The position numbers were made by a program, and so were the translations under genes. The notes under the pieces are model-generated. The model searched no databases. It was given only the letters and a program-made list of their open reading frames with translations, and had not been told where the DNA came from. A stretch of DNA of 64,000 nt from Octopus sinensis (Eukaryota): the NCBI RefSeq assembly GCF_006345805.1, contig NC_043010.1:52514001-52578000 (forward strand), read 5' to 3'. Positions 1 through 64,000 of this stretch are shown here, piece by piece (position 1 is the stretch's first letter; each line of letters opens with the position of its first letter).

Positions 1-235
1 TTCCCAATCTGTTTCTCTCTTCTACGACTTCTTGTTCAATCATTTGTCCAGCGTTCCTTATCAGTTGCAGCCACTCCTTCTAACTTTCCCGACACCCATT
101 AATTTCTTGTGTTATCTTTTCCCCTGAAGAATGACTTTTCCCGAAATGTTAAATTTTCAAAACTCAACGTCAAGTTCACAATACTCTTATCAATTTTACA
201 ATGTGTGTGTGTGTGTCTATATGTGTGTACGTGAA

Positions 236-466
236 GGCGGTGAGCTGGCAGACACGTTAGCGCGCCGGACGAAATGCTTAGCGGTATTTCGTCTGTCGTT
301 ACGTTCTGAGTTCAAATTCCGCCGAGGTTAACTTTGCCTTTCATCCTTTCGGGGTCGATAAATAAAGTACCAGTTTCGCACTGGGGGCGATATAATCGAC
401 TCAATCCCTTCGTTTGTCCTTGTTTGTCCCCTCTATGTTTAGCCCCTTGTGGGCAGTAAAGAAATA
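236..466 (+). mobile_element. tRNA-derived SINE, family A (Deu/Nin-like central domain)
   Basis: Box A-like TGGCAGACACGTTAG and box B GAGTTCAAATTCC; body GCCTTTCATCCTTTCGGGGTCGATAAATAAAGTACCAG; tail TTTGTCCCCTCTATGTTTAGCCCCTTGTGGGCAGTAAAGAAA. Many copies in the window. The domain name is from recall and is not verified. Confidence 0.85.
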
Positions 467-574
467 TATATGTGTGTACGTGTGTGTGAGTGTGCGTGCA
501 CTTATGTATGTATGTGTATATGTATACAGGTGTAGGTGTGGCTGTGGACTGTGTAGTAAGAAGATTGTCTCTCA

Positions 575-1050
575 ACTACATGGCATCCTCGAAAATGATA
601 ATGCAAAGATCCTGTGGGATTTTATGATTCAGTGCGGCCATGAGATAGAGAATAGGAAGCCAGACATAGTCTTAATTGAGAAAGAAAACAAACAATGCTG
701 GATCATGGATATAGCATGCCCAACTGACAACAAGGTATGCGATAAGGAAGAAAGAACAGTCGATAGATATGACAGGTTAGCTTGGGAGGTAAAGCAGTTG
801 TGGTCGATGAAAAAGTGGTAGTGGTACCAAAAATTGTCGGAACCCTAGGAACAGTGACCAAAAATCTCGAGAAGTACATGGAACAAATAAGGGCTGCAAT
901 AAGCGCGGAGCACTTGCAGAAAACAGCACTGCTTGGAACCGCTCGAATACTCCGGAAGGAGCTCGAAAAATAAGAGGCATTACCTGAGTTCACTGGTAGT
1001 GAACAGCTGACACTGTAGTACATCTCTAGCGTTAGAAGCTGTGCAAAGGC

Positions 1051-1051
<1 letters not shown>
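575..1051 (+). mobile_element. 3' fragment of an R4/Dong-type RLE non-LTR retrotransposon
   Basis: Frameshifted ORFs 414-821 and 782-973 give ILWDFMIQ..RKPDIVLIEK..CWIMDIACP..K..RY and LQKTALLGTARILRK, a PD-(D/E)xK endonuclease C-terminus. Followed by a (TAA)n tail. Confidence 0.88.
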
Positions 1052-1145
<94 letters not shown>

Positions 1146-1175
1146 TAAAAAAAAAAAAAATAATAATAATAATAA
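1052..1175. repeat. (TAA)n microsatellite between two Dong-type 3' ends
   Basis: Direct reading of the sequence. Confidence 0.97.
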
Positions 1176-1179
1176 AGGA

Positions 1180-1526
1180 AAACTAAAATAATACCTGTTG
1201 TCATAGGTGCCCTGGGAATGATAGCGAAAGGGGCTGATTGCTACCTAACTCAGATACCAGGAAACCCACAAATGGCAGAAATTCAAAAGATAGTGCTCAT
1301 GGGAACTGCTCATATCCTACGCAAAATACTCTCTATGTAATCTCAGGGTTTAAAACAAACATAATTCGTTTTTTTTTGGGGACATTCACTAGTACAACAC
1401 CAAAAAAACAAAAACAAATATTTGGCACACAACAACAACATGAACTTCCAACCTGTTGTCTCTTGAGGTCTCTGGGTGAGACTTGGAGCCAACTTATACA
1501 AATATAAAGCAAAAGTCAAACATAGA
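1180..1526 (+). mobile_element. 3' end of the same Dong-type family as 23303-27126
   Basis: Near-identical to 26752-27126 (ATACCTGTTGTCATAGGTGCCCTGGGAATG...AAAGTCAAACATAG), followed by (TAA)n. Confidence 0.92.
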
Positions 1527-1715
1527 ATAATAATAATAATAATAATAGCAACAATAACAGATGAATTGTAGTTCACTACAGCTGTTTCAGACGTGTTTTT
1601 GTATTTATGTGTTGCATCAAGCAAAAGAGAATCCATTTTTCTTTAGGTGCATACAAGCGAGAATTAACAATTCCCAATTCACTATTCAAAAAGCTGGTTC
1701 TCCCGAATCCTGGAA

Positions 1716-1758
<43 letters not shown>

Positions 1759-1813
1759 ACATATTGTCTCATACATATACATTCTTACAAATTAAACTAT
1801 AAAGGACGCTCAC

Positions 1814-1885
1814 CGTGTGGGTTCATGTGAACTGATCGGTGAATTGTTCCACTTTTCTCTCTGAGTCACTGCCTGGGTATTTATA
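1814..1885 (-). promoter_or_regulatory. Possible TATA box and short first exon of a leftward gene
   Basis: Minus strand reads TATAAATA (1878-1885), then TGACTCA, then a donor-like CG|GTGAGC at 1814/1813. Motif evidence only. Confidence 0.25.
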
Positions 1886-2050
1886 GCACACTTTGTGTGT
1901 GGAACAAGACAGATAAAGAGACTGTTGATCCGTGCAAATCGGAGAAAGAAAACATCAACTCAATTTTTCTTGAGATTGTTCGTGGCGAAATGTACTAATC
2001 TTTAAAATAAAAAGAAGCTTTGCAGTTTATATTTAACATACTGTTAGGTT

Positions 2051-2583
2051 GTGACGTATATTTGCCATTTAAATATGGCTAACCCCTAAGGGTGGATGCT
2101 ACTGTAGTTTGTAGCCCCAGGAGGACACCTTCTCCAGCTGGCTATAGACACACTTTCTGTGCCCTATCAGTATTTGCAAAGGGAAGCCATCCTTCCCTTC
2201 TTCAACTTACGATACACACGGACTCGAGTTTCTGAGTATTGACCCGTCATCGGCGTGTGACAATCACAATTGTCGATGAAAAGTAGGTTCCCTTCACAAA
2301 TATATATCCTTTATACTGGAAAAAGGATATGTATTTGTGAAGGGAACCTACTTTTCATCGACAACTGTGATTGTCACACGCCGATGACGGGTCAATACCC
2401 AGAAACTCGAGTCCATGTGTATCATAAGTTGAAGACGGGAAGGATGGCTTCCCTTTGCAAATACTGATAGGGCACAGAAAGTGTGTCTATAGCCAACTGG
2501 AGGAGGTGTCCTCCTGGGGATACAAACTACAGTAGCATCCACCCTTAGGGGTTAGCCATATTTAAATGGCAAATATACGTCAC
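2051..2583. mobile_element. 533-bp foldback element (near-perfect palindrome)
   Basis: Arms 2051-2312 and 2322-2583 are reverse complements with 9 mismatches counted by eye; loop about 9 nt. Confidence 0.9.
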
Positions 2584-2629
2584 GATGTGTTGCAGCTACT
2601 GTTTATAACTCGCTCTAAGATTTATTATA

Positions 2630-3906
2630 CTGTTTGGTTGTTTCACATGAAATGTCATATTTGAAAAGTAACAATAAAGCGTTTCATAAGTATTAGAGAA
2701 CTGATTTATTTAATCAAAGTATGATCCATGTTCATTTATGATGTTTACCCAATGTTTCTCTATGTCACATATTCCATCTTTAAAAACAAATTCATCTTTT
2801 GCCGTGATAAACTGTCCGAATGCTTCAATTACCTCTTCTCTACTTAAGAATGTTTTATTACTCATGAAAAGCTCATAATGCTTAAATAAGTGATAATCAG
2901 TAGGAGAGTTATTAGAGGAATAAAGAGGATGTTGCAAGATCTTATAATTCGAGTTTTGCAACTTTTATACCGTAGCTTGAGGAGTGTGGGGACGTGCTTT
3001 GCCGTTGAGCAAAAGTGGACCATCTCTATTCACTAGTCTTGATTGCTTCTTTTTCAAATTCTCATGCATACAATCAATTTCCTGGCAATACGATGTTGCT
3101 GTTACCGTTTTTCCTTGTTGCAAAAATGAATAATGAATAACTCCCTTCGCAGACCACCATACAGTGACCACTAACATTTTAGGGTGCAATGGTGGGTTTG
3201 TGTATTGTTTTGGTGACCCTTTTGCATCAAATCACTGTCCTGTTCTCCTGCAGTTGTCAAAGAGTACCCATTTCTCATCACAAGTAATGATTTGATGCAA
3301 AAATGGTCTTTTTCCAGTAGAGAAAGCAATAAGGAGCACACTTCGAGGCATCTGTCTTTTTTTTTTTTGTTTTTAATCTTCTTCAGTTGATGCGGAACAA
3401 ACCTAACCGTTTTTTTTTTTGTTTTTTTTTTACGTTTCCAATGTTTTACAGGTGTCCGAAAACAGTTGTGCGAGATGTTTGGAGTTCTGATGAAAGTTTT
3501 CGAACCTTTGTTCTTGGATTTTGTTCAAGCAAAGCATCTAATCCACCATGCCGAATAACTGATTTTGGCCTACCCCTTGGTTTATTTTCAAGGCTATCAT
3601 CTCCTGAAGGAGAGCTTTGGAACCACCTCTGAACAGATCTGATGTCAACAAAACCATTACCAAAGGCCTGCTTGATATTCCATTGAGGCTTCTGCGGCAG
3701 AGTGACTCAGTTTGTACCCTTACGAGAAAATCACTCAACATAGTTTGGTTGTTATCATTTTCCTGTGGGTACGAATTTTGTATACCAATATTGTTGGGAA
3801 AGAAAAAGAGTCAAGATTGAATGCAAGGTATACGTAATTGAGTTTTCAAATAACTGAAATAACAAGTAATTAAAAATGCGACACTTCATATGAAACAACC
3901 TAACAT
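2630..3906 (-). mobile_element. Decayed full-length mariner transposon (~1.28 kb)
   Basis: TIR CTGTTTGGTTGTTTCACATGAAATGTC matches the reverse complement of the right end; TA on both flanks. Transposase remnants VTVWWSAKGVIHY..NGKARPH and HPLYSSNNSPTDYHLF..GSYFD. Confidence 0.9.
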
Positions 3907-4052
3907 TACAAAACAAAATGGCATAAAATTAAGCAACTAAATTTCAGATTCATTTTAACGTGCTTTTAAATTTCGTGTTGACAACGAATATCAGTGAGGA
4001 TAAGAACATGTATGCATGTATGTACATTTTTACGTAAGTATATTAGTATGTA

Positions 4053-4334
4053 GAGGCGCAACGGCCCAGTGGTTAGGGCAGCGGACTCGCGGTTTCGATT
4101 CCCAGACCGGGCGTTGTGAGTGTTTATTGAGTGAAAACACCTAAAAAGCTCCCTGAGGCTCCGGCAGGGGGTGGTGATCCCTGCTGTACTCTTTCACCAC
4201 TCTTTCTCTCACTCTTTCTTCTGTTGGCCTGCTCGCTTAGCCAGCGGGATGGCGTCATTCGAAGGCTAAAACAATGCGAACGCATTGTGACCAGCGATGT
4301 GTAGCAACGTCTGGTCGGTCTCGTGATCACGTGA
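4053..4334 (+). mobile_element. tRNA-derived SINE, family C, with 12-bp TSD
   Basis: Head GGCGCAACGGCCCAGTGGTTAGGGC..GGTTTCGATTCC; flanked by TATTAGTATGTA at 4041-4052 and 4335-4346. Second copy at 56268-56568. Confidence 0.88.
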
Positions 4335-4382
4335 TATTAGTATGTATATGTGTATATGATTACATTTTACTCAGCCTTATAA

Positions 4383-4900
4383 TTTGTGATGAAGAGTGGA
4401 TTCTGTACAATAATAAAAACATTCTTTGCAGTGGTTGGACTAAAATGAAGCACTCAAAACCTTCCCTGAACCTGAGCTCTTCAAAAAGAAAATGACTGTT
4501 TTGTGGTGTACTGCTGGACTCATCCACTATAACTTCTTAAAACTCGGAAAAACTATTATTGCAGAAACATATCATCATGAAATTGCCAAAATGCTACTCC
4601 TGCTTCTCAGACTGGTCAACAAAAAAGGGCCAATCATTCTTCATGACAATGCTCGACCACTTCAGAAGTTGAGAGAACCATGAAGTTCTTCCCCACCAGC
4701 TTATTCCCCAGACCTTTCTCCTACCGACTACCACATTTTCAAGTATCTCGATAGTTTCCTGCGAGAGAAGAAATTCAAAAATAAATAAAAAGGCTGAAAG
4801 TGTGTTCAAAGAGTTCATCAGTTCCAGAACTCCAGATTTTTATGTTACCGGAATAAACAAACTTTAACTCGTTGGCAAAAATATGCTGATTGTAATGGTA
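4383..4900 (+). mobile_element. Mariner transposase pseudogene fragment
   Basis: CDEEWILYNN, VLWCTAGLIHYNFL, ILHDNARP and PDLSPTDYHIFKYL motifs across frameshifts. Confidence 0.85.
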
Positions 4901-4902
4901 CT

Positions 4903-5200
4903 TCAGCGGACTCGCGATCGGATGATCGCGGTTTCGATTCCCAGACCGAGCGTTGTGTGTGTTTATTGAGCGAAAACACCTAAAAGCTCCACGAGGTTCT
5001 GACAGGGGGTGGTAGCGACCCCTGTTGTACTTTTTCGCCACAACTTTCTCTCACCCTCTCTTCCTGTTTCTTGAGTAACGCTACGATGGACTGGCGTCCC
5101 GTCCAGCTGGGGGGGGGGCACTTACGTCATAGAAACCAGGAAACCGGGCCCATGAGCCTGGCTAGGCTTGAAAAGGGGGCATTTTTAATGGTACTTCCTT
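4903..5200 (+). mobile_element. SINE with a family-C head and a V-domain-like body
   Basis: 4903-5060 matches the family C head; it continues with CGATGGACTGGCGTCCCGTCCAG, which resembles the V-SINE central domain. Confidence 0.7.
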
Positions 5201-5547
5201 TGATGAATAAAATTTCCGCATTGTTGAAATATATTGTGATGTATGTTTCAAAATGTTGATTACATTTTACTCAGCCTTATATATATATATAATATATATA
5301 TATATACGACTGGATTCTTTCAGTTTCCGTTTACCAAATTCACTCACACTGCTTTAAATGTGGTTACCCATGTAATGACGGGTTTTTTTTCTCTTTTTAC
5401 TATATAACGTTAATGAATTGATTATGGTAGAATTAACGTGAAGTATATATTCTGTGAAATATGGTCTGATTTAGCAGGCTCTTTGCGTTACTACCCGGGG
5501 AGTATCCACTTACAGGTATTACTGAAATGATACTGATGCAGTGTAAT

Positions 5548-5890
5548 ATATATTTTGCTTGTTTCAATCATTAGATTACGGTCAAGCTGGGGCACCGCCT
5601 CGGAGACTTTTAATCGAATGAATCGAACACAGCACGGTTTTCATTTGTTACGGGGACGTAAACACATCAACACCAGCGGTCAAGCGATGGTTGAAGACAA
5701 ACACACACACACACACACACACGCACACACATATATGCGGCGAGATTCTTTCTGTTTCTATCTTCCAAATCCCTCACAAGTCTTTGGTTGGCTTGAGGCT
5801 ATCATAAAAGACACTTGCACAAGCTACCACCTATTGGGACTGAACCCGAAACCATGTGATTGGGAAGCAAGCTTCTTGCCACACAGCCAC
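5548..5890 (-). mobile_element. Degenerate SINE, family B (CORE-like)
   Basis: Diverged match to 11317-11753. Confidence 0.8.
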
Positions 5891-6181
5891 ATAGTGTTTT
5901 ATGTATTTAATATTCCGGCAATTTTGATCATTTTGCGTTGAGTTTGCAGTTTGAATTACTTTAACCAAATTTTAGCAGGCCGGATTTTTGATCATCACGA
6001 TACATCGCCAGCGACTCCCTGAAACTCTCCCCTGAAATCCCCGTTGAGAAATCTATATATATATTACTCAACTTATGTGTTTGTGTGTGTATCTGTGTGT
6101 GTGTCTGTGTGTGTGTCTGTGTGCTTAACGTTTGGATCTACCAAGTTTCATTATTAAAGATGGAAAGTAGTGTGTAGCAAA

Positions 6182-6570
6182 TCTATATATATAAAGCTGA
6201 AGTTGTCTGTGTGTGGCAGGTTTGGTAGCCTTCAACTAACACTATCTCCTTCGAGACCCTGCAGCGCAAGTTGACCAAAATTGAGAGTATGATAGAGGAA
6301 GGCTTGCTAGTCATTCTGTAGAAGATAAAATTCAAATCGGACCATGTTAACACCAAAAATTATTTACATCAAAAAGTTGCTTTTTTTCTATGAAAATCCC
6401 TATTTTTTACGATTTTTGACTGTTGCGTCACCATTTTGCGGTGTATTTCAACTGGAAAAATGTTCACTTGAAGAGAATAACAAGTTGCATAATGCAAAAT
6501 TTTTACTTTTCAAAAATTCCAATTCTAAAGGGTCGAAACAAACCCGAGCAACACCGGGTAATACTGCTAG
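6182..6570 (+). mobile_element. Non-autonomous Helitron
   Basis: A^TC 5' end, subterminal hairpin ACCCGAGCAACACCGGGT, CTAG^T 3' end, no TSD. Another TC-start 5' fragment lies at 6052-6180. Confidence 0.85.
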
Positions 6571-6766
6571 TATACACACATATATATACATATATAATAT
6601 ATATATATATTATATACCTATATATATATATATTATATATACTATATAATATACATTAATATATATACATATATATCATATATATATATATAGATAATAC
6701 ATATAAATATTATATATATATATCATATCCATATATATATATATATCTAATATAATATCATCTATC

Positions 6767-6799
<33 letters not shown>

Positions 6800-6800
6800 G

Positions 6801-6900
6801 NNNNNNNNNNNNNNNNNNNNNNNNNNNNNNNNNNNNNNNNNNNNNNNNNNNNNNNNNNNNNNNNNNNNNNNNNNNNNNNNNNNNNNNNNNNNNNNNNNNN
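6801..6900. other. Assembly gap (100 N) inside a (TA)n tract
   Basis: Direct reading. Confidence 1.
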
Positions 6901-6956
<56 letters not shown>

Positions 6957-7277
6957 TATATGTGTGTGTATGTATGTACTATATAGTATACTTACCAGTT
7001 TACGAGTTTTATTTATAATAAATATAAAAAGGTTAAACATTCATCTTGTGTGCGTGACAACGCCGCAACATGTGGTAACACTGGTTCTGACGCGTCAGCA
7101 CAGCGACGGAGTAAAATGACGGTATAAAGTTTTATTGCTACTATATGAAATTGTTGCTGTTTTACGAGTTTTCTCTTTACGAGCGATCTCTGGGAACAAA
7201 TCAACTCGTATATCGAGGCATTACTGTAGTTATTACTAGATATTCGATTTATTTATTAATATACTATTTCTAGCAAA

Positions 7278-7650
7278 TACTCTTTTACTCTTTTACTTGT
7301 TTCAGTCATTTGACTGCGGCCATGCTGGAGCACCGCCTTTAATCGAGCAACTCGACCCCGAGACTTATTCTTTTTGTAAGACCAGTACTTATTCTATCGG
7401 CCTCTTTTGCCGAACCGCTAAGTAACGGGGACGTAAACACACCAGCATCGGTTGTCAAGCAATGCTAGGGTGACAAACACAAACACACACACATATATAT
7501 ATATACATATATGACAGGCTTCTTTCAGTTTCCGTGTACCAAATCCACTCACAAGGCATTGGTCGGCCCGGGGCTATAGCAGAAGACACTTGCCCAAGAT
7601 GCCACGCAGTGGGACTGAACCCGGTACCAAGTGGTTGGTAAGCAAGCTAC
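7278..7650 (-). mobile_element. SINE family B body; its head is displaced to 9926-9958 by an insertion
   Basis: Matches other B copies but stops at GTAGCTTGCTTACCA; the missing GGAGTGGCTGTGTGGTAA head is at 9940-9958. Confidence 0.92.
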
Positions 7651-7953
7651 TTTATTTCAATTTATTTGCCACTTAGGGCATAACACAGAGGTAGCAGTAG
7701 CTCCGGGCTGGACACGGACATTAATGGATGATGGTGGTGGTGGATGAAGATGGTGATGGGAGAAGTCAGAAAGCGCCCGTCGACTTTTGCTTCTCTAAAA
7801 CAATGTTCTTTTTTTTCAATGGTTTACAATGTTTTAAAATTTACAAAAAATTCCACAAAATTCAAAAATTTCAAAAAATTCCACAAAATATTCCAATTTA
7901 CAATTGAAAGTCTCTTCAGAGGCAACAAACCTCTGTTACAATATAACACAATT

Positions 7954-9144
7954 TCACGTCACCCGACCGACGAACTCTCTTGCCTTGGTGACGCAATCGT
8001 CCGTCGTCAGGTTTCCGCACACAGGTAAGACTTGCAAGAGATCCTCCGGGAAAGAATTCTCGATCCTGCACATATCATTTTCGAGTAGGACCTCCGCAGC
8101 AAGCTGCGAGGGCCACTCTGGATACTCCATGCAGGACCGAAGTCCCTCCCATTGGTTTCTCTTCCTCATCTTACCTATTTCGTTCTGTACTATTCCTCCT
8201 TTGTAAAAGAGGACCACATAAAATTTCTCCGGCATCACCGTTGCCGGAGAACACTTGGGAGTCGCCATCCGCAAATTACTATCCGCTGGTGGCGTCCCGT
8301 TCCTCTTTTTCTTCTTTTTACGCCGGGCCTCGGGAGGTTGAGGCTCCAGTGCTGTACGCACCGGGTCCTCTTTTTCTTCCGAAGCCTCCGGTTTCTTTGT
8401 TGGGTCGCCATTGCTCCCCACCTTTCTCTTTCTTTTGGAGGAGGATTTTTCCCCCTCCTCACTTTGTTTCTCTCCCTCCACTGGTGGGGCAGGGAGAGGC
8501 TCTGATATTAGCTCCTCCAGGATCCTACCTTGGTTCCTGGGGCAGCTCTTCTTGATGTGGCCGGTTTCCGAACACAGGTGACACTTGGGGGCGCGTCCCT
8601 CAAGCATCACCGGATACTTGGATCCGGCCATCTTCAAGAAGTCTGGCAAAACCAGACTCTTGGCCGACTGGGTCCACAGAGTCAAAGTGGCCTTTGACCC
8701 TTCCCAGTTAGCCGCAGGCTGAATTTTCACGTTTAGGATCTTGGCGCTACCACCACTCAGACCCCGGCGGATGGAATCTTCCACCCACTCGGGCTCAAAG
8801 CCGGGCGGCAGGCCACAGACCCACAAACGTAACAATTTTCCCCCCTTGTAACTGGGGAGAAACAGAATTTCATCGCTCTCAATTGGCTGGCTTGCAAATT
8901 TGCAAGCTGCTTCGGCGGAGTCAAATAGCAACCATACCGTTGCGTATTTGACTCCCCGTTGAATATGTTTAACAGCTGGCATATAATCTGCCAGCTCGTT
9001 CACAATGGTATCTCTTGGAAAAACCATTATGGTGTCGAGTGACTTTGAAAATGTTCTCAGCACCACGGTTCTTTCCTCGAGTTCGTGTAAATATTTTTTG
9101 GGAGGTGTTAACTCCCACACAGTAAAATTCTTTGCCTTTGCCAT
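7954..9144 (-). CDS. LINE ORF1p/gag-like nucleic-acid-binding protein, 396 aa
   Basis: Uninterrupted ORF with a CX2CX4HX4C knuckle (CHLCSETGHIKKSC), an N-terminal region that looks RRM-like, and basic runs KRKRK and RRKKKKKR. Confidence 0.85.
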   Translation of the reverse strand: MAKAKNFTVWELTPPKKYLHELEERTVVLRTFSKSLDTIMVFPRDTIVNELADYMPAVKHIQRGVKYATVWLLFDSAEAACKFASQPIESDEILFLPSYKGGKLLRLWVCGLPPGFEPEWVEDSIRRGLSGGSAKILNVKIQPAANWEGSKATLTLWTQSAKSLVLPDFLKMAGSKYPVMLEGRAPKCHLCSETGHIKKSCPRNQGRILEELISEPLPAPPVEGEKQSEEGEKSSSKRKRKVGSNGDPTKKPEASEEKEDPVRTALEPQPPEARRKKKKKRNGTPPADSNLRMATPKCSPATVMPEKFYVVLFYKGGIVQNEIGKMRKRNQWEGLRSCMEYPEWPSQLAAEVLLENDMCRIENSFPEDLLQVLPVCGNLTTDDCVTKAREFVGRVT

Positions 9145-9500
9145 AACGTAAAATACAATAGTTCAAAATGATAAACTAAAATTAGCCACAGAAAGGAGAA
9201 TGAAAAATGCAACAAAAGGGAAGAAATAAAATTTAAAATGGCAGTTCAAAAAAAGTTTTTACAAATAAATAATAGACAGAGGAAGAGAGTTCAAATCAGG
9301 CAAAGGAATTCAGTTTTCTTTTTTTTTTTTTTTTTTTTTTTCACACTTCTTCGGCCAAAATGGTAATCCAGGCCAAATGCACTTGATAAACCTTGGTAAA
9401 TAATCCTTGGTAAAACCCTTGGTAAATAATCCTTGGTAATCCGTGGACACACAATGACAATTTCAAAATAATTTTTCCAGACGGACTAAGCCACTTCAAA

Positions 9501-9896
9501 AATACAATTTCTTTCCACTCGACACAGACAGAAAAATTATATCTGGAGCAAAGTGGAGCCCTATTACTTGCTAAAAATTTTAAATGCTAAAAAACATTCA
9601 TGCAAGCAATAAAACTTCACTTCGCTCGCAAAAACACAAAATTCCTACCCGTGGTCGAGACGAAAGTTCAGCAATTTACGTTGAAACAACGCGACATCAA
9701 TACAATTTCTTTTCGCTCGACACAGGCAGAAAAACTATATCTGGAGCAAAGTGGAGCCCTATTACTTGCTAAAATATATTTAATGCTAAAAAACATTAAT
9801 GCAAGCAATAAGACTTCACTAAACTCCCAAAAATACAAAGTTCCTACCTTTAGTCGAGACGAAAGTTCAACAATTCACGTTGAAACAACGCGACAT
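9501..9896 (-). repeat. Two 198-bp tandem monomers in the 5' UTR of the ORF1-only element
   Basis: Units start AATACAATTTCTTT at 9501 and 9699 and both end GAAACAACGCGACAT. Confidence 0.92.
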
Positions 9897-9958
9897 TTGC
9901 CGGAGCAAAAAACAACACGTCTGTATGGTAAGAAGCTACTTACCACACAGCCACTCCT

Positions 9959-10245
9959 TTATTTTTTCACCGCTGTCTAAAACTAATTGACTTTTGACCT
10001 TTGAAGAAGGAGGTGCAGTGGGAGGCAGCTATGACAAGGGTGGTAGCTGTCATGCAGAATCTGTCGTCTGCTTTAGTGAATACGCTCGTGAAACAAAGTT
10101 TTTATTTTATATTATTTATTTATTTATTTTTCACCGATGTCTAAAACTAATTGACCTTTGACCTCTGAAGAAGGAGGTGCAGTGGGAGGCAGCTATGACA
10201 AGCGTGGTAGCTGTCATGCAGAATCTGTCGTCTGCCTCAGTGAAT
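9959..10245. repeat. ~122-bp direct duplication
   Basis: 9959-10081 and 10124-10245 share TCACCG(C/A)TGTCTAAAACTAATTGAC...GCAGAATCTGTCGTCTGC. Confidence 0.85.
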
Positions 10246-10401
10246 TGCTTTTCTCCTTCCATAGACGCTGGACAACGCATGCAGATATGGCGCAGTACAA
10301 TAGTGAGACTGTGAGAAGTGCTGATATGAAATGCAACAAAAATCTCCCTCAACACCAACAACAATGGCAACAACAGAAACTAAGAACCAAGAAGAAAAAT
10401 A

Positions 10402-10682
10402 GGATCTTTTCCTTTTGAACGGCAGTTTTCAACACAATTTTAAACTTCGTATACTGGTAGAATGTGTTTATAAAACATCATTTTTTCTTGGCTTTATTGA
10501 GAAAATTCGGATCTTTTCCTTTTGAACGGCAGTTTTCAACACAATTTCTATATAGAATTTTCTCAATAAAGCCAAGAAAAAAATGATGTTTTATAAACAC
10601 ATTCTACCGGTATACGAAGTTTTAAAGTGTTTAGTTAACTAGAAATTGTGTTGAAAACTGCCGTTCAAAAGGAAAAGATCCG
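10402..10682. mobile_element. MITE with (C)GGATCTTTTCCTTTTGAACGGCAG TIRs plus a partial duplicate
   Basis: TIR pair bounds 10508-10682; a partial copy lies at 10402-10507. Relatives at 22370-22501 and 55937-56090. Confidence 0.8.
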
Positions 10683-10988
10683 AAAAATAATAGTGTTAGC
10701 ACAAATAGTTAAAAAAGGAACGAGAATGTCAGCAAGTCTAAGGAAACTAAATAACTACAACTTCGTCAATAAGAAGAATGTAATAATAATAATAACAGTG
10801 ACTCCGAAATAGCGACAGCAATATCAACGGACATGTCGAATTAATTGCTCACTGAGACGTGAATTCACCTACAGTTGTTTGAATAGAAAAATGACAAGGG
10901 CGCAAAAGCCATTTTTCATTGTGAGTACAAAAGTACGTGAAGTGTGAGGTAGTGCATTTGGTACCCTCCAGAACAATCACCTGCAGGT

Positions 10989-11190
10989 CTATATTTAAGA
11001 GATGAGGAATTATGTACATTATTTACTAACATTATTTATATTCGACGGATATTTGTCCTCATCTTGTTTGTTGTTAACACAAACGTTTCGGCTGATTTCA
11101 GAAGGCTGGAGGGTATATCAGCCGAAACGTTGTGTTAACAACAAACAAGATGAGGACAAATATCCGACGAATGTAAATAATGTAAATAAT
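10989..11190. mobile_element. Inverted duplication of a Penelope-like terminal repeat
   Basis: The left arm is the reverse complement of the right arm; same family as 44890-45060; carries the 3' half of a hammerhead (GGCTG..CAGCC GAAACGTT). Confidence 0.7.
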
Positions 11191-11316
11191 CACCTGTAGT
11201 TGTGTGATAAAAAAAAAAAATGATGATGTGGATTGGGACAAAACCATTTCTTTGTTGCAGTTAGAAGTACCTGAAGAATGGAAGTGGTGCCACAAAAGGC
11301 AAACAGTGTGTTTCCA

Positions 11317-11520
11317 TACTCTTTTACTTGTTTCAGTCATTTGACTGCGGCCATGCTGGAGCACCGCCTTTAATCGAGCAACTCGACCCCGGGACTTATT
11401 CTTTTGTAAGCCCAGTACTTATTCTATCGGTCTCTTTTGCCGAACCGCTAAGTAACGGGGACATAAACACACCAGCATCGGTTGTCAAGTAATGCTAGGG
11501 GGACAAACACAGACACACAA

Positions 11521-11579
<59 letters not shown>

Positions 11580-11753
11580 CATACATATATACGACAGGCT
11601 TCTTTCAGTTTCCGTTTACCAAATCCACTCACAAGACTCTGGTCGGCCAGAGGCTATAGTAGAAGACACTTGCCCAAGGTGCCACGCAGTGGGACTGAAC
11701 CCGGAACCATGTGGTTGGTAAACAAGCTACTTACCACACAGCCACTCCTGCGC
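11317..11753 (-). mobile_element. Full SINE, family B (tRNA head, CORE-like domain, internal TA/TG microsatellite, CR1-like tail)
   Basis: Head GCGCAGGAGTGGCTGTGTGGTAAG..GGTTCAGTCCC; CORE-like GGCACCTTGGGCAAGTGTCTTC. Confidence 0.92.
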
Positions 11754-11930
11754 CTATTCCAATGGATAATTTTTTTTTTTTACCATTCCTTTGTTTTCTA
11801 CAATGGAGATTATAATTCTGAAAAAAATTTTTTGCTTTACATTTTTGCTCCCTGAACATCATTCTTTGCTCTTTCTTTTCCTTCCCTGTGAGGTTGTGAT
11901 AGCAGTTTCAAAATTTCACCTGCTAATGAA

Positions 11931-12100
11931 GCGCAGGCGTGGCTGTGTGGTAAGTAGCTTGCTTACAAACCACATGGTTCCAGGTTCAGTCCCACTGCGT
12001 GACAACTTGGGCAAGTGTCTTCTGCTATAGCCTCGGGCCAACCAATGCCTTGTGAGTGGATTTGGTAGACGGAAACTGAAAGAAGCCTGTCGTATATATG

Positions 12101-12133
<33 letters not shown>

Positions 12134-12350
12134 ATATGTTTGTGTGTTTGTCCCCCTAGCATTACTTGACAACCGATGTTGGTGTGTTTACATCCCCGTC
12201 ACTTAGCGGTTCGGCAAAAGAGACCGATAGAATAAGTACTAGGCTTACAAAAGAATAAGTCCCGGGGTCGAGTTGCTCGATTAAAGGTGGTGCTCCAGCA
12301 TGGCCACAGTCAAATGACTGAAACAAGTAAAAGAGAGTAAAAGAGTAAGA
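11931..12350 (+). mobile_element. Full SINE, family B
   Basis: Inverted near-identical partner of 11317-11753. Confidence 0.92.
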
Positions 12351-12962
12351 GAATGGAAGTTTATTCTGAAGTTAGGAAGAGAAGGAAAAAAACTCCAACT
12401 CCTGTGTACCTGAGTAATATTTTAAATTCTTATCAACGTGTTTCGTTGATCTACTAAAGTGAATATTCATAATGTACCACCAAATTTTAAATCAGTAATT
12501 TTGGTGGAAGTTATAGAGGAACTAGGGGAAATAATCCTCAATCTTCCTTACATGTAAAATACCTTGAGATGGAGGTTCTTCTTACATGTAAAACTTTGTA
12601 GAAATTTCATTCTAATTCCAAATGGAGACATACAAAACATGATAATAATAAAAGACAGAAAGGAAGCCAAAGGGATTTCACTGCAGTGTCACTAACCAAC
12701 TTATGCATTTTCAGTTTCCTTGTCATGTAACAGCTACAAAACTTCCCTAATAACATCAAATGAGAAAACAACACTAACACAATCGACATCAACAGCCACA
12801 ACAATAAATTGCTAAAAAAAAAGCATAATAAATTGGTTAAACAGCTTAATAAATTGCTCAAAAGACAAACACTTGTACTACCTACAAAGGTGGTGAAAGG
12901 TGCCCTCTCCTAAACAACACAAACAATAAAACTCGTGCTGACATATCTGCCTTTCTCAGATA

Positions 12963-13145
12963 CCTATTTCTTTACTGCCCACAAGGGGCTACACACCGAG
13001 GGGACAAACAAGGACAGACAAACGGATTAAGTCGATTATATCGACCCCGAAAGGATGAAAGGTAAAGTCGACCTCGGTGGAATTTGAACTCAGAACGTAA
13101 CGGCAGACGAAATACGGCCACCTATTTCGTCCGGCGTGCTAACGC
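12963..13145 (-). mobile_element. SINE family A with an internal deletion
   Basis: Reverse match to 236-466. Confidence 0.85.
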
Positions 13146-13497
13146 TTCATCTATCCATGAAACTGAATTAATTATATATGAAATATAATTCGATTAATAC
13201 AATTAATACATTAAAAACGTTAAAAAAAAAGTTAAAATATTTCACAACAGTATATACGCATACTCAACCATCAATATACATATATACATCAGCTTTTAAT
13301 CAGACTGGAAAAAGAGAAAGATCCTTCAAACCTGAAAACTTTGTGGGTCTAAAGTCACCTGGAGAATGGTGGGAGTGTGACTGATCTGCAAGATGAAAAA
13401 ATAAGAACAACAGCTGCAATAGCAAGAACTTGGACAAACACTTCTCAACTTCATTGTTCGTTCATGAGAACGTCGTAGCAATGATAGAATTCATAAA

Positions 13498-13728
13498 AGG
13501 CGGCGAGCTGGCAGAAACGTTAGCACGCCGGGCGAAATACTTTGCGGTATTTCGTCTGCCGTTACGTTCTGAGTTCAAATTGCGCCAAGGTCAACTTTGT
13601 CTTTCATCCTTTCGGGGTCGATTAAATATGTACCAGTTACGCACTGGGGTCGATATAATCGACTTAATTTCTTTGTCTGTCCTTTTTTGTCCCCTCTATG
13701 TTTAGCCCCTTGTGGGCAATAAAGAAAT
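13498..13728 (+). mobile_element. SINE family A
   Basis: Match to 236-466. Confidence 0.9.
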
Positions 13729-14079
13729 AAGAATTCGTAAAATTACAAACGGAAATAAAGCAAATAGGAAGGTGAGAGGAACCAACTCCTCCTAAAAGTG
13801 ACTAAATGAGAAACTCCTGTTGAGGACAATACTTGGAGTATATAGAACTATAAAAGAGAAATTACCAATGGACCTGGGAAATTCATAAAGACCCCAGCAC
13901 TAAAAATGCTGGAGGGGTCTTTTAAGGAACTAAAAATGTACAATGCACCTCAACAAGAACTATAAGGTAAGTGGTATTTTCTCTTGTTATTTAGAGCAGC
14001 ATTGAGTGTGGTTTGTATGAATGCACAAGGTGGCCCAGGCAAGCGTTTGGAAGCTGGTTCATATACTGAAAGACCGCAA

Positions 14080-14570
14080 GATACTAAACATATATCACAT
14101 TTTATGGCATACAAACTGGCATAGTTTGTGGTGTAAACATTCAAACACCATCGTTGTCTTTCTAAATCCCACAGCATATCACAAGGAATCTTTAGTTCTT
14201 CAAGGTTGTTTTAATGTATATGTCAACCTATTTTGGGGGGTGGGTGGGGGTGTAAATTTTGATCAGAAAAATTCAACTTGTATGCAAGAAAATACAGTAT
14301 GTAAGAGCAATGTTTCTATGTTGCATGATCTTAAGCTCTTAAATGACTATAAGGTTTACACCTCGCATAAATAAATGTAGTAAGGGGATAGTGCTAGAGA
14401 ACAATTGGAGAAGGAACTGGGAGGAAGTGAACTGCAAAAAAGTTATTTGTAGAGGCATCATATATGAAATACAAGCATCAAGAATGTGTACTGACCATTT
14501 CTTTGACATGAGACATAAATATTGCATTGTTTGAATCCATATTCTTAGACTTAAAATGAAAAGGAAAAAC
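14080..14570 (-). pseudogene. Possible highly decayed piggyBac-like transposase C-terminus
   Basis: MQYLCLMSKKWSVHILDACISY and a frameshifted Cys-rich end (PCD..RKTTMVFECLHHKLCQFVCH) resemble the piggyBac KW..HLLD region and CRD. Weak. Confidence 0.3.
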
Positions 14571-15002
14571 ATTCAAAGCATCGAGGTAGAAGTGCAATGG
14601 GCAACAAAGTCACAATCTGGTCTTTGACAGACCACAACTGCATGCAATTGAATTCCAGGTAGATTTGAGTTGTTTGTCAGTGACACTTTTCCTGACTATT
14701 TGTGGGAGGCAATGGAATGGACACAGTGAACTTCATAGCCCATCTCAATTATTGCTAGAAGTGGAATGTTACAGAAAATTGATAATGGCAGCTGAAATGT
14801 GGGAGTTACTGCCTGATTGTGGGAAGGAAATTTGGTTAGGTTTGAACAGTCTACTTTACGATCTTTATGCTAATGTGCCAGACTTACTCACCACTGTTCA
14901 GGTAGATGCCTATCAAAGAAGCAGGAGACAACATTTCCAGTTCTGTTTGCCAGGGAATGGCAATGTTGTTAAGTAAGGATAAGGGAAATTGGGACATTAT
15001 GA

Positions 15003-15460
15003 TTGATTGATTGATTGATTCTAGTTTCAGCTTATGAGCTGTGGCCATGCTGGGGCACCGCCATTTGGTGTTGCCACTTGGTTTCACTTCATGGAGGCTT
15101 TCTAGCAACTGCTATTTGGTGCATGAGAGAGTTCGATGCAGCTGCCCTCATCTGCCCTCCTGCCGTGAGTTGGTTCATCTGGGACACCTGACAGGAAGAG
15201 ATCCAGCTTCATTTTAAAGACATCTGTATCCACCCCATGCAGGTCTCTCAGGTTCTTCGGGAGGATATTGAAGAGCTGTGGGCCTCGGAGCCCAGGCTAT
15301 CACAGTATCTTGTCCTACATCTTGATGGCAGGTTTGGAGTCCTAGGCACCATGCAGTGGCGCCCAGTTCTGGCATTTGCGTAACTCTCGATGCCAAAGTT
15401 CAGGACACTTCCCTCCAGGATCTTCCAGATGTATATTATGGCATATCTTTCCCGCATATC
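15003..15460 (-). mobile_element. CR1-group LINE 3' fragment with (CAAT)n tail
   Basis: RERYAIIYIWKILEG and GPQLFNILPKNLRDL..FKMKLDLFLSGVPDEP, typical of the CR1 ORF2 C-terminus. Confidence 0.85.
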
Positions 15461-15527
15461 TTTATTATGGATAAAAGTTTATAATCACTACCATTTCACC
15501 CAAAATTAAAATGTAAATATGCATATA

Positions 15528-15900
15528 CTCTTACTCTCTTTTTACTCTTTTACTTGTTTCAGTCATTTGACTGCGGCCATGCTGGAGCACCGCCTTTTAG
15601 TCGAGCAAATCGACCCCGAGACTTATTCTTTGTAAGCCCAGTACTTATTCTATCGGTCTCTTTGGCCGAACCGCTAAGTGACGGGGACGTAAACACACCA
15701 GCATCAGTTGTCAAGCAATGCTAGGGGTACAAACACAGACACACAAAATATATGTATGTATACATATCTGTATATATGTGTGTGTGTGTGTGTGTGTGTA
15801 TGCATATATATATATATATATATAAATATATCCATACACACACACATGACGGGCTTCTTCCAGTTTCCATCTTGCAAATCCCCTCATAAAGCTTTAGTCT
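15528..15900 (-). mobile_element. SINE family B, 5'-truncated
   Basis: Match to other B copies. Confidence 0.88.
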
Positions 15901-17450
15901 GCTATATGAAATTTTTTTATATATATTTGTTAAATATACATTAACTGCTGGTAGTTACTATAATTAAAACCCCAGGATTTTCTACCTCACTTTCTCCAAT
16001 TTTGTCTATTCTTTGTGTAAGCACATGTGTATGCACGTAGTCATCTATGAATGTGTGTACATGTGTCTCCCCTCACATCCTCCTCCCCCTCTTCTATCAC
16101 CCGTATTCTGGTATACCACCTTCTGCATAAAATGTATAATTACAATGTATAGCAGCATGCAATGAACAAAATACTGAATTTTTTTTGTTAAAATACCGAG
16201 CATATGATCCAGTGGCTTATGGGAATGAATGAACATTATAAAGCTTCAAAATGCCAATTATGTTTCTGGTATTTCTTATTGACACACACACACACATATA
16301 TATATAAACAAATGTATGAATATGTATGTATATATACACATGTGCACATATACATATATAGGAAACCTTTTCTTTGTGCCTTATGTCTCTTATTGACACA
16401 GATATTATTCAATCTTCTACCTTTCTTTTCATGTAGTATTCTTTTGAGTGGCATGGGAAGTGACAAGAGTTTATGACACACTTTTACCACCTCTTCCAAT
16501 GGATCCTTCTATCTACTACATATTACTAATATTTTATCTAAACAACCCATACCACCTGCAGTTTTTAGCGAAGTGATCAATATTTGATTCTCATGACCAG
16601 CCAACCTAATTCTGCATTTGACTACTCAGTTTTGAACTGCTAAACATTATTATTGCATTTCCTTGATTTGAATTTTAAACCTTAAAAACTCCATTCATAC
16701 ATTTCTATACATACATACTGTTTTGAATGCCCATTACTTCAATAAGATACACATTTTCCATGACAGTAGATAAATTTTTTATTCCACAACAAATTTATAG
16801 TGGCTTCATGCAGGCATGGCATGGATTCAATCCTTGATTGCCTAATTTCATTTAACACTTCAACAGTGCTTTTCTCATGGTAAAACAAGTTTTCTGTGGA
16901 TGGCAGCAGTTAAACATTTCTCAGATACCTACACTAAGCAGAATGTCTTTGCCACTTGATCCCTCTAACCTCTTCTAGGCCACCAGGGGCAGTAATGGAG
17001 GTAACATACCTCCAACGAAATCATTTATTCTCAACAATATGTCTATTTTTTTGGCTGCTTTTCAATAGTTATAAAAATAAGAACTCTGTAAGCTAAAGGT
17101 AGTTACTGAGAACGACCATCAGTGAGTGTGAAAGTTATTATTGCACTTTCTTAAACATTAAACACTTCATTTATTTATTTATATACATAAATACTACCTT
17201 TATACATTACCTTTAATAAATTAGCCTGCATAAAGTTCACCTTTAAAATGCCATGACGAGTCAGAGTACTTTCTCACCTACCTCCAACAATCCCCCCCCT
17301 CCTCCAGCAGACAGTTCTTTTGTATCTTCTCGCAACAGAAAATACACCTTTTGTGGCAGTTATAATGAAATTGCTTTCTTATATCAGAGTAATAAGGCAT
17401 TTAATCTTTGCCCCCCCGCCGGGAATTACCAGGTACACTAGCTAGTATAC

Positions 17451-17503
<53 letters not shown>

Positions 17504-17717
17504 GTGTATATATATATATAAGGCAAGATGTGTGTGCGTACATTTTTATAATTGAACATATTTACCCCCGGAATTACCGAGTACAGGTAGTATATATATA
17601 TATATATAATATATATATATATAATGTATATATATATATATATATAATATATATATATATTATATATATATATATATATACATACATATATGTGAGTGTA
17701 CGTACATATATATATTG

Positions 17718-17902
17718 TGGTATTTCGTCCGCCGCTGCGTTCTGTGTTCAAATTCCGCCGAGGTCGACTTTGCCTTTCATCCTTTCGGGGTCAATAAATA
17801 AAGTACCAGTTTTGCACTGGGGTTGATGTAGTCGACATAATCCCTTTGTCTGTCCTTGTTTGTCCCCTCTATATTTAGCCCCTTGTGGGCAGTAAAGAAA
17901 TA
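17718..17902 (+). mobile_element. SINE family A, 5'-truncated, inside (TA)n
   Basis: Match to 236-466. Confidence 0.85.
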
Positions 17903-18018
17903 TATATATATATTATACACACATACATATGTATATTATACACACACACACATATATATATTATACACACACACACACATATATATATATTATACACCAC
18001 ACACACACATATATATAT

Positions 18019-18052
<34 letters not shown>

Positions 18053-18081
18053 TTATATACATATATATATGTAAATACACA

Positions 18082-18294
18082 CAAAGTAGTGCTGAAAAGT
18101 TCCTGACTTTAAGGGTACAGCAAAAGGCACTGGCTGGAGGCCCAACCTTCCCGCCTCTTTTTTACAAGACTTAGGAAAACTGAAAGACTGCTGCAATAAC
18201 TGAGTAACTATGAGAAAGGAATATGTTGAATAATTAACTGATCCTCTTGTATTTTTTTTTTTACCAAAAGCCAGGAACTTTTCTGAACCCCGTC
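18082..18294 (+). mobile_element. ~210-bp mariner-derived MITE
   Basis: TIR GTGCTGAAAAGTTCCTG / CCAGGAACTTTTC; interior matches 20833-21038. Confidence 0.8.
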
Positions 18295-18329
18295 ATAGCT
18301 GTCAAGTACTGTGATCATTACAGTTATAT

Positions 18330-18675
18330 AATACTCTTTTACTTGTTTCAGTCATTTTGACTGCGGCCATGCTGGAGCACCGCCTTTAATCGAGCAACTC
18401 GACCCCGTGACTTATTCTTTTGTAAGCCCAGTACTTATTCTATCGGTCTCTTTTGCCGAACCGCTAAGTGACAGGGACATAAACACACCAGCATCGGTTG
18501 TCAAGCAATGCTAAGGGGAGAAACACACACACACACAAACATACACGCACACATACATATATATATATATATACATATATACGACGGGCTTCTTTCAGTT
18601 TCCATCTACCAAATTCACTTACAAGGCTTTGGTTGGCCCGAGGCTATAGTAGAAGACACTTGCCCAAGGTGCCAA
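18330..18675 (-). mobile_element. SINE family B; a more degenerate copy follows at 18770-18960
   Basis: Match to other B copies. Confidence 0.88.
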
Positions 18676-19109
18676 TAATCTAAAACAATTATTTGAATCA
18701 CACACTTAATATTTGACTATATACAAATGGTTGAAATATGCAGTAATGTTTGGACAGCACACTGTTCTTTTATCTTCTAAATGTTACAGTCATTAGATTG
18801 CAGCCATGCTGGAGCACAGCCTTGAAGAATTTTAACAGGATAAATTTCCTCGAGCAGTTATTCTATAAGTATTTTTTGCCAAACTGCTAAGTTACAGATC
18901 TATAAACATACCAACACCAATTGTCAAATGGGATGGGGGATGATGACAAACACAGACACAAATACAACACATCATCAATATTTAATGTCCATTTTCCATG
19001 CTGGCATGGGTTAGATGGCTTGGCAAAAACTGCCAGCTCGCCACATTAATAATAGTAATAATGATGATGATGATAACAATAATTAATAATAATAAGAAGA
19101 AAGGAAATA

Positions 19110-19483
19110 ATGAACATGAATGATAATCGATGTAGCATTCTCCAGTGACAACAGGATCAATGTGAAAGGAAAATAAAAAATAAACAGCTATGATGATTTG
19201 AAATGGGAAATATGAAGGTTGTTGTTAATGAAGAGAGTAGATGTTATACAAATAGTAATTGGTACACTTTGAAGCATCAGCACTCAACTACCAACATGGC
19301 TGAAAAAGATTGGTGCAAGTGTGAAGGTAGAACCCCTTCAAATATCAGCATTGCTTGGAACTGCAAAAATTCTTTGCAGGGATCTTCAAGCATGACCGGT
19401 AAACAAGTGTCACCTTAGTCTGCTGGCTGTGGACAATAGACACCATCATACCCAGCAAAATAAGCTATGAGTTTTCATAGAAT
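19110..19483 (+). mobile_element. Decayed Dong-type RLE 3' fragment (third family) between TAA tracts
   Basis: IIDVAFSSDNRI..YDDLKWEI..IVIGTL..LQISALLGTAKIL. Confidence 0.78.
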
Positions 19484-19711
19484 AATAATAACAATAATAA
19501 TAATAATAATACTTTCTTTATTCATTCATTCTTCTTTTAATATTGATTTCTTTGTTAGTAGTAATGATTTCAAACTTTGGCCCAACCCCGGCAATTTCAG
19601 GGGAGGGGATGAGTTGAGTACATTGACCCTGAAAGGATGAAAGGCAAAGTCAACCTCGCCGTTCATCCTTTTCAGGGTCAATAAAATAATAATAATAATA
19701 ATAATAATAAT

Positions 19712-19936
19712 TGTGAATAAAGATATAAATGTAAGTAAAAAATATACACAAATAATTGAAGAAGTTTGGATAGGAAGTCATGTAGACACCCTACAGAAAG
19801 TTTGCCTCTCAGGGACAAGAAAGATTATCAGAAGAGTTTGAAACAGTTGAAAGCTTGTGAATATCTCAGGTTTCAAGTAGTGACCCGCAGCCCACATAAA
19901 TTCTAGAAGGTATAAGAAAAAAACTGAGTCAGTCAA
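19712..19936 (+). mobile_element. Short Dong-type 3' fragment (fourth family) between TAA tracts
   Basis: LQKVCLSGTRKIIRRV resembles the LQK..LLGTARI.RK terminus. Confidence 0.6.
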
Positions 19937-20133
19937 ATAATAATAATAATGGCTTCAAATTTTAGTAGAAGACCAGCAATGTTGGGGTAAGTCGATTATA
20001 TCAACCCCAGTCCTCAGCTGGTACTTATTATATCAAGTCTGACCTTTCAGAGTTGGTAAAATACGAACCAGCTGATAAAGTTGATGTTGGTGGAATTTGA
20101 ACAGACAAACTGAACAATTCCTATTTTCAATCA

Positions 20134-20451
20134 TCATTTTCTATGTTTATTTTTACGGCTGAGACTGTTGCGGTTTTCTAATTGCAGATTGTTACTAAAT
20201 TCCATAACCCTTTCAGTGGTGTGCATCTCTTTGGTTTGGTTACTTTCTGCTCTGTTTGTCACTCTGTTTCCATATGCATTCTCTGTTGTATGTGTATTGC
20301 ACGTATAATTGGTTTCCCTGTAAGTGGTATTTGACTCCTTTGAAGAAAAGTATGTATAAAGCGCATAAACCAGACCAGCTGCAGCAGCAAGAGCACCACC
20401 TAGTTGAATACCTTCCATCAGAGGTGAAACATTCCGTCTGTAACTTCCCAT
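20134..20451 (-). CDS. Candidate 105-aa small protein with a hydrophobic N-terminal segment
   Basis: Acceptor TTTTTTCATCCAG ends at 20472, ATG follows exactly 20 nt later, hydrophobic stretch IQLGGALAAAAGLVYALYTYF. Unique, non-repetitive sequence. No homolog recognised. Confidence 0.45.
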   Translation of the reverse strand: MGSYRRNVSPLMEGIQLGGALAAAAGLVYALYTYFSSKESNTTYRETNYTCNTHTTENAYGNRVTNRAESNQTKEMHTTERVMEFSNNLQLENRNSLSRKNKHRK

Positions 20452-20509
20452 CTTAAACAATCAGAAAATACCTGGATGAAAAAATTGGATAAAGTTATTA
20501 TATATAATA

Positions 20510-20816
20510 CTAGCAGTATCGCTTGGCGTTGCTTGGGTTTGTAAGGGAAATAACTATATAAGCATTTTTAGAGAGTTACTTCCCTTGTATAACCCGAACA
20601 AAAATCATTAAAAATGCGGAAAAATGATGGTAAATTTTTTTTTAAATCGTAGACTCATAGTAGACGCGCGCTAATACCCAGAAGGGCTTGATATGAATGA
20701 CGACTATAAGATACCTGCTTTTGGTTAAACTGCATCGCAAAATGTGGGAGTAGTTAGGAATCTAAATTGGAGGAGACAGAGTCTCACACACACAACTTCA
20801 ATTTTATATATAAAGA
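20510..20816 (-). mobile_element. Non-autonomous Helitron
   Basis: Minus strand A^TCTTTATATATAAAATTGAAGTTGTGTG...ACCCAAGCAACGCCAAGCGATACTGCTAG^T; ends resemble 6182-6570. Confidence 0.82.
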
Positions 20817-20832
20817 TAATCAAGTTATATAT

Positions 20833-21279
20833 GATGGGGTGCTGAAAGGTTCCTGGCTTTAAGGGTATCGCGAAAGACCTGGTTGGAAGGCCAACATTCT
20901 GAGTTCTTTTTACAGGGCTTAGAAAAACTAAAGGACTGCTGTAATAAGTGTGCGAATCTGAGAGGGGAATATGTTGAATAAAATCATAATTAATTGTATT
21001 TTCTTTTACCCAAAGCCAGGAAATTTTAGTACCCCCTCATGTATGTGTGTGTGTGTGGGTATACAAGGGAGAGATGAAATGTTCCTGGCTTTAAGGGTAT
21101 CATGAAGGTACTGGTCGGAGGCCCAAACTTCCGAGTTCTTTTACAGGGCGTAGAAAAACTAGATGACCGCTGGCAAACGTTTGTGAATCTGAGAGGTGAA
21201 TATGTTGAGTAAAATCATAATTAACTGATCCACCTGTATTTTCTTTTACCCAACGTCAGGAACATTTCAGCACCTCCTC
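20833..21279 (+). mobile_element. Two tandem mariner-derived MITEs (20833-21038 and 21064-21279)
   Basis: TIR GGGGTGCTGAAA(A/G)GTTCCTGGCTT; interior encodes transposase C-terminus-like NKCANLRGEYVE*. Partial copies at 42305-42393 and 45165-45345. Confidence 0.85.
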
Positions 21280-21963
21280 ACAGGTACATAGGTAGACAAA
21301 ATGATCAAGAAACTAAAATGTAAAAACTGAGATATCAAATGAGCATTACTGTTGAGTAAAACAGTGATGAAGACATTCTATATATGACCATCCAGTCTTT
21401 GTGAATATCAGAGAATACATTATCTAGAGTGTCCTTCATCATTCACACACACATATACACTATAGTTATTGCTTTCGTCTCTTATAGAGATATTCTAACT
21501 AACTAATCTGCTTGTTGTAAGATCAGTGACTGTGTGTCACTTGGTTTCTATTTATTTTGAGCTGGAATGAGCTACTGCTATCTCTAGATGAGTATCCACC
21601 ACTGCGGATGACCACAAAGAAGTTGAAACCATACAATCTGGTGGTCTCATGGGTGCAGATTGCAATGATTAACCAGCTGGAATAGGTATCCTCCTGTGGT
21701 TAAAAATAGCAGTAATGTCAGTTCCTAGGGAACAGCCATGGTGACAAATATCATTTCCCATTATAGTTACTACTTTCATCCCTTATAGAGATTTTTTAAC
21801 TAGCTATTTCACTTTGCAGGTACTTTGGTATAAATTTTTATGGGTTTTTTTCCCTTTCTTTGCAGATTAATTGGACCATGTTGTTTAAATTCATATCAAT
21901 TTTATACTTTAGATCAGAAATATATAAGAGTTTTTCAGCACGTATATATCCATATGTTATATA

Positions 21964-22308
21964 TAAAATCATTTGCTGCGTCTAAAACTGAGACAACATC
22001 CTGTCACTAACCCTAACTCTAACCCTCACCCTAAATTTTAGCCTTTCGTTTTTTTTGCCTTAATTGTTACGCGTGTCTAAAATTATTCGTTTTGTTTTGA
22101 GTTTTTGCTTTCGTTTTTTTTTTCTTAATTGTTAAATTAAAATTATTTTCCATTGCTTTCGTTTTAGCCTTTCGTTTTTTTTTTTTTCTTAATTGTTATC
22201 CTTAAATTAATTTAACAATTAAGAAAACAAAACAAAAAAAAAACGAAAGGCTAAAATTTAGGGTTAGTGACAGGATGTTGTCTGTTTTAGACGCAGCAAA
22301 TGATTTTA
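21964..22308. mobile_element. Foldback element with telomere-like CCCTAA units in the arms
   Basis: TAAAATCATTTGCTGCGTCTAAAAC..CTAACCCTAA versus TTAGGGTTAG..GTTTTAGACGCAGCAAATGATTTTA. Confidence 0.8.
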
Positions 22309-22504
22309 GCTAAATAGAGGGCATAGGATTGGTTAAAATTCGAAAAATTAAACTACATTAAACAAACAAATTACAATTTTCCCAAGAAAGCCAAGAGAAA
22401 AAAATGTTTTATTTTGACACATTCTACCAGTATACGAAGTTTCAAAGTGTTTAGTTAATTAGAAATTGTGTTGAAAAGCGCTGTTCAAAAGGAAAAGATC
22501 CACT

Positions 22505-23045
22505 TTTTCGAAAAATGATTTTTTTAAAACTCCATCTTCCCCTCACGGAACAGTTTTTTTTTAATTTTGTGGGCACTATTCACGATGAATTTTTTGGAAA
22601 CTACGCACTTAAAACCTGTAGAAGTATTTCCGGTAAAAACAACAACAAAAAACATAAGTATTTTCAGACGATAAGTGTGATTTAAGGGAGATTTGGCTGT
22701 TGTTTCTAGCATGCCCCATGGGAGACTTGATTAAAATCATAAATTGTCAAAAATAATTTAATAGCATTAATGAATTTATGCTATTAATGGGAAGAAAATA
22801 CTGAAAAAGACACCAATAGGTGAGAAAGAAATGAGGAAGTGGTCATGGGATATACTAGAAACAACAGCCAAATCTCTCTTTAATCACACCTTTTCGTCTG
22901 AAAATATTTGCTTTTTTTTTTTTTAAATGAAAAGGCTTCTCTTATAGTTTTTAAGTACATAGTGCCCGCAAAATCGACCAAAATCGGTCCAGAGAGAAGA
23001 TGATGAGGGCCGGGCAGAGTTTTAAAAATCATTTTTCGAAAACAT
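22505..23045. mobile_element. Degenerate foldback/MITE
   Basis: TTTTCGAAAAATGATTTTT / AAAAATCATTTTTCGAAAA and GGGAGATTTGGCTGTTGTTTCTAG / CTAGAAACAACAGCCAAATCTCTC. Confidence 0.7.
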
Positions 23046-23246
23046 TTTTTTTTTGTTAAAAGGATGCTCCAGATCATTCCCAAGGACACCTCCTTGAAGA
23101 AAAAAAATCTTAAACCCCAATCCCAACCCCGTCAAAGCGGAGAATTTTAATTTATGTGGGCTGCCTATCGCTGACGTCACGTCCACCGAAAAGTTTATTT
23201 GAAAAGATAGTATTATTTGATACCACCCGCACGATTTTCACTAAGA

Positions 23247-23302
<56 letters not shown>

Positions 23303-23305
<3 letters not shown>

Positions 23306-26300
23306 GACCACGTATCCGAAAATTGAACCAAATCCTGATTGAAAAATCAGTTACTGGATCAAATCTTCCCAACACACAGGAGCTGGACGAACCCCACAAC
23401 CGGAATATTCCAACAGATGGCCATCCATGCTCATCACCAAATAATCAAAAGAAAAAGAAGGAAAAATGGTCTAGGGAAGATAATAAAGAAGTTCTCGAGG
23501 CCTTCTACCATGCCATATATTTCCCCACAGATAAGTCTAGCACTGTACAAGCATACTTAAACTGGAGACAGAAACACCCTGAAGTAAGACCCTACATAGA
23601 CAGTAACAAGCTTGCCAATGTTAGAAGAAACATTATAAAAAAGAAATTACTGACTGAAGTAGAGATTGATCAGGTTAGACAAGCAATATCGGATAAAATG
23701 AACGAAGCTGCAGCTAGAGAAGATAATACAGAGGAAATGATTATAGACCAGCCCAGGGCGGATAAAAACGAAGAGAGGATTGAAAGAGTTAGTATAAGTG
23801 ATAGGCAAAGTGAAATACGCCCTGAACCAATCATAAACACTAAGACAGATGTGCATCAAATAGATAAAGAAAGTCACACAAATATTGACCCAACAGAACT
23901 ACATGAGCTAAAAAATCAAATCATGATTGAATGGCTGAAATTAAGAAACCAGCATGGATGAGCGTGATACACTTCCTAAAATCCGCAACTCTCACCAAAA
24001 CATGAAAATAATTGGTAAAATCCGGCTTGCACTTAAGGATATAATTCAGTTAATGATGTTGATATCACAAACCTCAACCACCTATACTATGCATCCGCGA
24101 AAATCTCAACGATCCTATGTGGTGTAAAGATTAGAAAACGGCAACAGTCCCACAAAAAGCCTTCTTGGCAAGAGCGTCTGCAACAACAAATTAAAGTATT
24201 TAGATCTGACATTGATATTTGAAAAACCTTAAGGCTCACAAGGCTACCAAACCTACAAAAACCCAAAAATTACTGAAAAAATACAATATGAAAACTATAC
24301 TTGATATTGATGCCACCATAGAAACCATCAAACAAAAGGTATCTGCCAAAGCTACCCGCATAGCGAGGTATGAAAGCGTGTTAGATTTTTCAAGGACAAC
24401 AACATGTTCAAAAAAATAACACCAAGAATTTTTACAGGAAGATAGGAAAAACAGCGTTTACTGCAGGGTCTGTACCATCAAAAGAAGAAGTGCAGAGATT
24501 TTGGAATAAAATCTGGGCAGAAGAAAAAACACACAACGAAAAGGCCCCCTGGATTGACAGAATATCTACAGAACTGGACCCCTTAGAAGAGCAAAAGTGG
24601 GAGGGTGTCAAGGTAGAAGATATAAGATCTGCTCTCAGGAGGTCAAGCAAATGGAAGTCTCCAGGAAAGGATAAAATTCCTAACTTCTGGCTGAATGCCT
24701 TCCCAGAGAGCCATGAACTGCTAACAGACTGTACAATGATGTTCTGCAACACCCTAGTAGGATGCCTCCTTGGCTAGTTAATGGGTTAACATTCCTGCTT
24801 CCAAAAAGTGAAGAAACAAATGAACCAAAAAACTATAGACCCATAACCTGCTTAACAACTATGTACAAAACTCTAACATCTGTCCTGACGGAATATACCT
24901 ATAGTTTTTTAACAGACAGCAGCATATTCCCTAATGAACAGAAAGGATGTAAACGTGGATCCTACGGCTGTAAAGACCAACTACTCATCAATAAGATGAT
25001 CTTAGAAGATTGTCACAAACGACACAAAAACTTATCAATAGCCTGGATAGACTATAAAAAGGCTTTTGATAGCCTACCACATAGCTGGATTAGGAAATGC
25101 CTTGAAATGTATAAGATAGCACCAACTCTGCGAAACTTCTTGACTGTAAGTATGAGATCATGGAGAACCACACTAACTCTGACAGTGACAGTGAATCCCT
25201 AAATGCTGGTGATGTAAAAATTTCGTGTGGCATTTTCCAGGGTGACTCACTGTCACCACTCCTCTTTTGTTTATCCTTAATACCTCTCTCAAAGCTGCTC
25301 AATGACGTGCAGTACGGGTATAAAATGTTTGATAAAAATATAAATCATCTCGTTTACATGGATGATTTAAAGCTTTTTGCAAAAAATGATCAACAACTCA
25401 AGGGCTTACTAGCGATAGTCAAACAATTCAGTGACGACATCAGAATGCAATTCGGCCTCGATAAATGTGCAAAGGCTACCTTTATCAAAGGAAAAATGAC
25501 AGACAACACTAACGTTAACCTTGACCAACAGAATGTCATAAAAGAACTAGACCCAGCGGAGAGCTACAAGTACCTAGGGGTAATTGAAGGGAACGGAATA
25601 AGGCATTCAGAGATGAAGGAAAGGATCAGGGAGAATGCTATCGAAGAGTGAGAGCAATACTCAAGACAGAGCTGAATGCAAGAAACAGGATCGAAGCAAT
25701 CAATGCATTAGCTATACCAGTCGTGACTTACAGTTTCAATATGTTAACTGGTCAATTACTGAAATATGTCAGCTCGACAGAAAAATAAGGAAACTGTTGA
25801 CAATGCATAGAATGCACCACCCTAAGGCAGATACAGAACGACTCTATCTGCCAAGAAAAGAGGGAGGCCGTGGTCTTTTACAACTGGCAATAACAATGAA
25901 GATTGCTACAATTGGCCTAGATACCTACCTGAAAAACTCTGAGGACTGGATGTTAAACTTGTCTCAAAACATGAAAACAAGAAAGCATCATACTCAGTCA
26001 CAAAACAGGCAAAGGAATATCTAAGTGAATTCCGAATACAACCAATTTCGGAATTAGAGATAGACATACAAGAAACAAGCACAGAAAAAGCTAGGCGCAT
26101 GAAAACCCGTGCCAAAACTGCGGCCTTAGATATTCTGAATAATAAATGGCAAGAAAAACCTCTCTACGGCAAATACCCAAAGAGAGCGAATAATGCAGAT
26201 ATCGACAAAGCCCTGACCCATCAATGGCTAATGGCCTCTGGCTTAAAATCTGAAACAGAGGGGTTTATCATAGCAGCTCAAGATCAATGCCTACCAACAA

Positions 26301-27125
26301 GAAACTACCAGGCCAACATATTAAAGATCAGAAGCAGTCCAACGTGTCGTGTATGCAAGCAACAAAATGAAACCATTGACCATGTGGTCTCCAAGTGCAG
26401 TCTTCTAGCGCCTACAGAGTATTTCAACAGGCACGATAGAGCTGCACAATATATTCACTGGGTAATCTGTAAAAACCTGGATTTGCCCCATGAAAAAAAC
26501 TGGTGGGAACACAAACCACCCCCAGTGCTTGCAAATGACCACATCTCACTCCTCTGGAACTTCACCATTCAAACTGACAGGAAGATAGATGCAAATAGGC
26601 CAGACATCATATTGAAAGACTTCAAACAAAGAACATGCCTCCTCATTGATATGACTGTCCCAATCGATATAAACGTATCTGTCAGGACCTACCAAAAACT
26701 GAGCAAATATAAAGATCTTGAATAGAAATCAGCAAAATGTGGAAGCTGAAGACTAAAACAATACCTGTTGTCATAGGTGCCCTGGGAATGATAGCAAAAG
26801 GGGCTGATAGCTACCTAACTCAGATACCAGGAAACCCAAAAATGGCAGAAGTTCAAAAGATAGTGCTCATGGGAACTGCTCATATCCTACGCAAAATACT
26901 CTCTATGTAACCTCAAGGTTAAAACAACCATAATTTTCGGTTTAAAAAAAAAAAAAAAAAAAAAACCTTTTTTTTTAGACATTCATTAGTACAACATCCC
27001 CACCCCCCAAATATATGGCACACTAGGCATAACAACAACATGAACTTCCAACCCTGTTTTCTCTTGAGGTCTCTGGGTGAGACTTGGAGCCAACTTGTAC
27101 AAATATAAAGCAAAAGTCAAACATA

Positions 27126-27126
<1 letters not shown>
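23303..27126 (+). mobile_element. Near-full-length R4/Dong-clade non-LTR retrotransposon (RT + CCHC + RLE), frameshifted
   Basis: N-terminal KWSREDNKEVLEAFY; RT motifs PGKDKIPNFWL, YRPITCL, AWIDYKKAFDS, GIFQGDSLSPLLF, YMDDLKL; CRVCKQQNETIDHVVSKC; RPDIIL..LIDMTVP..KY. (TAA)n on both flanks. Confidence 0.95.

Positions 27127-27200
<74 letters not shown>
27127..27200. repeat. (TAA)n tail; a matching (TAA)n tract lies at 23247-23302
   Basis: Direct reading. Confidence 0.97.
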
Positions 27201-27207
<7 letters not shown>

Positions 27208-27460
27208 CTCGGATTTTTTGCTTGGAATCAAGTACCTTGACCTCGATTAAATTGTTTTCATTTCTCAACTAGCAGAATCGTTAACACGCCAAACAAAATT
27301 CTGAGAGCTATTTCGTCCGTGTTTTCTTTCTGGGAAAAAAGAAAAAAAAAAGTTTGCAACATATTAGGAGGTCAAGGTACTTGATTCCAAGCAAAAAATC
27401 CGAGTTTTTTTTTTTTTTTTCTTAGTGAAAATCATGCGGGTGAAAGTATCAAATAATACT
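27201..27460. mobile_element. Remainder of a foldback MITE whose left arm starts at 23208
   Basis: 27208-27243 pairs with 27371-27405; 23208-23248 pairs with 27419-27461. Confidence 0.75.
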
Positions 27461-29424
27461 AAAATAACAGCCAAATTTCAAACAACTGCGATAACATAAT
27501 TCTGAGTAATTTTCCGCAGTAATATGACAGAGTAATTCATGTGAATGTGTACATTTCTTTCTTTTTTTTGTTGTTTTTTTTGGGGGGGGGGGGGTTGAAA
27601 GTTATAAAAAGTATGAGTGCAGAAACAACAGCAAACTCTTTTGAAAAAAAAAAAAAGTAAAATAGCAAAGAAATACTGTGACAAAGTGAAATTAAAGAGA
27701 ATCGTTTGACCAACTCAAAACATCGTGTTTGTAGATGGCTGTTATTTCTAGCATGTGGATAGCCTGCTTGAAGGCCAATGCCGTAGAATTGGGAAGGAAG
27801 GGTGTTGGTTGTTTTCTTTCTTTCAATATATTTCGTCTGCCGTACCTACATACATCTTTATTTTTTTTCTCTTTTATTTGTTTCAGTCATTAGACAGCAG
27901 CCATTCTGGAGCACCGTCTGGAAGAATTTTTAGTCGAATCGGCCTCGGTGCTTAATTTTCTTTTTTTCTTTTACTAAGTTACGCGTACATAAACACACCA
28001 ACACCTGTTATCAAGCGGTATAGGGGGAACACACACAAACATGTATATATAACGAAACATCGCCAGATCCCCTATACACATTACTCTGTCTCTTCACACA
28101 CACTAACAGAAGCACTTCACTTACACAACATACTGTCTGTCTCCCACACCCCATCAAACACACACGCACACACACACATCTACATCAATGCTTCACATGC
28201 ACGGTAACTTCAAAAGAACTTCCCTCGTCATACAATCGCTTTCTCTTAGTCTCTTTCGCTCTCATTACTTCAAAAGTTCTCGCAAGCCCATATGTAAAAA
28301 AAAAATTTTTTACGGAAATCGACGGAAAGGTCTACTAGAGACGAAAGATTGCCAGGGCGAAGTTTCGCTTGTCGTAGCACACTTCGCCTAGAGTTGAATA
28401 AAATAATCAATTGTGCGTTAAAGTTTCATATAAATATGTGATAATATTAACAATTAAACAGACTTACTAAGATATCTTTTGTGATACACAGTTGCTGCTA
28501 TATGTATGACTGGACCTTTCCGAAGCGAATGAAGTTTTGTATAAAGAGATTTTATAATAAGCGATAATGAAGTACTTTCACTTGCTGCAAATTTCTGGGA
28601 AACACACGCTATTCATGGAAATAAGATTTTTTTTCATGGTTGCTCGGCGTGCCTGCTGATAGCTGTGAGCCTATGTGTCAGAGAAAGAGAGAGAGAGAGA
28701 GACGGGGGGGAGAGAGATTGAGAGAGAGACGGGGGGGGGAGAGATTGAGAGAGAGAGAGTTTTCAAGTTAGTCTGTCGCTAGCTGTAATATCTGTGCAGT
28801 TGAGAACTAGTTCGGCAACTGAAATTTCATTATGTTATCGCAATTGTTTGAAGGCCAAGGCCGTTAGAAATTGAAATTTTACGAACACGATTGACAGTTT
28901 TCTGTCCATCCGCTCAGCATCTAGTGATATTCACCATTGACTCAACAAGCTCATCTCCTGGAATACTCAACATCCACCATGCTGCATCCCATGATTTCAA
29001 TGTAACTATTGCTTGGGTGGTTACATCATCATCATCGTTTAGCGTTCGCTTTCCATGCTAGCATGGATTGGACGGTTCAACTGGGGTCTGGGAAGCCAGA
29101 AGGCTGCACCAGGCCCAGTCTGATCTAGCAATGTTTCTACGGCTGGATGCCCTTACGTGCTATTTAATCTAGATCTATAACCCCCGTAGGTGCTATACTC
29201 TGGATGAGAATAGACCTTGGGACAATACTGGCTAAGAAGTAATTCCACACACATCAAAAGCTGACAGCACTCAGTCCAGGGCCCTATTACCAGAATCACG
29301 ACTAGATAGATTTTAAATCATTGTGTGAGAAATCTGAAATTTAAATTTAACAGAAACAAAGAAAATACACAGATTATGTTTAACTTATTGATTTTTCTTT
29401 TTTCATTATAAAAATATTAAACAT

Positions 29425-29790
29425 GCGCAGGAGTGACTGTGTGGTAAGTAGCTTGTTTACCAACCACATGGTTCCGGGTTCAGTCCCACTGCGTGGCACC
29501 TTGGGCAAGTGTCTTCTACTATAGCCTCAGGCCGACCAAAGCCTTGTGAGTGGATTTGGTAGACGGAAACTGAAAGAAGCCTGTCGTATATATATATATA
29601 TATGTATGTGTGTGTATATGTTTGTGTGTCTGTGTTTGTCCCCCTAGCATTGCTTGACAACCGATGCTGGTGTGTTTACATCCCTGTCACTTAGCGGTTC
29701 GGCCAAAGAGACCGATAGAATTAGTACTGGGCTTACAAAGAATAAGTCCCGAGGTCGAGTTGCTCGATTAATGACTGAAACAAGTAAAAA
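29425..29790 (+). mobile_element. SINE family B
   Basis: Match to other B copies. Confidence 0.9.
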
Positions 29791-30039
29791 GGAAAAAAAA
29801 AAAAGATGCATTTTAACCATTAATAATTAGGTATATCTATGTTTGAAACAGTCAGTATGATGCAACCCTAGGCAAATACAATGGTTTCAAACTTTGGCAC
29901 AGGCTAGCAATTTCAGGGGTGGGGGTAAGTTGTTCAAATCAACCCCAGTGTTCAACAGGGGTTCAACTTTATCTTCTATCCTGAGAGTTGATAAAGTTGA
30001 TAAAGCATTTCTTCCAGTGCAGTAAAAATTCTAGCAGAA

Positions 30040-30235
30040 ATGTCAGCATGCAGGGCAAAATGCTTAGCGATATTTCGTCTGTCTTTACGTTCTGAGTTCA
30101 AATTCCACCAAGGTCGACTTTGCCTTTCATCCTTTCGGGGTCAATAAATTAAATACCAGTTGCATACTGGGGTCGATCTAATTGACTGGTTCCCTCCCCC
30201 AAAAATGTCGGGCCTTGTGCCTAGAGTAGAAAAGA
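30040..30235 (+). mobile_element. SINE family A, alternative-tail variant
   Basis: Family A head and body, ending GGGCCTTGTGCCTAGAGTAGAAAAG. Confidence 0.85.
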
Positions 30236-30267
30236 AAAAAAAATTCTGCCTAGTCATTGCCTTACCC

Positions 30268-31405
30268 ATCATCATCATCATCATCATTTAGCGTCCGTTT
30301 TCCATGCTAGCATGGGTTGGACGGTTCAACTGGGGTCTGGGGAGCCCGAAGGCTGCACCAGGCCAGTCAGATCTGGCGTGTTTCTACAGCTGGATGCCCT
30401 TCCTAACGCCAACCACTCCGAGAGTGTAGTGGGTGATTTTATGTGCCACCGACACAGGTGCCAGACGAGGCTGGCGAACGGCCACGCTCGGATGGTGTTT
30501 TTATGTGCCACCGACACAGGTGCCAGATGAGGCTGGCGGACGGCCACGATCGGATGGTGTTTGTTACGTCCCCAAAGCACGGAGGCCAGTCTATGCGGTA
30601 CTGGCTACGGCCACGTTCGGATGATTTTCTTGTGTGCCACCGGCACTGGTCCACAAAGATACAAATTCCATTGATGTTCATCTATTTTGATTTGTTTTGA
30701 TTTGATTTGATTTGATTTTCACTTGCCTCAACAGGTCTTCACAAGTGTCACAAGAAGGAAGGTATGCACAGGTGGACTGACTACGTCCCAGGTAGGGGCC
30801 ACGGGTTATGGCCTGACTAGTCTTGCCGGGTCTTCGGATGGTGTTTTTATGTGCCACCGACACAGGTGCCAGATGAGGCTGGCGAACGGCCACGATCGGA
30901 TGGTGTTTGTTGCGTGCCCACAGCACGGAGGCCAGTCGATGCGGGACTGGCTACGGCCACGTTCGGATGGTTTTTCTGTGTGCCACTGGCACTGGTACCA
31001 CAAGATACAAATTCCATTGATGTTCATCTATTTTGATTTGATTTGATTTGATTTTCACTTGCCTCAACAGGTCTTCACAAGTGTCACAAGAGGAAGGAAG
31101 GTATGCACAGGTGGACTGACTACGTCCCAAGTAGGGGCCATGGGTTATGGCCTGACTAGTCTTGCCGGGTCTTCGGTTGGTGTTTTTATGTGCCACCGAC
31201 CAAGGTGCCAGATGAGGCTGGCGGACGGCCACGATCGGATGGTGTTTGTTATGTGCCCACATCACAGAGGCCAGTCGATGCGGTACTGGCTACAGCCACG
31301 TTCGGATGGTTTTCTTGTGTGCCACCGGTACTGGTACCACAAAGATACAAATTCCATTGATGTTCATCTATTTTGATTTGGTTTGATTTGATTTGATTTG
31401 ATTTT
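30268..31405 (-). mobile_element. RTE-type 3' region with about three tandem ~340-bp units and a (GAT)n tail
   Basis: Shares TTTCTACAGCTGGATGCCCTTCCTAACGCCAACC with the RTE fragment at 56585; ACAAATTCCATTGATG recurs at 30661, 31007 and 31347. Shorter relatives at 29020-29155 and 49443-49570. Confidence 0.75.
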
Positions 31406-31659
31406 GATATAACAAATATATTACAGTCAACTGAACATTTCATAAAGGAAAGTCGTTTGTAAGGCAATCAAGGAAGGATTTTATTTTTCTCTATTTCTGA
31501 CCTAAATTTTAAAACTTCTGCTGTTGTTGATACAATGGTATGGTAAGGATATGATATGCTGTTGTTAGTTGCTATTGGATTTGTAAAAAGAAAAAGAATA
31601 AAGAAAGAAAACAGAGAAAAGAGAGTGAGAGAGAGAAGAAAAATTGAAGCTTTTAAAAT

Positions 31660-33560
31660 TTAATTCTGTATTAGCCACTAAAGCTCACATAGAGGGACAA
31701 TACATGACAAACAAGAACAGTTAGGGGTCTACAACAGGGTTGAATGTGTGAATGGAAGAACAAAAAGAAATAACAAGATAAAAATTAGACATGGTATAAT
31801 GATGAGACAAGATGAAATGTTAAGCATGGAGACTCCACAAGCCATGAACCAGCACTGCTCTCATACAGAAGACTATGGTAGTATGCTCAAATTGGCCACA
31901 TTCATGCTCAATGATCGCGCCACTTGCATCCATCTAGTCCTGAACACACATGGCGCTAACAACTTTCTCTCTGGAGCTTATTTTTCTTTGCAGGTGGTAT
32001 GTAAAATAGTTGTAAAATAGTTTATTAACCCTTTCATTACTGTATTTATTTTGAGATACTCTGTTTTTCTCTCAATTATTTTAAATACAACAATGAATTT
32101 AGTAAAATAACTGAGTTATCATTAATCTAGTGTTAGGAACATTAATTGTGACTAAGGTTTGGTGAAAGATTTTAATTCAAAGCTTATGAAAACAAGACAT
32201 TTGTACTACAGATCCAGAGCCGGTTTCAGCTGGGTTGGTAATGAAAGGGTTAAACCCTGACCAGTGAGAAAGTTGCCCTTCTTAATTCTTTTCACTCTCG
32301 TCAAACACAGAAACTCTTTCACTATAGCCACCAAGCAGAGAAAAGTTGCCTACCTTTCCTGGCCAATCTTGATGTGGGACAATCTTGATGATGGACTCAG
32401 CTGACAACTGTGCTCCTTCCAGATGTGACAGGTGTTCTACATAAACCCATAGATCTGAAATCACTGGACACTGTACGGTAGCATGCAGAACAGTTTCGTT
32501 GCTCTGTTTGCATCTCAGACATGTCCACATGTCTGCACATCTGTGCCCGAAGAGTTTATTGTGAACAGGCAGAGCTCTTCAGTAGCACTGCCAGGCCAGG
32601 GATTTCAAGTAGTTATTCATGGGCCCTGGCCCAAAAGTCCTCCAGATCAGACTGGTGAGTTGACTGTCATCAAAACCTAGAGTCTCTCCCAGGACATCGT
32701 CGCACTTACCATCCACCAACCCTCTATAAAAGGATGAGGTGGAGTCCCCACTGCTCGCATTGCCCATTCGGCAGAGAAGCAAGAGAGCCAGATGCCACTC
32801 AGCTTGCCAAGCATCCAACCTAGGTCTACGTTTGATCCATGAGTTCAGTTCATTAAATGAGTTGAACTGTGGGAAGACTAGTTTCACGAAGAGTGACCAC
32901 ACCTGTTTACTGTTTAGGTAAATCTGGATATGTCTTAGCCTTAGCGCATGTCTGTGCATTTTCAGCCAAGTGATAGTTGACAGCAAATAGGGTGTCTGAC
33001 CAGTGGACTTCTGTCTTTCTACAAAAAGTGGAAAAGCAGCCACTCCAGCTTGACGAGACACAAATCTCAACAAAGCATAACAGCTAGGCAGTAGATGGTG
33101 ATGGATGCAATAAACACATTCACTAACCTCTGCCTTCTCTTTCAGGGACAGCTTCCTCTCAGCCCATTTCGGAGTGAGATTGGCCACCCTGCTCATAACC
33201 TCACTTCAGTTTCTGTCTATCTGGAGGTCCAGGCGAAACCAGACTCCATGCAATTTCACTAGGCCATCTGTCCAACGTCCTACAGACATTGTTAGATGGC
33301 ATCAACTTGCCTCTCTAGGTACCAAGTTGCAAGCTGACCGACTTACCACAGTTTATTTATGCCCCTGACACCTCTTCGTACTCCCTAATGGCATCATCTA
33401 CTAGATGAAGGTGTCTGTCACAGAATACGACTTGAGATATTTGCCTTGTCTTAATGTTTGTTGTCCTCTTTAGTCATATATCCGCTGCACTGGAAATCTG
33501 CAATGGCTCCATAACTAACCTCTCAGCTATAAACTTGGAGTCATAGTAATCTGTTACAGC
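31660..33560 (-). mobile_element. 5'-truncated, decayed Tx1/L1-clade ORF2 plus 3' UTR
   Basis: Degenerate catalytic region (SAADI), INCGKSVSLQLG, KSLAWQCY, CLRCKQSNETVLHATVQC, and C-terminal ERKLLAPCVFRTRW. Confidence 0.78.
32029..32249. mobile_element. piggyBac-type MITE inserted in the Tx1 fragment
   Basis: TTAA|CCCTTTCATTAC...GTAATGAAAGGG|TTAA. Confidence 0.92.
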
Positions 33561-33668
33561 ACTTACCTAGTGTACCTAATTATTTAGATCACCTGTGTGT
33601 ATATATATGAATATATATATATGTATATACTGTGAGTGGGTGTGTGTGTATATATATATATATATATT

Positions 33669-33700
<32 letters not shown>

Positions 33701-34338
33701 CATGTGTGCATATATATATATATATAATACAAAATGGGACAACAAAACATCCTGATAGACGATACAAAGAAAACAAGGATGGGTCATTCAAAGTTTTCTT
33801 TCCTCAGTCAAGTACCAGATTATCTTCACAATTTCGGTTGATTATACTTGAGATTGCTCCAATCTGGCCAGCCCCAAGGAAAAACTAAGCTAAGAGCATT
33901 AGATTCTTTGGAAGAAGGCAGCTAATGTATACAAAAACAAGAACGGAAAAAACGGACGTTACACAAATACCTTAAAAATAATAACAGGACATAACAACAG
34001 GTGTCTTTCGACTAAGGATGAATTAAATTAATCTGGCATATGTGGAAATGAAGCCTTACAGCAGGGATAGAAGATTTCACAAACACAGGGAGGAATATCG
34101 ATGTTGCACGGACAACGGCCAGACCAAGAAAGAAAGAACAGGCTTGGCCGAACGCCGGTGATGTGGGAAGAGAAGAGAGAGAGAGAAAGAAGTAGAAGCA
34201 GAAGAACAGAAGAATTAAAGCTGGGCAAGAAAAAAATGACAGGGACACAGTGAAAAGTGGAGGGAAAGTGAGCAAGAAGAGAAGGCAAAGAGAGGGGGAA
34301 CAAAAGAACAAAGAGTGAAATGAACAAATAAGCATGAA

Positions 34339-34369
<31 letters not shown>

Positions 34370-34894
34370 GTATATATTTTTTCTAATCCTTCAATCCCGC
34401 TGTCCCCTACCCATCTCTCCTCCTTCTGGGTGTCCAGCCTGCCATGATCTTTCTTTCTTGGCCTGACTGCTGACATCAACACCTCTTGTGTCCATCTCAC
34501 ATGTTCCTGCCTTTAGGCTTTCACTTCGTATATGACCCCTTAATTTGATTTGTTTTCAGTCAAAAGATGCCTGTTGTTATTTCTTGTTGTTTGTATTCGT
34601 AATTGTGTACCATGTTCTCTTTTATTTTTTTGTCTTTGTTGCCATACACATTTGCTAGCTTTCTTACAAAGGGGTCTAATGCTCTTAGCGTAGAATTTTT
34701 GGTGGGCAACCAGATCGAACCATCTCAAGTGTAGCTACTCGAAATGGTCGTGACTTCTGGGACTTGACTGATGAAAGAAAGTCAAGAAGGACCCATCTTT
34801 TTTTGCCTGTCCTTCTAATTGTTATTTCCCTTGTCTGCCTTTGTATCATCTATCTGTCCGAACATTTTAATGCCCTCTATTGCATTTTTGTTCT

Positions 34895-35017
<123 letters not shown>

Positions 35018-35023
35018 TATTCA

Positions 35024-35071
<48 letters not shown>

Positions 35072-35319
35072 CACACACATAATAATCACAGACTATATAT
35101 ATATGTATGTATGTATGTATGTATATAAGTTTCTTATATATGATGTCTAATCAGAAGGCTTTCATCAGCTAGCGACAATAGTATAGGACACTTTGCCAAA
35201 GTGTCATACAGTTGGACTGAACCCAGAATCATGTGGTTGGGAGATAAACTCCCTACCACATAGCCACATCTATGCTTAATCATTATCATAAATCCAAGGT
35301 GTAAAATATGCCTCCTCAG

Positions 35320-35375
<56 letters not shown>

Positions 35376-35771
35376 ATACATATCAAATACAAACACATGT
35401 ACATATAAGGATATACATCACAGAAAGACAGAATGGATTAAACAGAACAGAAGAAGACACATGGAAAGGAGAGTCATTGGTAAAGTCACAGGAAGTGTGA
35501 GAAAAGATTTCAGACACAAAGGACACTAAAATAACAATAATAAAGTAAAAAACAAGTACATTGTGTGTGTGATTATCTGGGGGCGGAGGGGAAAGGACCA
35601 TCCCTGAAATATAACAATAATAAAATTAACCATTAAGAGATAATAAAGTGGTAAAGACTATTTCTGTATGTATCAACTGTTTCTTTGTTTCTGTGAAGGA
35701 TCTAAATTACCCTGTGTATTTCGTGACAAAACAACTGGCTTCATTCTATACTTGAATCAGCCTCTATCTAA

Positions 35772-35971
35772 CCCTTTAGCATTCAAATTACTCACTCAAA
35801 TGTAATGCTTATTTATTCACATTGTTTTGAATTAATCAATTATTATCTTGTATTTTTTATATTTTTAGACTGACGCTGTATGGTAGGTGTGAGAGGCTGG
35901 GTCTAGTAATTTTACATGTAAGACAGAGAGAATATTTTGGGCTGGATATAGCAGGTTTAAATGCTAAAGAG
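35772..35971. mobile_element. piggyBac-type MITE, second family
   Basis: CTAA|CCCTTTAGCATT...AATGCTAAAGAG|TTAA. Confidence 0.78.
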
Positions 35972-36623
35972 TTAAAGTTGATTTATTACTGTCTAGTTTT
36001 TGAAGTAATTATTAGTGAAAAATAAGTGAGTACCCCACTGCACCCCAAAGACTTGCAAGATAGTGTAAATTTCCCACATAATTTCCGAGAACATGATCAA
36101 GAACAAATTAATTAAACCCCGAAAATCTAACTTATGTAGGTATCCTGATCTGAAACTCTGCCTGCATGTACACAGATTGATAATGAAAAAGACATTATAT
36201 TAAAACTTAATTATAGGGGTCTTACTGTCGAGGGCTAAGAAAAAAACCCCGAATACGATTGAGTAAATGGATTGACGAAAGTAAAGAATACATACACCCG
36301 GTGGTTAGGGTTTAGGTTTAGGGTTAGGATTACGGTTAGGGTTTTTGTTACGCTGAAAACAAGTGGTGTATGTGTTCTTTACCTCTGACAATGAATTAGT
36401 TAATTGCGTGTTAAATTTTGATAAAAAAATATTGGAGAATATATACAAATAAAGAAACTTACTCTGCATAACTGGGTCTGGTGGAAGCAAATGAAGTCAC
36501 CGGTTGATTATGAATAAGATGTGATACTAAATTTTAATTATTGCGGTTTTACTGTGCAGGACTAAAAAAAAAATTTGAGAAATAATTGAATAAAAGAAGT
36601 GAGTTAAATATGGGAGTATATAT

Positions 36624-36702
<79 letters not shown>

Positions 36703-36807
36703 AGGGTAAAATTAATTAATCAATTTATAATTAATAATTCTACCAAGTAGTTTGTTATGTTAAAAGAACTATTATCGGTAAACTTATACATACATAAATT
36801 CTATAAT

Positions 36808-36983
36808 TATAAGCATAATTATAATTAGGGTTCAGCAAAATTGCTTCACCACATACTGAAATTTAGAAATAACAGATAAATACTATTTGACTACCATAAG
36901 ATAACTCCCGTATTTAACTGCTATTTCTATTTTGGTATGTGATGAAGCAATTTTGCTGAACCCTAATTATAATTATGCTTATA
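36808..36983. mobile_element. AT-rich MITE with ~48-bp TIRs
   Basis: TATAAGCATAATTATAATTAGGGTTCAGCAAAATTGCTTCACCACATAC and its inverse. Confidence 0.85.
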
Positions 36984-37015
36984 TTTAAAAATTTTTGTAT
37001 ATATATATATACAAA

Positions 37016-37452
37016 AGGAGTGGCTGTGTGGTAAGTAGCTTGCTTACCATGCTTACCATCCACATGGTTCCGGGTTCAGTCCCACTGCGCGGCACCTTGG
37101 GCAAGTGTCTTCTACTATAGCCTTGGGCCGACCAAGGCCTTGTGAGTGGATTTGGTAGACAGAAACTGAAAGAAGCCCGTCGTATATATGTATATATATA
37201 TATATATATATATACGCGTGTGTGTGTTTGTGTGGCTGTGTTTGTGTGGCTGTGTTTGTCCCCCTAGCATTGCTTGACAACCGGTGCTGGTGTGTTTATG
37301 TCCCCATCACTTAGCGGTTTGGCAAAAGAGACCGATAGAATAAGTACTGGGCTTACAAAGAATAAGTCCCGGGGTCGAGTTGCTTGACTAAAGGCGGTGC
37401 TCCAGCATGGCCACAGTCAAATGACTGAAACAAGTAAAAGAGAGTAAAGAGT
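37016..37452 (+). mobile_element. SINE family B with a 9-bp duplication in the head
   Basis: TGCTTACCA occurs twice, at 37041-37049 and 37050-37058. Confidence 0.92.
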
Positions 37453-37779
37453 ATATAAAAGTTAAACTCAGATATCTTTAGCAATATAAAGCTACTTCTG
37501 TACAAGTGGGTTTCTTGAAAGCAAATGAAGTTCTCGAGAGAAGGGATTAGATGCCGAGTTCTAGGAAAAAATTTAGTTTCATTTTCTTTGTAAATGAAAA
37601 GGTAATGTACAAGCTTTTCTTTGGATTATGTGGGTTGGGTCATAAATAGCCTGTGTAATTACTGTTATCAGGCCCGCCTGCTGATATGTGATGTGTGTAT
37701 GTGAGGGGAAGGGGTATCGGTGTTTGCATGCATGTAGATGTGTGTGTGTGGGGGGGTGCATGGTATAATATAATTTTTA

Positions 37780-38005
37780 TCTTTACTTGTTTCAGTCATC
37801 AGACTGTGGCCATGCTGGAGCAGCATCTGCAATAATTTTAACTGAAAAAAATTGGCCCTGGTACTCATTAATTTTGTTTTTTATTTTTTCAAAGCTTGGT
37901 ACTTATTCTATCAGTGTCTTTTGCCAAACTGCTGAGTTACAGGACGTAAAGACACCACCAACACTGGTTGTCAAGTGGTGGTGGAGAACAATCACAGACA
38001 CAACA

Positions 38006-38044
<39 letters not shown>

Positions 38045-38219
38045 GATAGATAGATATAAATATATATACGATGGACTTCTTCCAGTTTTCATCAGCCAAA
38101 TCCACTCAAACGGCTTTAGTCGACCTAAGACTATAGTTGATGATACATGCCCAAGGTGTCACGTAGTGGAACTGAACCTGGAACCATGTGGTTGGGTAGT
38201 AAACTTCTTCCTACACAGC

Positions 38220-38222
<3 letters not shown>
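37780..38222 (-). mobile_element. Diverged SINE, family B
   Basis: Match to other B copies. Confidence 0.82.
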
Positions 38223-38268
<46 letters not shown>

Positions 38269-38351
38269 AATATTAGGGAATAAATCCAAATTTACAGGGA
38301 AAAATCAGATTTAGGATTGAATCCAATTTTATAGTAAAATATTATATAATA

Positions 38352-38397
<46 letters not shown>

Positions 38398-38409
38398 TTT
38401 ATAGAAGGA

Positions 38410-38459
38410 GCTTCTACAGGACTAGAACTGTTTCATTCAAATGAAATCATCAGGAAGCC
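38410..38459 (-). ncRNA. Type I hammerhead ribozyme motif
   Basis: GCUUC CUGAUGA U-UUC-AUUU-GAA-U GAAA CAG-UUCUAGUCC-CUG UA GAAGC: complete core, stems I-III, GUA cleavage triplet; 10.1/11.1 is a U-U mismatch. Confidence 0.7.
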
Positions 38460-38568
38460 TGATGATGATAGTTAATCCAAACAAGAAAGCACAAAAAAAC
38501 ACAACAACACGAGGATGTGGAACAAATATAGTATTATTGGATGCTCAGGAAAGAAGGAAAGAAGGAGG

Positions 38569-38603
38569 GTTTAACATTTCGAGCGGAGCTCTTCGTCAGA
38601 AAC
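38569..38603 (-). ncRNA. Minimal type I hammerhead motif
   Basis: GUUU CUGACGA A GAGC-UCC-GCUC GAAA UGUU AAAC. A more degenerate relative lies at 38805-38840. Confidence 0.6.
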
Positions 38604-39619
38604 ATAGGAAAAGGAAAGATCCAGAGAAGGGAAGACAGAGAAAAAAAAATCGCAAACGGTACACACGAGGTCACATTTTGAAAGACCGGAAATATATATA
38701 TATATATATACACAGTTGAAATTTATAGAAAAACAAAAGACGAAGACAGGCATATGAGCAACAAGCAGGTGTATTAGTTTGATGCTCTGGAAAATAAAAA
38801 AAATCTTTTATGCTTTGAGCCTATGCTCTTCATCAGAAAGTAATCAGAGAAAATAAACAGAGAGAGAATGAAAAAAATCTTACAGATTTCAGTAGTCCAA
38901 CATGGCGAATGATTGGAAAAAAAGTTTGAAAGAAAAGGAGAAGGTAATAAAAAAAAAAGAGGTTGAAAGAAAGCAAGATAATAAAGTGCTGGCAGTCCCA
39001 AGATGTGCTCAAGCATTTGTGTGTCTATTAGAATGGTGTGTGTGAGTGTGTGTCTGTGTAACATGTATGTGTAGCAGTTGAGGTGTACTTTTTCATGTGG
39101 TGTGTGCACATATATATATGTATACGAGCAAAATGCCCCCCATCCAATGGACGGTGCTGAATCATATCTGCTGAATAAAAAGCAATCAGTGTTTTCTTTC
39201 CATTAAAAATAATTAAGCATGCCTTTATTTCAATAAAATTTTTGGTTTTGTTAAACGAAGTTAAGGCAAAAAAAAATTCTTGAGAAACCAAATAGTCATT
39301 CCTTCCTTCATGCCAAGTTTGAAGAAAATATCTCTTTTGCTTCTTACTTTTTTGGTCTCTTAAATATACTGCATTTTGTGGCATTATTTCAAGCCAGCTG
39401 GCTTTTTTGCGCAAACTGCATGTACGAAGTGAAAGCCTAAAGGCAGGAACATAGGAGATGGACCAAGAGGTGTTGGCAGTCGGCAGTGAATAAATAAATA
39501 CATTCATGTACCTACATAGAAAAGCATTACCAATGAGAAAGTGTGTATGTGGAAAATGCTAGAAATAATTCTTCCCTCTCTAAGGATCAAATCGATATTA
39601 TTTTGTTAGCTAGATGAAT

Positions 39620-40810
39620 GGTTATAGAATTCAAGGGTAAATTGTGGACTAGGTGTGATACCCCAGATAATTTTGATATAACAATGGAAGCTTGTGACTC
39701 TGCTCTGGACACTTATCTTGATGGTATATATTTTTCCAATACTACAGAGTGGTCTGTATATGGATGATGTTTTATTCATAATTCCTACCAACATATTATT
39801 GAAAGAATTAGGAAAAAACTCAGGAATTTCTTTAAGAATTATCTAGAAATAACTTTTGAATACAAAACTAAGAGTGCTAATTTCTTACATGCTACTCTGG
39901 ACCTTAAATTAGGCCTCTGTTACCTTTATAGAAAACCTTTGGCAGTTACTACCTATATAAACCACTTATCTAACCATTCTTCTTTTGTAATTAAGTCTTC
40001 AATAACAGGTATTTCAACTAGAATTTTTCAACTTTTTGCTAGTGTAGAAATATTCAATGCATATGCTCATAACTACAACTCGATCTGTCTAGAGTAGGTT
40101 ATAAGTAAAGTATTGAATTTTGCCCAGTGATTGATAAAACTACTGGCTGCACTATGCCTAATGATAATGAGTGTCTTACTAGAGGTCTGGGGAAATTTAA
40201 GAAAAAAGATAAATTCTATAGGAAGGGTACCAAGAAATAATTGTAATAACCCAACTAGTGAACCTATAAATGATAATTATGGTAGTAATAACAATGTTAA
40301 TCACAGCAATGAAACAAATAATGACTAACAGGATATGCACTATTGTGGTATTGCTGTTTGTAATAAAACTACAACAGATGAAAGTAAAGATAAACTGAGA
40401 ACTCGTGGCTGTCCAAATAATACCACTGATCATGATTATTGTCAACCTAATAACTACAGAAACTATTGGGCTAAATGCGGTACAGCAAGAAATCAAAACA
40501 GATTATGTAATGATGACATCTGGTTTAACTCACCTAGGAACTTTGCAACCGCTACTAACATCTCTGAAAGGTTATGCCTTTTATTAGAAAAAACTCCCTT
40601 CTTTCCAACAAGGACCATAAAATATTTTGCAAAAGGAAAGTTACGATTTCTTACTCTACCCTTTCTAATCTAGGGACTATAATGGCAGCTTTTGATAGCT
40701 GTAATATTATGTTAGCCTCAAATTATAATCTGAGTGGATCAATTAGAAATATAAACACTAGATGAATTACTGATACAACTAATACAGTCCTAAAATGTAG
40801 CTGTGGTCAT
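39620..40810 (+). mobile_element. Decayed Penelope-like element (RT C-terminal half and linker)
   Basis: FDITMEACDSA, GLYMDDVLF (39757), YRKP..YINHLSNH, DDIWFNSP, HKIF..ISYSTLSNLGTI. Confidence 0.82.
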
Positions 40811-41391
40811 TGCCATCATCGTCGTCGTCGTCATAGTAGTAGTAGTAGTAGTAGTAGTAGTCCTTTCTACTACAGGCACAAGGCTGAAATTTGGCAGGAG
40901 GGGGCTAGTGAATTACATCGTCCCCAATGGTTCACCAGTACTTTATCAACCCTGAAAGGATGAAAGGCAAGGTCAACCTCTCATCCTTAACAAATTAACT
41001 GAAAATAATAATAATAATAATGACTTCAAATTTTGACTCGAAGCCAGCAATTTTGGGGTAGGGGTTACGTTAATTGTATCAACCCCAGTACTCAACTGGT
41101 CTTTATTTTATCAATCCCAAAAGGATTTCTGCATCAGCTAGCAGAAATTTGGTCATCATTAACCCTATTAGGGAGCATCATATTAATGATGGTATGGACA
41201 GGCATGTGGAAACAATCACTGGTACTAACAGCAGGTGCTTAGCTACAGCTAGCAGTTAATGCAGTCAAGCATGAATGAACTGGATTACTACTAAAACCTC
41301 TTTGTATGCATTTAGGTTCATTATTCCTATTACAGCTACTTTGTTTAGTATAAACCATCATACTATTTGAATTATTGATTTTCTTTCTATT

Positions 41392-41423
<32 letters not shown>

Positions 41424-41439
41424 AATATACGAAGCCCAG

Positions 41440-41930
41440 TATACCCATTGTGACTACTCGTCTGATAACGGTACACCAGGCACATGCATCACAACCATAT
41501 GTGCGTGACATAGTGATCTCATATCAAGATAAACAGCACATGACCTTACAGGTAGGGCCCAGTTAGAATTTTCTTCAGGTCAAGTAGCCCATCCTGCTCA
41601 AAAGGTCCCTGAATAAGGGTTGTTTAAGGATGTTGAACGAAACACCCATGTTTCCAGAGGTGAATTATTCAAACTCCCAAAGAATCCCTCTCAACACATG
41701 GCTATGATGCTCCCCCTCTACTTCTGCTTGTGATCAAAGATGCACATGTCGTCAGCCTCTAAGGGTCATGCTCAACTGGTTAAGGTCAATCAACTGACAA
41801 GCAAATCTGTGATATTGAGCAGAATATTTGCTATAGTCTATCTTTTATACCAAGACAAAACAATGTACATGATATCACTTTCAATCAGTTAAGATCAGAA
41901 GCCATGAGAGCCACTGCCTGGTACTGCATC
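41440..41930. repeat. Probable interspersed repeat of unknown class, between (GTT)n and (ATT)n tracts
   Basis: GC-richer block bounded by trinucleotide tracts; only one copy in the window, so the call is weak. Confidence 0.35.
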
Positions 41931-41991
41931 TGGGTAATTATTATTATTATTATTATTATTATCATTATTATTATTGCTGTTGCTGTTGTAA

Positions 41992-42300
41992 GGCGGTGAG
42001 CTGGTAGAAATGTTAGCCTGCCGGGCGAAATGCTTAGCAGCATTACATTCTGAGCTCAAATTCCACCGAGGCCGACCTTGCTTTTCATCCTTTCGAGGTT
42101 GATAAATTAAGTATGAGTTACATATTGGAGTCAATCTAATCAACTGGCCCCCTCCCACCAAATTTCAGGCCTTGTGTCTAGAGTAGAAAAGAATATTATG
42201 TCTCTCTGTGAAGGTGGTAAGCCGACAGAATCATTAGCATGCTGGGTAAAATGCTTTGTGGAATTTCATCTGTCTTTAAGATCTGAGTTCAAATTCTGCT
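41992..42300 (+). mobile_element. Two tandem SINE family A copies
   Basis: GGCGGTGAGCTGGTAG head at 41992 and a second head at 42212. Confidence 0.82.
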
Positions 42301-42399
42301 GTAGTAAGCATGTGAATCTGAGAGGGGAATATGTTGAATAAAATCGTAATTATTTTCCTTTACTCAAAGCTGGGAACTTTCCAGCACCCTCTCATATAT

Positions 42400-43720
42400 T
42401 TACCTATAGGTGAAATAAACATCAGAGATTCATGGTCCCACACAGAAACCGAAGGAGCTACTCAGAGATATTGCATGCTCTTCTTCTGAATCCATCAGAA
42501 GATCAGAAACCTTTTCTTATCATCAGCAGGCATCTCAGGGTTACAAGCATTTTACCTCTTATCCTGTATGCTTTGCCTGAATAGGGCAATAGAGACTAAA
42601 TTAGTCTTCCCCTGCAGAAGGGTTCTGCCTGTGATCTCTAGCCAACCACTATTAGTTTGTGTTGGTTTCAGCTGCCATGCCTATCTCCTTAAGGGCTTTT
42701 TTCAGATGTCTGGATTCCAGACCAATCTTCTTTGAGAAATAGTGCACTGACCACGCTAGAACACTGTGACAGCTGACTTCAGTAGGGAACAAGGCTGTGT
42801 ACCCATCCCTTGACGAGTACCTCATTAATCAAATCCTGATATTTGGTTTTTTTCAGCTGGTGAGAAAAGACAAGCCTGTCCTCTCGAAGCACAATGACTG
42901 ATTTTGCGCTGCTGGATAGCAGGAACATGTCTGGTGAAATGAGTCTATCTTCAAGTCCACTTGCATCTCTGAGTGTGAGGTTGAATACAATATAGAGAAA
43001 AACATCTCAAAGTGTTGCTTCTATCTTATGAATCTCATCAACTTACTTTAGGAATCTGATACCCATGGGTGGTGATGACTGCTTTTTGTTGGCCTTAACT
43101 TTCTGCAGTTCATGCCATTTGGCGATTTCTGTAAGGATCTTGTCATACTTCTATTTGTATCAACCTTCTCTTTGTGCCCTAGGGAATCCTGTTAAAATGT
43201 GGTTCAAGGTGCAAAAGCTTGCTCTTCACTGCTCGCAAGATGGGTCTTCTCTTTTACCTTATAGTTTAAAGTTATTCAAGGTTAGTAAATAGTTAGTGAT
43301 GGCACACAAGAGGAAGGACAATTTCCCCTAGTAGGATGTCTGGAATTCCCTCCAGAAGAACAGGTGCTTGAGTGTCTGGTCCCACTGCATCTATTGACTC
43401 TGGTAGGCAAGTGCTAGCTCTTTTACATGGCAATTCGTCTGTTGAATTATGGATCCTATGCACTATGAGCTCCCTCTTGCCTCTGGCATTGGAATTTTTC
43501 CACCTGCTGGGTCTCTTAAAATTACTGGATGCAAGAAAAATTTTGCTAATTTGCAAGCTGGAGAATACATTTCCCAGGGCAAACTTGAAACTGTTCTCAT
43601 GATGTCATCTTTTTTGCATCAGATATGCATGTAAGCCAACAGTTTCTTTAGCTTCATTGTATGTCTAATAGTAGTGAATCACAAAAACCTTGGTGAAATA
43701 GCCAGTGAAATAGGTCTTAA
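42400..43720 (-). mobile_element. Decayed RLE non-LTR retrotransposon, HERO-like
   Basis: FLLCAITNYLLTLNNFKL*GKREDPSC..TLNHILTG..KYDKIL; PDMFLLSSSAKSVIVL..EDRLVFSHQLKK..GW..PTEVSC..KKIGLE..AAE. Confidence 0.72.
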
Positions 43721-43777
43721 TAGTATGAACTCTAGGGATCTCTGTAAAAAACCTACATTGTTGAAAGAAATACATAG

Positions 43778-43941
43778 GCACAGGAGTGGCTGTGTGGTAA
43801 GTAGCTTGCTTACCAAACACATGGTTCCTGGTTCAGTCCCCCTACTGCATGGCACCTCGGGCAAGTGTCTTCTACTATAGCCTTGGACTGACCAAAGCCT
43901 TGTGAGTGGATTTGGTAGATGGAAACTGAAAGAAGCCCATC

Positions 43942-43980
<39 letters not shown>

Positions 43981-44200
43981 CTATATATGTATGTATATGT
44001 TTGTGTGTCTGTGTTTGTCCCCCCAACATTGCTTGACAACCAATGCTGGTGTGTTTACGTCTCTGTCACTTAGCAGTTCGGCAAGAGAGACCGATAGAAT
44101 CAGTACTAGGCTTCCAAAGAATAAGTCCTGGGGTCGATTTGCTTGACTAAAGGGGGTGTTCCAGCATGGCCGCAGTCAAATAACTGAAACAAATAAAAGA
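43778..44200 (+). mobile_element. SINE family B
   Basis: Match to other B copies. Confidence 0.9.
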
Positions 44201-44889
44201 AAAAACAGAAAAAAAATACTTTATGATTTTGGAGTCCAGTCACCTCTTGAACATTGAAAAATTTCAAGCAAGATTTGTCTGTATTCCAGTTGCTGTATGT
44301 CTGTCTCAAGTGTTGCTACCTATGTATTCAAACTAAGATGTGAAAACCTTGAGGGGAAATTCCAGACTGAGGTAAATGCCTGGTTCTGAATGAGTTACAT
44401 CATCAAAAAGAAAAAAAATTAATAAAATGAAATGAAAATAAAAACATAGAAAAGAAAAGAAAAAAAACAATAACAAAATCAAACTAATAATAATTTTATT
44501 CAAATTAGAGCTCATTTTTTTTCAGTTCTAGAACTCAGAACGTAGCGGCAGATGAAATACGGCTACGCATTTCGCCCGGTGTGCTAACGTTTCTGCGAGC
44601 AAATGTATTACAATCAACTGAACATTTCACAAAGAAAATTAGTTTATAAGATAATTAAGGAAGGTTTTTTTTTTTTTGCTCTTCATTTCTGTCCTAAATT
44701 TTAAAGAGTCTGTTGTAGATATAATGGATTTGATCTACTCTCGTATGCTGACAGAGGATCTGTAAAAAAAAAAAAAATGAGAAAGAGATGTGAAACTGAA
44801 TCTTTTTAAAATTAAAGGTGGTTGTTATACTGAGAAGAATATCAAAATACAAACAAAAAAATCATAATAATAATAATAATAATAATAAC

Positions 44890-45060
44890 ATCGAAAAATA
44901 CCTTAGGAATGAGAACCCAGGTTAAAAATTTCCCCAAGACACCTGATAAAGGCTGGAGGGTATATTAGCCAAAATGTTGTGTTAACAACAAACAAGATGA
45001 GGACAAATATCTGTCAAAAGTAAATAATGTACATAATTCCTCATCTCTTAAATATAGAGC
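44890..45060 (+). mobile_element. Penelope-like terminal repeat with a degenerate hammerhead at 44939-44982
   Basis: ACAC CTGATAA A GGCTG..TAGCC AAAA TGTT GTGT; same family as 10989-11190. Confidence 0.65.
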
Positions 45061-45599
45061 TGTCTTTGACTTCTGTCTCTTCAGTTCAATGAAAGGCAGT
45101 CTTCAGAGACCATGATTTGATGACACAGGCAGGGTGAAAGTGACTGTGAAGATATGGGTATGAGTGGGTGCTGAAAAGTATCTGGCTGGAAGCCCAAACT
45201 TACAAGTTATTTAGGGCTTAGAAAAAGTGATATGACTACTGCAGTAAGTGTGTGAATCTGAGAGGGGAATATGTTGAATAAAATCATAATTAACTGATCC
45301 TCCTGTATTTTCTTATACTCCAAATCAGGAACTTTGGAGCAAAGTTCCTGTTGTATGAGCACCTCATACAACAGTGCACATTTGAATTTTTTTCAAAGTG
45401 GATTCAAGAGCTGGATTTAATGGTGACATAATTGCATTGGTTGTGATGGAAACTATGTTTAATACCACCTTTGTAAAGTGGAAGAGTTACTATATCGACA
45501 TATCTATTTGAATGACGTATGTCTATTAAAATAAAAGAACAAAAAAAAAAATTTTGTCCATTTTTGTATTCGATTTTCAGGCACGGGTAGGAAGATTCC

Positions 45600-45975
45600 T
45601 TCCCAACCACATGGTTCCAGGTTCAATCCCACTGCATGGCACCTTGGGTAAATATCTTCTAATATAGCCTTGGGTTGACAAAATCCTTGTGAGTGGATTC
45701 GGTTAATGGAAACTGGAAAAAGCCTCTGTGTGTGTGTGTTTGTGTGAGCATGTTTGTGTCAGTGTTCATCTCTCACCACTGCTTGACAACCAGTGTTGGT
45801 GTGTTTATGTCCCTGAAACCTAGCAGTTCAGCAAAAGAGACTGATAAAACAAGCACCAGGTTAAACAAAAAGTAAGTCCTGGAGTTGATTCATTTGCTTA
45901 AAAAATTCTCCAAAGAAGTGCCCCAGCATGGCCGCAGTCTAATGACTGAAACAAGTAAAAGATAAAAGATAAAAA
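45600..45975 (+). mobile_element. Diverged SINE, family B
   Basis: Match to other B copies. Confidence 0.82.
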
Positions 45976-46059
45976 GATGATGGTAACACAAAGACTTTAA
46001 AACACCAAATGATGATGCAAATTAGTGCTCTTGTGCCCATATTGAAAATGAATTTTAAC

Positions 46060-46601
46060 ATTGGTCACAAATTTTGGCACAAGGCCAGCAATTTTGGCGG
46101 AAGGGTAAGTCAATTGCACCAGCCCCAGTGCTCAATAATAATAATAATCCTTTCTACTAAAAGCACAAGGCCTGAAATTTGGGGGAGGAGATAGTCAATT
46201 AGATTGACCCCAGTACTCAACTGGCATTTATTTTATTAAGCCCCCAAAATATGAAAGGTAAAGTCCACCTTGGCAGAATGTGATCTCTGCCCTTCATTGA
46301 ATGTAAAGACAGATAAGATGCCATTAAGCATTTTGCCAGATGTCTTAATTCTGCCAGCTTCATGCCTTTGTAATAATAATGATGGTTTCAAATTTTGTCA
46401 CAAGGGCAGCAATTTTGGGGGAGGGGATGAGTCGATTACATCGACCCCAGTGCATAACTGGTACTTATTTTATCAACCCCAAAAGGATGTCAGGTAAAGT
46501 CGACCCCGACAGCATTTGAATCCAGAACACGAAGACAGACAAAATACCGCTGAGCATTTTGCTTGGCATGCTAATGATTTTGCCTGCTTACTGCCTTAAT
46601 A

Positions 46602-46639
<38 letters not shown>

Positions 46640-47345
46640 CAATCCTTTCTATAAAGAATAAGCCCTGAAATTTTGGGGGAGAGGACAAGTCAATTACATC
46701 AACTCCAGTGTTTCACTGGTACTTAATTTATTGACCCCAAAAGAATGAAAGGCAAAGTTGACCCCCAACGTCATTTGAACTCAGAACATAAAGACAGATG
46801 AAATACTGCTAAGCATTTCGCCCAGTGTGCTAACAATTCTGCCAGTTCAGTGCCCTAATAATAATTATTTCAAATTTTTGCCACAAGAGTAGCTTGGGGA
46901 AGGTAAGGATGAGTTGATTACATCGACCCCAGTGTTTCACTGGTATTTAATTTATCGACCACCAAAAGATGAAAGACAAAAATCAATCTCAGCGGAATTT
47001 GAACTCAGAATGTAGCGACAGATAGAATACCGCTAAGCATTTCCTCCAGTGTGCTAGCAATTCTGCCTGCCCAGCTAATGATGATGATGATGATGGTGAT
47101 GGTGGTCGTCGCGAATGTGATGATGATGATGATGATGATTCTTTCTACTATAGTGGCAAGGGGTAGTCAATTATATTAATTAACCCCAGTACTCAACTGG
47201 TGCTTATTTTATCAACCCCAAAGGGATAAAAGGCAAAGTCAACCTTGGTGGATCTGAACAGAGAACATAGAGACAGATGAAATACTGCTAAGCATTTTGC
47301 TTGGCCTGGCACAGTAACGATTTTGCCAGCTCACTGGCTTAAAGA
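46060..47345 (-). mobile_element. Head-to-tail array of about six diverged family A SINEs
   Basis: Units at about 46060, 46148, 46381, 46643, 46866 and 47140, separated by (TAA)n or (GAT)n. Another copy at 48482-48692. Confidence 0.85.
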
Positions 47346-47399
47346 TAATCAAGTGTTAATAATATACTCCACTAACCCACTTGCACCATTTACATTCCT

Positions 47400-47744
47400 T
47401 CATCTTTGAATGAATTCATTTCTTTCAGTTCTACGGGTAGTGAAGCTCTTCCTATTCTTTTCCATATATGCCCCTCCACTGACATTTTTCTCATTAAACA
47501 TGTCATAAGTTTTTTGCTCAGAAAACTCCTGTAGCATAGACAATTTCTCTGGGCCATACGGATCCTGTGGGTTATCCGGTCCCGGTGGGTGATCCGATTT
47601 CGGCTTATATGAATTCGGTTTCGGTGGCTTATTTGAATTCGGTTTCGGTGGCTTATATGAATTCGGTTGCCGTTGATTTGCAGCTACTACAGTATATATT
47701 GCTATAGCAACTGAAACTCCATACACAATCCAAAACCATGGCAT
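47400..47744 (-). CDS. Candidate 114-aa small membrane or secreted protein with PNSYKPPK repeats
   Basis: Acceptor TTTTTTTTCATCTAG ends at 47765, ATG follows exactly 20 nt later; hydrophobic N-terminus MPWFWIVYGVSVAIAIYTVVAA; in-frame 24-nt repeats at 47611, 47635 and 47659. Confidence 0.55.
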   Translation of the reverse strand: MPWFWIVYGVSVAIAIYTVVAANQRQPNSYKPPKPNSNKPPKPNSYKPKSDHPPGPDNPQDPYGPEKLSMLQEFSEQKTYDMFNEKNVSGGAYMEKNRKSFTTRRTERNEFIQR

Positions 47745-49587
47745 TTTAATGCTTTAGGAAATTTCTAGATGAAAAAAAATAGGGATATTACATTAAAATC
47801 AACAACAACAGCAAAAAAAGAAACTAGTTATACTGGCATATGTAGAGGGAAAGAGAGTGAGGGAGAGAAAGAGATAGAGAAACTGACCAACAGACACACA
47901 AATATATTTTCAATCAACTATTTGTTGGTTTTGTTTAACCTTATAATCAGAGGTGTTCCAAGTTTGACCATCCTGCCTTGTCTGTGTTTGATTACATTAT
48001 CAGATGTATCATCTTTTCTTTGTTAAACTAGTAAGGTTTTTTTTTTTGAGGGACACTAGGCTGCAATTTCCAGCAAGTTGAGTGAGCATGCAGTTGCCCT
48101 CCACCCAGAAGGACAGATTGGAAGCTGAAGTATTTCTTAGGCAGTCATAAATTCTAAGTAGTACAAGAGGAGATGGAACCATATAATGTAGAAAGCAACT
48201 GAACCATGGACCAGATCTGTGAAATGAGATGGTAAACAGAACCATAAAAAAGCAAAGAGTCAGGCCTGGAAAGAATGGAAGAAAAGGCAAGAAATAAAGA
48301 ACATTACTAGGTAGCTAGAAGCGAAGCTAAATGGCAGGTGTAATTAACAAGGAGACAGGCTGAAAATAAGTATTTTACTAAGTTTTGAAATTTAAAGATC
48401 AGAAATGTGAAGTGTTTTGCATTGCAAATTTTCTGCCTGTATGGATATGGTACACTGGTGAAAAGTATGTATACATAATCCATTCTTCTATAGGTACAAG
48501 GCCTGAAATTTTGAGGGTGGGGACAAGTCATTTACATTGACCCCAGTGTGTAACTGGTACTTAATTTATTGGCTCTGAAAGGATGAAAGGTAAAGTCGAC
48601 CTCAGCAGAATTTGAACTCAGAACATAGCAATGGGTGAAATACTGCTAAGCATTTTGCCCGGCGTGATAACAACTTTGCCAGCTTGCCGTCTTAGAGTGT
48701 GTATCGAGAAGAATGAAGCATGGCAATGCAACTACAAGAGGTTACTAAAAGAGGAGAATGTTTGAGAGAAAGAGAAAGAGAGAGAGTGAGAGGGAGGGAG
48801 AGAGAAACAGACAGAAGAGAGAGAGAAAGGGGGAGAGAAAGAGAGAGAGAGAGCCAAAGTAAGTGAAGCAGAATTGAGAGAGGAATCAGGAATCAGTAAT
48901 TGAAATGATGGACTCTCTTATCGTTAGACGAAGTATGAGGGTTTGACAATTTCTTACTGAACAACCACACAGATGATTTGTTAATAGTGATCAAATGTTT
49001 GCGTAGACATAAGCTCACTCCCTCCATCAGATCGACATTACCTGTACAGGTGCAAAGGGTGCCAAATGTCAGATGTCGAAATTATTGAGGAGCAATGTGA
49101 AAAGAAGTGTTTTGCTCAAGACCACAATGCATCGTCTAGTCTGGGAATCAAACCCATGATCTTGCGATCGTAAGTACAACACCCTAACCGCTAAGCCATA
49201 TGCCTTCACAAGCTATATATATAATCACATAACTGGCGCACATAACTTTGGGCAATATGCTGTGCTTGAGAGGACCTGTTGAGTCAAGTGAAATTGTTGA
49301 CATGGCTGATGCCAATACCACATATGAAAAACACCATTTGAACATGGTCATTGCGCTACCTGACTGGCTCCCGTAAAAAGGACCATTTGAGTGTGGTCGA
49401 GGCCAGTGCTGCCCAACTGTAAAAAGCACTCACTACACTCTCAGAGTGGTTGGCGTTAGGAAGAAACCTTGCTAGATCAGATTGGAGCCTGGTGCAGCCT
49501 CCTGGCTTGCCATTCCTTAGTCAAACTGTCCAACACATGCCAGCATGGAAAGTGGACGTTGAACGATGTTGATAACATAATACATAT

Positions 49588-49649
<62 letters not shown>

Positions 49650-49663
<14 letters not shown>

Positions 49664-49813
49664 ATACGATGGGCTTCTTTCAGTTTCTGTCTACAAGGCT
49701 TTGGTCGGCTCGAGGCTATAGCAGAAGACACTTGCCCAAGGTGCCATGCAGTGGGACTGAACCCAGAACCACATGGTTGGTAAGCAAGCCACTTACCACA
49801 CAGCCACTCCTGC
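49650..49813 (-). mobile_element. 5' half of SINE family B
   Basis: Head and CORE-like region only. Confidence 0.85.
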
Positions 49814-49816
49814 ACT

Positions 49817-49847
<31 letters not shown>

Positions 49848-49880
49848 TACAGGAACACATACAGTATATATATATATATA

Positions 49881-50891
49881 CTAGCATTAAAGATCCATCG
49901 TTGCCAGGTCATAGTGCTAGTGCATGTATATATGTGTATATATATGTGTGTACATATTACATGTACATCTATATATATACATCTACACATAAAATACAAA
50001 ATACAAAGTTATATCTTGATATCGCTAGTGATAACAATACACAAAATATATAACAGACTGGAATTGTTAGCCTGTCTCTTGTAATTTCGATCAATTGTAT
50101 CTTGTCCTCCCTCTTGTATAGAAGTGTGGCTACAATCCAGCCTTCCTCTACTTCTGGGGTGGGGTGGGGGCATTTTAAATTTTTTTCCGGGACGTCCTAC
50201 ATCCCAGATATAAAGGTAAAAATAAAATATTTCCACTTTGCAAGTTCAAGTCGAGTACTCCCTTGCACGCTCCGTTGACTCGAACCTTGCTTCTATTGTG
50301 GCGAATTTACCGCCTCTGATTACATACCTTTCATAGTCGCACCAAGACACTTTTCGAAGGTGCTTTCCTCCATGTGTTCAAATCTTCTTTTTTCTCTACA
50401 TTGTATACTTTATAGACAATAGTCTTTTCTTTAATTTAATTTTTTATTATCCATCTGGACTATTCAATTTCTGCACGCTAATTTTATTTTTAATTTATTC
50501 CCATTCATGTGAAAACACTTATTCAAGTTCAAATCATTGATGCAATTTTATACCAATTGCTATTTTTACTTTTGTCATGTTACTTTAGTTTGATTTTAAT
50601 TATTACTTACTACATATAATTCAATTGTTATTATTATTTTTATTGTTAACGTGAAAGTATCTGACATAAAATAGAGAAACGTTTTTGTTTCACTTTTAAC
50701 AGGTAATACTGAAATAGTGGAGAAGATATGATATTGCTATGGGCTCGCTCTAGGCAAGAAGTTGAACATTTTTTTGCCCATGAAACTACATGGACCCTAA
50801 GTAAGGCATGTGTAAAATTTGAATGAAATTAGTTGTGTAGTTCTCAAGTTTTAGGGAAACACACAGACAGACAGACACACATTCTCAGTTT

Positions 50892-50900
<9 letters not shown>
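49881..50900 (-). mobile_element. Non-autonomous Helitron, second family (~1 kb)
   Basis: 3' hairpin followed by TTTAATGCTAG^T; 5' end ATATATAAAACTGAGAATGTGTG merges into (TA)n. Homologous to 53491-54176. Confidence 0.8.
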
Positions 50901-50910
<10 letters not shown>

Positions 50911-50922
<12 letters not shown>

Positions 50923-51102
50923 TTAGAGACAAAACCACTATTATGCAAATCAAACAAAGAAAGACTTAATCCAATACATAAAAAATTTATATAAATTAAA
51001 TATAATTAATATATAATTTATATAAATTTTTTTATGTATTGGATTAAGTCTTTCTTTGTTTGATTTGCATAATAGTGGTTTTGTCTCTAATTAATATTAT
51101 AT
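50911..51102. repeat. ~190-bp AT-rich near-perfect palindrome
   Basis: AATATTAATTAGAGACAAAACCACT... and ...AGTGGTTTTGTCTCTAATTAATATT. The adjoining 51103-51190 is the reverse complement of 38268-38360. Confidence 0.9.
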
Positions 51103-52612
51103 TATATTTTACTATAAAATTGGATTCAATCCTAAATCTGATTTTTCCCTGTAAATTTGGATTTATTCCCTAATATTTATTATTATTATATATATATATA
51201 TAATATATATATATATATATTTATATATTGTATATGTATGTATGTATTCCTCTAACTTAAGGGTTCACTAAAATACAGCAAGAAAATGATTACCAGGCTT
51301 AAATTTACCAAAAAAAGTGTTGTTAAGCCGAGGAAAAAAACATTTTCGGACATTTAACTCTTATTTTTAGCATATCGAGTTTTCTGGTGAGGGCTTAATA
51401 CTTTTTTTTGTCAACTGTTTCAGGAGAAATTTATGCATGTGTAAACGAACATACCATGCAATGTGTCTGTCGCATTTTGTTTTTTCACACTGTTTTACTT
51501 ATGCTGATAACATGTTTCTGTATCGACTTACTCTTTTTCTCTGCTCACGCAGAAAAAAAAAATTAACTAGGTCAGAAAAAAGAAAAACCGAAAGAACTTA
51601 TCACTTTGACAAAGGAAACTGTTTATATGCAACTACACTGCCACCTACTGCAAATGTCAAAGTGACATACAAAAATAACCTGAGAATTAATGGCTATCCA
51701 ACAAGATAACAATGCTATTCTTATATTTAGAAACAAGGGCAATTAAAGATTCCCCGAAAAAAAAAAAAAGACTCCACTGTCCTGTGAACATCAGAAGCAA
51801 CTCCTTAATAACTGTATGTCAGTTAAAAAGTTCTATACAATGATATATTTAATAAAATGTTATAGTTTGCTGAAAGTATTGTATATGATATGTAACATTG
51901 AAAGTCATAAATACTAAACAATAGCCTTCTATCTCTTTCAACGTTACAATAATATGTTTGTTTGTATTTCACGATCTTTATACCCTTGTAAATGCACATA
52001 TGCTCCTATTACTGTTCTGACAAAATATTAATCACCTAGCACTTACTAACCACTGTTCTCGTAATTTCTGCTTTCTTAAGTGAACCACTTTGGTTTCCCC
52101 ATAATTCTCTGGAAATAGCAGACGAATTTTCACAGAATCCCAGTTGCAGAACGTGTGTGATTTTGTGAGGGACTTGAGGTGCGACAGTTTTAATAAATAC
52201 AAGCAGCCAGACAATATTGATATATTTTAATATATTTTATATTATCAGGCGGGGGTACCACAATTGACACATTAACTCAAAAAAAGTAAATATTCTCAAT
52301 TCTTAACCTGTCCATAAACAATTATTCATTAAGATTGCAGCAGGTATTAATGGTATTCTAACTAAAAATTCATCTGGTGTTGTCCATTTGTCATCCCACA
52401 CAAGTGAAGGTGTTGTTCATAAATTGAAAAATTTCAATTCAACTGTTAAACCTGTCAGTCCATCAGCAGTTGTTGGATTTGTCACCATTCCCACTGCCAA
52501 CGTATGACACATTATTAACATTTGTATCATATCTAGTGTTCTTAAAACAGCTGAACTTGAACATGAACAGCAAAGATTAAACAGTTTGACTCAGAGAAAA
52601 CCACAAGAAATA

Positions 52613-53073
52613 CTGTAAATCCTCGAGTATAATCCGCATTTTTTCCCAAACATTTAAAGGTCAAAATCCCTAGTGCATACTGTATACGAGGTTAAAAATA
52701 AAAAATATTTTCTAAGCAATGTCCGAGTCTCTATTTGCTGTCCGGCAATGTTTATTCAGACGCATTTTATGATGTCGGGCGCGAAAATACCTTAAATCAT
52801 CCATAACTTGCAACATTTATTAAACGTTTTGACTGTTATTTCTTTATTTTCTGCAAACAAAATGCACAAAAAAGCTACACGTTTGCATTATGTTATATAT
52901 ACAATAATAATAAAGGACGTTACCGTATACATTTTTACAAACCAAGGACGTTATATAGACCTCCTTGACTCAAGTTAGAGAAGGGGTGCATATTATACAC
53001 AAGGTTTAGGTTTTTCAAAGGTACAGCCCCCTAAAAATCCCCTCAAGGGCGGACTATACTCAAGGATTTAGGG
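52613..53073. mobile_element. Tc1/pogo-type MITE with TA TSD
   Basis: TA|CTGTAAATCCTCGAGTATAATCCGC...GCGGACTATACTCAAGGATTTAGGG|TA. Confidence 0.82.
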
Positions 53074-53259
53074 TATTTAAATTCTACATTATTGGGTTCA
53101 TGGATAATTTCTTAACACCAATGTATTGCTAAAGGCTATTTAAAAAAGGAGCAGGAAAAATGAGCCAATTAGACATCATGTAAGAAATACAGTGCAGTGA
53201 ATAAATTGTGTAAATTATGCAAAAATGAAAATAATACTGACATATCATTTTAACAGATA

Positions 53260-54176
53260 TATTTACCAAAATTACACAAAAATATCTTGAAATACTTAAG
53301 AGTAAATTTTTTTAATAAAATTGCCTGGGTCTGCATTAGGCAAGAAGTTGAAAATTTTTTTGGCCTATGACACTCCATGGACCCTAAGTAAAGCATGTGT
53401 AAACTTTGAATGAAATCAGTTCGGTACTTCTTGAGTTTTAGGGATTCACACAGACAAACAAACACACATTCTCAGTTATATATATATATACTAGCATTAA
53501 AGACCCGTCATTGCCGGGTCATAGTGCTAGTGCATGTATATATGTGTACATATTACATGTACATCTATATATATACATCTACACATAAAATGCAAAATAA
53601 AAAGTTATATCTTGATATCGCTAGTGATAACAATACTCAAAATATATAACAGACTGGAATTGTTAGCTCTTCTTTTTTCTCTACATTGTATACTTTATAG
53701 ACAATAGTCTTTTCTTTAATTTAATTTTTTATTATCCATCTGGACTATTCAATTTCTGCACGCTAATTTTATTTTTAATTTATTCCCATTCATATGAAAC
53801 CAGTTCAAATCATTAATGCAATTTTATACCAATTGCTATTTTTACTTTTGCTATGTTACGATTATATTATACTTTAGTTTGATTTTAATTATTACTTACT
53901 ACATATAATTCAATTGTTATTATTATTTTTATTGTTAAAATGAAAGCATCTGACATAAAATAGAGAACTATTTTTGTTTCACTTTTAACACGTAATACTG
54001 AAATAGTGGAGAAGATATGATATTGCTATGGGCTCGCTCTAGGCAAGAAGTTGAACATTTTTTTTGTCCATGAAACTACATGGACCCTAAGTAAGGCATG
54101 TGTAAAATTTGAATGAAATTGGTTATGTAGCTCAGGTTTTAGGGAAACACACAGACAGACAGACAGACACACATTC
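53260..54176 (-). mobile_element. Two abutting Helitron copies (53260-53490 partial; 53491-54176 internally deleted)
   Basis: CTAG end at 53491, hairpin GACCCGTCATTGCCGGGTC at 53502-53520; lacks the segment corresponding to about 50072-50385. Confidence 0.8.
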
Positions 54177-54463
54177 CTCACCATGCAGGCGACAGGCACA
54201 GCCATAAGATTCATTACGAATCTATAGCAATTGGAAGGACGTGACCCAACTGAAATAAACATTAACAACTGTGTGACGTGAAGGCTAAGGAGAAATGAAA
54301 TATATATTTAAGCGTAAAGATATATATATATATACAGATTTATATGTATATATGTTTGTATGTATGTATATAAATATGTACATATATATGTATATATACA
54401 TATTTATGTGTGTGTGTATACACTCATAGATCATAGTTAAGCTCCAGGTTTGGTGATTAAGCG

Positions 54464-54916
54464 AATAAGGAGTCTAATGTAGGTCATATACAGTATGTGT
54501 ATATATGAAAAATTATTTTTCAGAATGAAATTAAAAACCAAGGCTGTGAAGATTTTAGAACATTTATAAATAGGTCGTACAGTTGTTTCCAGGATATTTA
54601 TTTCATCCCTTCATCAGAGACAGTGTGAGAAGATGGTTAAGCAATAGTTAATTTAAATAAGATACGAAATAGAGAGTGAATTGGAGGAATGACAATGGAT
54701 GTGAGATATGCAGGGGTACTGCATTTGTAGATCTTTTATTTAGGCAGAATGGTATACATATAAGATTCCAATACCTTGTGAGTAAATTCCAATAGTATTT
54801 AAAATTGGTCATTCCAAGTACAGAGTTAGTACACAGTGCTACTGAATCAAGTGTTTTATTTAAAATTTTCGAAAACCTTCACAGCCTTGATTTTTTTTTA
54901 TCTTATACTGAAAAAG

Positions 54917-54953
<37 letters not shown>

Positions 54954-55112
54954 TGCATATACTTGTATAGCTGGGGGTGGGCAGGGGCGGCACTTTCATC
55001 CTGTTGTAGGCTATTGCTATAGGCAATGTGTATTTTGTGGAGTCCGGGGGCAACATCCACTCTTACCACGCTAGTGTGTCTGTGTGTGTTAGTGTATATA
55101 AATATATATATG
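54464..55112 (-). repeat. ~650-bp direct repeat, copy 1, hammerhead-bearing
   Basis: Matches 57932-58592; hammerhead motif at 54574-54621. Confidence 0.9.
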
Positions 55113-56160
55113 AACTGTGTATGTGTGTCTTTGAGATATTTTGTCCCCAGCCACCGCTTGACTAATGATGTTATTATGTTTACACCCCGTGTTTTCAAGC
55201 TGTTTGCCAAAAGAAACCTGTAGAATAAGTACTTGGCCTGGCCTAAAATGGAGTCCCATGGCCACAATCAAATAATTGAAACAAGTAAAAGATAAATATA
55301 CAGATTGCTTATGGAAAAGACACTATGCTAATAAATTATAGAAGTCTTATTGAATTAATTAAACATGTAGGTTTGTTTGATATAAATGTATGAGAATGAA
55401 TACAATTAAACAAACTCACCTGTATCTCTTGAGTAATATAAAGTTCTTTCTGTGAAGCAGAGGAAGTCAGTCTTATAAAGTTTATTGATTTGAGTTTCTG
55501 GGTAAACTTTAGTTTCACTTTTAGTTTATTGTTATCAGTTACCAAATAGTTTTTATTGTGATTAACAATGCCTGCTGAAATGGGAAATTAATCAGTGTTC
55601 ATGCTTGCGTACGTGTGTGCATTTGTGTGTGATAATGCCCCAGAATTCATGACAAATCATTATTTTCACTTTGGCATATCTAGAGATATGTACCCCACCT
55701 GACTTTGTTGCCTCATAACTTCCTGAAAAAGGGATGCTTTTTACGGAAATTTTCAACAGATACTTCATAGATGTTGTGAATTCAGAGTATATAGGGATCC
55801 ACGGAAGGAGACTTTTCGGTAAAAGAATGAAAACATTTTCAAAAGAAAGGTGTACAATTTAAGGGAGATTTGGCTGTTGTTTCTAGCGTATCCCAAACCA
55901 CCCTTAGTTTTCACTCTCACACGTATTGATGTTTTTCCGGATCTTTTCAATTTGACCGGCAGATTTTTAAAATAATTTCTTTGTAATTAAACACTTTTAA
56001 ACTTTGTATACTGGTAGAATGTGTTACATAAAACATCTTTTTTTCTTGGCTTTCTTGAGAAAATTCTGTAGTTTGTAAGCTATTTCTTATTAAATTTCTT
56101 GCATTTCAGCAATTTCAACCAATCAATGAGGTCCATTGAGGTGAATACAATTTCTGCGGT

Positions 56161-56196
<36 letters not shown>

Positions 56197-56267
56197 TGTA
56201 TATATATGTGTACATATATATGTATGCATATATATCTATATATCTATATATACATATATATATGTGT

Positions 56268-56568
56268 GGAGGTGCAATGGCCCAGTGGTTAGGGCAGCAG
56301 ACTCGTGGTTGTAGGATCATGGTTTTGATTCCCTGACTGGGCGTTGTGATTGTTTATTGAGCGAAAACACCTAAAGTTCCACATGGCTCCAGCAGGTGGT
56401 GGTGGTGATCCCTGCTGTACTTTTTCGCCACAACTTTCTCTCACTCTTTCTTCTGTTGGCCTGCTCGCTTAGGGGTGGGGTGGCGTCATTTGAAGGCTAA
56501 AGCAATGCAAAGCGCATTGTGACCAGCGATGTGTAGCAACATCTGATAGCTTGGTCAGTCACGGTGAT
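56268..56568 (+). mobile_element. SINE family C
   Basis: Match to 4053-4334. Confidence 0.88.
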
Positions 56569-56584
56569 ATATATATATATATAT

Positions 56585-57910
56585 ATCATCATCATCATCA
56601 TCATCATCATCTAATGTCCGTTCACCATGCTAGCATGGGTTGGACGGTTCAACCAGGATCTGGGAAGCCAGAAGGCTGCACCAGGCTCCAGTCTGATCTG
56701 GCAGTGTTTCTACAGCTGGATGCCCTTCCTAACGCCAACCACTCCGTGAGTGTAGTGGGTGCTTTTTACGTGCCACCAGCACAGGGATCATGACTACAAT
56801 TTCTATTGATTTTTGATGTTGTTGTACTTGACTCAATAGGGCTCCTCAAGCACAGGGTTGAAACGGTGTTTCTTTACTTGCCACCTGCACAGGAGTCAGT
56901 CCAGCAGCACTAGTAACTGCCGGGTGTCAGTCATAGGATTGGTTCAATTTTGATTCCGATTTCACTTGCCCCAACTGGTCTTCACAAGCAGAGTTTAGTG
57001 TCCAATAAAGGGAAGTTGGCATGGGTGCCTGTTGTCGGATGAGGTTCGATTTCGAATTCAATTTCGACTTCATTTGCCTCAACAGGTCTTCGTGTGTCCA
57101 AGGAAAGAAAGGCATGCATAACAGGGCTAGCTTCATCCCTGGCAAGGGACACAGGATGGACTTATTTGTCCTGCCGGGTCTTCTCACGCACAGCATATTT
57201 CCAAAGGTCTCAGTCACTAGTCATTGCCTCAGTGAGGCCTAATGTTCGAAGGTCGTGCTTCACCACCTCGTCTCAGGTTTTCCTGGGTCTATCTCTTCCA
57301 TGGGTTCCCTCATCCGCTAGGGATTGGCATTTTTCACACACCTATCTTCATCCATTCTCACCACATGACCATACCAGCGCAATCGTCTCTCTTGCACACC
57401 ACAGTTGATGCTTCTTAGATCCAACTTTTCTCTCAAGGTACTTACACTCTGTCGAGTATGTACACTGACATTACACATCCATCGGAGCATACTGGCTTCA
57501 TTCCTTGTGAGCTTATGCATATCCTCAGTAGTCACGGCCCATGTTTCCCTGCCATGTAGTATGGCTGTTCGCACACATGAATCATACAGTCTGCCTTTTA
57601 CTCTGAGCGAGAGGCCTTTTGTCACCAGCAGAGGTAAGAGCTCCCTGAACTTTGCCCAGGCTATTCTTACTCTAGCAGTTACACTTTCAGCACCCCCACC
57701 CCCGCTACTGACTTGGTCATCTAGGTAACGGGAGCTATCAACTACTTCTAGTTTCCCCCCTCTGGAAAGTGACAGAAGTCGTTTTCTGCAGATTTTCAGT
57801 GCTTATTGCTCCTGAGCATCTGCCACATATAAAAACTATCTTCCCAGTTAGCCTACCTTTGACATTACTGCACCTCTTATGTGTCCATAGCTTACACTGG
57901 GTACAGATGT
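56585..57910 (-). mobile_element. 5'-truncated RTE-clade LINE with (GAT)n tail
   Basis: LSLRVKGRLYDSCVRTAILHGRETWA..RRLRWYGHVVRM. Confidence 0.9.
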
Positions 57911-57931
57911 AAGCGTATACAAGATTATGCA

Positions 57932-58386
57932 AATAAGGAGTCTAACGTAGGTCATATACAGTATGTGTATATATGAAAAATTATTTTTCAGAATGAAATT
58001 AAAAACCAAAGCTGTGGAGATTTTAGAACATTTATAAATAGGTCTTACAGCTGTTTCCAGGATATTTATTACATCCCTTCATCAGAGACAGTGTGAGAAG
58101 ATGGTTAAACAATAGTTAATTTAAATAAGATACGAAATAGAGAGTGAAGTGGAGGAATGACAATGGATGTGAGATATGCAGGGGTACTGCATTTGTAGAT
58201 CTTTTATTTAGGCAGAATGGTATACATATAAGATTCCAATACCTTGTGAGTAAAATCCAATAGTATTTAAAATTGGTCATTCCAAGTACAGAGTTAGTAC
58301 ACAGTGCTACTGAATCAAGTGTTTTATTTAAAATTTTCGAAAACCTTCACAGCCTTGGTATTTTTTATCTCATTCTGAAAACGAAT

Positions 58387-58442
<56 letters not shown>

Positions 58443-58592
58443 GTACATGCACATACTAGTATAGCTGGGGGTGGGAAGGGGCGGCACATTCATCCTGTTG
58501 TAGGCTATTGCTATAGGCCATGTGTATTTTGTGGAGTCCGGGGGTGACATCCACTCTAGCCACGCTAGTGTGTGTGTATAAATATATATATG
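57932..58592 (-). repeat. ~660-bp direct repeat, copy 2, hammerhead-bearing
   Basis: Matches 54464-55112 at an offset of 3468 bp. Confidence 0.9.
58042..58089 (-). ncRNA. Minimal type I hammerhead motif with palindromic stem III
   Basis: GUCU CUGAUGA A GGGAUGU-AAUAA-AUAUCCU G GAAA CAGCUG UA AGAC; ACAGCUGU palindrome; GUA triplet. Confidence 0.72.
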
Positions 58593-58594
58593 TA

Positions 58595-59774
58595 AAATTA
58601 TTCGCGGAACACCTTCGTGACATCCACCTTGCGAACGACACACCGGTCTCACGCCATTTCCGCTCCACCGGTCACTCCTTGCAACACCTATCTGTGTTCG
58701 GTTTGTCCTTACACAGAGGCCATCCGGATTCCCGTTTGCGCCGTGAACAGGAATTAATCTTCTCTCTTCGCTCTTATACGCCATTTGGTCTCAACTCTCC
58801 CCCCCTCCTCATCTAACCCCCCTCTCCCCCCTCCTCACCTATCCTTTCTCCCCCCGACCCCTACTTCTTCAGTCCTTCATCCTTTCACCCCTACTCCCCT
58901 TCCCTTCTTCCCTCTTTCTCCCTCCCTCTTCCCCTTCCCTCTGCTCCCTCACTCCCTCTCTCCCCTTCTCTCTCTCCCCCTCTCCCTCTTTCCTCCTTCA
59001 TCCCCCTCCTCACCTTCCTTCTCCCCCATCGTCTCCTCTTCCCCTTCTCCCCCATCGTCTCCTCTTCCCCTTCTCCTTCCCCTCCCCTTCTCTCCCCCTC
59101 CCCCTCTTCTCCTCACTACACCACATGACTTTACACATCACATCACATATGATGTGCCATACTAATACACACACCAACTAATACATACTAATACGTACTA
59201 ATACATACTAGTACATACTAATACTTACACCAACCCTATACATACACACGTCCAGACCCCGCATACGCACTTATACTCTCTCACACACACACACCTATAC
59301 ATACCAATACGTACTATACATACTAATACATACTAATACATACACCAACCCCATACATACGCACGTCCAGACCAATCTTACGCACTAATACTCTCTCATA
59401 CACACACACACACACACACACCCTTATACATACTAATACATACACCAACCCTATACATACACACATCCAGACCCCTTCCACGCACTTTTAGCTGGTCCCT
59501 ATTATCTCCCCTTATTTCGCTCTCGCGTCTCATGTTTGATCTTTGACCTCTGGCCGAAATCAGATCGCCATGTTGATTCGTTAGCTACTGCACGCATTTT
59601 TTTTCTCTCCTTCTTTCTGTGTTTTTCTCTCTCTGTGTATCTTTCTGTTGAAGAGCGTAGGCTCGAAACGTTAAAGACTTGTTTTATTTATATTTCCTGA
59701 GCGCCATACTAATACAATTGTTCGTTTGTTTTCCACCTGCCTTCGTCTTTTGTTTATTTTCATAAAGCTTCCCG

Positions 59775-59790
<16 letters not shown>
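58595..59790 (+). mobile_element. Penelope-like 3' fragment: GIY-YIG C-terminus and terminal repeat
   Basis: FAEHLRDIHLANDTPVSRHFRSTGH..RLRREQELIFSLRSYTPFGLN; hammerhead-like motif at 59640-59677; 59681-59760 is related in reverse to 38715-38790. Confidence 0.85.
59640..59677 (+). ncRNA. Minimal hammerhead motif with a variant core
   Basis: UCUUU CUGUUGA A GAGC-GUAG-GCUC GAAA CGUU AAAGA; the conserved A6 is U, so it is probably inactive. Confidence 0.55.
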
Positions 59791-59810
<20 letters not shown>

Positions 59811-60014
59811 TGAATTCTTACCAAATATGGTCATTTCCATACAGAAAAAACTATTAGGTGAAATTTATTAATTTTAATTAATGAATTATATTTCACCCTT
59901 TATGTGTATTGAATACTATTACTCCCATACAATTAATTTGCGAAACTTCATTTCGTTGGTAATGTTTTTGTAACTCACGTGGTAATTTTGGAGGGAGATA
60001 CGAATTCGCCTGTC

Positions 60015-60286
60015 TATATAAATGTAGAGATGCTAGCGGACCGTTATATCATTCGATGTAGCCTGATCGAGTTGGTGTAATGGGTGTGTTTTTTTCCTAG
60101 CATTTCTAGATTTATAGGAAATATTATATTGACAAGCAAATGAACTTTCGGTTCTAATCCAGAAACGGATTCGTCTATAATTAATCCAATAGACTGGGAT
60201 TTCGTGGCTGTTTCTTGTGTGGTCAGTGGCTAGAGCTAAAAAGGTCTAGAACTGAAAGACGTTGAAAGGAGGAGGAGAAGGTGAGT
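60015..60286 (+). promoter_or_regulatory. Possible TATA box and first exon of a rightward transcript
   Basis: TATATAAA at 60015-60022 and a consensus donor AAG|GTGAGT at 60280/60281 in non-repetitive sequence. Motif evidence only. Confidence 0.3.
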
Positions 60287-61593
60287 TTTTATAAGAAACA
60301 GTAGGTTCAAACGGGGTTGTGAGCAGGTTGTCCCACGTGATCTTAGTTATACTTAGCAGTTGGCGCAATCAGAGAAGTGGCCACAATGTGATCCAAATAG
60401 TGGCCAAAGGCTAGCTGTAACCTGCTACATTCGAAAGCACGTATATACAATAAAGGGGAGAGGGGAATTTCACTCGAGTGTATGCTACACAAGAGTGCAA
60501 ACAGGAGTGCATTTTGCATGGAAAGCCAACATAGAAGTTCCTCACATGTGATCTACCACACTGGAGTTAACACAGCTTAAGCAAAACATTTTGTAAATAA
60601 CGAGTATACTTTGCTGAACATGTGGTCAGAGAAAAATAGCTGTAGTAGGCACATTTCAGTGTAACTCATGCATGCTGTCCTAGCGTAGGCAAAGAGAGAG
60701 AGAGAGAGAGAGAGATTCTTGCTTCATGCTTCTTGGCGTCTTAGCAGACAGAGAGAAAGAAAGATCACAACAACCGGAATATACAGGTGTCAGCTGCGAC
60801 GCTACTTGGTGGAACTTACCAGCAAAGCGATGTAATTTAGCTAATCATGCTAGTCTACTACAGTGCTAACAGAACATTTGTGTTTAAGTGGGAATAAGTA
60901 TTACTTCTCGGTTTGAATACTTCCTATGTCACTAATACACAAACATATAGTAAGTGTAGAAATGTTCGTATGTATTCTTGCTTGCTTTCTGTAGCTCAAC
61001 TTTGCCATCATATGGTTTTAATTTCAAACTTACACCTTCTGTTTTGAACATGATATTTTATCAACATTGAAATATTTTAATTTAATTTTGATTTGTCCAC
61101 ATTGAAATTTATAACGATGTTTTTACACTTTTACCATTGATGAACAAAAAGTATTGTTGAAACTTGGAGGAATTACGTCTGATTTGGGTGTAAAAGTGCA
61201 AGTAGGACACTGCTGTTGAAAAGACTAGAACACAGGGTCTTGTCTGTCTTTGTTTCGAGCATCTCTTTTACTGAAGTAAATTATTTCCATCCTGCCAATA
61301 TTCTCTTCGGAATTTCAGCATCCATGTCTTGATGCGTATTCAGTGTATCTCAAGCAGGCGTATTTTATCTTCTCGATTTCGTCGCTTCCTATCTCTTTTC
61401 ATTTTTGTGTTGTGTTTTCGGGCCGCATGTATATCATTTTCATGCGGCTCACTTCAGAAGCTTGCTGCTGAGTTATGGATGTTCAACTCTGTCAACCTGG
61501 CCTGAATCACTAATCTACGGTTTTGGCGATGAGTACGATGTCATCTATCTATCTGTGTGTGTGTGTGTGTGTATCTATGTATGTATGTATGCA

Positions 61594-61633
<40 letters not shown>

Positions 61634-61634
<1 letters not shown>

Positions 61635-62515
61635 GAGGTCTGATCAATAAGTATCCGGACTGTTGCCATAGTAACGAAGTTAAAGCACACAGAGTGAAGC
61701 CACTTGGCACAGATTGACCTCAAACTCTGATGTGCATGTGCACTAAGTTTTAATGTTCTAGCTCACTTCTGTTGTTTACAGTAGTGTCTGGAAGTAACGT
61801 GTGATCGATTGACCATGACGGAGGAAGTTGAGCAGAGAACATGCATCAAATTTTGCCAAAAGCTTGGTGATACCTGCTCAGAAGCCTATGTACAGTTTTC
61901 AGAACGTTTTCATTGGCCTCGACACAATCAAGGAGATCTTGTGCGACTGAAACCCGTGTCTTTTTTGGTCAGCTGAAAGCAGTTTTGGTATACACTTGGT
62001 AGATACACATCTCATACCCAATTATTCAGTGATAATGGACTGAACTGAACCGTAACTAATCAGCACATCTTCTGATAACTCACACATGGTATTTCAACGA
62101 TTTCCTCTCACAGCTGCACGCACATCTGCGATGTTTTACTCAGTACTGCTGGATGCTGATCTCTCAGAACTTTCGTCACTATCGATATTTCTTCGGTCAT
62201 CTTGGAAACGTCTGAATCACTCGTACAATTGTGTGTGACTCATACACCCCTCTCAGTACACCTTCTGCTACTTTACATAGGCCTCTGAGCAGATATCGTC
62301 GTGACAGCTTCTTCTGTCATGGTTAATGCAATGATCACACGTTACGCACGTTTTTTCCAAGCACTGCTGTAAACAACGAAAGTGAGCTGGAACATTAAAA
62401 CTCTGCTGTGCATGCACAGCAGAGGCCAAGGTGAATCTGTGCCAAGCGGTTTCACTCTACGTGGCTTAGCTTCGTTACTATGGTAACAGTCCGGATACTT
62501 ATTAATCAGACCTTG
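61634..62515. mobile_element. Mariner derivative made of two inverted 5' ends
   Basis: TIR CGAGGTCTGATCAATAAGTATCCGGAC at both ends; plus strand MTEEVEQRTCIKFCQKLG, minus strand SYGSVQSIITE*LGMRCVSTKCIPKLL. Confidence 0.85.
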
Positions 62516-62518
62516 GGT

Positions 62519-62752
62519 AGGCGGCGAACTGGCAGAATCGTTAGCATGCCGGGCGAAATGCTTCGCGGTATTTCGTCTGTCGCAACGTTGTGAGTTCAAA
62601 TTCCGCCGAGGTCGACTTTGCCTTTCATCCCGTTGGGGTCGATAAATTAAGTACTAGTTACGCACTGGGGTCGATGTAGTCGACTTAATACCTATGTCTG
62701 TCCTTGTTTGTCCCCTCTGTGTGTAGCCCCTTGTGGGTAATAAAGAAATAGG
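62519..62752 (+). mobile_element. SINE family A at the mariner terminus
   Basis: Match to 236-466. Confidence 0.9.
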
Positions 62753-62782
62753 TATGCATGTATGTATATATATATGTGTGTG

Positions 62783-62831
<49 letters not shown>

Positions 62832-63147
62832 ATATATATATACATATACGCACACACATAATTGAAAGGAATGATAACGTATCTGTATAGAAGAGAGTTT
62901 TAAAATATGTAAATTTAGCAGGAAACCAAGAGAATCCGCAGATCAAAAGTTGATGGTCATTTCTCATGGACAGCTACATATCCTGACAGATGCTGTTGCT
63001 CCGAGTCTTCAAAGCAATTTAACTTACAAATAACCAGGCTGGTAATGCAGAGAAATATATGATTAATGTAATTAATTATTTAGATAAGGACTAACGACGC
63101 GTATGATTCTAAGGCACGAAGATAGAAACAGCTGATGAGGAAGTTAA

Positions 63148-63367
63148 CTCTTTTGATACTAACCCGGTTGAAACCGGCTCTGGCTCTGTGGTAAAATGTC
63201 TTGTTTTCATAAGTTTTGAATTAGAATCTTCCACGAAACCTTAGTCACAATTTATGCTCCTAACACTAGCTCAATGATGACTATGTTATTTTACTAAATT
63301 CTTTGTTATATTTAAAATAATTGAAAGAAACACAAAGCATCTCAACAAAAATATGGTAACAAAAGGG
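63148..63367. mobile_element. piggyBac-type MITE, inverted relative of 32029-32249
   Basis: TTAA|CTCTTTTGATAC...GGTAACAAAAGGG; interior is homologous in reverse; the right TTAA is missing. Confidence 0.8.
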
Positions 63368-64000
63368 ACACAGTCGGGTGAGCAAGGAGTAGAAGACGTA
63401 CGAAGATTCCAACCTGGACAGAACATTGATTTATGGTAAAAAGAAATGATCTGAAAAAATAGATGGACGCTGAAGGTTATAGCCTCCCTTTGGCGGTTCA
63501 GAAGATAGTGGGGACTCGATGAGTTGTTTATTACAGGGATTGCATCGAGTTCTACTACTAAGGCATTTCTGTTTTAATGACTGAACAGCTAATTTTGATA
63601 GAGTTCTACTGTCTATTATGCAGGACACATATACTACGCTACAACTCAGACAATGACCATTTAGAAGGCATTTTTATATATCCTATAGTTGCATTTCATT
63701 TTTATCTGCTACCAAACTGTTATCGCCTTTTGTTTTAATATAGTTATGATCCCTATCGATAGTTAAACTATCAAGCAAAAACCATTATTTCATCTGTTCT
63801 GTTTTGTGTTGTTACTGCTAGGACTTGCATTTTTACCTATGCTATTATGGCCATCGTTATAGTCTAGAAGAATAAGTGCATCATTGTTCCTAGTATGGTT
63901 GCTACCATTAAAAGAATTACCATGGTTGTTGTTACTCGTATTTTTATTTCCTGTGGTATTCCTGACAGAACAAAAATTTTGCAGATTTCCAGTCCATCCT

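What the first reader, a model, noticed from the sequence alone, without database searches (positions are those of the whole stretch)
7636..9939. ORF1-only (half-LINE) retroelement with an intact ORF and its own TSD
Seen: a 2275-bp insert bounded by a ~15-bp TSD. It has 5' tandem monomers, one uninterrupted 396-aa CCHC-knuckle ORF, a ~300-nt 3' UTR and an AATAAA-rich end, with no room for ORF2. The TSD shows the unit inserted at this size, so it is not a full LINE that later lost ORF2 in place. Known: HAL1 elements are L1-derived and encode only ORF1. Inference: this is an independent invertebrate half-LINE, probably Tx1-derived, that brings its own RNA-binding protein and borrows RT in trans. 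It is the only long intact ORF among otherwise decayed elements.
Basis: partly seen in the sequence, partly recalled or inferred. Interest (0 to 1): 0.88.

Follow-up and report, generated by a model that had tools for sequence, protein, structure and literature searches.

The report
Octopus LINE copy carrying only ORF1
A 2.27-kb retrotransposon copy in an octopus-type genome carries only the RNA-binding first gene of a LINE and no reverse transcriptase, and it sits at a specific spot inside a common SINE; this resembles mammalian HAL1 and fly HeT-A, but I could find only one complete copy.

Summary
The insert lies on the minus strand at 7653-9926 and interrupts an otherwise continuous SINE copy. 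It is bounded by a 16-bp target-site duplication with one indel. It has two 199-bp 5' monomers, an intact 396-aa ORF and a 300-nt 3' UTR, and no ORF2.

The ORF is a LINE ORF1 protein: two tandem RRM-like domains, a CCHC knuckle, a basic linker and a C-terminal region. Distant homologs (23-30% identity) in Octopus vulgaris, O. sinensis and Argonauta hians sit 5-40 nt upstream of an APE-RT-zf-RVT ORF2 of the L1 superfamily.

The only close relative (O. sinensis, 61% aa identity, dN/dS 0.23) starts at the same position of the same SINE, in unrelated flanks. This suggests site-specific insertion, as known for the Tx1 clade. That copy is truncated before the ORF end, so the ORF1-to-3'UTR junction is seen only once.

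No partner LINE with a matching 3' end was found, and Tx1 membership was not tested by phylogeny.

Verdict: partly supported. It is a plausible independent ORF1-only LINE derivative, but not shown to be a propagating family. HAL1 and HeT-A are precedents. Interest is moderate.

The parts
7336..7652 (-). Host SINE copy, larger part (body and tail), interrupted by the insert
   Evidence: 88% identical to intact SINE copies in the window. The alignment continues across the junction once the flanks are joined.
7637..7652 (.). Target-site duplication, copy next to the element's 3' end (GGTAAGCAAGCTACTT on the + strand)
   Evidence: This sequence occurs once in intact SINE copies.
7653..9926 (-). 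The whole insert: an ORF1-only LINE-derived unit of about 2274 bp
   Evidence: Bounded by the duplication inside a continuous SINE. No second copy in the window.
7653..7953 (-). 3' UTR of 300 nt. It holds a 28-bp tandem repeat (7836-7890) and one AATAAA (7661-7666) 8 nt from the end. There is no A-tail.
   Evidence: No ORF2 remnant: tblastn negative, and an HMM of ORF2 N-termini scores no better than shuffles.
7954..9144 (-). Intact ORF1, 396 aa plus stop
   Evidence: Homologs. dN/dS 0.23 against the O. sinensis relative.
8602..9072 (-). Two tandem RRM-like domains (about aa 25-181)
   Evidence: AlphaFold2 on a 57-sequence alignment gives pLDDT 84-97 in this region. Foldseek top hits are IMP3 RRM12, NONO/SFPQ, hnRNP A1 UP1 and Npl3. 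Pfam RRM models do not hit.
8542..8583 (-). CCHC zinc knuckle, CHLCSETGHIKKSC (aa 188-201)
   Evidence: Pfam zf-CCHC scores 17.4 bits, below the 20.8 cut-off. The three Cys are invariant or nearly so in the family alignment. A profile of the core hits retroviral nucleocapsid knuckles in PDB.
8245..8532 (-). Basic, low-complexity linker with KRKRK and KKKKKR runs (about aa 205-300)
   Evidence: Modelled with low confidence (pLDDT 49-64 over aa 221-290, lower beyond). Relatives have an equivalent linker.
7957..8244 (-). C-terminal region (about aa 301-396) with ENSFPEDL at the place of the family motif FPxDVG
   Evidence: The alignment places the motif correctly, but hhalign is not significant (E=0.28) and the model is poor here. 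Homology is suggestive only.
9145..9926 (-). 5' UTR of 782 nt
   Evidence: The last ~105 nt before the ATG and the monomer region align with the O. sinensis copy.
9501..9896 (-). Two 199-bp tandem monomers, 89% identical; putative promoter (inferred)
   Evidence: TRF score 650; self-BLAST. The O. sinensis copy has one homologous monomer.
9314..9341 (-). A28 run (sense strand) inside the 5' UTR; unexplained
   Evidence: Absent from the O. sinensis copy.
9386..9439 (-). 14-bp tandem repeat, 4 copies, in the 5' UTR
9927..9941 (.). Target-site duplication, copy next to the element's 5' end (GGTAAGAAGCTACTT; one base missing)
9927..9960 (-). Host SINE copy, short part (about the first 33 nt of the presumed SINE head)
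   Evidence: The same SINE stretch ends at the same place in front of the O. sinensis copy.

Best explanation
The insert is a non-autonomous, ORF1-only derivative of an octopod LINE of the L1/Tx1 superfamily.

Shown:
- It was inserted as one unit by a process that makes a 16-bp target-site duplication, which is the signature of target-primed reverse transcription.
- It landed at a defined position in the head end of an abundant SINE.
- It encodes a complete LINE ORF1 protein: two RRM-like domains, a CCHC knuckle, a basic linker and a C-terminal region.
- It encodes no endonuclease and no reverse transcriptase.

Inferred:
- Its RNA is transcribed from the 5' monomers.
- The RNA is coated by its own ORF1p.
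- It is reverse-transcribed at the SINE site by ORF2p borrowed from a full-length relative. Such full-length LINEs, some with an intact 1132-aa ORF2, exist in Octopus genomes.
- The lineage has been propagating as an ORF1-only unit, not arising once. I consider this more likely than not, but it is not demonstrated.
For: - Ends and duplication inside a continuous SINE.
- ORF1p identity: the tandem-RRM fold is modelled with high confidence and matched by Foldseek, and the CCHC is conserved.
- 53 remote homologs were found. Every one of those I looked up that carries a source name (14 proteins) is a cephalopod protein.
- Homologous ORF1s lie 5-40 nt upstream of APE-RT-zf-RVT ORF2 in L003/L004, L006, L007, L008 and L009.
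- That ORF2 matches human L1 ORF2p at E=2e-71 and Pfam Exo_endo_phos, RVT_1 and zf-RVT.
- No ORF2 remnant lies in the 300 nt after the stop.
- Lineage evidence: the only close relative (P0001 at locus L001 in O. sinensis; 61% aa, 73% nt) shares the ATG-proximal 5' UTR and a homologous monomer. It starts at the same SINE position, and its flanks are otherwise unrelated.
- The chance of two independent insertions sharing SINE position and orientation is roughly 1e-4.
- dN/dS is 0.23 over 279 codons, with dS about 1.2. The ORF was therefore kept functional over a long divergence.
- No RT-like sequence lies within 10 kb downstream of the L001 copy.
- No ORF1 that is linked to an ORF2 is closer than about 30% to this ORF, among 5.8 billion protein clusters.
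- Tx1-clade elements are known to prefer specific sites inside other transposons, with about 16-bp duplications and tandem insertions (PMC4494074).
Against: - Only one complete copy was available. The O. sinensis copy is broken inside the C-terminal region, so the ORF1-to-3'UTR junction is seen once.
- The exact protein is not on record elsewhere, and no close relatives turned up in the metagenome scans.
- No full-length LINE shares the element's 3' UTR or 5' UTR at nucleotide level. No RT donor is identified.
- The 3' end has no A-tail, and AATAAA sits 8 nt from the end. This would also fit a prematurely terminated transcript.
- C-terminal domain homology is not statistically supported.
- Promoter activity of the monomers, expression and current mobility are all untested.
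Confidence: 0.5

Rival explanations
1. One-off dead-on-arrival copy. A full-length LINE of this lineage produced a transcript that ended shortly after ORF1, by premature polyadenylation or internal deletion in the RNA or master copy. That single RNA was retrotransposed, and no ORF1-only family exists.
For: - AATAAA lies 8 nt before the 3' end.
- Only one complete copy was found.
- Full-length relatives with ORF2 exist in octopods.
Against: - There is no A-tail at the 3' end, which a polyadenylated truncated RNA should leave.
- The 300 nt after the stop show no trace of the ORF2 start, although in relatives ORF2 begins 5-40 nt after ORF1.
- The 61%-identical O. sinensis relative also has no RT within 10 kb.
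- No ORF2-linked ORF1 is closer than about 30%.
Confidence: 0.28
2. A full-length LINE inserted here and ORF2 was removed afterwards by an internal deletion. The two ends and the target-site duplication stayed intact.
For: A target-site duplication cannot exclude internal deletion. The window is full of decayed and rearranged repeats.
Against: - The deletion would have had to start within a few tens of nt after the ORF1 stop while leaving ORF1 intact.
- It would also have had to remove all recognisable ORF2 coding sequence.
- The duplication is nearly perfect (15 of 16) and the ORF is intact, so the copy looks young.
Confidence: 0.1
3. A processed retrocopy, or a paralog, of a host gene that was domesticated from a LINE ORF1. 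It would be a cellular mRNA copied by LINE machinery and not a transposon lineage.
For: - NCBI annotates the O. sinensis relative as a gene, LOC115225585.
- dN/dS is 0.23.
- The layout is mRNA-like: 5' UTR, ORF, 3' UTR, AATAAA.
Against: - The O. sinensis 'gene' has lost the first knuckle cysteine, ends early and is truncated.
- The two copies are not syntenic but share the same SINE target position and a monomeric 5' region. That is transposon behaviour.
- There is no A-tail, and no intron-containing parent was found.
Confidence: 0.06

Closest known systems
HAL1 (half-L1) of mammals
   Same: A non-autonomous LINE derivative that encodes only ORF1p and depends on ORF2p supplied in trans. HAL1s arose several times independently (PMC5753468).
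   Different: HAL1 derives from mammalian L1, whose ORF1p is Type II (coiled coil, one RRM, CTD; Transposase_22). Here the ORF1p is Type I-like (two RRM-like domains + CCHC), the host is a cephalopod, and insertion seems site-specific. HAL1 is documented as multi-copy families; here there is only one complete copy.
HeT-A of Drosophila telomeres
   Same: An invertebrate non-LTR element whose single ORF encodes a zinc-knuckle Gag/ORF1-like protein and no reverse transcriptase. It is thought to use RT from TART (PMC1636488). It is also target-restricted, and its relatives form head-to-tail arrays.
   Different: HeT-A belongs to the Jockey clade, targets chromosome ends rather than an interspersed SINE, is promoted from the 3' end of the upstream element, and has a host-beneficial role. 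None of this is shown here.
Tx1-clade LINEs (Tx1, Keno, Kibi, crocodilian Tx1-Mar)
   Same: They belong to the L1 group and have an APE-RT-zinc-finger ORF2 and an RRM/CCHC-type ORF1. Many prefer a specific sequence inside another repeat, make about 16-bp duplications and insert in tandem (PMC4494074; PMC5203782). The octopod full-length relatives show the same ORF2 domains and tandem arrays.
   Different: Those elements are autonomous, with ORF2. Clade placement of the octopod relatives by RT phylogeny was not done, and a SINE-head target has not been reported in the papers read.
Fish LINE ORF1 proteins with Pfam RBD_ZCCHC3_1st and RBD_ZCCHC3_2nd domains (domains named after vertebrate ZCCHC3)
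   Same: Two RNA-binding domains followed by CCHC knuckle(s). In fish gene predictions this module sits in front of APE-RT-zf-RVT. The octopus ORF1 core profile aligns to it over 132 columns (hhalign E=1.5e-4).
   Different: The Pfam RBD_ZCCHC3 models do not hit the octopus proteins. The similarity is at the edge of detection.

Membership tests
LINE ORF1p, Type I (RRM + CCHC; Khazina and Weichenrieder scheme as summarised in PMC5203782) | At least one RRM domain | tested here: met
   The alignment-based AlphaFold2 model has pLDDT 84-97 over aa 11-220. The Foldseek PDB top hits are all tandem-RRM proteins at E of about 2e-4. Pfam RRM_1 does not hit this protein, so the support is structural only.
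LINE ORF1p, Type I (RRM + CCHC; Khazina and Weichenrieder scheme as summarised in PMC5203782) | CCHC zinc knuckle after the RRM(s) | tested here: met
   CX2CX4HX4C at aa 188-201. Pfam zf-CCHC scores 17.4 bits, below the 20.8 cut-off. The cysteines are conserved across the family, and the profile hits nucleocapsid knuckles.
LINE ORF1p, Type I (RRM + CCHC; Khazina and Weichenrieder scheme as summarised in PMC5203782) | The protein family is encoded as the first ORF of LINEs, directly upstream of an APE-RT ORF2 | tested here: met
   Met for homologs at 23-30% identity: L003/L004, L006, L007 and L008, L009. Not met for this copy itself, which has no ORF2.
Half-LINE / HAL1-like non-autonomous family | Unit encodes ORF1p and no ORF2p | tested here: met
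   300 nt of non-coding sequence lie between the ORF1 stop and the 3' end. No APE or RT similarity.
Half-LINE / HAL1-like non-autonomous family | Multiple copies with the same ORF1-to-3'UTR junction, each with its own target-site duplication | not testable with these tools
   No octopus genome could be searched at DNA level. There is one complete copy (window) and one diverged copy truncated before the junction (L001). No exact or near protein was found elsewhere.
Half-LINE / HAL1-like non-autonomous family | Derived from mammalian L1 (Type II ORF1p, Transposase_22); this defines HAL1 proper | tested here: not met
   No Transposase_22 hit. The architecture is two RRM-like domains + CCHC, and the host is a cephalopod. 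It is therefore not HAL1, only HAL1-like in logic.
Half-LINE / HAL1-like non-autonomous family | A partner LINE supplying ORF2p, usually recognisable by a shared 3' end | tested here: inconclusive
   There is no nucleotide similarity between the element's UTRs and the full-length LINE loci L002-L006. Only a few loci could be sampled. Full-length LINEs of the superfamily do exist in Octopus.
Tx1 clade of non-LTR retrotransposons | RT phylogeny places ORF2 within Tx1 and not L1 proper | not tested
   No reference Tx1 or L1 set was available. Only L1-superfamily affinity of the relatives' ORF2 is shown: human L1 ORF2p at E=2e-71 and zf-RVT. Names in the homolog search were uninformative. This copy has no RT to place.
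Tx1 clade of non-LTR retrotransposons | Target-sequence preference, often inside another repeat | tested here: inconclusive
   Two diverged copies (window and L001) begin at the same SINE position in the same orientation, with unrelated outer flanks. The chance estimate is about 1e-4. With only two copies, and one lacking its 3' junction, this is suggestive and not proof.
Processed retrocopy of a cellular mRNA | 3' poly(A) tail and an intron-containing parent gene | tested here: not met
   There is no A-tail at the 3' end. No parent gene was found among 5.8 billion protein clusters.

The most novel reading that the evidence does not exclude
Octopods harbour a Tx1-like LINE lineage that targets one position in the head of their most abundant SINE. 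That lineage has split off a self-propagating ORF1-only 'half-LINE', which keeps its own RNA-binding protein and promoter monomers and borrows RT from full-length relatives. This would be a third, independent origin of the HAL1 / HeT-A division of labour, possibly still active because the ORF is intact and the target-site duplication is nearly perfect.
Probability: 0.3. Interest if true: 0.62.

Novelty: new variant of a known kind. Interest (0 to 1): 0.45.

Why it matters
ORF1-only LINE derivatives bear on an open question: what ORF1p does for its own RNA (cis-preference, RNP formation), separately from ORF2p. Well-described cases are few: HAL1 in mammals and HeT-A in flies. An independent case would show that keeping ORF1 while losing ORF2 is a recurrent stable strategy. 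This one has a different ORF1 type (tandem RRM + CCHC), is in a mollusc and has an apparently defined SINE target. It would also give a compact 2.3-kb unit for retrotransposition assays. A LINE lineage that uses a SINE head as its landing site would in addition be a neat example of one repeat using another as a safe harbour. If it proves to be a single truncated copy, it is an ordinary by-product of LINE activity.

Tried and rejected
- ORF2 vestige: one frame of the 3' UTR reads LLPLKRLSIVNWNIL about 30 nt after the stop, which looked like the ORF2 N-terminus of relatives (MALLKVGSINVRGL). An HMM of eight ORF2 N-termini scored it -0.4 bits. 35 of 200 shuffles and 64 of 298 random window segments did as well. 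Rejected.
- Read-through idea: the A28 run in the 5' UTR suggested that the upstream 586 nt might be the 3' end of a preceding unit in a tandem array, as in L006. I rejected this because the O. sinensis copy shares both the monomer and the identical 5' junction with the SINE.
- Sequence-only searches of the ORF gave only the knuckle: Pfam and PDB.
- The single-sequence AlphaFold2 model was useless (pLDDT 43). The alignment-based model was needed.
- C-terminal domain homology by hhalign was not significant (E=0.28).
- Exact-protein look-up of the ORF found nothing.
- Two metagenome scans found nothing.
- An exact look-up of another window ORF, to identify the species or locus, found nothing.
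- Naming the ORF2 clade from database names failed, because the names were uninformative.
- ARAGORN and Rfam did not recognise a tRNA-like head in the SINE. The SINE orientation therefore rests only on A-box-like and B-box-like motifs that I read by eye.
- The window's own LINE ORF2 remnant (31900-33413) has no recognisable link to the element.
Full report
**What is in the sequence**

The feature lies on the minus strand. Read in the sense direction, it contains:
- a 782-nt 5' UTR (window 9926 down to 9145);
- two 199-bp tandem monomers, 89% identical (9501-9896);
- a 14-bp repeat in four copies (9386-9439);
- an A28 run (9314-9341);
- an uninterrupted 396-codon ORF (9144 down to 7954);
- a 300-nt 3' UTR that ends ...GGCAAATAAATTGAAATA (7653).

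There is one AATAAA, 8 nt from the end, and no A-tail.

The unit is flanked by GGTAAGCAAGCTACTT (7637-7652) and GGTAAG-AAGCTACTT (9927-9941).

The flanks are the two parts of one SINE copy. When joined in a script, they align without a break across the junction to five uninterrupted SINE copies elsewhere in the window. This paralogous empty site shows that the duplication is a true target-site duplication of 16 bp.

No other copy of the unit exists in the window. The ORF is the longest in the 64 kb.

**What the ORF encodes**

Sequence searches alone see only a weak CCHC knuckle (Pfam zf-CCHC 17.4 bits, below the 20.8 cut-off; PDB).

The word-indexed search of 5.8 billion protein clusters returns one relative. 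It is Octopus sinensis LOC115225585 (P0001): 281 aa, 61% identity.

An exhaustive HMMER scan of 1.84 billion cluster representatives finds 53 remote homologs (22-30% identity) covering aa 10-280. I looked up 20 of them, and every one that carries a source name (14 proteins) is a cephalopod protein. The species are O. bimaculoides, O. vulgaris, O. sinensis and Argonauta hians.

The family shares:
- a core of about 190 aa;
- an invariant CX2CX4HX4C knuckle;
- a basic low-complexity linker;
- in many members, a C-terminal region with the motif FPxDVG.

With a 57-sequence alignment, AlphaFold2 models aa 1-220 confidently (pLDDT 84-97 over aa 11-220). Foldseek matches tandem-RRM proteins: IMP3 RRM12, NONO/SFPQ, hnRNP A1 UP1 and Npl3.

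The protein is therefore two RRM-like domains followed by CCHC. This is the Type I LINE ORF1p layout that the literature associates with Tx1-like L1-group elements (PMC5203782).

The window protein has ENSFPEDL where the family has FPxDVG. Homology of that C-terminal region is not statistically supported (hhalign E=0.28).

**Link to LINEs**

In every case where flanking DNA of a homolog showed a complete element, the ORF1 homolog is followed within 5-40 nt by an ORF2. That ORF2 has Exo_endo_phos, RVT_1 and zf-RVT domains. The loci are:
- two contigs of an ENA assembly (L003 and L004);
- O. vulgaris L006, which includes an intact 1132-aa ORF2;
- O. sinensis L002 and L005;
- two short contigs, L007 and L008, where the ORF2 start (M..L..G.LNVRGL) is visible just after ORF1;
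- Argonauta hians L009.

The O. vulgaris ORF2 matches human L1 ORF2p at E=2e-71 over residues 3-868. The partners are therefore L1-superfamily LINEs.

Fish gene predictions with a related ORF2 carry Pfam RBD_ZCCHC3_1st, RBD_ZCCHC3_2nd and zf-CCHC in front of it. The octopus core profile aligns to that module at hhalign E=1.5e-4.

Whether the octopod elements are Tx1 proper was not tested, because no reference set was available. Database names were uninformative.

**This copy has no ORF2**

The 300 nt after the stop show no APE or RT similarity. A suspected vestige of the ORF2 N-terminus did not beat shuffled controls.

The unit was therefore almost certainly ORF1-only when it inserted. A later internal deletion that spared ORF1 and both ends cannot be excluded from one copy.

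**The one close relative**

The O. sinensis copy (locus L001) is 73% identical in nucleotides over the ORF. The similarity extends into the roughly 105 nt before the ATG and into one homologous 5' monomer.

Its 5' end abuts the same SINE stretch, ending at the same base:
- L001...GGCTGTGTGGTAAGTAGCTTGCTTCC, then the element;
- window...GGCTGTGTGGTAAGTAGCTT-CTTACC, then the element.

The outer flanks are unrelated. SINEs cover 6.3% of the window, so the chance that two independent insertions share SINE position and orientation is about 1e-4.

The simplest reading is site-specific insertion. Tx1-clade elements are known for this, including insertion into other transposons with about 16-bp duplications and tandem insertions (PMC4494074). 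The full-length octopod relatives indeed form head-to-tail arrays with a period of about 5.28 kb.

dN/dS between the two ORFs is 0.23, with dS about 1.2. The reading frame was therefore maintained through a long divergence.

The O. sinensis copy is itself decayed. It has lost the first knuckle cysteine, has a premature stop, and is broken inside the C-terminal region. It cannot show the ORF1-to-3'UTR junction. No RT lies within 10 kb downstream of it.

**SINE orientation**

The end of the SINE that abuts the element's 5' end carries A-box-like (TGGCTGTGTGG) and B-box-like (GGTTCAGTCCC) motifs. SINE and element are therefore probably co-oriented, and the target lies about 18-33 nt into the SINE head.

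ARAGORN and Rfam do not call a tRNA there. This is my reading of the sequence, not a tool result.

**How it most likely works**

Shown:
- insertion by target-primed reverse transcription at a SINE site;
- coding capacity for ORF1p only.

Inferred:
- transcription from the monomers, by analogy with monomeric LINE promoters;
- packaging of the RNA by its own ORF1p;
- reverse transcription by ORF2p from a full-length relative.

No donor with a matching 3' end was found among the few loci I could sample.

The main rival is a one-off truncated transcript of a full-length parent. It is favoured by the AATAAA near the end and by the single complete copy. It is disfavoured by three things: the missing A-tail, the absence of any ORF2 start, and the lack of any ORF2-linked ORF1 closer than about 30% identity.

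Post-insertion deletion and a host-gene retrocopy are less likely.

**Comparison and novelty**

Functionally, the element is like HAL1 (PMC5753468) and HeT-A (PMC1636488). It is a member of neither: the ORF1 type, LINE clade, host and target all differ.

If confirmed as a family, it would be a new variant of a known kind. If it is a single copy, it is an ordinary by-product of LINE activity.

The decisive test is a DNA-level census of copies and junctions in Octopus genomes. The tools available here could not run it.

Noticed in passing
L006 (O. vulgaris OX597840.1) 4300-19370; L002 (O. sinensis CM016867.1): Full-length LINEs of the related lineage stand in head-to-tail tandem arrays. In L006 the period is about 5.28 kb, there are three units, an A25 run lies between units, and one unit has an intact 1132-aa ORF2 at 6058-9456. 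L002 shows the same pattern.
   Followed up: partly
window 31900-33413 (minus strand): A 5'-truncated ORF2 tail of the same LINE superfamily, 46-54% aa identical to L006 ORF2 residues 696-1129. Its 3' end and target site were not resolved, and it has no nucleotide link to the ORF1-only unit.
   Followed up: partly
window 23323-26725 (plus strand): A second decayed non-LTR element: RVT_1 split over two frames and a zf-RVT fragment. It is only about 25% identical to the L006 ORF2, so it is a different lineage.
   Followed up: partly
window 9958-10080 and 10123-10245: A direct duplication of about 124 bp at 94% identity, immediately outside the SINE that hosts the insert.
   Followed up: no
window about 31030-31090 and 31340-31400: A direct repeat of about 45 bp, (AAATC)n...GATGAACATCAATGGAATTTGTATCTT, flanks an insert of about 270 bp. 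This is unusually long for a target-site duplication.
   Followed up: no
L010 (O. vulgaris OX597833.1) 7001-8140: Another ORF1 homolog (P0016, 379 aa, no C-terminal domain) with no ORF2-like sequence within 7 kb downstream. It is a second ORF1-without-ORF2 locus, but its element boundaries could not be defined.
   Followed up: partly
L001 (O. sinensis CM016886.1) 10001-10846: NCBI annotates LOC115225585 as a protein-coding gene. It is in fact a decayed copy of this element family: the knuckle cysteine is lost, there is a premature stop, and the 3' part is truncated.
   Followed up: yes
window 9314-9341: An A28 run (sense strand) sits inside the 5' UTR of the element, 170 nt upstream of the ATG. 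It is absent from the O. sinensis copy, and its origin is unexplained.
   Followed up: partly
window 6801-6900: A run of 100 N, which is an assembly gap, about 750 bp from the finding.
   Followed up: no
SINE copies, e.g. window 11935-12287 and 29429-29771: The target GGTAAGCAAGCTACTTACC is a short hairpin (GGTAAG / CTTACC arms) within the presumed tRNA-like head of an abundant SINE of about 350 bp. This SINE covers 6.3% of the window.
   Followed up: partly
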